Assembly (NCBI GenBank): GCA_040880545.1
Contig: JBBDIE010000158.1
Coordinates: 9,358 to 73,357, forward strand
Source: Bacteroidales bacterium
GTDB taxonomy: Bacteria > Bacteroidota > Bacteroidia > Bacteroidales > GCA-2748055
Length of the DNA: 64,000 nt
Direction: 5' to 3'
Position numbers and translations under genes: made by a program. Below, piece by piece: positions 1 to 64,000 of the stretch (the first letter of the stretch is position 1; every line of letters starts with the position of its first letter). Under the pieces are notes generated by a model, which did not search any database, was not told where the DNA came from, and saw only the letters and a program-made list of their open reading frames with translations.

Positions 1-7
1 TAAGTGG

Positions 8-409
8 CTATTCCTGGAATCTTACTTTCAAGCAAAGTCCTGCTTGAAAATCAGTATTTAATTGAAAATGATTTAGAACTGCAAATGGTTCCAAAGAGAT
101 TTTAATACTGGAATGTTTTAAGTCTCTCCACGCAAGATTATTGACTTTCACAACACGACTAGCATCAATGGAGGACCAAATTGTTGTTACTAAATAGCCG
201 GTAAGGCCAGATAAAGCTAAAATTCTACCTACATCATAATTTGATAGCGCTATGTTAAATCCTATTGGGAATAGGCTAATGCTACCTGCTGCAACTCCAA
301 GAAAGGTAAATCCTCTTTTGTATTCGTCAGTATGTATTTGGCCTAATCCTGGAATGAATAAGGATAATGCTGCAATTTCAAATGGATGGTATTTCAAAAA
401 GATTGTCAA
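8..409 (-). CDS. hypothetical small membrane protein
   Basis: 133-codon ORF starting 8 nt after the lysS stop. It initiates at TTG and has no in-frame ATG. Several hydrophobic helices and an FIPGLGQI motif are common in small Bacteroidota membrane proteins. Function unknown. Confidence 0.4.
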   Translation of the reverse strand: MTIFLKYHPFEIAALSLFIPGLGQIHTDEYKRGFTFLGVAAGSISLFPIGFNIALSNYDVGRILALSGLTGYLVTTIWSSIDASRVVKVNNLAWRDLKHSSIKISLEPFAVLNHFQLNTDFQAGLCLKVRFQE

Positions 410-416
410 CTATATG

Positions 417-2237
417 TTATACCAAAGATACAAACAACCCCTCCTCCGTCTTCTCCACCTTCGCCAGATCCTTTGCCCGCAATCCTTTGAGCGCGGTATC
501 CCACTTCTTGTTTGAGAGGCCAGTCTGGGCTTTAAGCTCGTTCAGATCGACGGGTGTTTTTTCTTTCAGAAGGTTCAACACCAGCTTTTCTTCATTGGTT
601 AGATCTGCATATTCTTCCGATACCTCAGGCAGTTTGCCCTCTTGCTCATTGTTTTTTGCCTCCTGCCTGGCCTCCGAAGCCTTGGGGGAGGCGGCCCCAT
701 CACTCTCACTCTCACTTTTCACTCTGCTTTTCTCTGGCTTCATCTGCGGGAAAAACAACACATCCTGTATACTGGTATTGTTGGTCATCAGCATGGCCAG
801 CCGGTCCATGCCCATGCCCATACCACTGGTGGGGGGCATGCCGTATTCCAATGCCCGTACAAAGTCCATGTCAATGAACATCGCCTCATCATCGCCCTTT
901 TCAGAGAGTTTTAACTGCTCCCTGAACCGTTCGTACTGGTCAATGGGATCGTTCAGCTCTGAATAGGCATTACAGATCTCCTTGCCATTGATCATGAGTT
1001 CAAAGCGTTCAGTAAGTTCCGGATTGTCTCTGTGCTTTTTGCAGAGGGGAGACATCTCCACCGGGTAATCGGTAATAAATGTGGGTTGAATATAATGGGG
1101 TTCACATTGCTCTCCAAAGATCTCATCGATCAGCTTGCCCTTGCCCATGGCAGGATCGGTCTCAATGCCCAACTCTTTGCAGATCTCACGCAATTCTGTT
1201 TCAGTTTTGCCCGTAATATCAAACCCGGTAAATTCCCTGATGGAATCGGTCATGGTAATGCGTTTGAAAGGACGTTTGAAATCAATCTCCTTGTCGCCCA
1301 GTTTCACACTGGTTATTCCATGCAGGTCCAGCGCCACCTTTTCGATCATCTCTTCAGTAAAGTCCATCATCCAGTTGTAGTCCTTGTAGGCCACGTAAAT
1401 TTCCATCACCGTGAATTCCGGGTTGTGGGTCCGGTCCATTCCCTCGTTACGGAAATCCTTGGAGAACTCATAGACACCGTCGTACCCCCCTACAATCAGC
1501 CTTTTCAGGTACAATTCGTTGGCAATTCGCAGGTATAATGGTATGTCTAGTGCGTTGTGGTGTGTTTTGAACGGACGCGCCGCAGCCCCGCCGGGGATTG
1601 GCTGCAATACAGGTGTTTCCACCTCCAGGTACCCTTTGCTGTTGAACAGTTCCCTGAGAGAATTGTATATCTGCGTCCTTTTTCTGAAGACTTCCCGTAC
1701 ATCCGGATTCACTACCAGGTCCACATAACGCTGCCTGTAACGGAATTCCGGATCGGACACCGCATGGTAGGTCTTGCCATCCTTCTCCTTTACAATGGGC
1801 AATGGACGGATGGACTTGCTCAGTACCGTGATCTCCTCCACGTGCACAGAAATTTCACCCATCTGTGTTCTGAAGGCAAAGCCCCTGATGCCAATGAAGT
1901 CGCCAATGTCAAGTAATTTCTTGAATACGGTATTGTACATGGTTTTGTCCTCTTCCGGACAAATATCATCCCTGCGCAGGTAGACCTGTATGCGTCCCGA
2001 CTCATCCTGTATCTCTGCAAAGGAGGCACTCCCCATGATCCTGCGACTCATGATCCTTCCGGCAAGGGTGATGCCCTTAAGTGTCGCTTCCTCTGTGTCG
2101 AATTTTGACTTGACTTCAGCTGATCCGTGAGAAACTTCATAAGCGGCAGCAGGGTAGGGGTCTATACCGAGTTTGCGGATCTCTTCCAGTGAGTGTCTGC
2201 GTATTTGTTGCTGTTCGGAAAGGTCTGAGTGCGTCAT
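417..2237 (-). CDS. lysS: lysine--tRNA ligase (class II) with a ~100-aa C-terminal extension
   Basis: 606 aa. Class II aaRS motif 2 [15 protein letters not shown] and motif 3 [12 protein letters not shown] are present, with an N-terminal OB-type anticodon-binding region. ATG start. Confidence 0.95.
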
Positions 2238-2266
2238 TGTTATAACGTATAATTCAAAAGTTTGGG

Positions 2267-2274
2267 CAAAGATA
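2267..2274 (-). promoter_or_regulatory. candidate Bacteroidota -7 promoter box (TATCTTTG) for lysS
   Basis: Exact match to the TAnnTTTG consensus on the minus strand, 30 nt upstream of the lysS ATG. Confidence 0.45.
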
Positions 2275-2499
2275 GATAAAAGGGGGTAAAGTGCCTAAAG
2301 GGTTACAATACTTAAATGACTGCAATCTCTGGCCTGCTTTACTTTCCAATAACTGGTTTGAGGAATTCAGGTGAGTGACAAGGAATTCTAACTTTTAAAT
2401 TGCTGAAAAACAGGTGAACAGATATTAATGCTTGGTTGTTATACAGCTACCATTCAACCAGACGTTTTTTGAAATAATGTTTCACTAAAATCAGATGCT

Positions 2500-3090
2500 A
2501 TGAAAAAATTCATGTTTTTATTTGGAGTAGTAATGCTTGCAGCTCTTATGGGTTGCGAAAAGCAGGTTGTGGATCAGGATCCGCTGAACGAAAACGCTGC
2601 GGTTGATTCACAGAACAGTTTGTTAAAAGCCGGTCATTCCGGTATGAGCGCCACAGCTGTAATGCAAAATTTCCGGGCGCAATTGTCGGGCTTGAACGAG
2701 GTTCCATCGAATGATTCCCGTGCCCGGGGAGAGGCTGTATTTATGTATGATGCAGGTATGGACGCGGTTAGCTACAAGCTGATTGTTGCCAACCTGGAGA
2801 ACATTAGAATGGCTCATATCCACGCCGCACCGGCAGGTGTCAACGGAGGCGTGGTTGCATGGCTGTATCCCGCTTCACCACCGCCAAGTCTAATTGAAGG
2901 GGCAACCAGCGGAATACTTGCTGAAGGAGTAATCACCGCAGACCAATTGGTTGGTTCCATGGCAGGAATGTCCATTTCGGACCTGGTTGACTTGATGAAT
3001 TCCGAAGAGGTGTATGTTAACATTCATACAAATCAGTTTCCCGGTGGAGAGATACGCGGCCAGATTTCAATGAATAAAGGCATGCATTAA
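2500..3090 (+). CDS. CHRD domain-containing lipoprotein
   Basis: 196 aa. Signal peptide with lipobox (AALMGC). The LSGLNEVP...GEAVF...AHIHAAPAGVNGGVV...VNIHT...GEIRGQI pattern is typical of CHRD domains. Confidence 0.7.
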   Translation: MKKFMFLFGVVMLAALMGCEKQVVDQDPLNENAAVDSQNSLLKAGHSGMSATAVMQNFRAQLSGLNEVPSNDSRARGEAVFMYDAGMDAVSYKLIVANLENIRMAHIHAAPAGVNGGVVAWLYPASPPPSLIEGATSGILAEGVITADQLVGSMAGMSISDLVDLMNSEEVYVNIHTNQFPGGEIRGQISMNKGMH

Positions 3091-3145
3091 TTACCAGCTC
3101 CAGCAATTAACTATAGCACCTGACAGTTTACTGTTTAACATTATG

Positions 3146-3192
3146 AGCATCACTTTGCAGATGAAACTGCATTGTGGTGCTTTTTTTTTTTT
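3146..3192 (+). terminator. rho-independent terminator after the CHRD gene
   Basis: 15-nt arms (agcatcactttgcag / ctgcattgtggtgct) pair at 13 of 15 positions with a 6-nt loop, followed by a T12 run at 3181-3192. Confidence 0.75.
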
Positions 3193-3248
3193 GTTTCAAA
3201 AATTCTGGTTTTCAACCGATATTTGGAAGGTTCAACACATTAACTGTA

Positions 3249-3311
3249 GGAGTACTTGGAGTACTTGGAGTACTTGGAGTACTTGGAGTACTTGGAGTAC
3301 TTGGAGTACTT
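3249..3311 (+). repeat. tandem array of 7 perfect copies of GGAGTACTT (5-prime arm of an inverted pair)
   Basis: Direct reading gives 7 x 9 nt with no variants, 70 nt upstream of the four-helix-bundle ORF. Confidence 0.95.
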
Positions 3312-3380
3312 AGGGAGCTAGTGCTGGAAGTGGTTGATGTGATTGAAAATCTTGCTTCTTAACTAATTTATATCGAAATT

Positions 3381-3743
3381 ATGAATAATAAGGAGTTCGG
3401 GAAGCGGTTGGAACAGCGGACGAAGGTATTTGCAATTGAGATTATCAGACTTTCTGCAAAATTACCTGAAACTATAGAATATAGGGTAATTCGATATCAA
3501 ATGACAAAGTCTGGTAGTAGTGTGGCTGCAAATTACAGGGAAGCCAACATGTCAAGGAGTAAGGTTGATTTTTACCATAAGATTAGGGTTTGCGTGACGG
3601 AAGCTAGTGAAACTTCCTTATGGCTTGAAATCATCAATGAATTGAAAGATATGGAGCAGGGTGAACTAAATAAAATTTTGGCCGAATCAGATGAACTACT
3701 GTCCATCTTTATATCGATTTCCAATAATTTAAGAAAAAACTAA
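3381..3743 (+). CDS. four-helix-bundle protein (23S rRNA intervening-sequence protein family)
   Basis: 120 aa. Core QMTKSGSSVAANYREANMSRSKVDFYHKIRVCVTEASETSLWLEI matches the family signature (S-x-x-aNi-EG...df..fl...S..E). ATG start. Confidence 0.85.
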   Translation: MNNKEFGKRLEQRTKVFAIEIIRLSAKLPETIEYRVIRYQMTKSGSSVAANYREANMSRSKVDFYHKIRVCVTEASETSLWLEIINELKDMEQGELNKILAESDELLSIFISISNNLRKN

Positions 3744-3778
3744 ACACTTTGAAGCACCTCAAAGACCTGTAGTCCTTT

Positions 3779-3832
3779 AAGTACTTTAAGTACTCCAAGT
3801 ACTCCAAGTATTTTAAGTACTCCTCAAACTAA
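3779..3832 (+). repeat. tandem array of 6 copies of AAGTACTCC-type 9-mers (3-prime arm, reverse complement of the upstream array)
   Basis: Units are AAGTACTTT x2, AAGTACTCC x2, AAGTATTTT and AAGTACTCC. AAGTACTCC is the exact reverse complement of GGAGTACTT. A degenerate extra unit lies at 3770-3778. Confidence 0.95.
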
Positions 3833-3869
3833 TAGCCGGATACAACACCCTAAAGATCGTCAATTATAC

Positions 3870-3877
3870 TAAATTTG
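3870..3877 (+). promoter_or_regulatory. candidate -7 promoter box (TAAATTTG) for recJ
   Basis: Exact TAnnTTTG match 22 nt upstream of the recJ ATG. Confidence 0.45.
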
Positions 3878-3899
3878 TAGTAATTCTGAATGGGAAAGA

Positions 3900-5615
3900 A
3901 TGGAGAAAAACTGGGTCATAAAATCGCAGGGTGCTGAAGCTGAAGTGCTTGCTCTTAGCAGGTCGCTGGCGGTGAATAAAGTTTTGTCTAATTTACTTGT
4001 TCAGCGGGGAATTCACACATTCGAGGCGGCCAGGGTATTTTTTCGTCCGGAGCTTAGTCAGTTGCACGACCCCTTCCTGATGAAAGACATGGATGTGGCT
4101 GTAGAGCGAATCATGGCGGCCATAAAAAGTGATGAATCGGTGATGGTGTATGGTGACTATGATGTGGATGGGACCACCGCAGTGGCATTGATGTACTCAT
4201 TTTTGAAGGACCATTTGAAAAATCTCGATTATTATATTCCTGACCGGTATAGCGAAGGATATGGCGTATCCACTAAAGGGATCGATTATGCTGATGAGAA
4301 GGGGCACCGCATGATCATCGCACTTGATTGCGGGATAAAAGCTGTGGATAAGGTGGCATACGCCAGGTCGAAAGGCATTGATTTCATAATCTGCGACCAT
4401 CATACACCCGGGGGACAACTCCCGGAAGCGGTGGCAGTACTTGATCCAAAAAGGGCAGATTGCAATTATCCATATAAGGAACTCTCGGGATGTGGGGTTG
4501 GATTTAAGTTGATTCAGGCGCTTGCCCAGGCCATGGGGATTGAATTTGAAACCATTACGCACCTGCTGGACCTGGTTGTGGTAAGTATAGCATCCGATAT
4601 TGTTCCCATTAATGGGGAGAACAGGGTACTGGCTTTCCATGGGTTACAAAAATTAGCATATTCACCCCGAAAGGGACTTGAAGCAATCAAAAATGTGGCA
4701 GGATTTAGTGGAAATGATATTACCATTGAGGAGATCGTATTTAAGATCGGTCCGCGACTGAACGCTGCAGGCAGAATGGAGTCAGGTCGAACAGCAGTGG
4801 AGTTACTGGTAAGCGAGGATATGGACCAGGCGATGACCATCAGTAAAAACATCAACAATATCAATATCGAACGACGTGATGTGGACACCACCATTACCCG
4901 CCAGGCAGTGGAAATGATTCAAAAAGACAAGGAGATGCAGTTGCAGAAATCCACGGTATTATATAATCCTGAGTGGCACAAGGGAGTGATCGGGATCGTG
5001 GCTTCACGCCTGATGGACCATTACTACAGGCCAACGATTATTCTGACCAAATCAAATGGCCTGGCCACGGGCTCGGCACGGTCGGTGAATGGATTCGATC
5101 TTTACCAGGCCATTGAATCATGCAGCGACTTACTGGAGAACTTTGGTGGGCATAAATATGCAGCCGGGCTCACGATGAAAGTGAACAATATTAAGCCTTT
5201 TACAAAACGATTCGAAGAATATATTCATGATAATATTGATGCAGATCAGCTGATACCGGTTGTGGAGATTGACACTGAATTGCAGTTGGGTGAAATTGAT
5301 GATAAGTTCGTACGGGTGTTGAAACAATTCAGTCCGTTCGGACCGGAAAACATGGCTCCTGTTTTTTTTACTGAGAATGTTTCTGATAACGGGATGGGTA
5401 AAAGGGTTGGAACCGAGGGAGACCATTTAAAGTTAAACCTTGTTCAGGAGGAGAATCCGTACAAAGTTTATCCGGCCATCGCCTTTCAGAAAGGTAAAAT
5501 GTTCGAACAGATCGCAGAAGGCAAATCGTTCGATATCTGTTTCTCGGTCGAGGAGAACGAATACAGGGGACGCAGAACAATCCAGCTCAATGTGCGGGAC
5601 CTGAAGTTTGACTGA
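3900..5615 (+). CDS. recJ: single-stranded-DNA-specific exonuclease RecJ
   Basis: 571 aa. DHH-family motifs GDYDVDGTT, LDCG, ICDHHTP and the DHHA1 motif GGHKYAAG are present. Confidence 0.95.
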   Translation: MEKNWVIKSQGAEAEVLALSRSLAVNKVLSNLLVQRGIHTFEAARVFFRPELSQLHDPFLMKDMDVAVERIMAAIKSDESVMVYGDYDVDGTTAVALMYSFLKDHLKNLDYYIPDRYSEGYGVSTKGIDYADEKGHRMIIALDCGIKAVDKVAYARSKGIDFIICDHHTPGGQLPEAVAVLDPKRADCNYPYKELSGCGVGFKLIQALAQAMGIEFETITHLLDLVVVSIASDIVPINGENRVLAFHGLQKLAYSPRKGLEAIKNVAGFSGNDITIEEIVFKIGPRLNAAGRMESGRTAVELLVSEDMDQAMTISKNINNINIERRDVDTTITRQAVEMIQKDKEMQLQKSTVLYNPEWHKGVIGIVASRLMDHYYRPTIILTKSNGLATGSARSVNGFDLYQAIESCSDLLENFGGHKYAAGLTMKVNNIKPFTKRFEEYIHDNIDADQLIPVVEIDTELQLGEIDDKFVRVLKQFSPFGPENMAPVFFTENVSDNGMGKRVGTEGDHLKLNLVQEENPYKVYPAIAFQKGKMFEQIAEGKSFDICFSVEENEYRGRRTIQLNVRDLKFD

Positions 5616-5738
5616 TACGGAGCCTTTCAAGCACTTTTTTATGACTGTTGCCATACGAGAAAAATAATAATAATACACCATTTTTATTCATCCACAATAT
5701 TTGTAATTTCCCTTCCTTAAATCAAACTAAATTACATC

Positions 5739-6059
5739 ATGAAAACTTCAAGTATACGATCCCTGTCAACAGTGACGTTAATAGCTGTCTTGTTCATTAT
5801 TATAATTTCCGGCTGTTCTAATTACGAAGATATTACAGCATGTGTTCAAGGAAAAGTTTATGGCTTCTGGAACGGGCTATGGCACGGAATTATCGCACCT
5901 ATCGATCTTATTGCCATGATTTGGCGGGAAGATGTAACAGTATATGCCCCTAATAACAATGGTATTTGGTATGCCTTTGGTTTTGTACTTGGTAGTGGGG
6001 GATGGGGATTTTTAGGAAGTAAAGGAGCAAAGCAAGCAAGAAGAAAGAGGGAAAGATAG
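5739..6059 (+). CDS. hypothetical small lipoprotein/membrane protein
   Basis: 106 aa. Lipobox IIISGC, a Gly/Trp-rich hydrophobic C-terminal half and a basic tail. No recognisable family. Confidence 0.45.
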   Translation: MKTSSIRSLSTVTLIAVLFIIIISGCSNYEDITACVQGKVYGFWNGLWHGIIAPIDLIAMIWREDVTVYAPNNNGIWYAFGFVLGSGGWGFLGSKGAKQARRKRER

Positions 6060-6076
6060 GATTTGTTTTTCAAGCT

Positions 6077-8077
6077 TCACAGATCAAGCTGCAGTTGTAA
6101 TTCCGCATCCCAGATCTCATTTCCCGGCCGTACATCATACCCTGATCCTGTTTCCCATCTATGGGAGTAGCGGGTATAGCCTCCCTTGGCGCGGATGGTA
6201 ATACTGCCGGATATCCTGGCCGAGAATGTGAACACATTTCGAAGGCCGGTTCCATACCATGCGGGAAAGAGAAAGCTGTAACGGACCCCGGGCTCATAAG
6301 TATAGATCCGGTTTCCCCAATGGTTGGTATCAAAAATCAGGAACCTGTATGTGAAGCGAAATCCCTCCTGTGTATTAACTGTTACCTGTTCATAGAAAAG
6401 TTTACCTCTGTAACTCGCATTTTCTGCCAGGAGTGTTGCATATTCAAACCGGCCGGAAATTTTGAGCTTTTCAGTAAGGTCATACCTGTATTGCAATCGG
6501 TACCTGGTTTGTTGGTTGACCATGTAATTTCCATTTCCTGGTTGTCCCTCCTTAAGAAGTTCATGATGGGTGCGTCCCGTAAATCGGAATTCCACGATAG
6601 GCCCCTCGCTGAATTCGTAACTGAAACGTATGCTGTTCCGGATGTTGAATCCCGGCAAATCTGAATTATGGCGTGTTTTAATGATTCCTGAAAAATCTGA
6701 ATTAAGATAGATCCGTGCATATTTAAAGGGTGTGGTTACCAGTTCCACATTAATTCCTGATTCATTCTCCGGGTCGCCTCCTGCACCGTAGGCGTTTGGG
6801 GTAAATCCTGCAAAGTCCGGTTGGTATCTTCTTATGGATATGCTGGCAGATAATGCTGGATTAATTGCTAAAGTTGTACCAATCAGCAATGCATATCTGG
6901 CATCGTTGCCCAGGGCTGCTTCACCAAAAACTTCATAATTGGTTCCGAATCCAACTCCATAGAGGGAGATTCCAGTTCTTTGTGAATACACCGGATCCAT
7001 GGCTCCGATGGAATCCAGACCTCTGTTTGACAGTCCCAGTTTTGAATAGGTGTACGAAATTCCCGTGTAAAGCCGTTGAGCCGATCTGTTGATCGAAAAG
7101 CCTGTAGTGTGCTGGTTTGCCAGACCAAAACCATTTCTTTCGGTGGATGTTCTGTGTAATCCTGTTTTCCTTATCTGTTCGAACAGATCCGTTTTCAACG
7201 CAAAGTTATGGAATGATAAATCCTCTGGCTTGAAGGACCAGAAAAGGTCGCAGGTCCATTTTTTCATTACTGCTTCCGTATATATTCCCCTGTAGTAGTC
7301 ATACTCCATGGACGATGAGAATGGTTTTGCATAAGAGCGTCTGTAGCCATCCAGGTTCACTCCTGTTCCGTTGCTGTTGAATCCAAGGCCATGAACCAGG
7401 CCCATTCCACGGTGGATGCGGTAATTTCCCCAAATAACACTATTAATAATGCCTTGTGGTTTGTATGCAATGTAACCCGTGAAATGTTCCGGTCTCTGTT
7501 TGTTCAGCCATATTTCTCCCCGGTCCTTTTCAAAGGCACCTCCTATTGTCCACTTCCGGCCCGTATCATATTTTAGTCTGCCACTCACTTTGAATGGAGA
7601 ACCCGGGTAGCGGGAAGGGGTTGAATCCCGGGACTGAAATCCTTGTGCATAGGGAAACTGGTTGGATACATTGGACAGTAACATCCCCTTTCCCCTTTGA
7701 TACTTATCCGGAATTTTGTCATTTGAAAATGTTACCAGCGGAACAATCTGCTTCAAAAACCCCACTGTAAATCCGGGAATGACAGCAAGTTCATAGATGG
7801 TATGGAAATGGCCGTACTTTTCCCTCTGTTTCAGTATTCCATAAACCTGGAAAGGTGTGAATAATCCGGTTGCATTCAGTTCACTTTCAGTGGCGAAATT
7901 CAGATTCAGGGGATACTTTGTAAGTTCTTCGATAACTTCATACAGATGTTCGGTATCGGATGTGTTCCCGTTTTCGATGATCTCACTGGCAAGGTCCTCA
8001 AAAAGGGATAATTCCTGGCTGAAGCTGGTAATCCACGAAACAATTGGAATTAATATGAGCGCAATAAATTTTTTCAT
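6077..8077 (-). CDS. helix-hairpin-helix (ComEA-like) domain fused to a predicted outer-membrane beta-barrel
   Basis: 666 aa. Signal peptide. The N-terminal LNLNFATESELNATGLFTPFQVYGILKQREKYGHFHTIYELAVIPGF matches the ComEA-type HhH pattern. The remaining ~550 aa has alternating aromatic/Gly beta-strand composition. The ATG overlaps the upstream gene stop (ATGA). Confidence 0.65.
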   Translation of the reverse strand: MKKFIALILIPIVSWITSFSQELSLFEDLASEIIENGNTSDTEHLYEVIEELTKYPLNLNFATESELNATGLFTPFQVYGILKQREKYGHFHTIYELAVIPGFTVGFLKQIVPLVTFSNDKIPDKYQRGKGMLLSNVSNQFPYAQGFQSRDSTPSRYPGSPFKVSGRLKYDTGRKWTIGGAFEKDRGEIWLNKQRPEHFTGYIAYKPQGIINSVIWGNYRIHRGMGLVHGLGFNSNGTGVNLDGYRRSYAKPFSSSMEYDYYRGIYTEAVMKKWTCDLFWSFKPEDLSFHNFALKTDLFEQIRKTGLHRTSTERNGFGLANQHTTGFSINRSAQRLYTGISYTYSKLGLSNRGLDSIGAMDPVYSQRTGISLYGVGFGTNYEVFGEAALGNDARYALLIGTTLAINPALSASISIRRYQPDFAGFTPNAYGAGGDPENESGINVELVTTPFKYARIYLNSDFSGIIKTRHNSDLPGFNIRNSIRFSYEFSEGPIVEFRFTGRTHHELLKEGQPGNGNYMVNQQTRYRLQYRYDLTEKLKISGRFEYATLLAENASYRGKLFYEQVTVNTQEGFRFTYRFLIFDTNHWGNRIYTYEPGVRYSFLFPAWYGTGLRNVFTFSARISGSITIRAKGGYTRYSHRWETGSGYDVRPGNEIWDAELQLQLDL

Positions 8078-8916
8078 CGTGGGTGGTATGAGAGTGTTAT
8101 GGCAGGTGTTATTCCTGGTATGGACGATAAGGTGAGGGCAAAATCTACAACCATATTCCCAAAATGATGTCCTGAACCGAATGACAGGGTATGTGGGTTA
8201 TTATGGTATCCTCCCCGCAGGAAGGTTGAGGGATCAGCCACGTAGATGATACCGGTTTTGAATTGTAGTTGATCAGGGGCGAAGTAAGTAATTTCAGTAA
8301 GCAGGATCGTGTTGGAATATACCTTGTGGGAAATCCCGGTGGAGATATAAGAGGGTAACAAGGGGCCAAAGGAAGAATAATTACCGAATGATACGGGATT
8401 TTTCAGGTGGACCGCCAGGGCAGTGGCGGCTGATAGTTTGTATTGAAGCCCTGCCCCGGGTCCGACTGCCCATAAGTAGTTCCATTTATCCTGTGTAAAC
8501 GTGTTGTAATAACTGAAACTCACACCGGCAGATAATTTATCGGAAAAGTTCATTCCAAATACCAGGTCAGACTGGAAAATCCTGTAACCGGTGATCCCGT
8601 AATTTGAGATTTTTACCAGAAACGCACCGGGTGATGCTTGCAGAATTCCCTCCAGGGAGGTTACCCCAATTTCCTTTAACAAAAAAGGACGGATATGCCC
8701 GGCAGCGAAATAATTGGATTCCTTGTTTCCAAGGGAAGCTGGATTTTGAGCATGTTGCCCGTCTGATCCGGATATGGAACTCACATTTCCAAGGGCCATG
8801 CTTCGCGCGTCGGGAAAGTAACCTTGTCCCGTTGTATTGCAAAAAATGGACAAAAAAAAGACCGGAATCATTATTCCCGGTCTCCCTTTTGCCCACCTTG
8901 ATCGTGGGTATTTCAT
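8074..8916 (-). CDS. predicted outer-membrane beta-barrel protein, translationally coupled to the HhH protein
   Basis: 280 aa. Signal peptide. The N-terminal ARSMALGNVSS...NPASLG motif resembles FadL/PorV-like barrels, and the composition is beta-strand type. 4-nt overlap with the downstream gene. Confidence 0.55.
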   Translation of the reverse strand: MKYPRSRWAKGRPGIMIPVFFLSIFCNTTGQGYFPDARSMALGNVSSISGSDGQHAQNPASLGNKESNYFAAGHIRPFLLKEIGVTSLEGILQASPGAFLVKISNYGITGYRIFQSDLVFGMNFSDKLSAGVSFSYYNTFTQDKWNYLWAVGPGAGLQYKLSAATALAVHLKNPVSFGNYSSFGPLLPSYISTGISHKVYSNTILLTEITYFAPDQLQFKTGIIYVADPSTFLRGGYHNNPHTLSFGSGHHFGNMVVDFALTLSSIPGITPAITLSYHPR

Positions 8917-9001
8917 GATAATCTTCTATAATTTATTCAAAAAATAATCAATTTAAAAATTATAAAAAGTCATATCTGCTAATTAATGGTACCTGTAATG
9001 A

Positions 9002-9514
9002 TCAGTTTGTTTTAAATTTATACTTTACAGACTTCAGATCTTCGTTGGCTTGTACTATTTTCGATTCAAGCCCGGTTTTGAAAGCTTTAACCTTTTCCAA
9101 TACGGACTCGTCACCTGTTGCCAGGATTTGTGCCGCCAGAATTCCGGCATTTCTTGCTCCGTCAATCCCGACTGTGGCCACCGGTATTCCCGGAGGCATT
9201 TGAACGATAGAGAGCAATGAATCCCATCCATCAAGTGAGATGGATGCTTTAATGGGTACCCCTATAACAGGCAGCGGGGTGAGCGCTGCGACAACACCAG
9301 GCAGGTGTGCGGCTCCTCCTGCTCCTGCAATGATCACACGTATTCCACGATTGTATGCTCCTCTGGCAAAGTCCATGGCCTGCTGCGGTGTGCGGTGCGC
9401 CGATAAGGCATTTATTTCAAATGGTATTTCAAATTCGTCAAGGATCTTTGCCGCCTGTTCCATAATGGGAAGGTCGGATGTGGATCCCATGATAATGCTT
9501 ACTCTTGGATTCAT
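9002..9514 (-). CDS. purE: 5-(carboxyamino)imidazole ribonucleotide mutase
   Basis: 170 aa. Motifs GSTSDLPIM and AGGAAHLPGVVAA. Confidence 0.95.
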   Translation of the reverse strand: MNPRVSIIMGSTSDLPIMEQAAKILDEFEIPFEINALSAHRTPQQAMDFARGAYNRGIRVIIAGAGGAAHLPGVVAALTPLPVIGVPIKASISLDGWDSLLSIVQMPPGIPVATVGIDGARNAGILAAQILATGDESVLEKVKAFKTGLESKIVQANEDLKSVKYKFKTN

Positions 9515-9621
9515 ATTTTATTCTGATTAATGATTATTTTCCTGCCCCTTTTTTCATTGCATTGTATATCCGGTGTAATCAACGGGTCAAAAATTAATTC
9601 ACACAGCATTGCAACGATTTG

Positions 9622-9629
9622 CAAAATTA
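9622..9629 (-). promoter_or_regulatory. candidate -7 promoter box (TAATTTTG) for purE
   Basis: Exact TAnnTTTG match on the minus strand, ~105 nt upstream of the purE ATG, in the 426-nt divergent spacer. Confidence 0.35.
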
Positions 9630-9940
9630 AAGGTTTCAAATAGATATTACCGGATTTTTATTAGTTAATGTGTTCAAAATGGTAAATATCGGTTTTTCGG
9701 GCGATAAAATTTCTTATTTTTTGCATAAAAACGGAACAGCTAATTAATCCATGATTGTAGTTGCCTGTAAAAGATCATGTTCTGTTAAACATGTAAAAAT
9801 GTTAAAAGTCAGAGTAATCAGGTGATAAAAGGAGATTGGCCCACAATCGATCTGGTTACATTCGTCAGGAGGGTGCATGGAGTAATGGCCCTCACTTCCT
9901 GCTTAAATAAAATTCCTATCTTCGCAAAAATCAATTTTTC

Positions 9941-10486
9941 ATGACTAAAAAAAGGATAAAGGTCCTGGATCTGAATTTTGAAACATCCATTACCAGGGAT
10001 ACTATTCAGGCCGAAGTATCTCGTATCGCAGAAGATATGAATCGAGACCTGGCTGACAAAAATCCTATTTTTCTGGGTATTCTGAATGGAGCATTTATGT
10101 TCGCAAGTGACCTGTTCAAACTGATAACCATTCCCTGTCAGATTAGTTTTCTGAAACTTGCCTCTTACGAGGGAACCAGGACCTCAGGGGCAGTCAAACA
10201 ACTGATCGGTATTAATCAGGACCTGAAGGATCGAACGGTAGTTATTCTGGAAGATATAGTCGATACGGGCATAACGCTCGACACCATTGTCAGACAGCTT
10301 AACGGGTATGAGCCGAAGGAGATCCTGGTGGCAACCATGTTATATAAACCTGAAGCAATACAGAAGGATATCAAACTTGATTATGTGGGAATAGAGATCC
10401 CCAACGAATTTGTTTTAGGCTATGGGCTGGATTACAATGGATATGCCAGAAATCTTCCTGAAATCTATACTTTGGTGAAAGATTGA
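9941..10486 (+). CDS. hpt: hypoxanthine phosphoribosyltransferase
   Basis: 181 aa. PRPP-binding motif VVILEDIVDTGITL and overall 6-oxopurine PRT layout. Confidence 0.9.
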   Translation: MTKKRIKVLDLNFETSITRDTIQAEVSRIAEDMNRDLADKNPIFLGILNGAFMFASDLFKLITIPCQISFLKLASYEGTRTSGAVKQLIGINQDLKDRTVVILEDIVDTGITLDTIVRQLNGYEPKEILVATMLYKPEAIQKDIKLDYVGIEIPNEFVLGYGLDYNGYARNLPEIYTLVKD

Positions 10487-10498
10487 ACGTAAGTTTAT

Positions 10499-10506
10499 TA
10501 CTTTTG
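10499..10506 (+). promoter_or_regulatory. candidate -7 promoter box (TACTTTTG) for adk
   Basis: Exact TAnnTTTG match 36 nt upstream of the adk ATG, just after the hpt stop. Confidence 0.45.
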
Positions 10507-10542
10507 CATGGCTAATTTGTCACAATTCAAACCAACAATAAC

Positions 10543-11133
10543 ATGTTAAATATTGTAATATTCGGACCTCCGGGTTCAGGTAAAGGAACCCAGGCTGAAA
10601 AGCTGATTGAAAAGTATAAACTGATTCATATCTCCACGGGTGATCTGCTTCGAAATGAGGTTGCACAGAAGACCAGTCTCGGTATTGAGGCACAGAAAAT
10701 CATGGATGCCGGAAACCTGGTTCCCGATCAGATCGTTATCGGCATGATTCAGAAAAAACTGGAGGAGCATAAGGAAGGTCCGGGTTTTATATTTGATGGA
10801 TTTCCCCGAACAGTAGAACAGGCCAGAGAGTTGAGGAAAGCGCTTACTGATTACGATGAAAGGGTCACCCTGGTGATCTCACTACAGGTTCCACGCGAGG
10901 AACTCGTGGAACGGTTGCTAAAGCGGGGCAAGGAGAGCGGAAGATCGGATGACAATGAAGAGACGATCAATACCAGGATTGATGTTTACCACAATCAAAC
11001 TGTACCTGTAACCTATTATTATGAGAAAATGCATAAACATATTCCGGTGGACGGAATTGGTACTGTTAACCAGATATTCAAAAGGATTGTAAAAGAAGTG
11101 GAAGGATTTAAAAAATACCACCAGTCTGAATAA
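10543..11133 (+). CDS. adk: adenylate kinase (short-lid form)
   Basis: 196 aa. P-loop GPPGSGKGTQA. Also ISTGDLLR and FDGFPRT motifs. Confidence 0.95.
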   Translation: MLNIVIFGPPGSGKGTQAEKLIEKYKLIHISTGDLLRNEVAQKTSLGIEAQKIMDAGNLVPDQIVIGMIQKKLEEHKEGPGFIFDGFPRTVEQARELRKALTDYDERVTLVISLQVPREELVERLLKRGKESGRSDDNEETINTRIDVYHNQTVPVTYYYEKMHKHIPVDGIGTVNQIFKRIVKEVEGFKKYHQSE

Positions 11134-11502
11134 GGATCACAGATACCAGCGAAATTTGAATTTTTGCATTGTTATTATTGTGTGAGCCCTTGTTTGACCT
11201 CATAATAAAGGAAGTTTACATATTTTTCCAGTAAAATATTTCGCAAGAGCTTTATCCTAACCCCAACAGCAGGGTTGAATAATACGCAAACGACGCTTCC
11301 TCAATTTTGCGATTGGTTGTTCTCTGATAACCCGGTGGTTAAAAAAGACCGTTGAATATGAATTCCTGCAAACGCTCTTGTTGTGAACCTGGTCGTATCC
11401 TTTTGAGGAAATCATCATGATTTGAGATGGGATGTGCCTTTTAGTTGAAAGAGGTCATGAATTATATAGTAATACATCCATGGAAGTTCGTATTTTTGCA
11501 CT

Positions 11503-12516
11503 ATGAGTAATTCCAATTTTGTCGATTATGTAAAAATCTTTTGCCGGTCAGGTAAGGGAGGTCCCGGTTCCGCCCATTTACACCGTGATAAGATGACCCG
11601 GAAAGGCGGGCCAGATGGTGGAGATGGCGGCAGGGGAGGTCATGTGGTCGTCAGGGGGAATGAACAGTACTGGACACTGCTTCACCTGAAATATCAACGG
11701 CATATTTTCGCCACTGACGGGGTAGGTGGTGGCTCATCTCTGAAAACCGGCGCAGATGGTAAGGATGTGATCATTGAGGTTCCCCTGGGTACAGTAGCCA
11801 AAAATGCAGAAACCGGTGAGCAGATATTCGAGATCACCATCCAAAATGAGAAACAAATACTCATGCCCGGGGGAAGGGGAGGTTTAGGGAACGACCATTT
11901 CAAATCATCTACTTTCCAGACACCCCGTTTTGCCCAGCCGGGAGAACCGGGGCAGGAAGACTGGATTATCCTTGAACTGAAACTTCTGGCGGATGTGGGA
12001 CTGGTCGGTTTTCCCAACGCAGGAAAGTCAACATTATTATCGGTAGTATCTGCTGCAAAACCGAAAATTGCTGATTATCCTTTTACTACGCTGGTCCCTA
12101 ACCTTGGGATCGTTAAATACCGCGATCACAGATCATTTGTAATGGCTGATATCCCCGGAATCATTGAAGGTGCAAGTGAAGGGAAAGGTCTTGGACACAG
12201 GTTTCTCAGGCACATTGAGCGTAATTCAATGTTGCTTTTCCTGGTACCTGCCGACAGTAAAGATATTTTGAAGGAGTACGAAGTACTGGTCAATGAGTTG
12301 AAGGCATATAATCCAGAATTACTGGACAAACAACGGCTTCTGGCCATCTCGAAGTCTGATATGCTCGATGAGGAACTGATCCGGGAGATCAAGCCTGACC
12401 TGCCTGATATTCCTTATGTCTTTATTTCCTCCATTACCAATCAAGGGTTGGTGGAGTTGAATGACCGTATATGGAAATTGTTGAACCAAAATACCGACGA
12501 GCCGGGAAGCTATTGA
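11503..12516 (+). CDS. obg: GTPase Obg/CgtA
   Basis: 337 aa. N-terminal Gly-rich Obg fold ([12 protein letters not shown]), G1 motif GFPNAGKST and G3 motif DIPG. Confidence 0.95.
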
Positions 12517-12629
12517 TCAGTGGCTGGGTTTTTCGATTACTTCGTTTGAATAATTTAAGTTATTTTGACAGTTGTCTTTTGAATTGTAATAAATTATCTT
12601 ATTTAAGTTACAATTTAAATAAAAAAATA

Positions 12630-12637
12630 TAAGTTTG
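12630..12637 (+). promoter_or_regulatory. candidate -7 promoter box (TAAGTTTG)
   Basis: Exact TAnnTTTG match ~135 nt upstream of the 651-aa ORF. Confidence 0.3.
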
Positions 12638-12771
12638 TGCTCTTTTTGGTAAGATGATATTTCCTGCGAAAGCGAATGCCTTGGACCATCTACGTTTTTT
12701 TAAACTGGCAGGGATTCTGAAATTTATCAGGAGATATACCAGGCAAACAATTATGTAAACAGTTAGACAGT

Positions 12772-14727
12772 ATGAAGGAACTATTTTCAACACTGGAGGA
12801 TAAGAATATTGATATACCGGAATCGGTACTGGATTTGCTAAAATCCTGCAAGGGTTTTTCAGTGTTTAACACATCAGAGGAACTGGCCATAGCTTCAACC
12901 AATGGAAAAGAGAAGGTCAAATTTGAGGTTTCGTACGATATTCCCGGGAAGGGTAAATTTATTGAGGCGCATCTGCAACGAGTGAAAAATGGTATTTCGG
13001 TTAACTACACGGAACCTTACATGAGACGAAGGGATCCGGGAACCATGTCCATTGCGGATGAGCTGCCAACCGATAAGAGGCTGTTCAGTGAAAAATATGG
13101 TTATCCGTTTACCACCTTGCAGGAGGAGACCTTTGCCTGGCTCAGGGAGCAGGAACTGGCTGTTTTCTTTTATTTTGCGGGCCGGATGGGAATTGGTTCT
13201 CTGGGTATTGCCATTGTTCCGGCAAATGCTGCTTTTTTTGCGCTTGGTTTATCGATGCTCCAGGAAATTATTTCCCTGGAGAGCCTTAAGGATGAGTCTC
13301 AAATTCAGTCTGTCATTTATGTAGCCCCTGTATTCAGGCACACCCATTTCAATGGAAAACAGGTTGTGGTACACAACAGGACCGCGAAGGTTCATGAGGT
13401 ATATGCCTATAACCTGTATCCCGGTCCGAGTGCAAAGAAAGGCCTGTACAGTGTAATTCTCGACCAGGGTGAACGGGAAGGATGGATTACGGCACATTGT
13501 TCTGCTGTGCAGTCCATAAGCCCTTATGATAACATCACCACATTTATGCATGAAGGAGCGAGCGGAGGTGGGAAAAGCGAGCTTCATCAGCACATTATCA
13601 GGGAACCTGATGGACGGGTGAGGTTGGGTATGAATAGAGTTACCTCTGAGGAAAGGTTTATTACGATTCCCAGATTCTGTTCTTTCAACCCGGTGGCTGA
13701 TGATATGGCATTCTGTCATCCATCACTTCAGCGGAATGATGGTAAATTAAGAATCCTTGATGCTGAGAATGCCTGGTTCATCAGGGTTGACAGTGTTAAG
13801 CAGTATGGCGACGATCCATTTCTTGAAAAGATTACCATCAATCCGGGAAGGCCATTATTGTTCCTGAATATTAACACCAGTCCTGAATCCACTGCACTTA
13901 TCTGGGAACATGTGGAAGACGAACCGGGAAAACGATGTCCGAACCCCAGGGTAGTGCTTCCCAGGAACTGTGTGCCCAATGTGGTTGACAAACCTGTTTC
14001 CGTTGATATTCGAAGCTTTGGTATCCGTACACCACCCTGCTCAAGGGAAAATCCATCGTACGGTATACTCGGATTGTTCCATGTCCTTCCTCCTGCGCTG
14101 GCCTGGTTATGGAGACTTGTATCTCCCCGCGGATATAATAATCCAAGTATTGTAAGTACCGGGAACATGGAGAGTGAAGGGGTTGGCTCTTACTGGCCCT
14201 TTGCGACAGGAATAAGGATTAAGCATGCAAATCTCATGCTGAAGCAGATTATCGAAACACCCCGAACTACTTTCGCACTTGTTCCAAACCAGAATATTGG
14301 TGTTTGGGAGGTAGGCTTCAAGCCTCAGTTGCTGATGCGGGAGTATCTTACACGGAGAGGGATGGCAAAGCTTAAGTCGGACCAGTATGAACCTGCACGC
14401 TGTCCTTTGCTGGGTTATGAGTTGAATTACCTGACCATAGAAGGATCCAAGATCCCCTCCCGATTCCTGAAGGTTTACAACCAGTCTGAAGTGGGAATTG
14501 AAGGATATGACGCAGGTGCAGAGATACTTCAGAAATTTTTCAAGGAAGAGCTGCAGAAGTACTTGAAAGATGACCTGTTACATACCGGTAAGCGAATTAT
14601 TGATGCTTGTCTTTCCAACGCTTCCATTGAGGAATATAACGAGATTGTACCCATGAGTTACCGCTATTCATTCAATAACATGGCGGATTATGAACAGGAC
14701 AACGATATATATGGAGAGAAGGATTAA
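12772..14727 (+). CDS. large uncharacterised protein (DUF4914-like) with an HprK/PEPCK-type P-loop
   Basis: 651 aa, ATG start. EGASGGGKSE closely resembles the HPr kinase/phosphorylase P-loop G-x-S-G-x-GKSE. The family name is from memory only. Confidence 0.5.
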   Translation: MKELFSTLEDKNIDIPESVLDLLKSCKGFSVFNTSEELAIASTNGKEKVKFEVSYDIPGKGKFIEAHLQRVKNGISVNYTEPYMRRRDPGTMSIADELPTDKRLFSEKYGYPFTTLQEETFAWLREQELAVFFYFAGRMGIGSLGIAIVPANAAFFALGLSMLQEIISLESLKDESQIQSVIYVAPVFRHTHFNGKQVVVHNRTAKVHEVYAYNLYPGPSAKKGLYSVILDQGEREGWITAHCSAVQSISPYDNITTFMHEGASGGGKSELHQHIIREPDGRVRLGMNRVTSEERFITIPRFCSFNPVADDMAFCHPSLQRNDGKLRILDAENAWFIRVDSVKQYGDDPFLEKITINPGRPLLFLNINTSPESTALIWEHVEDEPGKRCPNPRVVLPRNCVPNVVDKPVSVDIRSFGIRTPPCSRENPSYGILGLFHVLPPALAWLWRLVSPRGYNNPSIVSTGNMESEGVGSYWPFATGIRIKHANLMLKQIIETPRTTFALVPNQNIGVWEVGFKPQLLMREYLTRRGMAKLKSDQYEPARCPLLGYELNYLTIEGSKIPSRFLKVYNQSEVGIEGYDAGAEILQKFFKEELQKYLKDDLLHTGKRIIDACLSNASIEEYNEIVPMSYRYSFNNMADYEQDNDIYGEKD

Positions 14728-14900
14728 AATCAACAGTTTGTGTCGCTTTTTTCTTTGAATTCGGTACCGGGGGACGATTGAGAAGCGGTTTTGTTTCACT
14801 GCATTTTAAGTGGCGGCAGAACCATTTATGCGCATTGGCATATTTTAATTCCGTTAATAATTTCTGATTTCAAATTCAATCCATTAGATTTGGAGAAGGT

Positions 14901-15494
14901 ATGTTGGAAACACTGAACCATATCGACACCAGGCTTTTCCTGTTTCTCAACGGCCTTCATAGCGAGACTTTTGACGGGATCATGGTTTGGGTAAGCGGAA
15001 AAACCACCTGGTGGCCATTTTATCTCTTATTGTTGGGATACCTTGTGTGGTCAAGAAGAATGCAGTTTGTTCCGCTGTTGATATTTATTGCACTGTGTAT
15101 CACGCTCACCGACCAATCTTCCGTACAACTTTTTAAAGAAGTTTTTGAACGGTTAAGGCCATGCAAGGAACCGGCGCTGCAGGGTCTTGTGCATCTGGTG
15201 GATGGAAAGTGTGGAGGGCTGTATGGTTTTGTTTCCTCCCATGCTGCCAATACATTTGGGATTGCCATGTTTTTACTGATGGTTGTAAGAAAAAAATGGT
15301 TTATTATCACCATGCTGGTGTGGGGTACATTAGTGGGTTACAGCAGAATTTACCTTGGTGTTCATTATCCGGGCGATGTGGTCGTAGGTGCATTGCTGGG
15401 TATATTATGCGGTTATATGATATATTTGCTGTTTAAGTGGCTGGTGCCAAAACTTCCCCAGGCATGGGGTATGCATACACCTGAGATTCGTTAG
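14901..15494 (+). CDS. PAP2-family phosphatase (membrane lipid phosphatase)
   Basis: 197 aa, ~5 TM. Acid-phosphatase motifs KxxxxxxRP (KEVFERLRP), SSHA and SRIYLGVHYPGD. Confidence 0.85.
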   Translation: MLETLNHIDTRLFLFLNGLHSETFDGIMVWVSGKTTWWPFYLLLLGYLVWSRRMQFVPLLIFIALCITLTDQSSVQLFKEVFERLRPCKEPALQGLVHLVDGKCGGLYGFVSSHAANTFGIAMFLLMVVRKKWFIITMLVWGTLVGYSRIYLGVHYPGDVVVGALLGILCGYMIYLLFKWLVPKLPQAWGMHTPEIR

Positions 15495-15498
15495 AACA

Positions 15499-16452
15499 AT
15501 GAAATGTATTTTAAGCCATACAACTGATCCTTATTTCAATTTAGCTGCCGAGGAATACCTGCTTAAAAATTTTAACGACTCATTCTATTTTCAGTATGTA
15601 AATGAGCCTTCGGTAGTTATTGGTAAGCATCAGAATGCACTGGCTGAAATTGACACTGAATTTTTGAAAAATCATGGGATTCATCTTGCCAGGCGGATTT
15701 CGGGTGGTGGAGCTGTTTACCATGATCATGGTAATATGAACTACTCCTTTATTACAACGGAGAAACCCGGTGATCTGGTTAAATTTGAAACCTATACAGC
15801 TCCTGTTATTGCTGCTCTGGATCAGTTTGGAGTGAATGCATTTTTGGGCAAAAGGAACGAAATTCTGGCTGACAAGGGCAAAATATCGGGTACCGCCAGC
15901 CATGTATTTAAATCGCGGGTACTGCACCATGGGACACTGTTATATGATACTGATCTGGAAATGCTGGCCGGATGTCTGTATACAGACCCTGCCCCATACA
16001 AGGATAAAGCGGTAAAATCTGTAAGATCGGAGGTGGTGAACCTGAAGGAGCTGGTCAGGGCACATTTGGAGACACAAGATTTTTTTGATTTTGTATTCAA
16101 ATTTATTCTGAATGCACAGAAGGACAATAACGCGCATATTTTTTCAGGGAAAGACATTACTGAAATCGAATCTTTGTGTCATGAGAAATTCCGCACCTGG
16201 GCATGGAATTATGGGTACTCTCCGAGATATACTGTGGAAAGGAAGGTAAATGGAATACACTTTATTACATCGGTTGAAAAGGGGAAAATTATCCATATTG
16301 AAATAACCGGAATCGGGCATCCGGAAATTGATCATATTGCCCTGAGGGCCATTACCCTGGGGCTGAACCATGATAAAGGGTCCATTGGGAGGGAGCTGAC
16401 GAAAAAATTTGATGCAGCAACTACTGGACTTATTTTACAGGGAATTTTTTAA
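15499..16452 (+). CDS. lplA: lipoate--protein ligase
   Basis: 317 aa. RRISGGGAVYHDHGN and GKISGTA motifs of the LplA/LipB/BirA fold. Confidence 0.85.
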   Translation: MKCILSHTTDPYFNLAAEEYLLKNFNDSFYFQYVNEPSVVIGKHQNALAEIDTEFLKNHGIHLARRISGGGAVYHDHGNMNYSFITTEKPGDLVKFETYTAPVIAALDQFGVNAFLGKRNEILADKGKISGTASHVFKSRVLHHGTLLYDTDLEMLAGCLYTDPAPYKDKAVKSVRSEVVNLKELVRAHLETQDFFDFVFKFILNAQKDNNAHIFSGKDITEIESLCHEKFRTWAWNYGYSPRYTVERKVNGIHFITSVEKGKIIHIEITGIGHPEIDHIALRAITLGLNHDKGSIGRELTKKFDAATTGLILQGIF

Positions 16453-16961
16453 GTGCGACGCTGGATCGCATTCACCACTCTTTCATTAACACTGGCAAGA
16501 CCATCAATAACCATATGGGCCATACTGTAAAAAACCTCTCTTTCTTCAAGCATCTCATGGATGGTTTGGCACATCTCTGCCTCAGTCTTTCCTTCAAGTA
16601 ACGGCCGTTTGGTTTGTGCTGTTTTCAGTCTGCTCAGCAAGGCCTCCGGTGAGAGTTTCAGGTAGATGGTCAGGCCTGATCTTTTCAGTAATTCCATGTT
16701 TTTACCATACGCAGGGGCACCACCGCCAGTGGCTATCACCACTTTTTCCAGTTTGTGCATTTCAGCAATGGCACGGGTTTCCAATTCTCTGAAATAAGAT
16801 TCACCGTACTTGCGAAAAATTTCCTCAATATTCAAATCTTCCTTCCCGGCGATCCATTCATCCATATCCACGAATCCATAGCCCATCATACTGGCTATCT
16901 TCCTTCCATGGGTAGTTTTTCCCGAACCCATAAATCCTATCAGATATATTCGTGAATGCAT
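16449..16961 (-). CDS. aroK: shikimate kinase
   Basis: 170 aa. P-loop GFMGSGKTT, plus GGGA and lid-region patterns. Confidence 0.9.
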   Translation of the reverse strand: MHSRIYLIGFMGSGKTTHGRKIASMMGYGFVDMDEWIAGKEDLNIEEIFRKYGESYFRELETRAIAEMHKLEKVVIATGGGAPAYGKNMELLKRSGLTIYLKLSPEALLSRLKTAQTKRPLLEGKTEAEMCQTIHEMLEEREVFYSMAHMVIDGLASVNERVVNAIQRRT

Positions 16962-16974
16962 TGGTATTGTCCGG

Positions 16975-19800
16975 TTAAAGTTCCAGGGTCATCTGTCCGT
17001 TTGATTTTTTGTCATCAGTATCATCCGGTTTTTTGCCAGGTTCTTTTACCTCCTTCTCTTTATCTGCCTTATTTTTCCCTTTCGGTTCTACAATCTTTCC
17101 GGGTGTATCGTCCCCCTTACGAGAACTTTTCTTATCACCCAGGGAGGTCTCTTTTGTTTCCGGTGACTGGTCGGTCTGGGCATCTGAAGTACCCGGTTCA
17201 TTTTCCATTGATGATTCCGGTTCAGATGAAAAGTCATCCTGTGGCTCTTCATTCTTTACTGTATCCTGAATAAGGGGTTCAAGTTCTTCAATCACTTTTA
17301 CCTCGTAATTTGAGAGACGCTTTCCCCTGGCCTTAAAACTTTTTACTCCGATAAATTCGGCCACTTCAATAATTTCGGCATCCCGGTCCTTGTATTTCCC
17401 ACCGAATTTCAACTCCAGCCTGGGGTATTCCACCTCCATGACACGGATTAATCTTGAGTCGGGATGATCACCAACGAAACTTGTCAGTTTCTCAGATGGT
17501 TCGATCCGGAACCTTTTGATATAGTAATATTCCTGTTCTGCGTCGTAATAAGCTGCAGACCAGATCTTGGAAGGCCTGAATTTTTCAATTACCTGCACAT
17601 CATCCTCAAAGTGATTTTCCAGGTCGAAACTGGCAATCCTGAGTCCACCTGATTTTGTTATCACCAGGATCCGGTCCTGTCCGGTAAATTCGCCAAGAAA
17701 TATTCCACGGGCATCAGCATTGAGCCTGTTCACATCCTCATCAAACCAAATCTTTCTGCCTCCAAGTGTCGAAACACCTTTTTCCTTCATGGTGATCTTA
17801 TGGACCGCATATTTGGAGAGGATATTTCCAGCAGCATTTCGTCCCTTGATGGCAAGTTCACTAAAATCCATGTCGAATATCGGTTTTTTCAGCCTTGGTC
17901 TTGGTTTCAGGCTAACCTTCACTGTTTCTGCCTCGCCATTTGGATTAACTGTCATATAGAGAATCCTGGAATGGGCGTGTTCCCTTCCGATATTATAAAT
18001 CTTTTCCCTTGTGACACCAGTGATAGAGCAACGTTTCATCATCGTGTTTCCTGAGTTTCCGTCGTAATAGATCACGTTATAGACGGTTCGTTTGTCACTC
18101 TTCTTAAAAACTGCCACATGGACAATATTTTTGCCCACAAATGTTTTTTCCGAAACTTTATGGATCACATAAGTTCCATCTTTGAGGAAAATAATAATAT
18201 CATCAAGATCCGAACAGTCGCAGACATATTCATCCTTTTTCAGTCCGGTTCCAACAAATCCGTCCACCCGGTTCACGTACAGTTTTTCATTGGCAACGAC
18301 AACTTTCGATGCAACGATATTTTCAAAGTTCCGGATTTCAGTTTTCCGCACCCTGTTATTGCCATGCTTTTTCTTAATGTTCCGGTAATAATCGATGGCA
18401 TATTCAACCAGGTTAGCCAGGTGACTTTTCACCTCTTTGATCTCCTCTTCAATTCCCCTGATCAGTTCATCGGCTTTCTTAACATCAAACTTAGAAATGC
18501 GTTTGATTTTTATTTCGGTTAATTTAACGATATCATCCCGGGTTACATCTCTGATTAACAGCTTTTTGAAGGGGTCAAGTCCTTTGTCAATTGCCTCGAT
18601 GACCGCCTCCCATGTTTCACTTTCTTCGATATCGCGGTAAATTCGCTCTTCAATAAATATTTTTTCCAGGGAGGACATGTGCCAGTGTTCTTCAAGTTCA
18701 CCCAGCCTGATTTCCAGTTCCTGTTTTAACAGGCTCTTCGTATTTTCGGTATTGTGCCGAAGAACCTCGCTTACCCCGATGAAACGCGGTTTATCCTCAT
18801 CGATAATACAGCAGTTTGGGGAAATGGAAACTTCACAATCTGTAAATGCATAAAGGGCATCAATGGTTTTATCCGAAGATATATTTGGAGCCAGATGAAC
18901 CATGATCTCAACAAATTCGGCTGTATTATCGTCGATCTTCTTGATCTTGATTTTCCCTTTATCATTGGCCTTAATGATTGATTCAATAAGGGTACCCGTG
19001 GTTTTCCCAAACGGCAGATCCCTGATCACCAATGTTTTCTTGTCCAGCTTTTCGATCCTGGCTCTGACGCGCACCTGGCCTCCACGCTTCCCGTCATTGT
19101 ACCTGCTGAAATCTGCGTTTCCACCGGTGGGGAAATCCGGTATTAATTCAAAATCTTTTCCCTGGAGATGTTTGACAGAGGCATCGATCAATTCATTGAA
19201 GTTATGTGGCAGTATCTTTGAAGAGAGTCCCACGGCGATTCCTTCGGCCCCCTGGGCCAGCAATAACGGGAATTTAACTGGAAGAGCCAGGGGTTCTTTG
19301 TTCCTGCCGTCGTAGGAAAGTTTCCAGGTAGTGGTTTTCGGATTAAAAACCACATCGCTGGCAAAAGCGGAAAGTCGTGCTTCGATATACCTGGGTGCTG
19401 CTGAACTGTCACCTGTAAAAATATTTCCCCAGTTACCCTGTGCATCAATCAGCAGGTCCTTTTGTCCCAGCTGTACCAAGGCATCCCCTATGGACGTATC
19501 CCCATGGGGATGAAACTGCATAGAGTGACCGATAATATTGGCAACCTTGTTGTAGCGGCCGTCATCCAGGCGCTTCATGGAGTGCAGGATTCGCCGTTGA
19601 ACAGGTTTTAACCCGTCCTGGATATTGGGAACGGCTCGTTCGAGGATCACATAAGATGCATAATCTATAAAGTAATCTTCATACATCCCGGTAAGCCTGG
19701 TTATTTTGGAGAAACCACCACTGTGTCCCTCCTCCTGACCACCGTCAATTTTATTAAAATCTTCTGGTGTATTATTTTTGTTATTTAAATCTTCACTCAT
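16975..19800 (-). CDS. parC: DNA topoisomerase IV subunit A (type IIA A subunit) with a charged low-complexity tail
   Basis: 941 aa. LKPVQRRILHSM. The active-site Tyr context is AAPRYIEARL. It lies adjacent to a 612-aa B subunit. The last ~110 aa are D/E/K/S-rich. Confidence 0.8.
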   Translation of the reverse strand: MSEDLNNKNNTPEDFNKIDGGQEEGHSGGFSKITRLTGMYEDYFIDYASYVILERAVPNIQDGLKPVQRRILHSMKRLDDGRYNKVANIIGHSMQFHPHGDTSIGDALVQLGQKDLLIDAQGNWGNIFTGDSSAAPRYIEARLSAFASDVVFNPKTTTWKLSYDGRNKEPLALPVKFPLLLAQGAEGIAVGLSSKILPHNFNELIDASVKHLQGKDFELIPDFPTGGNADFSRYNDGKRGGQVRVRARIEKLDKKTLVIRDLPFGKTTGTLIESIIKANDKGKIKIKKIDDNTAEFVEIMVHLAPNISSDKTIDALYAFTDCEVSISPNCCIIDEDKPRFIGVSEVLRHNTENTKSLLKQELEIRLGELEEHWHMSSLEKIFIEERIYRDIEESETWEAVIEAIDKGLDPFKKLLIRDVTRDDIVKLTEIKIKRISKFDVKKADELIRGIEEEIKEVKSHLANLVEYAIDYYRNIKKKHGNNRVRKTEIRNFENIVASKVVVANEKLYVNRVDGFVGTGLKKDEYVCDCSDLDDIIIFLKDGTYVIHKVSEKTFVGKNIVHVAVFKKSDKRTVYNVIYYDGNSGNTMMKRCSITGVTREKIYNIGREHAHSRILYMTVNPNGEAETVKVSLKPRPRLKKPIFDMDFSELAIKGRNAAGNILSKYAVHKITMKEKGVSTLGGRKIWFDEDVNRLNADARGIFLGEFTGQDRILVITKSGGLRIASFDLENHFEDDVQVIEKFRPSKIWSAAYYDAEQEYYYIKRFRIEPSEKLTSFVGDHPDSRLIRVMEVEYPRLELKFGGKYKDRDAEIIEVAEFIGVKSFKARGKRLSNYEVKVIEELEPLIQDTVKNEEPQDDFSSEPESSMENEPGTSDAQTDQSPETKETSLGDKKSSRKGDDTPGKIVEPKGKNKADKEKEVKEPGKKPDDTDDKKSNGQMTLEL

Positions 19801-19824
19801 GGATCACAAAATCTTTGTCAGCAA

Positions 19825-21663
19825 TCAAATTGCTACCACATCTTCTTCAACTCTCAGTCTTTCAATAATAAAGTCCTGCCTGTCGGGCGTGTTTTTCCCC
19901 ATATAGAATTCAAGTATCTGGTGGATATCATCTTCCTTCCCCAGTTTTACCGGTTCCAGTCTGATATCCGGACCTATGAAATTTTTGAATTCATCCGGTG
20001 ATATTTCACCCAGTCCCTTGAACCTGGTGATTTCATGTGTCTGCCCTATTTTCTTAATTGCAGCCTCTTTCTCCTCCTCTGAATAACAATAAACTGTATC
20101 TTTTTTATTCCGTACCCTGAACAGGGGTGTCTGGAGAATAAACAGATGTTTGTTCCTCACCAGATTTGGAAAGAACTGGAGGAAAAATGTAAGTAAAAGC
20201 AATCGGATATGCATACCATCCACATCGGCGTCGGTGGCAATTACCACATTTTTATATCTTAGTCCTTCAAGGTCCTCTTCAATATTCAACGCAGCCTGGA
20301 GCAGGTTGAACTCTTCATTTTCGTACACCACCTTTTTGGTGAGCCCAAAGCAGTTCAACGGTTTCCCCCGAAGGCTGAATACTGCCTGTGTGGCAACATC
20401 TCTCGATTTCGTTATGGAGCCTGAAGCTGAATCACCCTCGGTTATGAAAATGGTGGTGTCATTTTTCCGATCATGACTGGAGTCGTAATGAACTTTGCAG
20501 TCCCGTAGCTTCTTATTATGCAGGTTTGCTTTTTTCGCCCGCTCTTTGGCTAACTTTTTAATTCCTGAAATTGCTTTTCGCTCTTTCTCACTTTCCTGGA
20601 TCTTTTTCAAAAGCAGGTTGGCAGTTTCAGAATGTTTATGCAGGTGATCGTCCAGTTTACTTGACAGAAAATTCATGATAAAATTTCTGACACTGGGGCC
20701 ATTGGGTCCGATATCTTTAGAGCCCAGCTTCGTTTTGGTCTGAGATTCGAAAACCGGTTCTTCCACTTTAATACTTACAGCAGCTATGATGGAGGTTCGG
20801 ATATCAGAAGGATCAAAATCCTTTTTGTAGAAGTCACGAATTGTCTTGACCAGCCCCTCCCGGAATGCCAGAAGGTGCGTCCCACCCTGGGTAGTATGTT
20901 GTCCGTTTACAAAACTATAATACTCCTCCCCATACTGGTTGCCGTGGGTAATGGCCACCTCGATATCACCATTCTGCATGTGGATGATCGGGTACAGCCC
21001 TTCACCACTCATATTCTCTTCCAACAGATCCTTTAAACCGTTTTTAGAGATAAACTTCTGGCCATTGTATATGATGGTAAGGCCGGTGTTCAGGTATGTG
21101 TAGTTTCTGAGCATACTTTCCACATGCTCATCAATAAACTTGAACTCACCAAACATCTCTCCGTCAGGCACAAATGAGATGGCAGTACCGTTTTTCTCCT
21201 CACTATCCCGCTCCTTGTCATCCGACAGGAGATTGCCCTGTTCAAAATCCACAAGTTTGGTTTTTCCTTCCCTGTGCGACTGAATGATAAAGCTGGATGA
21301 GAGGGCATTCACAGCTTTGATACCTACGCCGTTTAAACCTACCGATTTTTTAAATACCTTGGAATCATATTTCGCTCCTGTATTCATTTTTGAGGCAACA
21401 TCCAAAACTTTTCCCAGGGGAATACCACGGCCATAATCCCTTACAGAAACCAGCTGTTCGTTAATGGTAATCTCAATAGTTTTACCATTTCCCATCATGT
21501 ATTCGTCAATGGAATTGTCCAATACCTCCTTTAACAGGATGTATATTCCATCATCGGGGGAGGAGCCATCCCCCAGCTTCCCGATGTACATACCCGGCCG
21601 TTTGCGAATATGTTCCTTCCAATCTAATGTACGAATGCTCTCTTCTGAATAATTCGCTGACAT
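19825..21663 (-). CDS. parE: DNA topoisomerase IV subunit B
   Basis: 612 aa. GHKL ATPase motifs ([14 protein letters not shown]), Toprim [16 protein letters not shown] and DADVDGMHI. Confidence 0.85.
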
Positions 21664-21767
21664 GCTATATTCCTCTCAAAATAATTTATTGCTTACAATC
21701 AGGCTTCGGAGTGTTTGCTGTTAATTATGTTTACGCTGAAAATTGAAACGGACTCCGGAAGTCTTCG

Positions 21768-21775
21768 CAAAGATA
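21768..21775 (-). promoter_or_regulatory. candidate -7 promoter box (TATCTTTG) for parE-parC
   Basis: Exact TAnnTTTG match on the minus strand ~105 nt upstream of the parE ATG. Confidence 0.35.
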
Positions 21776-21849
21776 GTAAAAACAAGGTCTGCAGAATTTT
21801 CATTTTTTAAAAAGAAATCAACAATTGAAGGGGGTGGGAAGGGGGAAAA

Positions 21850-22626
21850 TTACCATTCAACCGCTTTTACCTTCATCTTTGTTTTCAATCCGGTTCTGTA
21901 CGTTTCGGACAAATCAAAATCCCAGATCCATTCTTTTGTTCGATTGGATTTTGGCAGGTCCACATACACCAATTTCTGTTCCTTAACCGGCTGCTCATTT
22001 TCCTGGTTCAACTCTGCCATATCCGTAATCAGACAACCTGGATTTTTTGTGATCCAGTTGATGTGAAACTGTTGAATTGTTTTTCGAAACCTTTTAATCT
22101 CCACACCTACAATCCGTACATTCTTTTTTTTCAGGTAATCCACCAACAGGATATCCAGCTGATTTAATAAATTGAGCGAAATATATGCATCGGTCGTAAA
22201 AGGTAAGGTTGGCCTTTGAGGTTTAAATTCATCGAGGATGTATTTACTGAAATGCTCCCCTTTTGCTTTACGCAGTTCCCAGCAGAATTTAATTCCACCA
22301 CCAGAAATATCTGTTTCGAAAAGGGTGATATTCTTGTATGGAGCTGTTTTTTTTACAATCTGAGGTGGATGGTATACATCCACAAGTACTATTTTTTTGA
22401 ATTTTTCAGAGAGTTCCTTCAAAGGCAGGTCAAGTAACCACCCGCTTCCCAATACAGCCAGGCTCTTGATGTTTTTGTCCTGGAATGAATTGATAATAAA
22501 CTGCTTTGTATTATCCAGGTGCTCCTGCCAGTTCTCCTGTTCGCGTAAATATCGGTTCATGATCCCTTCCTGGTCCTTGATGAATTTCATCTTTCTGACC
22601 ATCTTTTTCTGACCAAACGATTTCAT
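21850..22626 (-). CDS. hypothetical protein, possibly Rossmann/SAM-methyltransferase-like
   Basis: 258 aa. LAVLGSGWLLDLP...IVLVDV resembles methyltransferase motif I plus the acidic beta-2 end. The match is weak and no other family signature is present. Confidence 0.35.
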   Translation of the reverse strand: MKSFGQKKMVRKMKFIKDQEGIMNRYLREQENWQEHLDNTKQFIINSFQDKNIKSLAVLGSGWLLDLPLKELSEKFKKIVLVDVYHPPQIVKKTAPYKNITLFETDISGGGIKFCWELRKAKGEHFSKYILDEFKPQRPTLPFTTDAYISLNLLNQLDILLVDYLKKKNVRIVGVEIKRFRKTIQQFHINWITKNPGCLITDMAELNQENEQPVKEQKLVYVDLPKSNRTKEWIWDFDLSETYRTGLKTKMKVKAVEW

Positions 22627-22720
22627 TTGCAGCTGTATTTATCCGGTTAAAAAAACTGTTATTACGGAGCTTAATTTATACCTAAAATTTTGAAAAATGA
22701 AACTTACTTTAACGATTAAT

Positions 22721-23491
22721 CTATCTGCTAAAAATACGTTTATTTTTTTCCAGTTCTGCGATTCCCCGTACCATCAAATTCCTCACATGCGATTTGAGGA
22801 CTTCTGTTTCCATTGAATTTACATCATCAGCAGAAATTTCATCAAGCACGTTGATCATGATCCTGGTTTTGCCTTTTAATACCCAGTTGTTTTTGCCCCG
22901 TTGAAATGTTTTTTCTGTGCCGGTATGGACAATTGGGATGATACCGCATCCCATTTTTTTTGCAAGCACAAAGGCACCATCCATAAATGCCCGCATCTCA
23001 GCCGATTTTGACCTTGTTCCTTCGGGGAAGATCATTACAGAGCTACCTTTGGCCATCTCTTTTTCCGCCTGTGTTATAAATTGAAGCCCGGACCTTTTAC
23101 TCTCCCTGTTAATTCTGATACAGTTGGTAAGTGAAAGTACCATGCCCACAAATGGGATCTTGAAATTTTCGGCCTTGGAGACCCACTTAAATGGTCGACG
23201 CACTTTATAGAGCGCCAGGATATCCACCAGTGTACGATGGTTGGCCACCAGTACTACAGGCCTGTTCCATGGAATTTTATCCCTTCCCCATAACCGGAGC
23301 TTCCATAAGGGGATAAGAGACTGGTAGTGCCATGCCCAGAAAGTTCCCATCATGTGCGTTATAATTCTTCGTTTGTCCCACCAAAAGGTTGCTGCCCAGA
23401 TCAACAGGAAAAAAGGGGTAATGATGGTTGATGTGATCAGCATGGTGATCCATGCCAGTATGGAACATATTTTCAATAATGTTTTTTTCAT
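22721..23491 (-). CDS. plsC: 1-acyl-sn-glycerol-3-phosphate acyltransferase family
   Basis: 256 aa. N-terminal TM helix. HX4D motif NHRTLVD and FPEGTRS motif. Confidence 0.8.
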   Translation of the reverse strand: MKKTLLKICSILAWITMLITSTIITPFFLLIWAATFWWDKRRIITHMMGTFWAWHYQSLIPLWKLRLWGRDKIPWNRPVVLVANHRTLVDILALYKVRRPFKWVSKAENFKIPFVGMVLSLTNCIRINRESKRSGLQFITQAEKEMAKGSSVMIFPEGTRSKSAEMRAFMDGAFVLAKKMGCGIIPIVHTGTEKTFQRGKNNWVLKGKTRIMINVLDEISADDVNSMETEVLKSHVRNLMVRGIAELEKNKRIFSR

Positions 23492-23586
23492 GGGTGCACA
23501 AAGATAAATAAAATGTATGCCATCACACCAGTGTACTCCTTGTGGTTATCTTTGTTTATATTTGGTATTCAAATAAAACTGAAACT

Positions 23587-24675
23587 ATGATAACAAGGAA
23601 TTACATACTGGTTCTGTTGATACTGATCGTGACCGCATCATGTCAGAATAACAGCAAAAAAGCAGACAGGGTTGCAGGTGAGGCAGGAAAATGGTCAGTC
23701 GAAAGGGCCAAAGCATGGGAAGAAGCGCATGGCTGGCTGCGGGGTTCAAATTTTAATCCCAGTACTGCAATTAACCAACTGGAGACCTGGCAGGCAGAAA
23801 CTTTTGATGAAATGACCATCGACAGGGAACTGGGCTGGGCATCGGGTATCGGGCTGAATTGTATGCGGGTATACCTCCACCATGTTGCATGGGATACAGA
23901 CAGGGATGGATTTAAGAACAGGATGGAGCGGTATCTTAAAATTGCCGATAGCCATGGGATCAAAACAATTTTTGTGTTTTTTGATGACTGCTGGAATCCA
24001 ACCTACCAGGCAGGGAAGCAACCCGATCCAAAAACGGGCATTCATAATTCGGGCTGGGTCCGTGACCCTGGTGACCTGCTTTATGAAGATCCGACCCTGA
24101 TAGGTCTGCTTGAGGAATATGTGAAAGATATATTGGAGACATTTTCAGATGATCATCGGATCGTACTCTGGGATCTCTACAATGAGCCTGGAAATTCTGG
24201 GTATGGTAACAAATCCATGGATCTGCTGACAAAGGTCTTTGAATGGGGGTGGGAGATCCGTCCATCGCAACCTATGTCGGTAGGTGTCTGGAAACGTGAT
24301 CTGACCGATCTGAATAAATTCCAGTTAGAGAATTCGGATATCATTACTTATCATAATTACAGCGGTCCGGAGAACCACCAGGCAGCCATCGACACACTAA
24401 AAATGTATGGCCGGCCAATGGTATGTACCGAATATATGGCACGTAAATTCAACAGTCTATTCCAGAACATCATGCCGATACTGGCAGAACAAAATATCGG
24501 GGCGATTAACTGGGGACTGGTTGCCGGCAAATCGAATACCAAATATGCATGGGGAGAACCGATACCCGATGGTTCCGATCCGGAATTATGGTTTCATGAA
24601 ATATTCAGACCCGATGGTACACCTTACAGCCAGGAGGAGGTTGATGTAATTAAACAACTTACTGAAGGTAGGTAG
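23587..24675 (+). CDS. secreted clan GH-A (GH5-like) TIM-barrel glycoside hydrolase
   Basis: The ORF track starts at GTG 23542. I prefer ATG 23587, which gives the lipoprotein signal MITRNYILVLLILIVTASC. LYNEPGN (acid/base Glu) and CTEYMAR (nucleophile Glu) contexts are present. Confidence 0.6.
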   Translation: MITRNYILVLLILIVTASCQNNSKKADRVAGEAGKWSVERAKAWEEAHGWLRGSNFNPSTAINQLETWQAETFDEMTIDRELGWASGIGLNCMRVYLHHVAWDTDRDGFKNRMERYLKIADSHGIKTIFVFFDDCWNPTYQAGKQPDPKTGIHNSGWVRDPGDLLYEDPTLIGLLEEYVKDILETFSDDHRIVLWDLYNEPGNSGYGNKSMDLLTKVFEWGWEIRPSQPMSVGVWKRDLTDLNKFQLENSDIITYHNYSGPENHQAAIDTLKMYGRPMVCTEYMARKFNSLFQNIMPILAEQNIGAINWGLVAGKSNTKYAWGEPIPDGSDPELWFHEIFRPDGTPYSQEEVDVIKQLTEGR

Positions 24676-24846
24676 TACTTACCTTTCAGGGGCCGGGTTA
24701 AAACAACCCGGTAATATTTCCATCATCATCCATATCGAAATTCTCGGCTGCCGGTTTTGCGGGAAGTACTGGCATACGCATGATATTTCCTGTAATAGGA
24801 ATTACAAAACCGGCACCTGAAGCGATCTCAATTTCCCTGACTGTAA

Positions 24847-25785
24847 TTATACCCAGATGATCTTTTTTCCCACCAACATATCTTCAACCATTTCCTTTGA
24901 ATTTTCATGGGCGATTCCAAGTAAAAAGCCGCCCCCTGAGCCATTGATTTTCAGGTAATATGTATTACTGACCTGGCCCTCGATCCAGGCATCTTCAATG
25001 GTTTCCGGGATCATCATTCTGAATTGGTTCCACTGGAAATCAGAGATTGCCCTGAAAATCAAAGCGGCATCATGACCTGTATTTCCTGTAATAGTTGCTA
25101 TAAATTTCCTGATTAGTCCAAAGTAGTCTTCGGTGATCATTTTTTGAAAGGAGATTTCCTTCATTTTATCAAGAAATATTTCAACTAGCGGGGCCGTTTT
25201 TAGAAACTGCTCCGAATCCAACAGGAAAAAACGGTATCCTCCGGGCGGCTTCAGGGGGTCACCCTTAACTTTGGTGATCTGCTTTTCCGTATTAAAATGG
25301 AGGGGTGTGTCCATCAGGCTGGTCATGGCATCCACCCCAGAACTTTTGCCATGAAAAGCCGATTCAATAGTTGCGAGATCCCTGAGTTGGTGAGGCAGCC
25401 CTGGTTTTTTACCGGGGGAAAAGAACTGATCATACACCAGGGCAGATACGGCACCGGAACTACCGATTCCGTAACCCTGCGGGATGGTTGAATCAATGAA
25501 AAATCCCTTTTTTAGCAAATATTCAACTTTTTGGAAATCAGGAGTCGCGTAAAAGCTGTTTTTTGGCAGAGAGCGTATGTGTATCAATAATTCCCTGAGA
25601 CTGGATACGGAATCTACTACTTTCCCGTTATCCTCCACTTCTTTTTCATCGCGATGAGCCAGGCGGGCGTGAAAATTTTTCAATGGTACTGTGAGCGCTT
25701 CACTTCCTGCGATTACTCCGTATTCACCTGCAAGCATAAGTTTTGCATGGTATCTCTTTTCCAGGTTCATCTGGTAGTCTGTCAT
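24847..25785 (-). CDS. GHMP kinase (mevalonate or phosphomevalonate kinase)
   Basis: 312 aa. KLMLAGEYGVIAGSEALTVP (motif I), GYGIGSSGAVSALV (motif II) and NGSGGGFLLG (motif III). Last gene of the mevalonate operon. Confidence 0.75.
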   Translation of the reverse strand: MTDYQMNLEKRYHAKLMLAGEYGVIAGSEALTVPLKNFHARLAHRDEKEVEDNGKVVDSVSSLRELLIHIRSLPKNSFYATPDFQKVEYLLKKGFFIDSTIPQGYGIGSSGAVSALVYDQFFSPGKKPGLPHQLRDLATIESAFHGKSSGVDAMTSLMDTPLHFNTEKQITKVKGDPLKPPGGYRFFLLDSEQFLKTAPLVEIFLDKMKEISFQKMITEDYFGLIRKFIATITGNTGHDAALIFRAISDFQWNQFRMMIPETIEDAWIEGQVSNTYYLKINGSGGGFLLGIAHENSKEMVEDMLVGKKIIWV

Positions 25786-25842
25786 AATGTTGCCGTGGTG
25801 TTTGTTTAGTCATTCATTGCAGCTATCCACAAATTTTTCTTT

Positions 25843-26949
25843 TCAGCGCTCAACTCTGACAGGGCCATTGCCCATTTTATCATGGATGATCTTCTCGTTG
25901 TCACAAATCTCTTTCAGTTCAGATTCGATAAAAAGCCTGGCTTTTGCTGCCGCTTTTTCCGGATAGAGTACATGCACGTTGGCACCTGCATCCAGTGTGA
26001 ATCCGATAGCTGTGCCAGTGCTGTTTCTGAATTTTCTGATCCGTTGTATAGCCTCAAGTGTATTTGGTTTTATCAGGATATATCCGGGTATTCCGGTCAT
26101 CATCATGGCATGCAATGAGAGCGCCTCATTTTCCATGACATCGATGAATTTTCTGGTATCCCCGATCTTCAGTACGTCGGCCATAAGCTGCATATTAGCT
26201 TCGGCAGCTTCGAATCGGAGTTTTGCATAGGGATTGGTTCTCATCAGTTCGTGTCCCATGGTGCTGGATACCATTTTTTGCCCAGGATCAATGATCAGTA
26301 TACTGTCGTGCATACCGGACAGGTCTTCGTGGATTTCAACTGGTATGGCGTATTCATCGGAAGAGTGAGCATAACTGGCCGTGATTCCCCATGCTGCCAT
26401 CTTACCGTACAATGAACGGGAGGCACTTCCTGATCCGAGTCTGGCTATGAATGATGCTTTCCTTAAAAAGTCATCTGTGACAGCCTCGCCATACAACAGC
26501 TCCTCAATCTCACACAATCCAAGTGCCAGTGCACTCATGGAAGATGCGCTTGAGGCTATCCCGGAGGAATGGGGAAAGGTATTTTCAGATCGGATGGAAA
26601 GTTTGCATGAATCGAGCCATGGCATGAATGGTACGATTCCTTGCAGATATTTCTCCAATTTTATGGCAAAGTCAGGTGCTTTTGAACCTTCAAATTCAAA
26701 ATTCAATACAGGGCCATTGATCGACTCGCCACTGGTGTAATCCAACTTCATAATCGTTACGGCGCTGTCCAGCGTCATGCTCAGGGAGGCATTGGCAGGT
26801 ATCTGACCGGGATATTTCCCCCAGTATTTTACAAGGGCAATATTTGAAGGGCTACTCCATGCAACGGATCCCTGTTTACGGGCCAGATTTTTTGTTGAAA
26901 TGGCCGCTGCCTCACTCAATAATTTCTCTTCATATTTTTCAATCTTCAT
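25843..26949 (-). CDS. mvaD: diphosphomevalonate decarboxylase
   Basis: 368 aa. SPSNIALVKYWGK, SSGIASSASS and GSGSASRS motifs. Confidence 0.9.
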   Translation of the reverse strand: MKIEKYEEKLLSEAAAISTKNLARKQGSVAWSSPSNIALVKYWGKYPGQIPANASLSMTLDSAVTIMKLDYTSGESINGPVLNFEFEGSKAPDFAIKLEKYLQGIVPFMPWLDSCKLSIRSENTFPHSSGIASSASSMSALALGLCEIEELLYGEAVTDDFLRKASFIARLGSGSASRSLYGKMAAWGITASYAHSSDEYAIPVEIHEDLSGMHDSILIIDPGQKMVSSTMGHELMRTNPYAKLRFEAAEANMQLMADVLKIGDTRKFIDVMENEALSLHAMMMTGIPGYILIKPNTLEAIQRIRKFRNSTGTAIGFTLDAGANVHVLYPEKAAAKARLFIESELKEICDNEKIIHDKMGNGPVRVER

Positions 26950-27863
26950 ATCGCAAGTTCACTGTAATTAAACCAGGGAGTCATCCCTTTTCCGGTTAAA
27001 TAGGAGGATAGCCTTTCCCTGTCCCATTCGGTGACCAGCAGAGCAAAATCCCCTCCCCATGCGCCAAGTGATTTCACATATCCCTCAAGGTCATTAAATT
27101 GTACGGATTTAAGGGCTGGAATGTTCAGTATTTCTGACAATTTGTTTTCGTGTTCCATGATTAATGAACCTAAATCATTAGGAGATGCGGCCTTGAGGAA
27201 TTTTCCGGTAAGCGACGAAAAGTATGCCACATCATCAGGGTTCGGTTGATAATTGTTGAGGAATGCAGCAACGCTCTTCCCGGATTCCTGTTTCTTTCCC
27301 AGATAGACCAGCCACATTTTATCCATAAAACCGGGTCTGAAATCAACCGACTGAACCACCGGCATTTCATTCAGTACCTGGTAAAGTATAGGTCCTTCAG
27401 ATGTGGCACAGGCTACATCATATCCTGATCCTCGTGAGATTCGGAAATGGAGTTGCATGGAATCAATACCTGCCCACTGTGCAAGCAAGGAGGTCAGCGT
27501 TGATGAACTCCCAAATCCGAACCGGGGATCAAATTCGAGGTTGGTGATGACATCCCCGGCATGGAGATATTTCATAAATTCCGGTTTAATTTCCACCAGG
27601 CTCCGGAGCATCCTCTTCAGGTTTTCGGATTGCTGACCACTGCTGGTTTTAATTATTCCCAGGTCATCCAGGGAGAGGATTGTTTCGAACCATATTTCTG
27701 AATTATACCGGGCAATCCAGTGAAACTGACCTACCACTTTTTTATCAATCACATGGAGGTGCTGGCCCACATTGAGAGGCACAGCAAGGGCTCTGGCTCC
27801 ATGCAGAATCATAAATTCTGAAGTAAGAAGAATTTTACCTCTTGCGTAAAATTGACGGTTCAT
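26946..27863 (-). CDS. GYDIA-family GHMP kinase (probable second mevalonate-pathway kinase)
   Basis: 305 aa. GKILLTSEFMILHGARALAVP, GFGSSSTLTSLL and GSGYDVACA (the GYDIA signature). ATGA overlap with the downstream decarboxylase gene. Confidence 0.7.
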   Translation of the reverse strand: MNRQFYARGKILLTSEFMILHGARALAVPLNVGQHLHVIDKKVVGQFHWIARYNSEIWFETILSLDDLGIIKTSSGQQSENLKRMLRSLVEIKPEFMKYLHAGDVITNLEFDPRFGFGSSSTLTSLLAQWAGIDSMQLHFRISRGSGYDVACATSEGPILYQVLNEMPVVQSVDFRPGFMDKMWLVYLGKKQESGKSVAAFLNNYQPNPDDVAYFSSLTGKFLKAASPNDLGSLIMEHENKLSEILNIPALKSVQFNDLEGYVKSLGAWGGDFALLVTEWDRERLSSYLTGKGMTPWFNYSELAI

Positions 27864-27869
27864 TATCTG

Positions 27870-29189
27870 TTATTTCGTGTCGCTGATAAATTTCCTTACA
27901 TCTGCGTAACTCACTGTTCTGTTGGAGAAATAATCCATGGCTGAATTTCTCTGCTCCTCATCGGCGCCAAGCTGACGCAGGATATTGGAAAGATGCATTT
28001 TCATATGCCCTTGCTGGATTCCGCCTGTGATCAGTGAGCGAATGGCGCTGAAGTTGCTGGCAAGTCCCGTGGATGCGATGATCATCATGAGCTCTTCAGC
28101 ACCCGGGTCCTGAAGTATCTTCAGGCTTGCTCTGGCCAGAGGATGTAAAGAGGTTAACCCTCCTACCGAGCCAACCGACATGGGTAGCTCAAGTTCAAAA
28201 CGGAAAACATTTCCTGATATTTCTGCCCGTGAAAGACTACAATAGCTGCCCTGCCTGGCCGCATACGCATGTCCGCATGCTTCTACAGCCCTGAAATCAT
28301 TACCAGTGGCAATTACAACGGCATCGATTCCGTTAAAAATTCCCTTGTTATGGGTAACCGCCCTGGAGATATCGTGATGGGCAATTTCAGTGGCGCGTAC
28401 GAACTTTTCAGCAAATGCAAGCCCCGACAGTTTAGGGTCAAAGGAATCGAATGAACGGACATCTGTCTCCACGGTTGCTTTAACACGGCTGCCTGGTGTA
28501 AAGTTGGAGAGGATCGACATCACAATCATCAATTCACCTGTCATGTTCTGATCAACTACTGCCTCTTTAACAACAGCTTGCCATTTTACTGCCAATGCTT
28601 CGAGTACCGTATTGATGAAGTTGGCTCCCATGGCATCCCCGGTGCCGAATTCTGTATGTAATTGATAATAGTCTGAAAGGGTGCCAGTAAGGTCGACCAG
28701 TGAAATATCTGAAATTCCACCACCGCGATTTTGCATTGATGCTGTTAACGGATCCAGGGAGCGGATGAGAAATGTACGCTTTTGCCGGAACAACTCCTTC
28801 AGAAAATCGGGTTGCCCGGTCCATTGGAAATGAACCTGCCCGGTTTTTATCGGTTTTTCTACCTGCGCATTGAAACCGCCATGCCCGGCCCAGAACTTGG
28901 CAGCATTTGACACGGCAGCCACCACTGAACTCTCCTCAATGGCCATGGGAACCACGAACCATTTCCCGTTGATCTTGAAATTGGGAGCCAGACCGAAAGG
29001 AAGATGAAAGGCAGAGACCGTATTTTCACTGAATTCGTTGTACAGTGACTGCAATTCTTTGTCGGGATGCAGATGAGAGGCGAGGACAGCGGCATATTCT
29101 GAGGGAAGTCCAAATTCATCCTGCACCCATTGAACCTTCTCCATGGGTGTAAACTTAGAGAAGCCTGAAATTGTCTCCTTCTGAGCCAT
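27870..29189 (-). CDS. mvaA: class II hydroxymethylglutaryl-CoA reductase
   Basis: 439 aa (class II size). GDAMGANFINT, SVGSVGGLT and GIQQGHMKMHLSN (catalytic His context). Confidence 0.9.
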   Translation of the reverse strand: MAQKETISGFSKFTPMEKVQWVQDEFGLPSEYAAVLASHLHPDKELQSLYNEFSENTVSAFHLPFGLAPNFKINGKWFVVPMAIEESSVVAAVSNAAKFWAGHGGFNAQVEKPIKTGQVHFQWTGQPDFLKELFRQKRTFLIRSLDPLTASMQNRGGGISDISLVDLTGTLSDYYQLHTEFGTGDAMGANFINTVLEALAVKWQAVVKEAVVDQNMTGELMIVMSILSNFTPGSRVKATVETDVRSFDSFDPKLSGLAFAEKFVRATEIAHHDISRAVTHNKGIFNGIDAVVIATGNDFRAVEACGHAYAARQGSYCSLSRAEISGNVFRFELELPMSVGSVGGLTSLHPLARASLKILQDPGAEELMMIIASTGLASNFSAIRSLITGGIQQGHMKMHLSNILRQLGADEEQRNSAMDYFSNRTVSYADVRKFISDTK

Positions 29190-29195
29190 AATGCT

Positions 29196-30194
29196 TTATT
29201 TAACGGTAAGATAGGCATACGCCATCTCCAGACCCTTTACCTGCCCTTCAACAAATTTATGAAGATGATCATAATCTTCACGTGCATGTTCCAAAAAAGT
29301 TGAAGCCATTCCATAAATTGCCGGTAATTCAGACTTTTGAAGCAGGTAATATCCATCCAGGAAATTTTTGATCCCCCCCGAAATGACCAGCGCATTGCAA
29401 GCTGGTTTTTCTACAGCAATTATGGCATTGATTGATTGAACCATGGAGAGGGCATCCTCCCCGATATATGACAGGGGTTCCAGTAGGGATGTATTGGAGT
29501 TTTCATTCCTGAGCAACTCCAGTCTTGCAAAATTTGTTCCGCCGAATGCAGCCAGTTCGATGGCGCTGACCGGTAATTGTAACAACGCCTTCAGGCTGGC
29601 GGGCCCCATTCCCTGCCCCACCTCTTTAACGATCACCGGAAATTTGAACCTATCCAGCAATTTCGAAATAGTATCAATGGGGGGATACTCCAGGATATCA
29701 CCTTCTGACTGAAACCACTCCTGCATGGGGTTCACATGAATGATAAGTCCATCGGCATCGAGCCTTTCAATCAGCCTTTCTGCCAGCGATACTTTTTTCT
29801 CCACCACCAGTTCTTCCACCTGTGCAATACCGAGATTTGCCCATAGCGGTCTGTCGGGGCCTATGAAAGGGCGCATATTAAAATCTTCAAAATAGCTGTT
29901 GTCATCCAGGATGATCCTGCATGAGCCGAGTCCCATACCCATTCCAAACTCTTTGCAAGCCCTGGCCAGGTTGCGGTTGATGGTACCTGCCATCTTTGTT
30001 CCCCCGGTCATGCTACTTACCCATAACGGAACATCGAAATCCCTTTCAAGAAATTTAAATGGTTTTAGTCCGTCAGTGGGGTGTGCAGATAGCAATGGTT
30101 CGTAATGAAAACGATCATCCATTTTTGCTATCCCGGTTTGGGAGCTGAATGCCAGGTCGATATGGTCTTTTTTTCTGGACTCAAGTGATTCCAT
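29196..30194 (-). CDS. fni: type 2 (FMN-dependent) isopentenyl-diphosphate delta-isomerase
   Basis: 332 aa. N-terminal RKKDHIDL, then SSMTGGT, VKEVGQGMG and FGGTNFA motifs. Confidence 0.9.
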   Translation of the reverse strand: MESLESRKKDHIDLAFSSQTGIAKMDDRFHYEPLLSAHPTDGLKPFKFLERDFDVPLWVSSMTGGTKMAGTINRNLARACKEFGMGMGLGSCRIILDDNSYFEDFNMRPFIGPDRPLWANLGIAQVEELVVEKKVSLAERLIERLDADGLIIHVNPMQEWFQSEGDILEYPPIDTISKLLDRFKFPVIVKEVGQGMGPASLKALLQLPVSAIELAAFGGTNFARLELLRNENSNTSLLEPLSYIGEDALSMVQSINAIIAVEKPACNALVISGGIKNFLDGYYLLQKSELPAIYGMASTFLEHAREDYDHLHKFVEGQVKGLEMAYAYLTVK

Positions 30195-30207
30195 AATTGT
30201 TGGGATG

Positions 30208-31359
30208 TTACCTGATACCTAAATGGCGGGAGATGATCAGACGTATAATTTCTGATGTGCCCTCACCTATTTCCAGAATACGCTGGTCTCTGTAAAATCT
30301 CTCTATGGGATTGTCTTTCATTAAGCCGTGGGCACCGTGGATCTGTAGCGATTCATTGGCCACTTCCCTGGCAATTTCAGAGGTGTATAATTTTGCCATG
30401 GCCGCCTCCTTACCAAACGGGTAGTTGTTATCTTTCAACCAGCAGGCCTTATAAAGCAGGTTTCTGGCGAGTTCAATTTTCATAGCCATATCGGCCAGTT
30501 TAAAGGAGTTGACCTGAAAACTGTGGATCGGCTTCCCGAATTGTACCCGTTTACCCGAATATTCCATGGCCATTTCAAACGCACCCTGTGCAAGACCCAA
30601 ACCCATGGCAGCAATTGAGAGCCTGCCTGCGTCGAGGGTGGCAAGCATGATTTTGGAACCCTTGCCCCGTTCACCAAGGATATACGATTCAGGAACTGTT
30701 ACATTATCGAAAAATATCCGCCCGGTATCGGCACTGCGCCACATCATCTTCGAATTGATCAGTTCACAGCTGTATCCCGCTGTATCCCGGGGTACCAAAA
30801 TAACAGACAGCTCCTTTTTCCCGCTTTCACGGGTACCCGTAACAGCCTGTACAGTAACGCCACCAGCCATTTCCGAAGCGGCATTGGTAATATAGATTTT
30901 CTTTCCATTGATCACCCACTGGCCATTTTTTAGTTCGGCACTGGTCTCCGTATTGTTGGAATCTGAGCCTGCATTAGGTTCTGTCAGCCCAAATGCCCAT
31001 AATTTTTTCCCTGTTGTAAGCATGGGCAGGAACTGTTTTTTCTGCTCCTCGGTGCCATATGCCATAATGGGCGCCTGCCCCAGTGAATTATGGGCAGCCA
31101 CGGTTGCAGCCTGCGAACCGTCTATCCGGGCGATCTCTTCAACCGCCAGAATGTACGACATGGTATCCATCCCCATACCTCCATATTCTTGAGGTGTTAT
31201 AATACGAAGGTATCCCTCATCGAACATCTTCTCCGTGATTTCCGTGGAGAAGGCCGATCGATCGTCGAGATCGCTGGCTACAGGCTTGATCTCCTTTTCT
31301 GCAAAGGCTCTTACCTGCTCTCTGAATTCTTCATGCTTTTTTGTTAACAGAGGATCCAT
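30208..31359 (-). CDS. acyl-CoA dehydrogenase (isovaleryl-CoA dehydrogenase by context)
   Basis: 383 aa with ACAD fold throughout. The C-terminal motif is EIGEGTSEI. It sits between the carboxylase genes and the mevalonate genes. Confidence 0.75.
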   Translation of the reverse strand: MDPLLTKKHEEFREQVRAFAEKEIKPVASDLDDRSAFSTEITEKMFDEGYLRIITPQEYGGMGMDTMSYILAVEEIARIDGSQAATVAAHNSLGQAPIMAYGTEEQKKQFLPMLTTGKKLWAFGLTEPNAGSDSNNTETSAELKNGQWVINGKKIYITNAASEMAGGVTVQAVTGTRESGKKELSVILVPRDTAGYSCELINSKMMWRSADTGRIFFDNVTVPESYILGERGKGSKIMLATLDAGRLSIAAMGLGLAQGAFEMAMEYSGKRVQFGKPIHSFQVNSFKLADMAMKIELARNLLYKACWLKDNNYPFGKEAAMAKLYTSEIAREVANESLQIHGAHGLMKDNPIERFYRDQRILEIGEGTSEIIRLIISRHLGIR

Positions 31360-31365
31360 TAAATT

Positions 31366-33360
31366 CTATTTTAAAATAATTAATAATTTGTTTAACTCAA
31401 CCAACTCCCCGACACTTACTTTAATTTTGTCTATCTCAGCATCTTTGGGAGATGCAATCCTGTTTTCCATTTTCATGGATTCAATAATAAGGAGTGTATC
31501 CCCAAAACTAACTGGGTCAGCCTCCTGTACTGCAATTTTTACAACCTTTCCGTTTAGTGGGGCGTTGATTTCGTTGGAGCCTGCTTTTGCATGGGTTTTC
31601 ACAGAATTCTCCAAATACCGGTCATCAGGTATGTCCAATCTCTTTGCAAAGAAAGTAAAATGTTCAATATCAATTACAATTTCGGGACCATCAAGATCTG
31701 CCCAGCAATCATATTGTTGTCCATTAATCTGCAATTTGTAACAAGAATCTTTATAATCCAATATTTCAACGGAAATCATTTTACCCTCGGCCTGGAGTTT
31801 GATCATTTTCGCGGATTTGATTATTCTGAAGGGAATCCGGTAGGTTTTATCATTAAATTGTATCTGAATATCAGACATTTGCCTCCATTGGCCAATTTCG
31901 TTCCAGATAGATGAGGCCAACCTGTTTTTGTACCTGTGATTCAGTGCAGCCACGGCCATGATGGATAGTGTCAAGGCCAGGGAAGGCCTGTTTTTAGCGT
32001 TTTCCATTCGCTGAATAATGGAAGGCAGGTGCTGATCAATATATTTTGTACTAATACTATTATCTTCAAAATCTTCCGATTGAAGAAGGGTCACCAGGAA
32101 ATCCCTGTTTGTGGTAATCCCCGACAGATGATAATTTTTAATTCCCAGGATCAACTTCCTGATGGCCTCGTTCCTGTCTGTTCCATGTGAAATCAGTTTA
32201 GCAACCAGTGGGTCATACAAAGGCGAAACAGTATTTCCCTGAACATAACCTTCGTCGATCCTGACGTGCGTCCCGACGGATGTTTTATTCCTGATGGTTC
32301 CACTGGCCGGCATGAACTCTTTTCTCGGATCTTCGGCATACACCCTTGCCTCCATTGCATGACCGTTTATCCGAATATCATTCTGGCGAACGGAGAGTAT
32401 GGCACCCCCTGCAATTTGTAGTTGTTCCTTCACGATGTCCAGGCCTGTGATCAATTCCGTAACCGGATTTTCAACCTGTATCCGGGTGTTCATCTCCATA
32501 AAATAGAATGCCTCGTTTTCGTCCACAAGGAATTCAATGGTACCTGCATTTGTGTAGCCAATCTCACTGGCCAGTTTCAGTGCACTTTCGAATATTTTTT
32601 TCCTGGTATTCAATGACAGGGAAGTGGCAGGGGCTTCTTCAATGATCTTCTGATGCCTTCGCTGCAGGGTGCATTCACGATCGAAGAGATGGACCATGTT
32701 GCCATGGTGGTCGCCAAGCATTTGAACCTCAATATGTCTTGCCTTCTGAATGTAACGCTCCACGTACAGTTCACCGGATCCAAAGTAATTCAATGATTCC
32801 CTGGTGGCATCCAATAAAGCTTCAGCAAGTTCTGCGCTGGATCCAACGATTTTCATCCCTTTTCCTCCGCCTCCGGCAGCGGGTTTAATCAATAAAGGAT
32901 AGGGCAGTTCATTGGCCATTCCTGTCAACTCCTGCACCGTTCCTTTTCTTCCCTCCAAAACCGGGATGCCAATTTTTTTTGTCATTTCACGGGCATTAGC
33001 CTTGTTGCCCATGAGGTCAATGACTTCCGGTGACGGACCGATAAATACAAGATCATTCTTCCTGCAAAGACGGGCAAAGTCGCCATTTTCAGCAAGGAAA
33101 CCATAACCGGGATGAATGGCAGAAGCATTGCTTTTTCGAGCAATATCAATGATAAGTTGTTGGTTCAGGAATGTATCCTGAATTGCCCCGTTGCCCAATG
33201 GCCATGCTTCATCAGCAAGTTGTACGTAAGGCATATCTTTATCGGATCCAGGGTATATTGCCACTGACTGCAATCCCGATTGCCTGATAGCGCTGATCAC
33301 CCTGACAGCTATTTCGCCGCGATTGGCCACAAGTATTTTATGGAGACCGGGTTTATTCAT
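31366..33360 (-). CDS. mccA: methylcrotonoyl-CoA carboxylase alpha subunit (biotin carboxylase + BCCP)
   Basis: ATP-grasp biotin carboxylase (KILVANRGEIAVRV) with a C-terminal biotinyl domain (IESMKMEN). I prefer ATG 33360 (MNKPGLHKILVANRGE) over the ORF-track start at 33396. This gives an 8-nt ATGAATAA overlap with the hydratase stop. Confidence 0.8.
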   Translation of the reverse strand: MNKPGLHKILVANRGEIAVRVISAIRQSGLQSVAIYPGSDKDMPYVQLADEAWPLGNGAIQDTFLNQQLIIDIARKSNASAIHPGYGFLAENGDFARLCRKNDLVFIGPSPEVIDLMGNKANAREMTKKIGIPVLEGRKGTVQELTGMANELPYPLLIKPAAGGGGKGMKIVGSSAELAEALLDATRESLNYFGSGELYVERYIQKARHIEVQMLGDHHGNMVHLFDRECTLQRRHQKIIEEAPATSLSLNTRKKIFESALKLASEIGYTNAGTIEFLVDENEAFYFMEMNTRIQVENPVTELITGLDIVKEQLQIAGGAILSVRQNDIRINGHAMEARVYAEDPRKEFMPASGTIRNKTSVGTHVRIDEGYVQGNTVSPLYDPLVAKLISHGTDRNEAIRKLILGIKNYHLSGITTNRDFLVTLLQSEDFEDNSISTKYIDQHLPSIIQRMENAKNRPSLALTLSIMAVAALNHRYKNRLASSIWNEIGQWRQMSDIQIQFNDKTYRIPFRIIKSAKMIKLQAEGKMISVEILDYKDSCYKLQINGQQYDCWADLDGPEIVIDIEHFTFFAKRLDIPDDRYLENSVKTHAKAGSNEINAPLNGKVVKIAVQEADPVSFGDTLLIIESMKMENRIASPKDAEIDKIKVSVGELVELNKLLIILK

Positions 33361-34144
33361 CTCTCCATCGGGGTTCTCGTTTCTCAAAAAAGGCATTGAT
33401 TCCTTCCCGACCCTCTTCAGATAACCTGTATTTTGTCAGAAGTTCTGCGGAATAATCGATCAGTTTGTCGGGATCCATGAGAAGGTTACCATAGCGAAAC
33501 ATCTGTTTGATGCCAGTCATTGCTTTTGGACCATTCCTGAGCAATGAATCCAGCAGTTCAGGAATGAATGTATCTAATTCCTGTTCAGGAACCAGTCTGT
33601 CGGCCAACCCTCGTGAATAAGCTTCACTTGCCGGGACTGACCGGCCGGTGAGCATCCATTCCCTGGCAGTGCTCTCGCCAGTTCTGTGTACGATATATGG
33701 TGCAATTGTAGCAGGAATCAGTCCTAATTTTACTTCAGAAAAAGTGAATAATGTCTGGAATGATGCAACGGCAATATCGCAGCCTGCAATGATCCCATTG
33801 GCACCACCTATTACTTTACCCCTTCCAACGGCAATTGTAGTTTTGGAGGAATTATAAATGTTGTTGAATAGCATGGCCAGTTCCCTGCTTTCCGCTAACA
33901 GTTCTTTTTCGTTACCGGCCATTCCGCTTTTCATCCAATTCAGGTCCGCCCCTGATGAAAAATGTTCTCCCTTTGATTGGAATATAATGATCCGGATATC
34001 TTTATTTTGGTTAAAATGATGAATCATTTCAGATATTTCACGGACCATTTCAATATGCAGTGCATTGTGAAATTCGGGCCTGTTCAGAATAATCTGACCA
34101 ATGCCACCTTTGACTGATTCAAGGATAAATTTATTCTTCGACAT
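33353..34144 (-). CDS. enoyl-CoA hydratase family (methylglutaconyl-CoA hydratase by context)
   Basis: Crotonase fold (FSSGADLNW, GGANGIIAGCD). The ORF track starts at GTG 34150. ATG 34144 lies 2 nt after the upstream stop. Confidence 0.75.
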   Translation of the reverse strand: MSKNKFILESVKGGIGQIILNRPEFHNALHIEMVREISEMIHHFNQNKDIRIIIFQSKGEHFSSGADLNWMKSGMAGNEKELLAESRELAMLFNNIYNSSKTTIAVGRGKVIGGANGIIAGCDIAVASFQTLFTFSEVKLGLIPATIAPYIVHRTGESTAREWMLTGRSVPASEAYSRGLADRLVPEQELDTFIPELLDSLLRNGPKAMTGIKQMFRYGNLLMDPDKLIDYSAELLTKYRLSEEGREGINAFFEKREPRWRDE

Positions 34145-34146
34145 AA

Positions 34147-35754
34147 TCACATTCTGAATACTCCGTATTTGGGATTCTGAAATTTTTTATTCAACGATAT
34201 GGAAATGGACATTCCCAAAATTTTCCTGGTCTCTGCCGGCTCTATGATTCCGTCATCCCACAACCTTGAACTGCTGTAATATGCAGCGCCTTCCCGCTCA
34301 TATTTTTCAATAATCGGTCTGCGAATCTCCTCCTTTTGTTCATCACTTATTTTTTCACCATTGGCCGTCAGCTGATCTTCCCTGATGGTTGCCAGTACAT
34401 CCGCAGCCTGTTCACCTCCCATTACTGAAATTTTTGCATTGGGCCACATGAAGAGCAGGTTGGGATCGTATGCCCTGCCTGACATGGCATAATTTCCTGC
34501 CCCAAAAGATCCTCCAATGATGATGGTAAACCGGGGAACCCGAGTGTTGGCCACTGCATGGACCATTTTCGCACCGTCTTTAGCAATACCACCATGTTCA
34601 TAATCTTTTCCTACCATAAAACCGGAAATGTTCTGCAGGAAAATAATAGGAAGTTTCCTGTAATCGCATAACTGGATGAAATGAGTCCCTTTCAGTGCTG
34701 CTTCGGAGAAGAGGATACCATTGTTGGCGATAATACCCACAGGATATCCCATGAGATGGGCAAAGCCGGTCACCAGGGTGGTCCCGTAATTTTTTTTGAA
34801 TTCAGAAAATTCACTGCCATCTGTCAGACGGGCGATAATTTCCCGCACGTCATAGGATTCACGGTTTGTAACAGGGAGTATACCAGTGATCTCGTCAGCA
34901 TTGTACAGTGGTTCTCTGACTTCAATGCGGTCCGCCGGCTCTCTTTCTGACGGCTGGATGGTTTCAAAAATATTGCGGCAGATCCGTAAAGCATCCCGGT
35001 CATCTTCAGCAAGGTGATCAGCAACACCTGAAATGGAAGTGTGTACATACCCCCCTCCCAGTTCCTCAGCGGTTACCACCTCTCCGGTAGCTGCCTTTAC
35101 GAGCGGTGGACCCCCCAGAAATATGGTTCCCTGGTTCTTTACAATAATTGTTTCATCGCTCATTGCAGGGACGTATGCTCCTCCGGCTGTACATGATCCC
35201 ATTACTGCAGCTACCTGTGGAATGCCTTCAGCGGAAAGTCGTGCCTGGTTGTAGAATATACGTCCAAAATCATCTTTATCAGGAAATACATCAGCCTGAT
35301 TGGGCAGGAATACACCACCCGAATCAACCAGGTAAACTAATGGCAAGTGATTTTTCAGAGCGATTTCCTGGGCACGTAAATGTTTTTTAATGGTTTCCTC
35401 AATATAGGTACCCCCTTTAACGGTAGCATCGTTGGCAATGATAACGGTCTCCTTACCATGTATGATCCCGATGCCCGTGACGATTCCAGCCGATGGGAAC
35501 TCATTGTTATATTGATCATAAGCTGCCAGGGCAGAAAGCTCCAGAAACGGAGTATTTGCGTCCAGTAACAGGTTGATCCTGTCGCGAACCAATAATTTAC
35601 CTCGTGATATATGTTTATCCCTGGAAATTTCTGGTCCGCCGGCAGATACATCTGCTAACACAGAACGATAGTCGCTGAGAAGTGCATCGTGAAATCGTTT
35701 TCTTTTCTCAAAACCAGTTCCGTTTGTTTCTATTTTAGTTTTCAGAGGATTCAA
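34147..35754 (-). CDS. mccB: methylcrotonoyl-CoA carboxylase beta subunit (carboxyltransferase)
   Basis: 535 aa. [10 protein letters not shown] and [14 protein letters not shown] carboxyltransferase motifs. TTG start, with no in-frame ATG near the N-terminus. Confidence 0.8.
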
Positions 35755-35838
35755 TAAAATTATTATTTAGATATTCCAATAACACCTTCATTCAACTTTT
35801 GTTTAAAAGATATGATTAAAAGTTTAAACAAAGTCAAA

Positions 35839-35846
35839 CAAAGTTA
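35839..35846 (-). promoter_or_regulatory. candidate -7 promoter box (TAACTTTG) for the nine-gene liu/mevalonate operon
   Basis: Exact TAnnTTTG match on the minus strand ~85 nt upstream of the first start codon. This is the only intergenic gap over 60 nt across the operon. Confidence 0.4.
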
Positions 35847-35904
35847 ATAAATGTTCAGTTGAAATCGGGCATCTGGGAAATCTATAAATTTTATGTAGCA
35901 ACGA

Positions 35905-36675
35905 TTACTTGTCCCTGAATTCTTTGTTGGGGTCAATCTGGAGATACCTGGAGAGGAATTTTACGCCAATGTAAAAAGGTATAGTGTCAATAAATGCAGA
36001 GACCATTTTGAAGGTATAATTCGACATGATTAGAATAAAGAGTCCATGGGAAACAGTTTCACCAGGATGAATATGTATGGCGTCTGAAAATGAATAGGTT
36101 ATCAGAATTACGGCAACAGAGTCAACCATCTGACTGGTAAGGGTTGATCCGTTGTTTCTAAGCCAGAGGGCTTTTCCCTTTGTGAGTTTTTTCAACAGGT
36201 GGAATATCTGAACATCCACAAACTGGGCAGTCAGGTAGGCAATCATTGATGCGATAGTTGCCATTTTGGTCAGGCTTCTGATATGAAAAAAACTGTAGTT
36301 TGGGTGAGAAACATCGGGTAGTCCGTTGGCGCCAAGTTCAGGATGGGGAGGCAGTGCCCCTCCGATCCAGAGAATGAACAAAACCCACAGATTCAGCAAA
36401 AGGCCAACCCATACCACTGTATTTGCACGGCGTCTTCCATATAATTCACTGATAAAGTCTGTACATAAAAAGGTGATTGGATAGGGAAGGACTCCAACAA
36501 AAACAATAAAAGGAATGTTCAGGTTGCCTATAGAAAATGAAAGATCAATCTGCCTTGAAAGGCCCAAAATATTGAGTACAGCAAGCGTTCCAAGGAAAAC
36601 CCCTGAAAGTATGATGAATACCAGTTCACGCCTCCGGGCGATTTTATTATCTACGCCATCTGTTGGTCCAAACAT
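35905..36675 (-). CDS. yhhQ: queuosine-precursor transporter (YhhQ/VUT family)
   Basis: 256 aa multi-TM. PYPITFLCTDFISELYGRRRAN is characteristic of the family. Confidence 0.8.
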   Translation of the reverse strand: MFGPTDGVDNKIARRRELVFIILSGVFLGTLAVLNILGLSRQIDLSFSIGNLNIPFIVFVGVLPYPITFLCTDFISELYGRRRANTVVWVGLLLNLWVLFILWIGGALPPHPELGANGLPDVSHPNYSFFHIRSLTKMATIASMIAYLTAQFVDVQIFHLLKKLTKGKALWLRNNGSTLTSQMVDSVAVILITYSFSDAIHIHPGETVSHGLFILIMSNYTFKMVSAFIDTIPFYIGVKFLSRYLQIDPNKEFRDK

Positions 36676-36925
36676 CAGTTCAGGTTAAGTGAATGGTTTT
36701 TAAAATTATTAAATTATTTTACAAATGAAACAGTGAAGCACTTTAATTAGTAGATTTTTCGATGATAATAAATTGTTAAAACGGTGAATTGATATTACAT
36801 TTATTGATGGTTTGTCAAGGTTCTCAGGCCATTGATCTATATTTTAAAGAAACAGTCGATTGCATGAAGTCCTTAGAACCGATAATTTCGTATTTTGTTG
36901 CGTTTATTAAGCTAATTTTCAGATA

Positions 36926-39900
36926 ATGCCGCTGAGCATCTCGAAAGCGTTGAATATCGAAAAGAATGAGCGAAGCGTGGTTTACCTGCTGCTGCTTCAA
37001 TCTGTATTTCTGGGTATTTTTGCCGGTGCACTGGACGTTGGGGCAAACGCACTGTTTCTTGATGCATATAGTGCAGACCTCATGCCCAGGGCGTTCATGA
37101 TTTCAGGAGCCGTGGGTATCCTGTTTACATCTGCTTATACATTCTTTCAGAAGAGAATGCAATTCAGACTATTTACCATCGTTAACCTGTTATTTGTAAT
37201 TATACTTACCGGTGCACTCAGACTGGGGTACAGCTATACAGAAGATCCAAGACTCACGTTTGCTTTGCTTGTTTTCATGGGACCTGTTGTAATTATCAGT
37301 ATGCTGGGGTTTTGGGGTACGGCAGGCAGATATTTTACACTTAGAGACGGGAAGCGGTTGTTTGGAATTATCGATACAGGTTCAGTAGTGGGAATGATAC
37401 TTGCATTTTATGCAGTACCTGTATTGGTACAATTCAATTTCATGGTGCATGATACACTCTTGATTGGGCTGGTAAGTCTTTTAGCGGCGATGGTATTCCA
37501 GGTAATTGTATTACGTAAGCATCAGCTGATAACCCAGGCAGGTTCAACAAGAAAAAGAATCAAAAAGTCTGGTTTCCTTGATATTTTCCGCAAGCGTTAT
37601 ACCTCCATGATGGCTCTGTTCGTGGTACTAAGTGTGATCACAGCATTTTTTATTCATTACTCATTTATGTGGGCAACGGAAGCGAATTACAGCGACAGCA
37701 GGGAACTTACTGGTTTTCTGGGTGCTTTTTTTGGTACGATGATGATCTTTACGGTTATTATTAAAAGCACACTGTACGGATGGCTGATGAAAAATTATGG
37801 ATTAAGGGTCACCCTGTTGATCTCCCCTGCGTTGCTGCTTATTTTAACTATCATTGCTTCTGTAGTAGGAGGGCTCTTTGGATATTCAGCCGAGTCTGCA
37901 AGTTTTACCTTTTTCTTTCTGGTAATTGCCCTTTCAAAACTCTTTAACAGATCCTTAAAGGATGCCATTGAAAGTCCGTCCATGAAGATCCTCTACCAGT
38001 CACTTGATTCGGACGAAAGATTTGATGTACAGGCACGGATTGACGGTGTGGTGAATGAACTTACTGCATTTATGGCAGGATTGGTCATGGCGGGCTTACT
38101 TCTGTTAAGTTTCATTAATGTTATTCATTTTTCATATATTCTTATTTTTCTGTTGGTTATTTGGGTCATCCTTGGTTATTCGCTGTACAGATCATACAGA
38201 AAAACCCTGAATGAAACGCTGGCCTCCGCCAAAACATCTACCAGCAGTAGTCCAGTAATTGATATTTCAGCGCAGGAAAAAGTATCCACCACACCAATGT
38301 ACGGTGAAACGATCCGGCTGGATCCCTATTTTTATCACGCTTCGACGCCGGAAAAACTGGATAAATACCTGGGTGCTTCGGATCCGTTGAGACAGTATTT
38401 TACCTGGCAGTTGATTTCAGGAACCTTATATAGCTGTGATCCAGATTATGTGGATGAGGTGCTGAAAGCAACTAAAGAACCTGTATTGCAAAAGGTTATC
38501 CGTGAATACACTGAACGTTTGCGGTTACCAGGAAAAAATATAGAGAAAGCGTTTCGCTCTGCGGATAAAAATGAGATTATAGCGGCTTTATTACAGACCA
38601 TCAGGGATCATGATGTAAGTCAGGTGCCCCATATCATTACCTTGTTGAGGGACAGGGACCTGCAGCTCAGGGCTACTGCTATTGAAGCGGCAGGAAAATT
38701 AAAAGTGAAAGAGCTGGGAAGCTACCTTGTGGACTACCTGGGTCACCCGGACCTTTATTCGGTAACGTGGTCGGCGTTGGTTAATATGGGAGAGATAATT
38801 CTGGAAAACCTTGAAAATGCATTTCATAAAACCGGAACAGAGACTTTTGTTCGATTAAGGATCGTACGGGCAATGGTTGCCATAGGGGGGGACAAGGCAA
38901 ATGAATATCTTTTCCAGAAGATCAGTTATCACCAGCGGGATATCAGGGAGGCAGCAATCAGGGGGCTATATCTGAATAAGTTTACACCCGATGCGCGTAG
39001 AATTCCGGTTCTTCAGGCAGCCATCTATGAAGCTGTACTGGCAGGTGCCGGCAATATTGCCACTGAAGCTGTCTTACGGGAGAATGATCCTGGGATCGGA
39101 ATTCTTGATACGATCAGGGAGGAGAAGCGAAATACGGATAACCTCCTATTTAATTTGCTTGGAATAACCTATGAAAAGAGTGCGATCGAACACGTACAGC
39201 GAAGTATAGAAGATTCCGAAAACGAAGATACCGGCTTTGCTCTTGAGTTGCTTAACCTGATTGTTGATGAACAGGTATATGCCTACCTGGAACCTTATTT
39301 TGATATTTTGTCTGCTGGAGAGAAGATCCGGCGTTTACAGAGTGAAATGCCCGTGGAAATACTTCCCTATTATACTTTGTTGATCGATCTGTTAAACAGG
39401 GACAGCCTTTATACAGGAAATTATCTGCGTGTGTGTGCTATCGATGCCATAAGGTTGTCGAAAGGTGTGGATGCCGGAAAGTATCTGGCCGCACAGGTAT
39501 TCCATCCGGATCCGGTTATCAGGAAAACGGCGTCCCTGGTACTGGCAGATAAAGATGCTGCTTTGTATGAGAATGTATCCGAACGGCTGGACATGTATTC
39601 AAGGGAAATTGATCATGACATATCAATCACGGGCCTCTTCCATGGACCGGAAATTATCAAGGTTGTTGAAGATCTGAAACAATGGAATTTTTTTCGGACT
39701 CTTGATCGCGAAGTAATATTCCGGTTGGCAAGTCATCTGGTTAGTTCCGACGCAGTAAGTCTGAACAATCCGGATCGGGTCTCCATGATAAAGGCAGGTG
39801 AAGATCGGGAATCTATTTTTTCTGACGGGATCGTGATTAATCTGACAGACTACCCGTCTGTATTGGAGCATATGGCACTCCTTACTTCAGAGTCCGGCTT

Positions 39901-40030
39901 CAGGTTATACCAGGCTGACAGAACCGTATTCAGAGAATTATTGTTTGATATGCCGGGCCTCTTGTATGCCTGCAATAGTATATTTGGTAGCACCAACACG
40001 GCTGAATTGTTAAACCCAAAAGTTTATTGA
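36926..40030 (+). CDS. 12-TM transporter-like (MFS/TLC-like) domain fused to HEAT repeats and a degenerate cNMP-binding-like C-terminus
   Basis: 1034 aa. Twelve hydrophobic helices in a 6+6 layout with a basic central loop (aa 1-440). HEAT-like repeats follow (LLRDRDLQLRATAIEAAGKLK, DIREAAIRGLY, DPVIRKTASLVLA). The C-terminal FFRTLDREVIFRLASHL...GEDRESIF resembles a cNMP-binding fold but lacks the canonical FGE/RTA residues. Confidence 0.6.
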   Translation: MPLSISKALNIEKNERSVVYLLLLQSVFLGIFAGALDVGANALFLDAYSADLMPRAFMISGAVGILFTSAYTFFQKRMQFRLFTIVNLLFVIILTGALRLGYSYTEDPRLTFALLVFMGPVVIISMLGFWGTAGRYFTLRDGKRLFGIIDTGSVVGMILAFYAVPVLVQFNFMVHDTLLIGLVSLLAAMVFQVIVLRKHQLITQAGSTRKRIKKSGFLDIFRKRYTSMMALFVVLSVITAFFIHYSFMWATEANYSDSRELTGFLGAFFGTMMIFTVIIKSTLYGWLMKNYGLRVTLLISPALLLILTIIASVVGGLFGYSAESASFTFFFLVIALSKLFNRSLKDAIESPSMKILYQSLDSDERFDVQARIDGVVNELTAFMAGLVMAGLLLLSFINVIHFSYILIFLLVIWVILGYSLYRSYRKTLNETLASAKTSTSSSPVIDISAQEKVSTTPMYGETIRLDPYFYHASTPEKLDKYLGASDPLRQYFTWQLISGTLYSCDPDYVDEVLKATKEPVLQKVIREYTERLRLPGKNIEKAFRSADKNEIIAALLQTIRDHDVSQVPHIITLLRDRDLQLRATAIEAAGKLKVKELGSYLVDYLGHPDLYSVTWSALVNMGEIILENLENAFHKTGTETFVRLRIVRAMVAIGGDKANEYLFQKISYHQRDIREAAIRGLYLNKFTPDARRIPVLQAAIYEAVLAGAGNIATEAVLRENDPGIGILDTIREEKRNTDNLLFNLLGITYEKSAIEHVQRSIEDSENEDTGFALELLNLIVDEQVYAYLEPYFDILSAGEKIRRLQSEMPVEILPYYTLLIDLLNRDSLYTGNYLRVCAIDAIRLSKGVDAGKYLAAQVFHPDPVIRKTASLVLADKDAALYENVSERLDMYSREIDHDISITGLFHGPEIIKVVEDLKQWNFFRTLDREVIFRLASHLVSSDAVSLNNPDRVSMIKAGEDRESIFSDGIVINLTDYPSVLEHMALLTSESGFRLYQADRTVFRELLFDMPGLLYACNSIFGSTNTAELLNPKVY

Positions 40031-40037
40031 TAACACA

Positions 40038-42059
40038 TTGAGAAAGCGAACTACTATATTTAACCAACTGATACTGAATATTGTCATTCCTGCGATTATT
40101 GCGCTGCTGGCGTTGGGTATGATCAATGTACAACAGACATGGAGCATCCTTGAGCAGTCGGCCGACGAGAAAAGCAGAATCATCAGTGAAGAGATCCGGC
40201 AAATTCATGAAATGCAGGATATGGCCATGCAGATCCTTGAAAAACAACTTGAACCGGAGCTTTTGCATTTTAGCGATCTTTTGGTAAATGAAGTATTTGC
40301 TGACACAAAGAATATTGAATTGGCCGATCTGAATGTTGTACGTGAACGTTTGGGAATGGACAAGGAAAACCAGGATATTTATGTGATAAACAGGAATGGC
40401 ATTGTAGTGAACACTACCTTTGAAGCTGACCTGGGTCTGAACCTGTTTCATTTTGGCCGGGAGCACAGGGAGTTGCTTGAAAAGGTTTGGGAAGAGGGTA
40501 TATTTCACAGTGAAAAGTTTACGGTGGAAAACTCCACCAAAAGACTACGAAAGTTTACATATATCCCCACACTCGACGGAAATTATCTTGTTGAACTGGG
40601 GATCTATTCTGAACAGGCCGATGGTATCATAGATTTTGTTAAAACACGTATGAATACAATGTCGGATGTACAGCGAAATCTGATTTCCGTTGATCTGTTT
40701 ATTGGTAAGGAAAACCCGATCTGTTTAAATGGAGAGGCGATCATTAAGGAAGAATTTTCCGGAGCTTACAGAGAGGTGATGAACAACAAAAAGCGTATTA
40801 CCCTGGATGAGAGAAAAGGAGATCCACCGGTCAGAAGAGAATTTATATTTATGGACCGTCAGAATACCAGTTTATATAAGGAATCAGTCATCCGCATTAT
40901 TTCCGATACCAGTGAAGAACAGGCTGTTTTGAAGAAGGAGTTGTTAAAGTTTCTGCTGGTCTTTTCCATCACAATACTAATTGTAATGACCCTGCTCTAC
41001 AGGAAAACCAAGGTTATTACAGATCCGATCAAGAAGCTGGTTGAGAATGTAAACCGGATAACTGCCGGGCATCTCAATGAACGTGCAGAAGTTATGGGGA
41101 ACAATGAAATCACATCTTTGTCGGAACAATTCAATAATATGATTGCTGAATTGGAAAGTTATTATAACGAACTGGAACAGAAGGTAAAGGACCGTACCGC
41201 TGAAGTGGTGGCTCAGAAGGAGGAGATAGAGGCCCAGCGTGACACCTTGCAGGAACAACGGAATATGCTTGCTGAGATTAATAATTCATTGCAGAAGGCT
41301 TATACGGAAATTGAAGACAGTATTCATTATGCGAGCAGGATCCAAAATGCCATTTTACCGCCGGATGATTATCTGAAAAAGATTATTCCCAATTCTTTTT
41401 TCTTTTATAAACCACGCGATATTGTGAGTGGCGATTTTTACTGGGTGGCATCCAAGGATAATAAAGTGATCGTTTCGGCTGTGGATTGCACAGGGCATGG
41501 AGTGCCGGGAGCCTTTATGTCAATCGTAGGTAGTAATCAGCTGAATTATGCACTGAATATTGAACATGCTACCAGGCCATCTGAGATTATGAGAATACTG
41601 AACGAAGGGGTAACGGCTACGTTGAGACAAACAAAAAATGAGTCGATCCAGGATGGAATGGATATGGCGATGGTTACCATCGACAAGGAGAAAAGAATCC
41701 TTCAATACTCGGGTGCATTCAATCCGCTGATTAAAATAAGGAGCGGGGAGGTTGAAAAGATTAAGGCTGACCGGATTCCAATCGGGGGGCATATTATTGA
41801 AGCAGAGAAGAATTTTACAAATAACGAATTTACCTACCAGGATGGTGATTTGATCTATATGTTTACAGACGGTTATCCGGATCAGTTCGGTGGACCAAAA
41901 GGAGGCAAGTATATGACAGGGAAGTTTATTAAATTGCTCCATACCATATCGGATCATCCATTGGAGGAGCAATATGGATTACTGGAGAAAGAACTTCAAT
42001 CGTGGATGGGAGATGAAGCACAGGTGGATGATATCCTGGTGATTGGTATACAACTTTAG
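40038..42059 (+). CDS. membrane sensor with HAMP domain and PP2C/SpoIIE-type phosphatase domain
   Basis: 673 aa. TTG start 7 nt after the upstream stop, the only start that retains TM1. Layout is TM1, a ~280-aa extracytoplasmic domain, TM2 (FLLVFSITILIVMTLLY), HAMP, coiled coil, then PP2C motifs GDFYWV, DCTGHGVPGAFMS, DGMDMAMV, FTDGYPDQFGG and DDILVIGIQL. Confidence 0.8.
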   Translation: MRKRTTIFNQLILNIVIPAIIALLALGMINVQQTWSILEQSADEKSRIISEEIRQIHEMQDMAMQILEKQLEPELLHFSDLLVNEVFADTKNIELADLNVVRERLGMDKENQDIYVINRNGIVVNTTFEADLGLNLFHFGREHRELLEKVWEEGIFHSEKFTVENSTKRLRKFTYIPTLDGNYLVELGIYSEQADGIIDFVKTRMNTMSDVQRNLISVDLFIGKENPICLNGEAIIKEEFSGAYREVMNNKKRITLDERKGDPPVRREFIFMDRQNTSLYKESVIRIISDTSEEQAVLKKELLKFLLVFSITILIVMTLLYRKTKVITDPIKKLVENVNRITAGHLNERAEVMGNNEITSLSEQFNNMIAELESYYNELEQKVKDRTAEVVAQKEEIEAQRDTLQEQRNMLAEINNSLQKAYTEIEDSIHYASRIQNAILPPDDYLKKIIPNSFFFYKPRDIVSGDFYWVASKDNKVIVSAVDCTGHGVPGAFMSIVGSNQLNYALNIEHATRPSEIMRILNEGVTATLRQTKNESIQDGMDMAMVTIDKEKRILQYSGAFNPLIKIRSGEVEKIKADRIPIGGHIIEAEKNFTNNEFTYQDGDLIYMFTDGYPDQFGGPKGGKYMTGKFIKLLHTISDHPLEEQYGLLEKELQSWMGDEAQVDDILVIGIQL

Positions 42060-42081
42060 ATAGGAACAAAAAGCGTATCAT

Positions 42082-45000
42082 ATGAGCAGCACACCCAGTA
42101 AGCAGGGTAAATTGTTTAATCCATTTCCAGGACTTCGTCCTTTTACACAGGATGAATCACACCTGTTCTTCGGAAGGGAAGGACAGAGCAAGTCCGTATT
42201 GAATTCACTGGAGGCCAATAATTTTGTCGCTGTAATTGGTGCTTCGGGTAGTGGAAAGTCATCCCTGATATACTGTGGGGTCATCCCTGCTTTAAAGGAC
42301 GAATCCGGAAAAAAATGGACGACGGTTTCTACCAGACCAGGAACCAATCCCATCAAAAACCTTGTGTCATCTGTTTCAGAAGTTTTCGGTGAGAAGGTAA
42401 AAGAGAAAGATGAGGAGAGGCTACTTTCGGGGGAATTATCCCTTCAGGAATGGGTTAACGGGATCATTCCAAAGGGGCAACAATTGCTTTTGATCATTGA
42501 TCAGTTTGAAGAGCTTTTCAGGTACCGGAAGATTAAATCATCTGATACTGTAATGGCAGAGGTGAGTCTTTTTGTTGAGCAGATTTATGCAGTATGTTCA
42601 GAAGGGAATGGTAACATCAGTGTTGTACTGACGATGCGTTCTGATTTTATAGGTGAATGTTCGGTATTTCAGGATCTGACAGAATTGATAAACCGGAGTA
42701 ATTACCTGATTCCCCAGATGACCCGGAATGATTTCAGGAAGGCGATCGAGGGACCTGTAAATGTTGGGGGTGCCACGATCGATCCGGAATTGGTAGAACA
42801 GCTTCTGGATGAAGTGGGTAATAATACGGATCAGTTACCTGTTCTTCAGCATTCTCTCATGCGGACCTGGGATTACTGGGCACTACAAAACATTCCAGAT
42901 AAACCGATTTCAACAGGTGATTATGAGGCAATCGGACGGATGGAAAAGGCACTGTCAGACCACGCCAATGAGGCGTATGAGGAACTTGATGAAAATCAGC
43001 GTAAAATTTGCGAGAACCTGTTTAAAACGATCACGGAGAAGGGTGGTGACAACAGGGGGGTTCGTCGTCCTTCAAGTATTGAAAGGGTGGCTGAAATATC
43101 AAGATGTACCCCAGCAGAAATCATTCAGATAGCCGAGGTGTTCAGAACCGGAGGAAGGACTTTTCTGACACCCTACCAGCCGGTTAAGCTGGCAGATGAT
43201 ACGGTTACGGACATCTCCCATGAATCACTGATGCGTATATGGGACAGGTTAAGGTTATGGGTCGATGAGGAGGATTCATCTGTACAAATGTACAAGCGTC
43301 TTTCCGAAGCTTCGGCACTTTACCAGTCAGGTATTACGGGCCTCTGGCGGCCACCGGATCTGCAACTGGCATTAAACTGGCGGGAAAAGCAGCAACCGAC
43401 GACAAAATGGGCATTACAATATAATCCTGCATTCGAAAGGGCGATGGTGTTTTTGGATACAAGCGCGGCTGAATTTAAGAAAGAGGAGGAGAATAAGATC
43501 AGGCTGCAGAAACGCCGGTTGAGAGTAACCAGGATGTTTTCACTGGTATTGGGAGGAATCGCAGTGATCGCCATGGGATTGTTTTTGTGGACAAGAGACC
43601 TTCAGAGCCAGGCAGAAGCACGGAGAATTGAAGCTGAGGAACAGCGGGAACTTGCAGTTGCAAATGAAGAAAGAGCCAGGCTCCAGGAGGCAGAGGCTAT
43701 TACCGCAAGGAATGCTGCAGATGAAGAGCGACAAAAAGCAGTTGAGGCATCCATTACAGCTGAAAATGAAAGAAGAGAAGCTGACAAACAAAGAACGATT
43801 GCAGAAACCAGGCAACAACAGGCCGACAGAAGCGCGCTTGAGGCAATGGTGGCGCAAAAGCTTGCACAGGAGAATGAAAAGGAGGCAGATGATCAAAGAA
43901 AAAGAGCCGTCGCAGCAAGCGAAGAAGCACAGAACAGGAGAATGCTTTCCATCGCTAAATCCATGTCTGTAAAATCACTCCAGGTGGATAAGACGGATGA
44001 TCCGGACTTGAAGGCCCTACTTGCATACCAGGCATACAGGTACAACCTGGAATATGGAGGTCAGATGCATGAAGCTGATATCTATTCCGGTTTATATGAC
44101 GCCCGAAAAGCGATACTGGGTGATTCATATAATGTTTATGAAGGGCATGCACAATCAGTGAAATCGATCGTATTCGTTCCAGGCACAACCAGACTTATCA
44201 GCGGGGGAACCGATGGTAGGATTTTGTCTCGTCAAATAGAAGATGCACTGGACAATTACGAGGTTTTTAGTGAAAAAGATATATTGCTTGAAGCTTTGGA
44301 CATTAGTTCGGATGGTAAATACCTTGCTACAGCTACCAACAGTGAAGGGATATATGTTTATAACCTATCCGGAGGAAATAATAACCCGTTGATATTTAAT
44401 GGCCATGAGGGGAGAATCAGGGATGTTGAATTTTCTAATAACCCGGATGAACTGTTCAGTATCGGACTGGACAAACAGATATTGAAATGGACTATTGCAG
44501 GCAAAACTTCACAGCAAGTAGCAAATTCAATTTCACGATATAACGATATTGCCCTCTCACCGGATGGAAGGCTACTCGCGGCCAGTAACAGGTCAGGAAA
44601 TATTATCATTATAAACATGGAGGATACTGGGCATCAGGACACCATACACGGTCCGGCACTAAATCCTGTCATCTCCCTGGATTTCAGCCGAGACGGACAA
44701 TACCTGGCTGCTGGTGATCAGCGAGGTAATGTGCGAATCTTTGATACGGGTACTTTTATGCAATTGTACAGTCTGCGGGGTAGTTCTGCCCGTATAGTAT
44801 CTGTTAAATTCAGTCCGAACAATAACTTTCTTGCCTCAAGCAGTTATGACGGCAAGGTTTTGTTGTGGGACATGAAGAATCTCAATAACTCACCTATTGT
44901 GATGGAAGACAACCGTGGATTTGTTTTTACAGTTGAATTCAGTCCTGATGAAAACTACCTGCTGAGTGGCAGCAATAACCTGAAATCCAGACCTGTGAAT

Positions 45001-45138
45001 GCCAGTATACTGACAGAAAATATTTGTAATATGGTCAGCAGGAATTTCACATCAGAGGAGTGGGAGATTTATGTGGGTAAGGATATCAAATTTGTTGAGA
45101 CTTGTCCGCAAATAGTAACTGAAAACCAGCTTAAATGA
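42082..45138 (+). CDS. STAND-type P-loop NTPase + single TM + ~110-aa charged coiled coil + 7-bladed WD40 propeller
   Basis: 1018 aa. N-terminal FPGLRPFTQDESHLFFGRE, Walker A GASGSGKSS and Walker B LLLIIDQFEELF (typical of nSTAND-type NTPases). TM MFSLVLGGIAVIAMGLFLW at 43534-43596 is preceded by KRRLRVTR. An E/R/A/Q-rich heptad-like segment follows. Seven WD40-like blades are present (for example LISGGTDGRI, LASSSYDGKVLLWD). Confidence 0.8.
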   Translation: MSSTPSKQGKLFNPFPGLRPFTQDESHLFFGREGQSKSVLNSLEANNFVAVIGASGSGKSSLIYCGVIPALKDESGKKWTTVSTRPGTNPIKNLVSSVSEVFGEKVKEKDEERLLSGELSLQEWVNGIIPKGQQLLLIIDQFEELFRYRKIKSSDTVMAEVSLFVEQIYAVCSEGNGNISVVLTMRSDFIGECSVFQDLTELINRSNYLIPQMTRNDFRKAIEGPVNVGGATIDPELVEQLLDEVGNNTDQLPVLQHSLMRTWDYWALQNIPDKPISTGDYEAIGRMEKALSDHANEAYEELDENQRKICENLFKTITEKGGDNRGVRRPSSIERVAEISRCTPAEIIQIAEVFRTGGRTFLTPYQPVKLADDTVTDISHESLMRIWDRLRLWVDEEDSSVQMYKRLSEASALYQSGITGLWRPPDLQLALNWREKQQPTTKWALQYNPAFERAMVFLDTSAAEFKKEEENKIRLQKRRLRVTRMFSLVLGGIAVIAMGLFLWTRDLQSQAEARRIEAEEQRELAVANEERARLQEAEAITARNAADEERQKAVEASITAENERREADKQRTIAETRQQQADRSALEAMVAQKLAQENEKEADDQRKRAVAASEEAQNRRMLSIAKSMSVKSLQVDKTDDPDLKALLAYQAYRYNLEYGGQMHEADIYSGLYDARKAILGDSYNVYEGHAQSVKSIVFVPGTTRLISGGTDGRILSRQIEDALDNYEVFSEKDILLEALDISSDGKYLATATNSEGIYVYNLSGGNNNPLIFNGHEGRIRDVEFSNNPDELFSIGLDKQILKWTIAGKTSQQVANSISRYNDIALSPDGRLLAASNRSGNIIIINMEDTGHQDTIHGPALNPVISLDFSRDGQYLAAGDQRGNVRIFDTGTFMQLYSLRGSSARIVSVKFSPNNNFLASSSYDGKVLLWDMKNLNNSPIVMEDNRGFVFTVEFSPDENYLLSGSNNLKSRPVNASILTENICNMVSRNFTSEEWEIYVGKDIKFVETCPQIVTENQLK

Positions 45139-46202
45139 GGAAAATTATACTCTGTATTGTCCTGATAAAATATGGTATATTTATTTCAGCACAGGAGCAG
45201 TGTGCCTTTATACTTGAAGAGGCACAGGAAATGTTTGGTATCGGTCTGATCGAAGCAATTCCTGATAAGCTTGCGCCTTGTCTTGAATCCGGTTTTACCA
45301 AAGATGAGAAGCTCCAGGCCCACAAGCTGATCATTCTCGCATACTTGTTTGATGATAATTATGAAATGGCAGATAACGCCATGCTGGCTTTCCTGTCTGA
45401 ATTTCCTTCCTACGAACCGGTAGCTACTGATCCCAGGGTATTTATTGCCCTTATGGAGACCTATGACACTAAACCTGTATTGATGATGGGTGGAAGTATT
45501 GGCCTGAACTTTACGGTGCCACTGGTTACAGGCAGGGTAGGAACATACAATTTTCAATCGTACCATGGAAAATATGTGCCGGGAGGTGCAGGTTATCATG
45601 GATCGTTCAGGGTGGACAAAGTGATCAGACCGGGCATGGTCCTTTCCGGGGAACTCATGTTTGCGAACAACCGTTTTGACTTTTACCTTGATGGAACATC
45701 GGAAATAACAGAATTTTCCGGTGAGATTACCGATTTTTCACAAATCGAATATTATGAAACCCAGAACAGTATTTCCCTGCCCATAAGTATCAGATATCAA
45801 TTCAGGGAAGGTCCATTGTTCACTTTTACTACAATCGGGATATGTCCGGGACTACTTTTATCAGCTACAGGTGAGGGCAAAAGGGATTATATAAATACAA
45901 ATTTTACCAGGTATAATCCAATTGAAGTATCCAACGTTAATATCCTCGACAAAAGAAGGATGTTTACAATGAGGGCATTTGCGGGGTTTGGCGTTAAGTA
46001 CAATATAGGCCCGGGTGAGTTTTTTCTGGATGCCCGCTACTATGTGGATTTATTGAGTCAGGTGAAGCCAGGTGTTAGCCGGTATGTGAATGATATTGCC
46101 ATGCAGTTATTCTACGTAAATGATAATCTTCTGCTTACCAATCTGGCCATTTCAGCCGGGTATGTGTTCCCAATTTATCGTCCTAAAAAGAAAATTGAAT
46201 AG
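45135..46202 (+). CDS. predicted outer-membrane beta-barrel protein with a small helical N-terminal domain
   Basis: 355 aa. Signal peptide. ~90-aa helical (TPR-like) segment, then alternating beta-strand composition with the barrel ending near AGYVF. The ATG overlaps the upstream stop (ATGA). Confidence 0.55.
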   Translation: MRKIILCIVLIKYGIFISAQEQCAFILEEAQEMFGIGLIEAIPDKLAPCLESGFTKDEKLQAHKLIILAYLFDDNYEMADNAMLAFLSEFPSYEPVATDPRVFIALMETYDTKPVLMMGGSIGLNFTVPLVTGRVGTYNFQSYHGKYVPGGAGYHGSFRVDKVIRPGMVLSGELMFANNRFDFYLDGTSEITEFSGEITDFSQIEYYETQNSISLPISIRYQFREGPLFTFTTIGICPGLLLSATGEGKRDYINTNFTRYNPIEVSNVNILDKRRMFTMRAFAGFGVKYNIGPGEFFLDARYYVDLLSQVKPGVSRYVNDIAMQLFYVNDNLLLTNLAISAGYVFPIYRPKKKIE

Positions 46203-46203
46203 A

Positions 46204-47391
46204 ATGAGACCCAGAATTTTATATGTGATCCTGTTGATTTTCCCGCTGGTGTTTCATGCCTGCAAGGATGAACTTACCGATCTTCAGAAAGACTCCTTCA
46301 TGAAGTTTTATGGAAGTTACCTGAATGACGCAGGCAGGGATGTAAAGGCACTTCCTTCCGGAGGTTATGCGATTACCGGGAATATTGTACCAGATTCAAT
46401 TGTTAAAATGGCACTGATCATTACAGATGAAGCAGGTAACCAGGTGGAAGGGTCTCCCTGGTTTTATGGTGGTAAATATCAGACCGGCGGTACAACATTA
46501 CTGTTGTTGGAAGACGGCTATCTTCTGGGGGGAACCCTGGTTGATACGGCCAGTGACGGGGAATTGTATACAGATATGTTTCTGGTTAAAACCGATGCCG
46601 CTGGAAATGAAGTCTGGAGCCAACGGTATGGTAATGAAGAAAGTGATCTGTTGAATCATGTGATCCATCGAAAAACCGGGGGCTTTGTTTTGGCCGGAAA
46701 AAAAACCACCAATGAAAACGAGGACCTTTGGATCGTGATGGTGGATGAAAACGGGAATAAACTTTATGATTTCACAGGAAAGGATGTTGATGACGATGAT
46801 GAGGCGAATTTCCTGATCAGTACCGGTAATGGTTATTTGTGTGCCTGTACCTATGATGATGGGTCGATGGAAGGTACCGATATATATATATTGAGCCTGA
46901 ATGAGAATTGCAGCCCGGAAGGGTCCACTGTACTGGGAACTGAAGATGATGATATTGCAAGGACAATTATCAGGTATCAGGATGGATTTGCTGTGATGGG
47001 TTATACGGAAAATACGCTTACCGGGCAGAATGATATTTCCGTCTATACCTTTTCTGTGGAGAATCATAATTTTAAAAACGTACAGAAGATGGCAACGCTG
47101 TCTGAGCTATTGGCGGACCTGACCGGAGAAGATTGTGTTGTAAATTCCAAAGGAGATATTGCCATCATAGGATCGCGTGAAGCAAATGATAACCGGGATA
47201 TGTATCTTGTAATTATTGATAGTTCCGGAAGTATTGTAGGTGAACCAGCTCTATTTGGGGGGTCGGGTAACCAGACCGGGCAGGCCATTGATAAAACTGC
47301 CGACGGAGGCTTAATTTTGACTGGTTCGAATGCGTTTGGTGGTAACACCGTGATCACCCTGGTAAAGACAGATGCCGGTGGAGCTCTATAA
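46204..47391 (+). CDS. lipoprotein with seven beta-propeller-like repeats
   Basis: The ORF-track start at 46120 overlaps the previous gene. ATG 46204 gives the lipoprotein signal MRPRILYVILLIFPLVFHAC, 1 nt after the upstream stop. Seven repeats are of the form GGYAITG...IITDEAGN, DGYLLGG...VKTDAAGNEVW, GGFVLAG...VMVDENGN, and so on. Confidence 0.65.
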   Translation: MRPRILYVILLIFPLVFHACKDELTDLQKDSFMKFYGSYLNDAGRDVKALPSGGYAITGNIVPDSIVKMALIITDEAGNQVEGSPWFYGGKYQTGGTTLLLLEDGYLLGGTLVDTASDGELYTDMFLVKTDAAGNEVWSQRYGNEESDLLNHVIHRKTGGFVLAGKKTTNENEDLWIVMVDENGNKLYDFTGKDVDDDDEANFLISTGNGYLCACTYDDGSMEGTDIYILSLNENCSPEGSTVLGTEDDDIARTIIRYQDGFAVMGYTENTLTGQNDISVYTFSVENHNFKNVQKMATLSELLADLTGEDCVVNSKGDIAIIGSREANDNRDMYLVIIDSSGSIVGEPALFGGSGNQTGQAIDKTADGGLILTGSNAFGGNTVITLVKTDAGGAL

Positions 47392-47412
47392 CAAACTGAA
47401 AATCAACTATTC

Positions 47413-50400
47413 ATGAAAACCAGGATTGTCTTAATATTTTTATTACTCATTGCTTCTGTTGGCTCATTGGTAACAGGGCAATCTGCGAATCTGACAAATC
47501 CGTTCATTGACGAAACGGATGCGCGATCCAATACCAATGTTATCATTCTGCAACTTACCGGGGATACGCTCCTTGCAGATATTGCCTCGGACGACATTGC
47601 AGCAGCAATTTTTCTTGGAGGTATGTCGGGAGGGAGTGCTGCATGGGACAGCCTGGTTGGTTCACTGAATGCAGGAAATATAACACTACTGAACAATAAC
47701 CTGACAGCACATATCAGTGTCCCTTCCAGCACTTCTTATTACATCGTTTCAGATGATACAATTACATTCACTATTCCTTCTGCTTCTCTTAAATCAGGTG
47801 GAGATTCAATTGTTGCCACTCCGGAGATCGTTATTGCGAATGAACTTTCTGCAATTTCCGGGGATGGCGGCGATTTAGCTGTAACAGCAACCGAATCGGA
47901 TATCAGGAGCAGAGACAATTCATATAGCCTGGAACTCGACAATAACCTGTGGAACAGTGATATTACGGGTTCTGCAGACCTTCTGGATACCATTAAGGGA
48001 ATGTTCAGTGGAGGTACAGTTTTTCCATCTTTGGTGGATGCTTTAACCCTGGCTGATCTGGAAATCAGCGTAGATGGAAAAATTCTTGGAATTTATTTTC
48101 GGCAGAATTTACAATATTTCATAGAAACAGATGAAGTGATCTCCGTGGAGGTTTCAAATTCACTGTTGTCATTCGAAGAATTCTTTACAGACTCTGTTCA
48201 GGAATTTACAATTACCAACGAAATTCCTTACATTTCAATTACGGCCAAAAGCCTTACTGAAGCTGAAATCAGATCCGGGTCAACAGACTTTGATATTACC
48301 CTGAACGGGGACCAATGGAGTGGCTCGTTGGGAAGTAATTTCGCTGAAGATATTGTTTCCGGAGGCAACTGGGATACCCAGATCACTCCGTTTCTGACAT
48401 TTAACAGGATCAGCGACACGGTTGTAACCGTTACAATACCTGAGACTTCCGGTTTTGATATAATTAACGAAGAAACTGTACAGGTAACTGTGTCCGCAAC
48501 AGCTCTTCAGCATACCTCAGCAGGTAGTTTTACTGCCTCTGAGGAGATGACAATTACCCCAGAGCCGGTAATCATAATTGGTTCAGCGACCTTTAACGGA
48601 GTTAACGAAGGTGATATCAGGGTAAATAGTTATACAATTACACTGACACTTTATGAGGACACCTGGCATGGCGATATTGGTGGTGATAATTCAAGGAACA
48701 GGGATCTGATCAATAGTCTCACCTTTACACCAACAGAGTCGGTTGCAGCGGGAGTGATGAAGGCAGAAATTCTGCAAGGGGGTAACGACGGCGCCGACAA
48801 TACTACAGTATCTGGAAATGTTGTGACCATTACGGTACCCGAGGTTGCAGCTTTTAATATTCAAGAAGATGTACAGGTAAGTTTTGCGGTACCATCATCT
48901 GCACTTGTCAATTCATCAACTACTGTAAATACAGGTGATTTTGCTTTCATCAGTCACATTGTACCCACCATGGAAATTTCATCAGATCCTGATCCATTAT
49001 ACGAATCGGATCTGAATAAATCAATTATAGGAGTGAAACTTTTCGAGGAAGAGTGGTTTGACAATAATCTGGATAAATCAAATTTCAACCTGATTGTAAC
49101 CCCATCAGCTGCCGGAATTTCTATCAAAAAAATTAGCAGGTTTGGTTCTGATTCATGCGAAATTGAATTGCAGTATGATGGTATTATGAGTACGAACCAC
49201 ACGATCGATCTGAGCATTAATGCTGTTGAGCTGAAGGGTTCAGATCCAATCACAGGGGCCATATCGGGGATACCCGTTATTGCACTAATTGAACCGGTTA
49301 TCCTCGATGTGGTAATTCCAGATGTACCCATGGGAATAGGAGATATTGTCACAGCGCAAATTACGGTTGATGATGACAATGATTTCGTATTTGATTCCAT
49401 TGTGGGGACCATAGCCGGAAGGGTGATGATAGAAGGGTCCCTGGTTCGGATTTCAGAGACGCTGTACACTGCTGATTTTGAGATAATAGAAGACTCTGAG
49501 CCGCAATATGCCGGGGGAGATGATATTGTTGTTGATAGTTTGCAGATGTTTAACGATACAGTGCCTGGAAATTATTATTCAGGTGTAATATCACAGAGCA
49601 ACGACCTGATCGATTCAAAACGACCTGTAATTGGGTTGGTAAGTTTCAATAACGGAAAATACAGAATTGGACAGTCATTGGTTGCAACCATACAATCGGC
49701 CGAATCGAATCTTACTTTTGATGAAAATCTGACCTCAATCAATACAATTCCACTTACCGATCCCGGAGTGGTAGCGTATAATGCAGGAAGTGGGATTTAC
49801 CAGTTAACCTATACCGTAGCAGAGGGAGATCCGGATGTTGTATCACCAGCAGCTGTACCGGTGAATATAGTGTTACGGGATGGAGTATTGAACAGCAGTC
49901 TTGTTGCAACATCCTATTCGGGTGCTGATCCGGAAATTGACGCCAACAGTCCGGTGATAACAACTGTGGATGAGACAAGCACAGGTACGCAGGTACCGGG
50001 GAATAGCATTGTACATACCATTACTGCAACAGAAAACGGTTTGTTATTGGGGAGCGGTACCACCGTGAATAATGTGGGGGTTGGATCGGGCCGGATATCT
50101 TTAGCTGTTGCTGGTGAGAACACCTATCAACTGGTCTACGAAGTTAGTGCCGATGATAGCAAGGTAAGTTCTGGTAATCTCATGGTAACACTATCTCTGG
50201 CCGATTCTGCTGGTAATGAGACTGTTTTTGGTGGAACTATTACAAACAAGGATCTTTCAATCGTTACTTCATCGCCGACTGCTGATATGTATGGAGGAGG
50301 AACGATTTGTGCAGAAGATTCAGCTGAAATTTTAATAGCTATTTCAGGAGGAACACCTCCTTATCATGTTACGTTGTATGAAGATGGGGCATTATTCAAT

Positions 50401-53400
50401 AGCTATGTTGATGTGGGAACGCAGTTGACTGTGAAAGTTGCTCCGCTGGATGACACCCGCTATGTCATACATAGAATCAGTGATGCAATGAACGTCATTA
50501 CATTTGGTGCTGATTCTGTTGATATTCAGGTGAACCCTCTTCCAACTGCTGCGTTTTCTCCAACTATCAGAACTATATTCTCTGTGGATGGTGGTGGAGC
50601 TTACCAACTTCCGGCAACGCCCATAGGCGGAGTTTTCAGTGGTCCCGGAGTGGTCCCGGCGGAAGGACGTTTTTATCCGGGTATTGCAGGTGTATCGGAT
50701 TCACTTGGACATGAAATTGTATATACCTATAAGGAAAGCACGACTGGATGTATTGGCACTGACACCGTTATTTTCACAGTTTTGAATACCAGTGGAGAAT
50801 TAACCATCGACTTCCCGGATGTCAGCAGGGAAGGGATTATCTGTTATGACGATGGTATGTTCAGAATTACTGGTAACAATGTGGCTGATCCGCCGGTCAT
50901 AGGCAGTTTTAATTTATACAGGGTAGACAGGGCCGGTGATGTGGCTGTACCGGAAGCCATTATAGATGAGGATCCTGATGATAACATGGCCTTTATTGAT
51001 CCATCAAAACTGGTAAATGAGTCGGTCGGCTACAGGGTCGAATATGAATTTCTGTGGGAAGGCTCGGTTGTGGTTATTGAGAGACCCCTGATATTTGATT
51101 ATGTCAATGAGATTGTTTTCAGTAAAACGATCCCCGTTACTGTATGTAAAGATGAATCAGCGGTTGCACTGGAGGCATCACCTAATATAGATGGCACCTT
51201 CAACTTTTCTGGTCCGGGAATTCTGGGTAATGAAGTGGTTGGATTCACCTTTGAACCGGATTCCGGTGATATTGGATTAAATACATTCATCTATCAATAC
51301 ACATCTGATATGGGGTGCACCAGGTCGGCCGGGTTGGAAATAACTAATTTTGATGTACCCGTTGTCGTATTCACACCGCAGGATGTGTGCATACCCCCGG
51401 TTGATGCACAAACAGGTGAGGGAGGAGGTCCGATTACCTTTACCAATGAAACTACCCAGGCCGGACTTGTGTCCAGGTGGATGTGGGAATTCGGTGATAT
51501 CAATAGCGGATCAGGCAATTTCGATACCATCCCCGGTAACGGATCCGCAATTGATGTTGTTCATGATTATACCGCACCCGGAAACAGGAGTGTTTTGCTG
51601 AAAATCGAAACATACGAAGGTTGCGACGCATCACTAAGCAGATTAATTGAATTTACCGACAAGCCCGATGCCGACTTTAAGGCAGTAAGTGATTGCTGGA
51701 TTCCCGGAGAGCCAATAGAATTCAGGAATTATTCTGTATCTCAAAAAAAGTGGGAGACCTTCACCTGGACCATCAGAAACGATTTGATGACATGGGATAC
51801 GACCGTTATAACAACGGTAGTGGATTCCTTAGCCAGGATATACTTTAATAACAGCGATGACACATATGAGATTGCATTGGAGGTGAAAAATATTGCGGGA
51901 GAAAATCTGAACTGTTATGACACCAAAGTCGACAAAGACTTTATTTTAAAACCTACCCACCGGTTTATCGAGAATGAAGGAGCGAGATTTATGACCTTCG
52001 ATGATAGCGGGGAGAAATGGACCACAGATTCTACAACCAATTTTTCAAGCTGGGAGTGGGGTCTGCCCAATTTCGAAGGCTTTGTTGCCCCACCCAATGA
52101 CAATGCATGGTTTACTTTGAGGGACAAGGGTGCTAGTGGTGAGCGTTCATGGATTCAGAGTGAATGTTTTGATTTCAGAAACCTGGAAAAACCCATGATC
52201 AGAATGGATGTAATGCGGAGTTTTGACAGGAACAGGGGAGGAGCCGTATTGCAATATTCCCTGAATAACGGAACAAACTGGCAGACCCTGGGAAATATCG
52301 GGGAGGGCATCAACTGGTACAATTCGTTTGAGATAATCAACAGACCCGGGGGAGGCAGAAGTGGCTCGGGTAGTTCCATAGGTTGGTCCGGAGAAAATAT
52401 ATTCAATCCTGATACTTCCTGGATTACAGTAGCTCATGATTTGGATGACCTGCTGGATGAGCGCCTGGTAATTTTTGGAATATTTTATGCTACTGATGGA
52501 GCCTCTGCATTAGATCCACCACCCCAGGGTTTTGCAGTGGACAATATTTATATTGGAGAAAGGACGAAAAGAGGAATTGTGGAGCATTTTACAAACGCCT
52601 ACGACCAGGCATCCTTTGACGCCGATCAGAAAATCAATAACTTCGTTACAGCAAATAATCTGGATGTGACCAGTGTGCAGTACCATATGCATTATCCCGG
52701 TGATATATCTGATCCAATGAATGAAAATAATCCTGCACCTGCATCGGCACGCTCATTTTACTATGGAGTGAATCAGGTGCCCTATGCCTTGTTGGACGGA
52801 GGAATCAATGCTGAATATAAGTATAATTTTGTACCTGCCGGACCGACGATCACACAGTTAAAAAGGCTTACCCTGGAAAAACCACTTTTCCAGCTTGACC
52901 TGAAGTTTCAACTACACAGTAATCATTTGTCGACCACCATTACTACAGCAGCACTTGCAGATATTGAGCACAGCGATATTGTGTTGAACACTGCAGTTGT
53001 TGAGAAATCGGTTTTTGCTTCCGGTGTGAATGGTGATACGGAGTATCGAAATGTGGTACTTGATATGCTTCCTTCATCTGGCGGACATATGTTTTCAAGA
53101 TCATGGACAACAGGTGATACACAGGAAGAACAGTTTACCTGGACCTACAAGCATGTTGGCGACTATGATGAGTTGATGCTGGTAGCCTTCCTGCAGGATC
53201 GGGAGACTGACAAAATTCTACAGGTAGTAACTGGTGAAGAATCGGTTTACCCGATGAATATTGTTCATAACAAGGCCAGTGAATTACGCCTTTATCCCAA
53301 TCCGGCACGATCGGTATTGTTCATCGAAAATGCAAATGCTGCGGAATCTGCTGGTTCAGTTGTGATCAGCGATATGACGGGCAGGATTGTAACATTGAAA

Positions 53401-53526
53401 GAGATTGCCGCCGGCGAACAGAAAATAGAGATCAATACCATGGAACTTTCAGAAGGTACATATATTGTCAACTGGAAAGTAAATGGAATAGTTCTGGGAA
53501 GAAGCAGTTTTATAAAACTAAGGTAA
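47413..53526 (+). CDS. 2037-aa secreted multidomain surface protein, T9SS cargo
   Basis: Signal peptide. Five N-terminal ~110-aa repeat modules. PKD-like domain (WMWEFGD, ~51400-51660). C-terminal T9SS type-A sorting domain (LRLYPNPA...GTYIVNWKVNG). Confidence 0.85.
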   Translation: MKTRIVLIFLLLIASVGSLVTGQSANLTNPFIDETDARSNTNVIILQLTGDTLLADIASDDIAAAIFLGGMSGGSAAWDSLVGSLNAGNITLLNNNLTAHISVPSSTSYYIVSDDTITFTIPSASLKSGGDSIVATPEIVIANELSAISGDGGDLAVTATESDIRSRDNSYSLELDNNLWNSDITGSADLLDTIKGMFSGGTVFPSLVDALTLADLEISVDGKILGIYFRQNLQYFIETDEVISVEVSNSLLSFEEFFTDSVQEFTITNEIPYISITAKSLTEAEIRSGSTDFDITLNGDQWSGSLGSNFAEDIVSGGNWDTQITPFLTFNRISDTVVTVTIPETSGFDIINEETVQVTVSATALQHTSAGSFTASEEMTITPEPVIIIGSATFNGVNEGDIRVNSYTITLTLYEDTWHGDIGGDNSRNRDLINSLTFTPTESVAAGVMKAEILQGGNDGADNTTVSGNVVTITVPEVAAFNIQEDVQVSFAVPSSALVNSSTTVNTGDFAFISHIVPTMEISSDPDPLYESDLNKSIIGVKLFEEEWFDNNLDKSNFNLIVTPSAAGISIKKISRFGSDSCEIELQYDGIMSTNHTIDLSINAVELKGSDPITGAISGIPVIALIEPVILDVVIPDVPMGIGDIVTAQITVDDDNDFVFDSIVGTIAGRVMIEGSLVRISETLYTADFEIIEDSEPQYAGGDDIVVDSLQMFNDTVPGNYYSGVISQSNDLIDSKRPVIGLVSFNNGKYRIGQSLVATIQSAESNLTFDENLTSINTIPLTDPGVVAYNAGSGIYQLTYTVAEGDPDVVSPAAVPVNIVLRDGVLNSSLVATSYSGADPEIDANSPVITTVDETSTGTQVPGNSIVHTITATENGLLLGSGTTVNNVGVGSGRISLAVAGENTYQLVYEVSADDSKVSSGNLMVTLSLADSAGNETVFGGTITNKDLSIVTSSPTADMYGGGTICAEDSAEILIAISGGTPPYHVTLYEDGALFNSYVDVGTQLTVKVAPLDDTRYVIHRISDAMNVITFGADSVDIQVNPLPTAAFSPTIRTIFSVDGGGAYQLPATPIGGVFSGPGVVPAEGRFYPGIAGVSDSLGHEIVYTYKESTTGCIGTDTVIFTVLNTSGELTIDFPDVSREGIICYDDGMFRITGNNVADPPVIGSFNLYRVDRAGDVAVPEAIIDEDPDDNMAFIDPSKLVNESVGYRVEYEFLWEGSVVVIERPLIFDYVNEIVFSKTIPVTVCKDESAVALEASPNIDGTFNFSGPGILGNEVVGFTFEPDSGDIGLNTFIYQYTSDMGCTRSAGLEITNFDVPVVVFTPQDVCIPPVDAQTGEGGGPITFTNETTQAGLVSRWMWEFGDINSGSGNFDTIPGNGSAIDVVHDYTAPGNRSVLLKIETYEGCDASLSRLIEFTDKPDADFKAVSDCWIPGEPIEFRNYSVSQKKWETFTWTIRNDLMTWDTTVITTVVDSLARIYFNNSDDTYEIALEVKNIAGENLNCYDTKVDKDFILKPTHRFIENEGARFMTFDDSGEKWTTDSTTNFSSWEWGLPNFEGFVAPPNDNAWFTLRDKGASGERSWIQSECFDFRNLEKPMIRMDVMRSFDRNRGGAVLQYSLNNGTNWQTLGNIGEGINWYNSFEIINRPGGGRSGSGSSIGWSGENIFNPDTSWITVAHDLDDLLDERLVIFGIFYATDGASALDPPPQGFAVDNIYIGERTKRGIVEHFTNAYDQASFDADQKINNFVTANNLDVTSVQYHMHYPGDISDPMNENNPAPASARSFYYGVNQVPYALLDGGINAEYKYNFVPAGPTITQLKRLTLEKPLFQLDLKFQLHSNHLSTTITTAALADIEHSDIVLNTAVVEKSVFASGVNGDTEYRNVVLDMLPSSGGHMFSRSWTTGDTQEEQFTWTYKHVGDYDELMLVAFLQDRETDKILQVVTGEESVYPMNIVHNKASELRLYPNPARSVLFIENANAAESAGSVVISDMTGRIVTLKEIAAGEQKIEINTMELSEGTYIVNWKVNGIVLGRSSFIKLR
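53281..53523 (+). other. T9SS C-terminal sorting domain (type A) of the 2037-aa protein
   Basis: ELRLYPNPARSVLFIEN...ISDMTGRIV...LSEGTYIVNWKVNGIVLGRSSFIKLR matches the Por secretion-system CTD pattern. Confidence 0.85.
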
Positions 53527-53531
53527 CGGGA

Positions 53532-54743
53532 TCATGCTTGCTGGTTGATCATCTCACCCAGTTTCCTGCCGAAAGCTAATATTTCTTCAGCCTTTTCTCC
53601 ATCGGGATAGAACTTGGAGGAGAGGCTGTTTTTTACATCCAGTTTCAAATTTACCAGGTGATCTTCAATTAACTTTACCGCTTCACCACTCCAGCCATAG
53701 GAACCAAAGACAGCAGCAGGCTTACCCTTGTCGCGGATGGGATTGATCACTGAGAACAGTTTATAAACCGGCAATAAGGTATTCTGGTTGATGGTTGGTG
53801 ATCCTACAACCAGCGCATCGGCGCGCACCATTTTTTCTTCAAGCTCTCCCAGGAGAATGTTTTCAATGTCAACCAGATCAATATCAAAGTTACCACTTAA
53901 TTGTAGGCCTTCAGCAATTTTCACACCCATTTCACGGGTATAGCCATAGGCTGAAATATAAGCAATCAGTATCCTGTTCTGCTTCACCGTGTTCTCCAGA
54001 TAGACATCGGCTAACTCCCTGGAACTGTCGATAATCTTTTTCCAGGTGGATCTGAGGATCGGGCCATGCCCCGGGCAAATACAGTTAATGTCCAGCCCTT
54101 CTATTTTATCAATGGCCTTGCGCATAAATTTGCTGTAAGGTTTCAATATTACATCAAAGTAATATGTAAAGGCTTCTGAATAATCACCCACCAGGTCATC
54201 GAACATTTTGGGGTCGGCATAATGGGCTCCGAAAGAATCACATGTAAAGAGCAATTTTTCCTCTTCAAGGTAAGCATAGATAGTATCGGGCCAGTGCAGG
54301 TTAGGTGCACCAATGATTTTTATGGTCATGTTCCCCAGATCCAGAATATCACCATCTTTCACTTTTTTCCACTTAAATGGTCGACCGACCATTTCTGTCA
54401 GGTAGTTGATGGCTTGTCCGCTTCCAATAACAGTCGCCTCCGGAGCCAGTTCCAAAATATATTTCAGGGAACCGGAATGGTCCGGTTCAGTATGTGTACA
54501 GAGAATATATTCAATTTGTGAAGGGTCTGTAATGGATTTAAGTTTCTCCAGATACGTTTCATAGAAACTCTCTTTTACCGTATCAATAAGCAACTTTTTT
54601 TCCGCATCAATAAAATAAGAATTGTAAGTCGTTCCGAATTTGGTCTCCATCACTATATCAAAAGTGATGATATCTTTATCCAGTACCCCTGCCCAGGTCA
54701 CATGATCTGATACCTTAAGCGTTTTGTTGTCATTCATTTTCAT
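53532..54743 (-). CDS. fprA: flavodiiron protein (A-type flavoprotein, FprA family)
   Basis: 403 aa. Metallo-beta-lactamase-like di-iron motif HTEPDHSG and a C-terminal flavodoxin-like domain (AYISAYGYT..., FGSYGWSGEA). Confidence 0.85.
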   Translation of the reverse strand: MKMNDNKTLKVSDHVTWAGVLDKDIITFDIVMETKFGTTYNSYFIDAEKKLLIDTVKESFYETYLEKLKSITDPSQIEYILCTHTEPDHSGSLKYILELAPEATVIGSGQAINYLTEMVGRPFKWKKVKDGDILDLGNMTIKIIGAPNLHWPDTIYAYLEEEKLLFTCDSFGAHYADPKMFDDLVGDYSEAFTYYFDVILKPYSKFMRKAIDKIEGLDINCICPGHGPILRSTWKKIIDSSRELADVYLENTVKQNRILIAYISAYGYTREMGVKIAEGLQLSGNFDIDLVDIENILLGELEEKMVRADALVVGSPTINQNTLLPVYKLFSVINPIRDKGKPAAVFGSYGWSGEAVKLIEDHLVNLKLDVKNSLSSKFYPDGEKAEEILAFGRKLGEMINQQA

Positions 54744-54756
54744 CTCATATTTCCAC

Positions 54757-54764
54757 CAAAGATA
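54757..54764 (-). promoter_or_regulatory. candidate -7 promoter box (TATCTTTG) for fprA
   Basis: Exact TAnnTTTG match on the minus strand 13 nt upstream of the ATG, which implies a very short leader. Confidence 0.35.
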
Positions 54765-54793
54765 AAAAGGATTGGACAGCTTGTAGCTTAACG

Positions 54794-54832
54794 AAATAAA
54801 AAAAAGCTGCTCCGAATGAACGGAACAGCTTT
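54794..54832 (-). terminator. rho-independent terminator of the small Cys/Lys-repeat gene
   Basis: On the minus strand, AAAGCUGUUCCG / CGGAGCAGCUUU forms a 12-bp stem (one G-U pair) with a 6-nt loop, followed by a U-rich tail (A-run 54798-54805 on the plus strand). Confidence 0.75.
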
Positions 54833-54884
54833 AAAACTCACAATCTGACTGTAACGGATCTAACTAAACTTTTTTTGTCAGGAG

Positions 54885-55118
54885 TTATTTTTTTTCGTCA
54901 CACGCTTTTTTGGCGGTTTTGTCGCATTCGCTTTTTTTAGCATCTGTGCACTCACTTTTCTTAGCATCTGTACACTCGCTAGATTTTTTCTCAGCTTTCT
55001 TAGGATCTTTATCTGCAAGTTCAATTGCTACTACAGCATCATTACTTTGTGCGAATGCTGTTGCACTCATTCCACCCATAAATGCTACGATCGCTAAAAC
55101 TGCTATTAATTTCTTCAT
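54885..55118 (-). CDS. small secreted Lys-rich protein with period-8 Cys repeats
   Basis: 77 aa. Signal peptide MKKLIAVLAIVAFMGGMSATAFA. C-terminal repeats are KKSECTDA KKSECTDA KKSECDKTA KKACDEKK. It has its own terminator. Confidence 0.6.
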   Translation of the reverse strand: MKKLIAVLAIVAFMGGMSATAFAQSNDAVVAIELADKDPKKAEKKSSECTDAKKSECTDAKKSECDKTAKKACDEKK

Positions 55119-55217
55119 GATTCTTAATTTTAGTATGTGTGATTAATTGGGTGCAATATACGGTAAACAGAAACCAATACCTGTTAAATGGATGTTAAAA
55201 AAGGATGTTAAAGTATT

Positions 55218-55877
55218 TTAATTTCCCATACGGGCAATGACGGTAACACCCCCTTTGATTTTTTCATTCAGGTACACATTTACCGGGGAATCAGCGGGCA
55301 GATATACATCGAGTCTTGAGCCAAACCTGATGAATCCCATTTCCTCAGCCTGGTTCACATTTTGCGCCAGGTTGGCTCTGCAGATGATCCTTCGTGCCAC
55401 ATAGCCGGCTATCTGTCTGATGAGGATTTCCTGATTCTGGTTTTTTACCACGACTGTTGTTCGTTCGTTTAATTCCGAAGATTTTGGATGTCTGGCCACC
55501 AGGTATTTTCCCGGATGGTATTTGTAGTAACTGATTTCTCCTGAAACGGGGAACCAGTTAATGTGGACATCATAGATGCTCATGAATATGGAAACCAGGG
55601 TACGTTGATCCTTAAAATATTCTGATTCTGTTACCTGTTCAATGGCTACTACTTTTCCGTCGGCCGGGGCGAGTACGGCTTCGGGGTCCTGAACAAATTC
55701 TCTTTCAGGAACCCTGAAAAACCTGGTAACAAGTAACCACAAGGTGATGAGACCGATTGTAACAGGAATTAGTAGAAACCATACAAAAATGAATACAGCC
55801 AAAACCAGCATGATGATGATGAAAATGGTGGTAGTGGTGATAACTCCTTTTCCTTCTTTATGAATCCTGAGCTTCAT
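55218..55877 (-). CDS. psd: phosphatidylserine decarboxylase proenzyme
   Basis: 219 aa. N-terminal TM helices. FGSRLDVY self-cleavage-site context. ATGA overlap with cdsA. Confidence 0.85.
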   Translation of the reverse strand: MKLRIHKEGKGVITTTTIFIIIMLVLAVFIFVWFLLIPVTIGLITLWLLVTRFFRVPEREFVQDPEAVLAPADGKVVAIEQVTESEYFKDQRTLVSIFMSIYDVHINWFPVSGEISYYKYHPGKYLVARHPKSSELNERTTVVVKNQNQEILIRQIAGYVARRIICRANLAQNVNQAEEMGFIRFGSRLDVYLPADSPVNVYLNEKIKGGVTVIARMGN

Positions 55878-56689
55878 GATTTCAGTATTAAGATCACGAT
55901 ATAGAACAGTGGTGCCGTGAACAAGAGGGAATCAAAGCGGTCCAGAATTCCACCATGACCAGGGATGATCTGTCCGGAATCCTTCACGCCTGCCTCCCGT
56001 TTCAATTTACTTTCAAAGAGATCCCCTGCTGTGGCTCCCAGCCCGACTACACAGCCGATCATAACCCATTGGAGGGCAGTAAACTCACTGGTAAGCCTGA
56101 AGATTATGTATCCCGCCAATGCAGTAAACATCATTCCGGAGACAAGTCCTTCGAGGGTTTTACCAGGTGAAACAGATGGAGCGATCTGCGTTTTTCCAAA
56201 CAATGATCCAAAGATATAGGCTGCAGCGTCAAATACCCAGATCAGGGAGAGCAGAATAACAAGGAAAGCAGGATCATAATTACCGGGTTCCCTTATCCAC
56301 CCCAGTGCCATGAAAAAGATCAGCGATCCTGTGAGCCAAAGTGTAATGAACAGGCCCGGTCCGGTTTCACGAATCGATGTATTGCTGATAAGCAGGTAAT
56401 GGAGTGCCAGGATCAACAGGATACTTCCGGCGATGATGGCTATCATATGCAAACCAATAAAACCGGTAATGAACAGATATGCAGTTGATAGCGTAAGAAG
56501 TCCTGTTGTAAGTAACACCGTGAAAAGAAGTCTGTCATTCTGACGGAACATTCTTCTGAATTCGAACAGTGCCAGCGCAAAAATAATCAGGACGAGTGCC
56601 ACCATTGAATATTCGGACCAAATGATAAGTCCCAGAACAATCAAAACGAAAATTATCCCGGACAAGGTTCTTACAAGCAGTTTATTCAT
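55874..56689 (-). CDS. cdsA: phosphatidate cytidylyltransferase
   Basis: Multi-TM. Signature GHGGILDRFDS. The ORF-track start at 56707 is TTG. ATG 56689 (MNKLLVRT...) gives an 8-nt ATGAATAA overlap with the upstream stop. Confidence 0.9.
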   Translation of the reverse strand: MNKLLVRTLSGIIFVLIVLGLIIWSEYSMVALVLIIFALALFEFRRMFRQNDRLLFTVLLTTGLLTLSTAYLFITGFIGLHMIAIIAGSILLILALHYLLISNTSIRETGPGLFITLWLTGSLIFFMALGWIREPGNYDPAFLVILLSLIWVFDAAAYIFGSLFGKTQIAPSVSPGKTLEGLVSGMMFTALAGYIIFRLTSEFTALQWVMIGCVVGLGATAGDLFESKLKREAGVKDSGQIIPGHGGILDRFDSLLFTAPLFYIVILILKS

Positions 56690-56897
56690 TAGCCAGGTAA
56701 TCTGCAATTAATTTTTTCGATCTGACCACATCATCCTGGGAGACGAGAAGTTCAATGTCTCCGAAACGTAATGCAGAGTCCATCTTATTCAGGATGAAGG
56801 CCTGAATTTCATTATTCATGAGATGCTGCTTGATCAATTCAGCTTCGAAAAGCTTATTGGTACTGTAAACAAGTATTTTCTCACTTGTCTTCCCCAT
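56682..56897 (-). CDS. DUF2007-like small protein (putative signal-transducing protein fold)
   Basis: 71 aa. LVYSTNKLFEAELIKQHLMNNEIQAFILNK... matches the DUF2007 pattern. Overlaps the ftsH stop by 17 nt. Confidence 0.6.
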   Translation of the reverse strand: MGKTSEKILVYSTNKLFEAELIKQHLMNNEIQAFILNKMDSALRFGDIELLVSQDDVVRSKKLIADYLANE

Positions 56898-58989
56898 CTT
56901 CTTTTTCGTTATTTACTGGTTTATTTGGATCTTCCACCACAGTCGAGGGAGCCTCTTTGATCTGTTTTTTCTTCTCCCGGGCTTTTTTTACCGATTTCTG
57001 TTTCTCCTGTTCCTCCTCAGTTTTCCAGGGTCTAATTCCAAAAATCTCTTCCAGGTCGTCACTGAAAATTACTTCAGATTCCAGCAGCCGTTCCGCGAGC
57101 ATTGTCAGTTTATCTTTGCTTCCTTTAAGGATTTCAACAGCTCTTTTATATTGTTTGTCCACTAAGGATTTAACTTCATCGTCGATCAATTCCGCGGTTT
57201 TTTCGCTGTACGGTTTGTTGAAGGCATACTCGTTCTGGCCGGAAGAGTCAAAGTAACTTCTATTTCCTATCTTTTCACTCATTCCAAAATAGGATATCAT
57301 TGCATAGGCCTGTTTGGTTACCTTCTCCAGGTCGTTGAGCGCACCAGTTGAAATTTTGTTAAATATCAGGTCTTCCGAGGCTCTTCCTCCCAAAGTTGCA
57401 CACATCTCATCCAGCATCTGCTCTGTGGTGGTAATCTGGCGCTCTTCAGGCAGGTACCAGGCAGCACCGAGTGCACGTCCCCGTGGAATAATAGTGACCT
57501 TCACAAGCGGGTTGGCATGTTCCAGTAACCAGCTGACGGTCGCATGACCCGCTTCATGGAATGCAATGGTTCGCTTCTCATCCTTCTTTATAATCTTGTT
57601 CTTTTTCTCCAGTCCTCCTACAATCCTGTCAACGGCATCCAGAAAATCCTGTTTCTCTACGGCTGCTTTATCCTGTCGTGCGGCAATCAATGCAGCTTCA
57701 TTGCATACATTGGCAATATCTGCCCCTGAAAAACCCGGTGTCTGTTTTGCCAGAAAGTCCAGGGCTACTTCCTTACCGAGCTTAAGCGGTTTTACATGTA
57801 CTTTGAATATATCTTTTCTTTCATTGAGATCGGGAAGTTCAACATGGATCTGCCTGTCGAATCTTCCGGCACGTAACAATGCCTTATCGAGCATATCGGC
57901 ACGGTTAGTGGCCGCCAGGATGATCACGCCACTGTCTGAACTGAACCCATCCATTTCGGTCAACAGTTGATTCAATGTATTCTCCCGCTCATCATTGGAT
58001 CCGAAGTTTGGGTTTCTCCCGCGGGCTCGGCCAACAGCATCAATCTCATCAATGAAAACTATGCAGGGAGCTTTCTCCTTGGCCTGTTTGAACAGGTCAC
58101 GTACCCTGGATGCTCCCACACCCACGAACATTTCCACAAAATCAGAACCCGACATGGAGAAGAAAGGAACATTGGCCTCTCCGGCAACAGCTTTTGCCAG
58201 TAAGGTTTTACCTGTTCCCGGAGGTCCTACCAATAAGGCACCTTTGGGGATTTTACCACCCAGATTTGTATATTTTTTTGGATTCTTCAGGAAATCAACA
58301 ATCTCCCGGATCTCAACCTTTGCCTCCTCCAGGCCGGCAACATCCGAGAAGTCCACTTTCACATTGGTATCCTTGTCAAAGATCTGTGCACGGGATTTGC
58401 CAACGTTGAAAATATTGTTGGCTCCACCGCCACCGCCACCGGCGCCGCCACCCATACGGCGCAGCATAAATATCCAGATCCCCAGGATCAGAAGAAACGG
58501 CAGAATCCAGAGCAACATTTCTCCCAGTACATTTTTTCTTGTTACTGTGGTATACTCGGGAACATTTTCCGGGGGTAGTTCATTCAATACCTGGTTCAGT
58601 TCCTGTCCGAATACATCCGCGAAAACGATGGTAAAATAGTACTGGGGCAGATTTTGCCCGAGCATGGAATTGCTGCGTTTGTCACGTACATCGGAATATC
58701 TGGCGTCTGATAATCTTTCAGGCTTTATATAGATCTCAACTTTTTCCTTGTTTACAATTACAATCTTTTCAACATCACCCGACTTCAACATTTCGAAAAA
58801 TGAATTTGAAGTGGTCTCTGCCATGCTCCCTGAATTGTTCATGAACTGCATTCCAATCAAGGCGAGCATTACAATTCCAATGATCCAGTATGTATTGATT
58901 TTAGGCTTGTTTCCCGGTTTATTTGGTCCGCCGGATTCTCCCGGTTTGTTTGATTTATCGGTCATCTTTTTAATAAAATTACTTAGCAT
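56881..58989 (-). CDS. ftsH: ATP-dependent zinc metalloprotease FtsH
   Basis: Two N-terminal TM helices. AAA Walker [10 protein letters not shown], Walker B VFIDEID and zinc motif HEAGHA. The ORF-track start at 58995 is TTG. Alternative ATG starts lie at 58989 and 58965. Confidence 0.95.
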
Positions 58990-59353
58990 CTTCAATTCTT
59001 TTCATTTCTCCATCTGCCCACAACTCTTCCAGGTTATAAAAACTACGCGTTTCATTCAGGAAGATATGAACCACAATATCAGAATAATCCATGAGAACCC
59101 ATAACGAATTTTCATTTCCTTCAATGTGATGTGCCCCTGTATTGAGTTCGGATTTTAACTTTCGGCTTACTGATCCGGAAAGTGCATCGACCTGGGTAGT
59201 AGAGTCACCATGGCAAATAACAAAATGGTCACAAATTGCGGTTCCGATCTTCTCGAGGTTAATCGTGATAATCTCCTTTGCCTTTTTTTCTTTCAGTGCC
59301 TCCAGGATCAGTTCTAACTTGTCCGGTGGAATAGTTCCTTTGGTTTTGGTCAT
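58979..59353 (-). CDS. rsfS: ribosome silencing factor RsfS
   Basis: 124 aa. ICDHFVICHG and WVLMDYSDIVVHIF motifs. Confidence 0.9.
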   Translation of the reverse strand: MTKTKGTIPPDKLELILEALKEKKAKEIITINLEKIGTAICDHFVICHGDSTTQVDALSGSVSRKLKSELNTGAHHIEGNENSLWVLMDYSDIVVHIFLNETRSFYNLEELWADGEMKRIEDAK

Positions 59354-59401
59354 TCAGATTTTGGAATCAGATTTACTTTTTAAGTGATAATCATTAATAT
59401 G

Positions 59402-59409
59402 CAAAGTTA
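59402..59409 (-). promoter_or_regulatory. candidate -7 promoter box (TAACTTTG) for rsfS-ftsH
   Basis: Exact TAnnTTTG match on the minus strand ~49 nt upstream of the rsfS ATG. Confidence 0.45.
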
Positions 59410-59427
59410 TATGTTATTTTATTAACC

Positions 59428-59435
59428 TAATTTTG
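59428..59435 (+). promoter_or_regulatory. candidate -7 promoter box (TAATTTTG) for birA
   Basis: Exact TAnnTTTG match 44 nt upstream of the birA ATG. It is divergent from the rsfS box. Confidence 0.45.
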
Positions 59436-59479
59436 ACATTAAAGTTTATTTCGATTTATGGAGTGTCAAAAACTATACC

Positions 59480-60211
59480 ATGGAAAGCAATGTGATCACT
59501 TACGGTGAACTTGATTCAACAAACAGGGAGGCAGCCACCTTGATTTCATCGGGACTTATTACCGGGGACACGTTTGTTGTTGCTGACTACCAAGGCAATG
59601 GAAGGGGGCAGGGGAATAACCATTGGGTGAGTGACCGGGGAATGAATCTTTTAATGAGCTGGATCGTCTTCCCTGCATTTTTGTCAGTAAAATTTCAATT
59701 TCAACTGTCAAAAGCTGTATCACTTGCTATTTCGGACTTGCTTGAAAGTCATACCATTCCATGTAAGATCAAATGGCCCAACGATATTTTAATTAATTCG
59801 ATGAAGGCTGGTGGCATTTTAATTGAGAACAGCATTATGGAAAACACCCTGAAACACAGCATTATAGGAATAGGATTAAATATAAATCAACGAAACTTCC
59901 CAAGGTTTCCCTACCAGGCATCCAGTATGTGCAAAGAAACCGGTAAAACCTATGACCTGACGGAGGTCAGAACAATGCTGATGACTTGTCTCAGAGTAAG
60001 GTTCGAGCAGCTTAAAAATGGGAAAACAAAAGATATTGACCGTGAATATGGAGCACGCATGTTCGGACTGAATGAGGAATCAAAGTTCAGTGACGGCACA
60101 GCAGAATTTATTGGGATTATACGCGGGGTAAATGAGATCGGGGAGCTGCAGGTGGAAACGGTGAAGGGTATGCAAACGTTTGGTTTTCACGAAATAACAC
60201 TGATTTACTGA
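59480..60211 (+). CDS. birA: biotin--[acetyl-CoA-carboxylase] ligase (group I, no HTH domain)
   Basis: 243 aa. GNGRGQGNNHWVS (GRGRxGRxW-type loop) and KWPNDILI motifs. Confidence 0.85.
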   Translation: MESNVITYGELDSTNREAATLISSGLITGDTFVVADYQGNGRGQGNNHWVSDRGMNLLMSWIVFPAFLSVKFQFQLSKAVSLAISDLLESHTIPCKIKWPNDILINSMKAGGILIENSIMENTLKHSIIGIGLNINQRNFPRFPYQASSMCKETGKTYDLTEVRTMLMTCLRVRFEQLKNGKTKDIDREYGARMFGLNEESKFSDGTAEFIGIIRGVNEIGELQVETVKGMQTFGFHEITLIY

Positions 60212-60618
60212 CCTGGGAACTGAAACTTTTCCACCTCATCCACCAGCGAGTCGACAAAGCTTTTCAATGGTGATTTTACCATGGACAGCAAAACCTGGTT
60301 CAGTTTTGGTTCAATGGTTACCTTAATCCTGCTCTCAGATTCGGACACCTCTTTTATCTGTATCCAGAGATTGAAATTGTATTGAGATACCTTCGGATTA
60401 CTGCTGATCTTCACAAGTTTGACGGGCTCTTTTTCCACGATGTCCAATGAAATCTTCCCCAGCAGATCCATCCTGAAACTACATGTATTGCTATCGGCCT
60501 GCCATTCTGTTACCTTATCAGCAGGTATAAAGTTTTTGAAGTTTCGGAAATCGGAAATAAAATGGTATACGTGTACAGCCGGATAGTTTGTTTTCCCTGT
60601 CTTGCTTTCTATTTTCAT
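60205..60618 (-). CDS. SRPBCC/START-like small protein
   Basis: 137 aa. The beta-rich pattern with a C-terminal helix is typical of SRPBCC proteins. There is no specific signature. Confidence 0.45.
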   Translation of the reverse strand: MKIESKTGKTNYPAVHVYHFISDFRNFKNFIPADKVTEWQADSNTCSFRMDLLGKISLDIVEKEPVKLVKISSNPKVSQYNFNLWIQIKEVSESESRIKVTIEPKLNQVLLSMVKSPLKSFVDSLVDEVEKFQFPGQ

Positions 60619-60639
60619 GTGTTCCTGCTTTTCAAATGG

Positions 60640-61272
60640 TCATTCAGCTGTCCAGTTTGAAGGATCCTTTCTCCATTTTTGTAATAGCGGTAATTGGGCA
60701 CTGGAAAGGTAGCCACTTTCAACAGCCTGCGATAACATTGATTCATAATCGGTGAGGGTTTTTACCGTTACACCAGATGCTGCAAAGCTGCTTTCAGCAA
60801 CATCGAAACCATAGGTAAAGGTTGCCACCATTCCGGTTACAACACAACCGACACTTCGAAGGGCTTCAATTGCCCTGAGAGAACTGCCTCCTGTTGAAAT
60901 AAGGTCTTCGATAACAAGCACCTTATGGCCAACACTGTAACTACCTTCAACCAGGTTTTGCATGCCATGATCCTTTGCACTGCTTCTGACATAAATAAAA
61001 GGCAGATCCATTGCATCGGCAACGAGCGCTCCCTGGGCGATGGCTCCGGTGGCAACGCCGGCAATAACATCCGGGTTATCAAAATTCTCCCTGATACAAG
61101 CAATATAGGCATCCCTGATCGCACCCCTGATTACCGGGTATGATAAGGTCTTCCGGTTGTCGCAATATATGGGGGATTTCCAACCTGAAGCCCACGTGAA
61201 CGGACTTGCAGGTTCTAATATAATTGCTTTACTTTGCAGCAATAATTCTGCTATAGTTCTATTAGTTCTCAT
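60640..61272 (-). CDS. pyrE: orotate phosphoribosyltransferase
   Basis: PRPP motif VLVIEDLISTGGS. The ORF-track start at 61407 would overlap the divergent NUDIX gene. ATG 61272 (MRTNRTIAELLL...) gives the normal ~211-aa length. Confidence 0.9.
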   Translation of the reverse strand: MRTNRTIAELLLQSKAIILEPASPFTWASGWKSPIYCDNRKTLSYPVIRGAIRDAYIACIRENFDNPDVIAGVATGAIAQGALVADAMDLPFIYVRSSAKDHGMQNLVEGSYSVGHKVLVIEDLISTGGSSLRAIEALRSVGCVVTGMVATFTYGFDVAESSFAASGVTVKTLTDYESMLSQAVESGYLSSAQLPLLQKWRKDPSNWTAE

Positions 61273-61281
61273 GATCGACAA

Positions 61282-61896
61282 ATGTATAAAGTTTTTTTCA
61301 AGGATAGAACCGTATATTTTGGAGACGATTTTTCGAAGGTTTTTGAGAGAAATACGGGGCTGTTTTATAAATATAACAATCTTCAGGAGCTGACAGAGCT
61401 TGTTCATGCCTTCTATTATTTAGAGAAAATAGAGAAGTTATTTATCTTGGATAATGATATTATTAAACTGTTCAACGAGTTTATATCCTGTTTCAATTAC
61501 ATCAATGCAGCAGGGGGGGTGGTCATCCGGTCCGACGGAAAATTTCTGATCATAAAAAGGAATGGATTATGGGATCTGCCCAAAGGAAAGTTTGAGCCGG
61601 GAGAAGATGCTGAAAAGGCAGCCCTCCGTGAAGTGGAGGAAGAGACAGGGTTAAAGAACCTGCAGATCACTTATCCCATATTGTCTACCTTTCATACATA
61701 TCAGATCACCAAGGATATGAATCTGAAAAAGACAAAGTGGTTTGAGATGTTGTATTTTGGGAAGGAAGACCCCGTACCGGAAGTTGCCGAAGGTATTACA
61801 GAAATTCAGTGGGTTGAACCTGGAAAAACCGATTTTATCAGGAAGAATACATACCCCAGCGTACTGGATGTGCTTTACATCAGAGATCTCCTCTAG
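61282..61896 (+). CDS. NUDIX hydrolase
   Basis: 204 aa. Nudix box GKFEPGEDAEKAALREVEEETGL. Confidence 0.85.
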   Translation: MYKVFFKDRTVYFGDDFSKVFERNTGLFYKYNNLQELTELVHAFYYLEKIEKLFILDNDIIKLFNEFISCFNYINAAGGVVIRSDGKFLIIKRNGLWDLPKGKFEPGEDAEKAALREVEEETGLKNLQITYPILSTFHTYQITKDMNLKKTKWFEMLYFGKEDPVPEVAEGITEIQWVEPGKTDFIRKNTYPSVLDVLYIRDLL

Positions 61897-63316
61897 ACCT
61901 CATTATTCTGAATAGTTGTTGTTCAAATCCCTCTGTTGCCAACGTGGCGGGCGATTGGATAATGATCCCGTCCGGATCAAGCAGGTAATTTGTAGGGAAC
62001 ATTCTGACATCATAATCCTCCAGTAATTTCTCTTTGTTTCCGTAAAACAGGGCAGTCCAGTTGTACTTGTTTTTATCCATGAAATCTGACATATTTTCTT
62101 GTTTCTCCGTTACCATTACAGTAACAATTTCCAGGTATTTCCCATGTACTTCGTGGAGGGTTTTCAGAAACGGAAATTCCTTAAGACAACTGTAATTGTC
62201 CGGTGTGCAGAAATTCAGATAAACATACTTACCTTTGAAATCGTCGATGGTTTTCAGACTGTTTTTTCGGTCGAGCAGTTCAAAGGCGGGTGGATTCTGA
62301 CCAGTTTTTAATCTTGTCAGGTAATTTTTCACTCCCTTAGCATATTGGGCATGAGATTCGGTGACCGGATCGACAATCACAGAATCCAACAGTATCAGTA
62401 AGGCTTCTTTGTAGAAATAATCTTTAAAATAGATGTCAAAAATCTCCTTGATGATGATCAGTTCTGCCAGTTGCTCATCGGGGACCGAAGGGTGCTTCAT
62501 CAAAGTGTCCTTCAAAGCGGTGAGATTATGGCTTCTGTTCACCAGTGTATTTACACTCTTCCCTTCGGTGGTCCGGGAATAGAAGAAGAGGAACTCTTCA
62601 TACATTTCATTGAACAGTTCCATGTATGCCGGATTTCCGGTTTGCGGCACATCACTCCTGAGATGATTTTCATAGAGATACTCTAAACCCACATCCCGGC
62701 TATTGATCTTAATAATGCCATACCTGTATTTTCTGTAATTATTGAAAAATCCGGAAGTATCATTTTTATAATTTACTTCAATACTACGGATCAGTGAATC
62801 GGAATCTGTACTAATATTATTCCGCCTGGAATCCTTTAGCACATTGTTGGCCGCAATAACCTGTCTGTCAAAATTCAGGATTTTCGTATTGATGTCATTC
62901 CCCATTAATTCGGCCTCCGGATTAGCAAGTGGATATTCTTTCAGTACCAACATATGGGCGATGGAAGGGGTAAAAAATGGATTTCTGATATCAGATTCGC
63001 TTTTCGTTGTTTTTGGGGGAAGCAATATTTCGTAACCGAAGCCCGACTGAACGTACATGTGAATTCTATAAACGCCCGAATTCATAAATATCCATCCGGC
63101 CCCGGATACAGAAATTTCCTTCCGGAACTGACCGTTGTTTTCAATGGTCAGCGTATCTATGACTTTTGAATCCCCGGTAACTGGATTGACAATTTCACGG
63201 ATCAATAAATATTCACCTGCAAATTGTTCGGCATTGCCCTGCAAAACTACCGGCTGCCCCATTCCTTCCTGCAAAAGCAATATGAACAGAATTGGTAACA
63301 GATTTTTCAGTATCAT
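61880..63316 (-). CDS. secreted TlpA/redoxin-like protein with a non-canonical active site
   Basis: 478 aa. Signal peptide. The C-terminal ~140 aa has the thioredoxin-fold layout (GKYVYLNFCTPDNYSC...FPTNYLLDPDG). C-x6-C replaces CxxC. Confidence 0.55.
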   Translation of the reverse strand: MILKNLLPILFILLLQEGMGQPVVLQGNAEQFAGEYLLIREIVNPVTGDSKVIDTLTIENNGQFRKEISVSGAGWIFMNSGVYRIHMYVQSGFGYEILLPPKTTKSESDIRNPFFTPSIAHMLVLKEYPLANPEAELMGNDINTKILNFDRQVIAANNVLKDSRRNNISTDSDSLIRSIEVNYKNDTSGFFNNYRKYRYGIIKINSRDVGLEYLYENHLRSDVPQTGNPAYMELFNEMYEEFLFFYSRTTEGKSVNTLVNRSHNLTALKDTLMKHPSVPDEQLAELIIIKEIFDIYFKDYFYKEALLILLDSVIVDPVTESHAQYAKGVKNYLTRLKTGQNPPAFELLDRKNSLKTIDDFKGKYVYLNFCTPDNYSCLKEFPFLKTLHEVHGKYLEIVTVMVTEKQENMSDFMDKNKYNWTALFYGNKEKLLEDYDVRMFPTNYLLDPDGIIIQSPATLATEGFEQQLFRIMRSRGDL

Positions 63317-63317
63317 G

Positions 63318-63788
63318 CTACAAGTACTTTTTTAAGTCAATTCCTTCAGGCAGAAATTGAGACGCATCCCCGTTGTTTCGGATAATATCTCTGATAATGG
63401 TTGAATTGACCGGAGTATGTTCCGGATTTGTAAGTAGGAATACAGACTCCACCCCTGGGAGCATACGCTTGTTGATCTGGGCAATGGCACGTTCATATTC
63501 GAAATCAGCAGCGGTCCGGATGCCACGCAGCATATACCCGGCGTTTACCTTTTTACAGAAGTCCACCGTTAATCCTTCAAAAAAATCACAGGAGACCCTG
63601 CTTTCATTTTTAAACACCTCATTGATCATAGCCACCCTTGATTCTATACTGATCAATGGCTGTTTGCCTGAATGTACACCCACAGATACAATGATCCTGT
63701 CAAACAGCCCGATGGCCCTTCGAACGATGGATTCATGACCTATGGTAAACGGATCGAATGATCCGGGGAATATCGCTATCTTCTCCAT
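63318..63788 (-). CDS. coaD: pantetheine-phosphate adenylyltransferase
   Basis: IAIFPGSFDPFTIGH motif. The ORF-track start at 63797 is TTG. ATG 63788 (MEKIAIFPGS) fits the usual N-terminus. Confidence 0.95.
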   Translation of the reverse strand: MEKIAIFPGSFDPFTIGHESIVRRAIGLFDRIIVSVGVHSGKQPLISIESRVAMINEVFKNESRVSCDFFEGLTVDFCKKVNAGYMLRGIRTAADFEYERAIAQINKRMLPGVESVFLLTNPEHTPVNSTIIRDIIRNNGDASQFLPEGIDLKKYL

Positions 63789-63819
63789 ATGCTTCAATTT
63801 AATCCTTGTAATGGTAGCT

Positions 63820-63827
63820 CAAAATTA
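63820..63827 (-). promoter_or_regulatory. candidate -7 promoter box (TAATTTTG) for coaD
   Basis: Exact TAnnTTTG match on the minus strand ~32 nt upstream of ATG 63788. Confidence 0.4.
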
Positions 63828-64000
63828 CGGATTTTTATTCAGAGAGCTGTTGTATCATGGCATGTTTAAATTTATGATAAGACTATGTGTGGAATACGCA
63901 TTAATGTATACAAGTTTTAAATAATTCAAAAAAAGTGGCTGGTTTCTTACTGAACAAGTTTTTTTTAAGGATATTTGTACCAGCAGCAGATTAACCCTGA

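Follow-up and report, generated by a model that had tools for sequence, protein, structure and literature searches.

A nSTAND1 NTPase with a predicted membrane helix and extracytoplasmic WD40 propeller, encoded in a conserved Bacteroidota envelope cluster

The window (i.e. the whole 64 kb stretch of Bacteroidales DNA that was analysed) encodes a STAND protein whose NTPase is predicted to lie in the cytoplasm, with its stalk and WD40 propeller on the far side of the membrane. The gene lies in a cluster of envelope genes kept across Bacteroidota. We consider the chances evenly balanced that this single-pass inner-membrane NTPase is a trans-envelope signal transducer that is linked to a complex of outer-membrane and adhesin proteins.

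Domain architecture and predicted topology

The open reading frame of the sequence-only reading was recovered at 42082-45138, and encodes 1018 residues (Table 1). Its assignment to the STAND NTPases was confirmed by a profile search, which matched nSTAND1 (PF20703) over residues 14-416 and profile positions 1-373 of 379 (E=9.6e-94; 315.5 bits against a cut-off of 27.1). By this match the protein is a member of the Pfam family nSTAND1, with putative NTP binding and hydrolysis and putative nucleotide-dependent oligomerisation. The motifs FFGRE, GASGSGKSS and IIDQFEELF were invariant across 30 homologues of 45-70% identity, while GASGSGKSS, DQFEE and TMRSDF were invariant both in these 30 and in the aligned members from Streptomyces, Tolypothrix and Nostoc. 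Since the nSTAND1 profile begins at residue 14, the sequence ahead of it is too short for an N-terminal effector domain, and none was found with Pfam. When the whole model was searched with Foldseek, the best match was full-length Apaf-1 (3shf, E=3.5e-22).

Table 1. Features of the STAND gene and its cluster (positions in the window)
Feature	Position	Strand	Basis
MFS/TLC-like transporter, ~10 TM, with ~600 aa cytoplasmic HEAT repeats, 1034 aa; first cluster gene	36926..40030	+	Pfam TLC, HEAT_2
Membrane sensor phosphatase, 673 aa	40038..42059	+	Pfam HAMP, SpoIIE
STAND gene	42082..45138	+	ORF, 1018 aa
nSTAND1 NTPase module (residues 14-416): P-loop core and helical/winged-helix part	42121..43329	+	Pfam PF20703
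Walker A GASGSGKSS (residues 53-61)	42238-42264	+	
Walker B aspartate, in IIDQFEELF	42499	+	
Cytoplasmic juxtamembrane linker helices (residues 417-484), K/R-rich end KRRLRVTR	43330..43533	+	AlphaFold2, conservation
Single predicted transmembrane helix (residues 485-505), N-in/C-out	43534..43596	+	hydrophobicity, flank charge, conservation
Predicted periplasmic stalk (residues 506-634), 129 residues, 16 Ala heptads	43597..43983	+	alignment, AlphaFold2
Two short helices and conserved motif RRMLSIAKSM.VKS, stalk-propeller link (residues 635-690)	43984..44151	+	AlphaFold2, alignment
Seven-bladed WD40 beta-propeller, predicted periplasmic (residues 691-971)	44152..44994	+	Pfam, AlphaFold2, Foldseek
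C-terminal motif C982...RNFT.EEW..Y...C1008 (residues 972-1018) and stop codon	44995..45138	+	alignment
Outer-membrane protein, 355 aa	45135..46202	+	Pfam OMP_b-brl_2, AlphaFold2, Foldseek
Lipoprotein, 395 aa, repeated G-G-[YF]-x-[ILV]-x-G motifs (propeller-like)	46204..47391	+	translation
Giant surface protein secreted by the T9SS, 2037 aa, with a C-terminal sorting domain of type A	47413..53526	+	Pfam Por_Secre_tail, TIGR04183

The only segment with a Kyte-Doolittle value above 1.6 was MFSLVLGGIAVIAMGLFLW, at residues 485-503 (or to 505), which scored 2.25 over 19 residues (the runner-up scored 1.15) and had a summed Hessa apparent free energy of -1.28 kcal/mol. This single hydrophobic helix falls within the range of ~370-450 residues past Walker A and has a K/R-rich N-flank, with 7 K/R in the 15 residues ahead of it (KRRLRVTR) against 2-3 behind. 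In homologues, the N side carried 6.7 K/R on average and the C side 2.9, and because of this excess an N-in/C-out orientation is predicted. As the helix spans only once, its two ends would lie on opposite sides of the membrane. It was found in all 120 close homologues and in 143 of 145 cluster representatives, and two small residues within it, G491 and A494, were invariant in the homologue alignment. The earlier description of one strongly hydrophobic helix at 43534-43596 after KRRLRVTR was thus upheld, the helix being conserved in the family. The placement of the NTPase in the cytoplasm, with stalk and WD40 domain across the membrane, is likewise supported by every sequence-based test applied (the helix, the charge bias and the covarying cysteines described below).

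In the AlphaFold2 model, the helix of residues 451-484 runs uninterrupted into the membrane helix, forming an unbroken helix of 184 residues (451-634); its confidence was low (pLDDT 47-57) over the membrane helix and on into the stalk's first half. A, E, R and Q abound in residues 506-640. An alanine recurs at each seventh residue from 511 to 616, through 16 heptads, and each of these positions was alanine in 89-96% of 212 sequences. The stalk core is unusually polar, with alanine at one core position and Q, N or A at the other. The stalk was 118 residues long in 140 sequences, and other lengths were mostly offset by multiples of 7; since its length changes in steps of 7, it appears to be a phase-critical coiled coil. 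If straight, it would measure ~19 nm, a match to the arches of GldM/PorM, which at ~18 nm reach across most of the periplasm in Bacteroidota (PMC5790014). The comparison agrees with the earlier suggestion, itself a prediction, that the stalk is long enough to reach the outer membrane. We found no solved structure resembling the stalk.

Two helices (641-657 and 665-679 in the AlphaFold2 model) lie between stalk and propeller. The seven WD40 blades counted in the sequence-only reading agree with the Pfam WD40 and beta-propeller matches (residues ~727-995), with the AlphaFold2 strand pattern (7 blades, 693-971) and with Foldseek, which gave a TM of 0.91 against the 7-bladed WD40 domain of T. curvata PkwA (5yzv). 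Within the C-terminal motif, R987, E993 and W994 were invariant. Cys982 and Cys1008 are the only cysteines of the C-terminal half, and they covary (of 212 sequences, 161 had both, 44 neither and 7 a single one). They could form a disulfide, which would fit an extracytoplasmic C-terminal part.

Across 80 species representatives, the best-conserved region was the juxtamembrane linker, with a mean pairwise identity of 64%, compared to 56% for the NTPase and 30% for the WD40 domain, the fastest-evolving part (~2x the NTPase rate). Such slow divergence of NTPase and linker against fast divergence of the propeller is the pattern typical for a receptor. All elements of the protein were kept in >100 full-length homologues, and this places the architecture far beyond chance.

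The conserved gene cluster and the TIR/DUF4062 partner

The cluster order in Bacteroidota was MFS/TLC-HEAT, HAMP-PP2C (some lineages only), STAND, barrel, lipoprotein and T9SS adhesin, in loci that span Bacteroidales, Cytophagales and Flavobacteriales. A homologue of the MFS/TLC-HEAT gene was upstream of the STAND gene in 52 of 55 loci, and such homologues also accompany the STAND paralogues of Runella and Persicobacter. The phosphatase, whose gene stops 22 nt ahead of the STAND gene, consists of a TM, a periplasmic domain of ~270 aa, a second TM, HAMP, a coiled coil and PP2C/SpoIIE. It scored 240 bits against the NCBIfam SiaA-like model, below the cut-off of 700. A PP2C gene was adjacent or near in 32 of 55 loci, and within the window's clade it adjoins the STAND gene at all loci whose upstream sequence is covered. 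There was no STAS or RsbW homologue within the window. The Runella STAND paralogue, which is without PP2C, has as its neighbours two STAS proteins, an RsbW-like kinase, an outer-membrane TonB-dependent receptor and an MFS-HEAT homologue.

Downstream, the STAND and barrel genes share the bases ATGA, in which the stop codon of the first overlaps the start codon of the second, and the two are probably translationally coupled. The barrel protein has a signal peptide, a TPR-like helical periplasmic N-domain with two invariant cysteines (Cys23 and Cys49), and a barrel of ~10 strands; its AlphaFold2 model (pLDDT 86) had barrels of the OmpA/OmpW/Pla type as top Foldseek matches. In the lipoprotein, the lipobox Cys is followed by K-D-E, and homologues all have a Cys followed by a D/E-rich stretch; K-(D/E)2 is the minimal export signal in the definition of PMC5080379. 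A survey of the co-occurrence of the barrel and lipoprotein genes with the STAND gene was positive, the barrel gene being directly downstream in 72 of 76 loci and the lipoprotein gene downstream in at least 51 of 65. The T9SS cargo gene was downstream in at least 30 of 40 loci, and its homologue in one locus (L003) bears SprB and PKD repeats. Pfam and NCBIfam gave no homology to T9SS or Gld/Spr components for the STAND protein, the barrel or the lipoprotein; the sorting domain was confined to the 2037-aa cargo.

Most relatives carry one further gene. Directly upstream of STAND in 42 of 66 Bacteroidota loci we observed a gene encoding TIR, DUF4062 and a third TIR-like domain, and the two genes often overlap. 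A module-bearing upstream gene was also present in five of six out-group loci (three by a recorded TIR_2 domain and two by hhalign); at the sixth, just faint precomputed matches hint at the module. DUF4062 is a TIR-like antiphage NADase (bioRxiv 10.64898/2026.05.01.722283). In the 64 kb window there was no tblastn match to this gene, the STAND gene lies 22 nt from the PP2C gene, and the TIR/DUF4062 gene was missing from all 18 loci of the window's clade. Its absence from the window and from every clade locus points to a loss in this clade. Some lineages (Fulvivirga) carry neither the TIR/DUF4062 gene nor PP2C. The earlier statement that there is no effector therefore stands for the STAND gene in cis, but it fails for most relatives, which encode a TIR and DUF4062 protein directly upstream. 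In the window itself, Pfam and NCBIfam identified no nuclease, TIR, protease or pore effector in the STAND gene or its five neighbours. PADLOC defence models gave no match for the STAND protein, the only similarity being to mad3 at the level of the P-loop (E=4e-4, 23 residues).

Relation to known systems

The arrangement had been called unusual, but inside nSTAND1 it is not exceptional: besides the 143 of 145 representatives, 102 of 107 distant members with an HTH, TIR, caspase or kinase N-terminus share the helix behind the NTPase. The sensor repeats differ between relatives (WD40, TPR or LRR). The searchable literature that mentions nSTAND1 did not describe a membrane helix or an extracytoplasmic sensor, and we found no published description of a membrane-spanning STAND-WD40 layout.

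nSTAND1 was defined among the NTPases of bacterial conflict systems (Kaur, Burroughs, Iyer, Aravind, eLife 2021, PMC8195603). The window protein shares with these the NTPase family followed by superstructure-forming repeats, and the helix behind the NTPase is common to caspase-, CHAT-, HTH-, TIR- and kinase-bearing members. However, it has no N-terminal effector or adaptor and is inherited in a conserved envelope cluster. Avs and bNACHT also have a P-loop STAND core and a C-terminal sensor, and an oligomerisation-dependent output would be expected in both cases. These are cytoplasmic sensors with N-terminal effectors and a patchy, mobile distribution, whereas the window protein has neither a PADLOC match nor an effector, and its synteny extends across a phylum.

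In Apaf-1, NWD1 and TEP1, as in the window protein, a STAND NTPase is followed by one or more WD40 propellers. Human NWD1 and TEP1 combine DUF4062, NACHT and WD40 (bioRxiv 10.64898/2026.05.01.722283), a pairing that resembles that of the TIR/DUF4062 protein with STAND in the window gene's relatives. These proteins are wholly cytoplasmic, with propellers folded back onto the NTPase, and the window protein is predicted to differ: since a predicted membrane helix and a ~19 nm stalk separate its NTPase from its propeller, autoinhibition by direct contact would be impossible.

A cytoplasmic enzymatic N-domain, a single membrane helix and an extracytoplasmic beta-propeller make up the topology of the receptor Ser/Thr kinase PknD of M. 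tuberculosis, and T. curvata PkwA, whose WD40 domain is the closest solved propeller to that of the window protein, shares this order. Here, a STAND NTPase replaces the kinase, and a long Ala-heptad coiled coil lies between membrane and propeller. TolA with the TolB propeller offers a loose analogy to the stalk and propeller. GldM/PorM have an N-terminal membrane anchor, a periplasmic part of ~18-19 nm and contact with an outer-membrane partner (PMC5790014), as the window protein does by prediction. Neither GldM/PorM nor TolA has sequence or fold kinship to it, and they are driven by proton-driven stators, whereas the window protein has its own cytoplasmic NTPase of 484 residues. The likeness to Toll-like receptors is one of topology only: relatives would have an extracytoplasmic repeat sensor, one helix and cytoplasmic TIR-type signalling. 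The sensor and organisation are not homologous, the relatives place a STAND NTPase between the membrane and the TIR, which is on a separate polypeptide, and the window protein lacks the TIR partner.

Proposed mechanism, alternatives and implications

In the transducer reading, the stalk would be a parallel homo-oligomeric coiled coil that places the propeller near the outer membrane, with the NTPase in the cytoplasm. The propeller would bind an envelope partner, for which gene adjacency suggests the barrel's helical N-domain or the barrel-anchored surface complex as likeliest. Binding or release would then be relayed by a rigid stalk of exact phase, pass through the membrane helix and reach the highly conserved juxtamembrane linker, so that the STAND module changes its nucleotide state or its oligomerisation. 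This module may in turn act on cytoplasmic partners, which in most relatives would be the upstream-encoded TIR and DUF4062 (NADase-type) protein. As that gene is missing here, the HAMP-PP2C phosphatase (by partner-switching) and/or the HEAT domain of the transporter would be the likely partners.

A broader reading, which we hold only tentatively, is that nSTAND1 as a whole is a very large, unrecognised class of bacterial 'receptor NLRs' and the window's branch a domesticated version. In its general layout, repeat sensors (WD40, TPR, LRR) that face away from the cytoplasm would be coupled to a STAND switch on the cytoplasmic side by one membrane helix, joined in the branches sampled by a heptad-exact Ala-zipper coiled coil. 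Outputs might be TIR/DUF4062 NADases, caspases, kinases or HTH, so that a TLR-like topology is joined to an NLR engine. The window's branch, its NADase partner lost, may monitor or be gated by the complex of barrel, surface lipoprotein and T9SS adhesin, and may report to a PP2C/partner-switching pathway and to the nucleotide-transporter-like MFS-HEAT protein.

It is unlikely, in our judgement, that the protein is an NLR-like immune sensor of the periplasm, in which the WD40 domain detects an invader component (e.g. a toxin, or a tail or ejection protein of a phage) and STAND oligomerises to cause abortive infection. STAND and nSTAND1 were defined in conflict systems (PMC8195603), relatives couple a transmembrane STAND to TIR and DUF4062, an antiphage NADase module, or to a kinase with TIR/DUF4062, and the sensor is both variable in its repeats and fast in its evolution. 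However, the window gene and its entire clade are without TIR/DUF4062 or any other recognisable effector, there were no PADLOC matches, and a phage collection yielded just three weak partial matches. Moreover, gene order is kept across Bacteroidota orders, in an envelope/adhesin cluster rather than a defence island.

The word 'inside-out', used in the sequence-only reading, concerns which way the signal runs. The signal could also take this direction, with the NTPase using ATP to drive or license how the complex of barrel, lipoprotein and T9SS adhesin is assembled, anchored or moved, and the stalk and propeller acting as a mechanical tether between the membranes. The tight coupling to the barrel, the lipoprotein and SprB/PKD-type T9SS cargo, a stalk long enough to span the periplasm and the likeness of the lipoprotein's CKDE to a surface-export signal all favour this, yet we doubt it to the same degree. 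STAND NTPases are slow switches rather than motors, Pfam and NCBIfam detected no energising partner of the TolQR/ExbBD or GldL type in the cluster, and relatives beyond Bacteroidota retain a transmembrane STAND without outer-membrane or T9SS genes. Very improbable is a wholly cytoplasmic, Apaf-1-like STAND with a buried or merely membrane-associated hydrophobic segment. In its favour, PF00400 WD40 propellers are classically cytoplasmic, the entire model aligns to Apaf-1 and there is no N-terminal signal peptide. Against it, the segment is strongly hydrophobic (2.25 over 19 residues) with a favourable Hessa energy; in ~365 homologues, drawn from several phyla, a conserved K/R cluster precedes it and an acidic stalk follows; and it is exposed in the 184-residue AlphaFold2 helix, packed on no domain.

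In bacteria, plants and animals alike, STAND/NLR proteins are regarded as sensors of the cytoplasm. Should the predicted topology be true, the window protein and apparently most nSTAND1 proteins (tens of thousands of sequence clusters) sense outside the cytoplasm and relay what they sense through the membrane. This would give NLR-type signalling a new input compartment, and add a new class of bacterial transmembrane receptor beside histidine kinases, Ser/Thr kinases and anti-sigma factors. The heptad-quantised stalk, with its invariant alanines, offers a clean handle on the control of a STAND module over ~20 nm. In Bacteroidota, the conserved link to the barrel, to the surface lipoprotein and to the T9SS adhesin suggests an as yet unstudied system that monitors the envelope, one that is genetically approachable in cultured Cytophagales and Bacteroidales.

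Domains, membrane helix and stalk

By its sequence, the STAND protein clearly belongs to a known family. The sequence-only reading had called it a STAND NTPase without an N-terminal effector, and the Pfam search agreed on both counts: the protein matched nSTAND1, and since this profile begins so close to the N-terminus there is no room for an effector domain ahead of it. Apart from the Pfam families, nothing informative came out when the gene and its neighbours were scanned with PADLOC and NCBIfam.

The hydrophobic helix claimed in that reading was the only strong segment in the protein, with a Kyte-Doolittle mean over 19 residues of 2.25 against 1.15 for the runner-up, and a summed Hessa apparent free energy of -1.28 kcal/mol. 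The positively charged stretch said to precede it was also present (7 K/R in the preceding 15 residues versus 2-3 in those following), and residues 506-640 were rich in A, E, R and Q. The AlphaFold2 model (30-sequence alignment, mean pLDDT 81.5) reproduced the stalk and the seven WD40 blades that had been described. Nothing that the sequence-only reading had listed was missing. The top Foldseek match of the whole model was full-length Apaf-1 (3shf, E=3.5e-22), while the propeller matched the PkwA WD40 domain of Thermomonospora curvata with a TM of 0.91. We also noted three cysteines of the NTPase module (window 42082-43329), C65, C193 and C310. They are kept without exception in 30 homologues, occur in 172-205 of 212, and may make up a metal or redox site.

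Features of the STAND protein, its neighbours and the relatives' loci
Feature	Position	Strand	Basis or remarks
STAND ORF	42082-45138	+	1018 aa
nSTAND1 NTPase (PF20703)	residues 14-416		Pfam, E=9.6e-94
Single continuous helix	residues 451-634		AlphaFold2
Hydrophobic segment MFSLVLGGIAVIAMGLFLW	residues 485-503, nt 43534 onward
Seven-bladed propeller	residues 693-971		AlphaFold2; preceded by two short helices, small C-terminal helices also modelled
WD40 / beta-propeller families	residues ~727-995		Pfam
MFS/TLC-HEAT protein	36926-40030	+	1034 aa; ~10 TM and ~600 aa of cytoplasmic HEAT repeats
Outer-membrane barrel protein	45135-46202	+	AlphaFold2 pLDDT 86; ~10 strands, like OmpA, OmpW and Pla
Lipoprotein	46204-47391	+	395 aa; propeller-like G-G-[YF]-x-[ILV]-x-G repeats
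Nine tightly packed ORFs	24847-35754	-	lie upstream of Vut_1 (35905-36675), which is oriented divergently from them
Upstream TIR/DUF4062 gene, locus L003	8691-9989
Upstream TIR/DUF4062 gene, locus L037	8493-9950
Upstream TIR/DUF4062 genes, loci L084-L089
Runella rosea plasmid paralogue locus (L091)	NZ_CP030852.1, 4522-17295		31% identity
Persicobacter psychrovividus paralogue locus (L090)	pPP2 NZ_AP025294.1, 1-20892		35% identity

An across-membrane arrangement had been considered unusual for a STAND protein; within nSTAND1, the helix turned out to be typical. One such helix was found at the same place in all 120 listed full-length homologues (45-100% identity to the window protein, ~1000-1050 aa; the named ones are Bacteroidales or Bacteroidota). 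When the NTPase part only (residues 1-470) was used as query against 1.84 billion cluster representatives, 45,459 clusters were matched at E<0.001. Among the best 147 of these, 143 of the 145 representatives containing a Walker A carried a hydrophobic helix ~447 residues past it, with a mean K+R of 6.3 before and 2.5 after the helix (6.7 and 2.9 in the close family). The helix and a preceding Arg/Lys cluster were also seen in three of three distant members, a Streptomyces HTH-nSTAND1-WD40, a Tolypothrix caspase-nSTAND1-WD40 and a Nostoc CHAT-nSTAND1 protein. A profile search seeded with these three retrieved nSTAND1 proteins with HTH, TIR, kinase or FGE-sulfatase domains, among others in Actinomycetota, Chloroflexota and Cyanobacteriota, and the helix was present in 102 of the 107 informative ones. 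As the helix is common to these distant members, the across-membrane layout is no peculiarity of the window gene and seems characteristic of nSTAND1 as a family. The architecture was not described in the papers searchable on nSTAND1, on STAND NTPases in combination with WD40, transmembrane or periplasmic, or on prokaryotic WD40 with transmembrane; the closest published statement predicts a periplasmic location for one NACHT-CLec protein targeted by a diversity-generating retroelement (PMC10907252).

We examined the stalk in 212 homologues and observed that alanine occupied each of 16 consecutive positions seven apart (511...616) in 89-96% of the sequences, while the remaining stalk positions varied freely. 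The position +3 to the alanine was Q, N or A (65%), and the position -1 was E, L or I. The stalk was 118 residues long in 140 sequences, and the further common lengths of 111, 125, 132, 139 and 146 differ from 118 by whole heptads. The heptad alanines and the lengths in multiples of seven point to tight helix-helix packing, and this sequence pattern argues that the angular phase between membrane helix and propeller matters, as in a signal-transmitting coiled coil. Invariant small residues, G491 and A494, were also present within the membrane helix. A stalk of residues 506-634 would be ~19 nm long.

Two other forms of the stalk were considered. A single alpha-helix (ER/K) stalk was ruled out by the conserved heptad alanines and the lengths in multiples of seven. 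An antiparallel intrachain hairpin (Alacoil) was not supported by the AlphaFold2 monomer, which gave one straight helix, with a low pLDDT of 47-57 in the stalk region. Comparison of the stalk with solved structures gave nothing similar, just a chance-level match to moesin (E=0.42). The alanine-every-seven stalk was also seen beyond Bacteroidota: in other transmembrane nSTAND1 proteins (P0208, P0186, P0206 and others) its runs reached 22 consecutive heptads. A cyanobacterial caspase-nSTAND1 protein (locus L093, on a Tolypothrix plasmid) likewise had alanines at heptad spacing after the helix, at residues ~745-800.

The envelope gene cluster in Bacteroidota

A relative was found in at least 413 species, with one genome scanned per species. 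The best 80 were nearly all titled Bacteroidota and included Bacteroidales, Cytophagales (among them the isolates Fulvivirga kasyanovii and Raineya orbicola), Flavobacteriales and Perlabentimonas gracilis. The gene order was kept at 61% and 47% identity. We counted the neighbours by BLAST in loci with enough flank, so that the counts are lower bounds. Upstream of the STAND gene, the MFS/TLC-HEAT protein was present in at least 52 of 55 loci, making it the most constant cytoplasmic-side neighbour, and HAMP-PP2C in at least 32 of 55. The co-occurrence with a barrel and a lipoprotein, which the sequence-only reading had proposed to survey, was borne out downstream: the barrel follows directly in at least 72 of 76 loci, and the lipoprotein was found in at least 51 of 65. 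A giant T9SS cargo was also present downstream in at least 30 of 40. The STAND protein might be read as working inside-out, using ATP to tether or assemble the adhesin complex, a reading that we consider unlikely.

In the window the six cluster genes share a strand, no gap between them exceeds 22 nt, and the barrel gene has a start codon that overlaps the stop codon of STAND. NCBI has a record of an identical barrel protein from a Bacteroidales MAG. The barrel protein has an unusual N-domain (residues 21-107) that is TPR-like, helical and periplasmic, with Cys23 and Cys49 invariant. In the lipoprotein, K-D-E follows the lipobox Cys, and homologues have D/E-rich sequence there. The minimal signal for surface export of Bacteroidota lipoproteins is K-(D/E)2 (PMC5080379). 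Since CKDE fits this signal, the lipoprotein is probably displayed on the outside of the cell. HAMP-PP2C has a periplasmic domain of ~270 residues between two membrane helices, and the MFS part of the 1034-residue protein is of the TLC (ATP/ADP-translocase-like) type. As judged from these loci, the cluster is inherited vertically and in synteny, unlike a typical defence island.

Two paralogues on plasmids showed related surroundings. Upstream of the Runella rosea paralogue are two STAS proteins and an RsbW-like ATP-binding protein, and downstream are a TonB-dependent outer-membrane receptor, a GNAT and a 962-aa MFS-HEAT homologue. The Persicobacter psychrovividus paralogue adjoins an MFS-HEAT-like gene and is surrounded by a contractile-injection-system cluster (sheath, baseplate, tape-measure and LysM genes). 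An outer-membrane barrel, an MFS-HEAT protein and partner-switching parts are thus recurring elements. No STAS or RsbW partners were found within the 64-kb window. A mobile-element origin was rejected: the phage collection gave just three weak partial matches, and the plasmid matches either lay on large, chromid-like replicons or were to distant nSTAND1 proteins. The phage matches (MT836527.1, MT835531.1 and MT836049.1; H16-H18) are human-gut 'Bacteriophage sp.' contigs with 23-27% identity, and cover the nSTAND1-like NTPase part only.

Compared pairwise, 80 species representatives were on average 56% identical in the NTPase, 64% in the cytoplasmic juxtamembrane linker, 37% in the membrane helix, 32% in the stalk and 30% in the propeller overall (~25% in blades 2-5). 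A conserved engine joined to a fast-evolving sensor is a receptor-type pattern. Divergence was about equal for the barrel, the lipoprotein and the cargo.

The TIR/DUF4062 partner and its probable loss

Of the 66 Bacteroidota loci that were informative, 42 have a gene for a 430-500 aa protein directly before the STAND gene, and the two often overlap. The protein has an N-terminal TIR ('YDIFISY'; Pfam TIR_2 in 13 of 27 members), a DUF4062 (18 of 27 members) and a third TIR-like domain, which is the best conserved. Its profile matched TLR TIR domains and the KpSwz TIR/DUF4062 structure. DUF4062 is a TIR-like NADase in antiphage defence (Swarozyc), and stands beside NACHT and WD40 in human TEP1, NWD1 and NWD2 (bioRxiv 10.64898/2026.05.01.722283).

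We also evaluated six out-group relatives of uncertain or other phylum, one of them named Planctomycetaceae. The gene directly upstream overlapped the STAND start in four of these loci, and lay 2 and 44 nt away in the others. In three loci its product is ~500 aa long and matched Pfam TIR_2 (weakly in one), and in the other three it is a Ser/Thr kinase of ~811-835 aa. The C-terminal ~480 residues of two of the kinases matched the three-domain module (hhalign probability 100%, E about 1e-51 and 1e-53), and the third has just faint TIR_2/DUF4062 matches on record.

A tblastn search found no TIR/DUF4062 gene elsewhere in the 64-kb window. In a neighbour-joining tree of the STAND proteins, the window falls in a monophyletic clade of 18 loci, all of which lack this gene; the PP2C gene adjoins STAND throughout the clade, save for one locus without upstream sequence. 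The same tree indicated independent losses in Fulvivirga and a few others. With the partner present in most Bacteroidota loci and most out-group loci, and with this tree of losses, the ancestral unit probably consisted of a TIR/DUF4062 protein and a transmembrane STAND, and so the window STAND gene would work without that partner. A periplasm-surveying immune sensor is plausible in the relatives that retain the TIR/DUF4062 gene, but less plausible for the window gene, which lacks it, and we regard this explanation as unlikely.

Topology and the proposed switch

A single span places the two ends of the protein on opposite sides of the membrane. That the N-terminus is inside is a strong prediction, based on the need of the NTPase for cytoplasmic nucleotide, the lack of a signal peptide and the positive charge N-terminal of the helix. 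C982 and C1008 are the sole cysteines within the C-terminal 512 residues. Among the 212 homologues 161 had both, 44 had neither and 7 had a single one (counts that are inflated by kinship among the sequences), which is the pattern that a disulfide formed in an oxidising compartment would leave. The co-encoded outer-membrane protein also has its invariant Cys pair in a periplasmic domain. A search of the relatives for an exclusively extracytoplasmic domain after the helix gave none, only WD40, TPR and LRR, which are uninformative; for this reason the topology is a strong prediction and not a demonstration. We hold the architecture and topology, taken alone, to be likely correct, and a wholly cytoplasmic protein to be highly improbable.

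We found no description of the family-wide transmembrane layout, the heptad-quantised alanine stalk, the Bacteroidota envelope cluster or the TIR/DUF4062 loss. All that is said here on the function of the STAND gene is what we infer. The reading that we prefer is a single-pass inner-membrane switch, and we give its whole chain, through to the cytoplasmic output, roughly even chances. The propeller, on an oligomeric and phase-exact coiled coil, would be held in the periplasm near the outer membrane, where it would engage an envelope partner, most plausibly the helical N-domain of the barrel. This engagement may set the nucleotide state or the oligomerisation of the cytoplasmic STAND module, which would then act on HAMP-PP2C and/or the HEAT domain in this organism, and on the TIR/DUF4062 NADase in most relatives.
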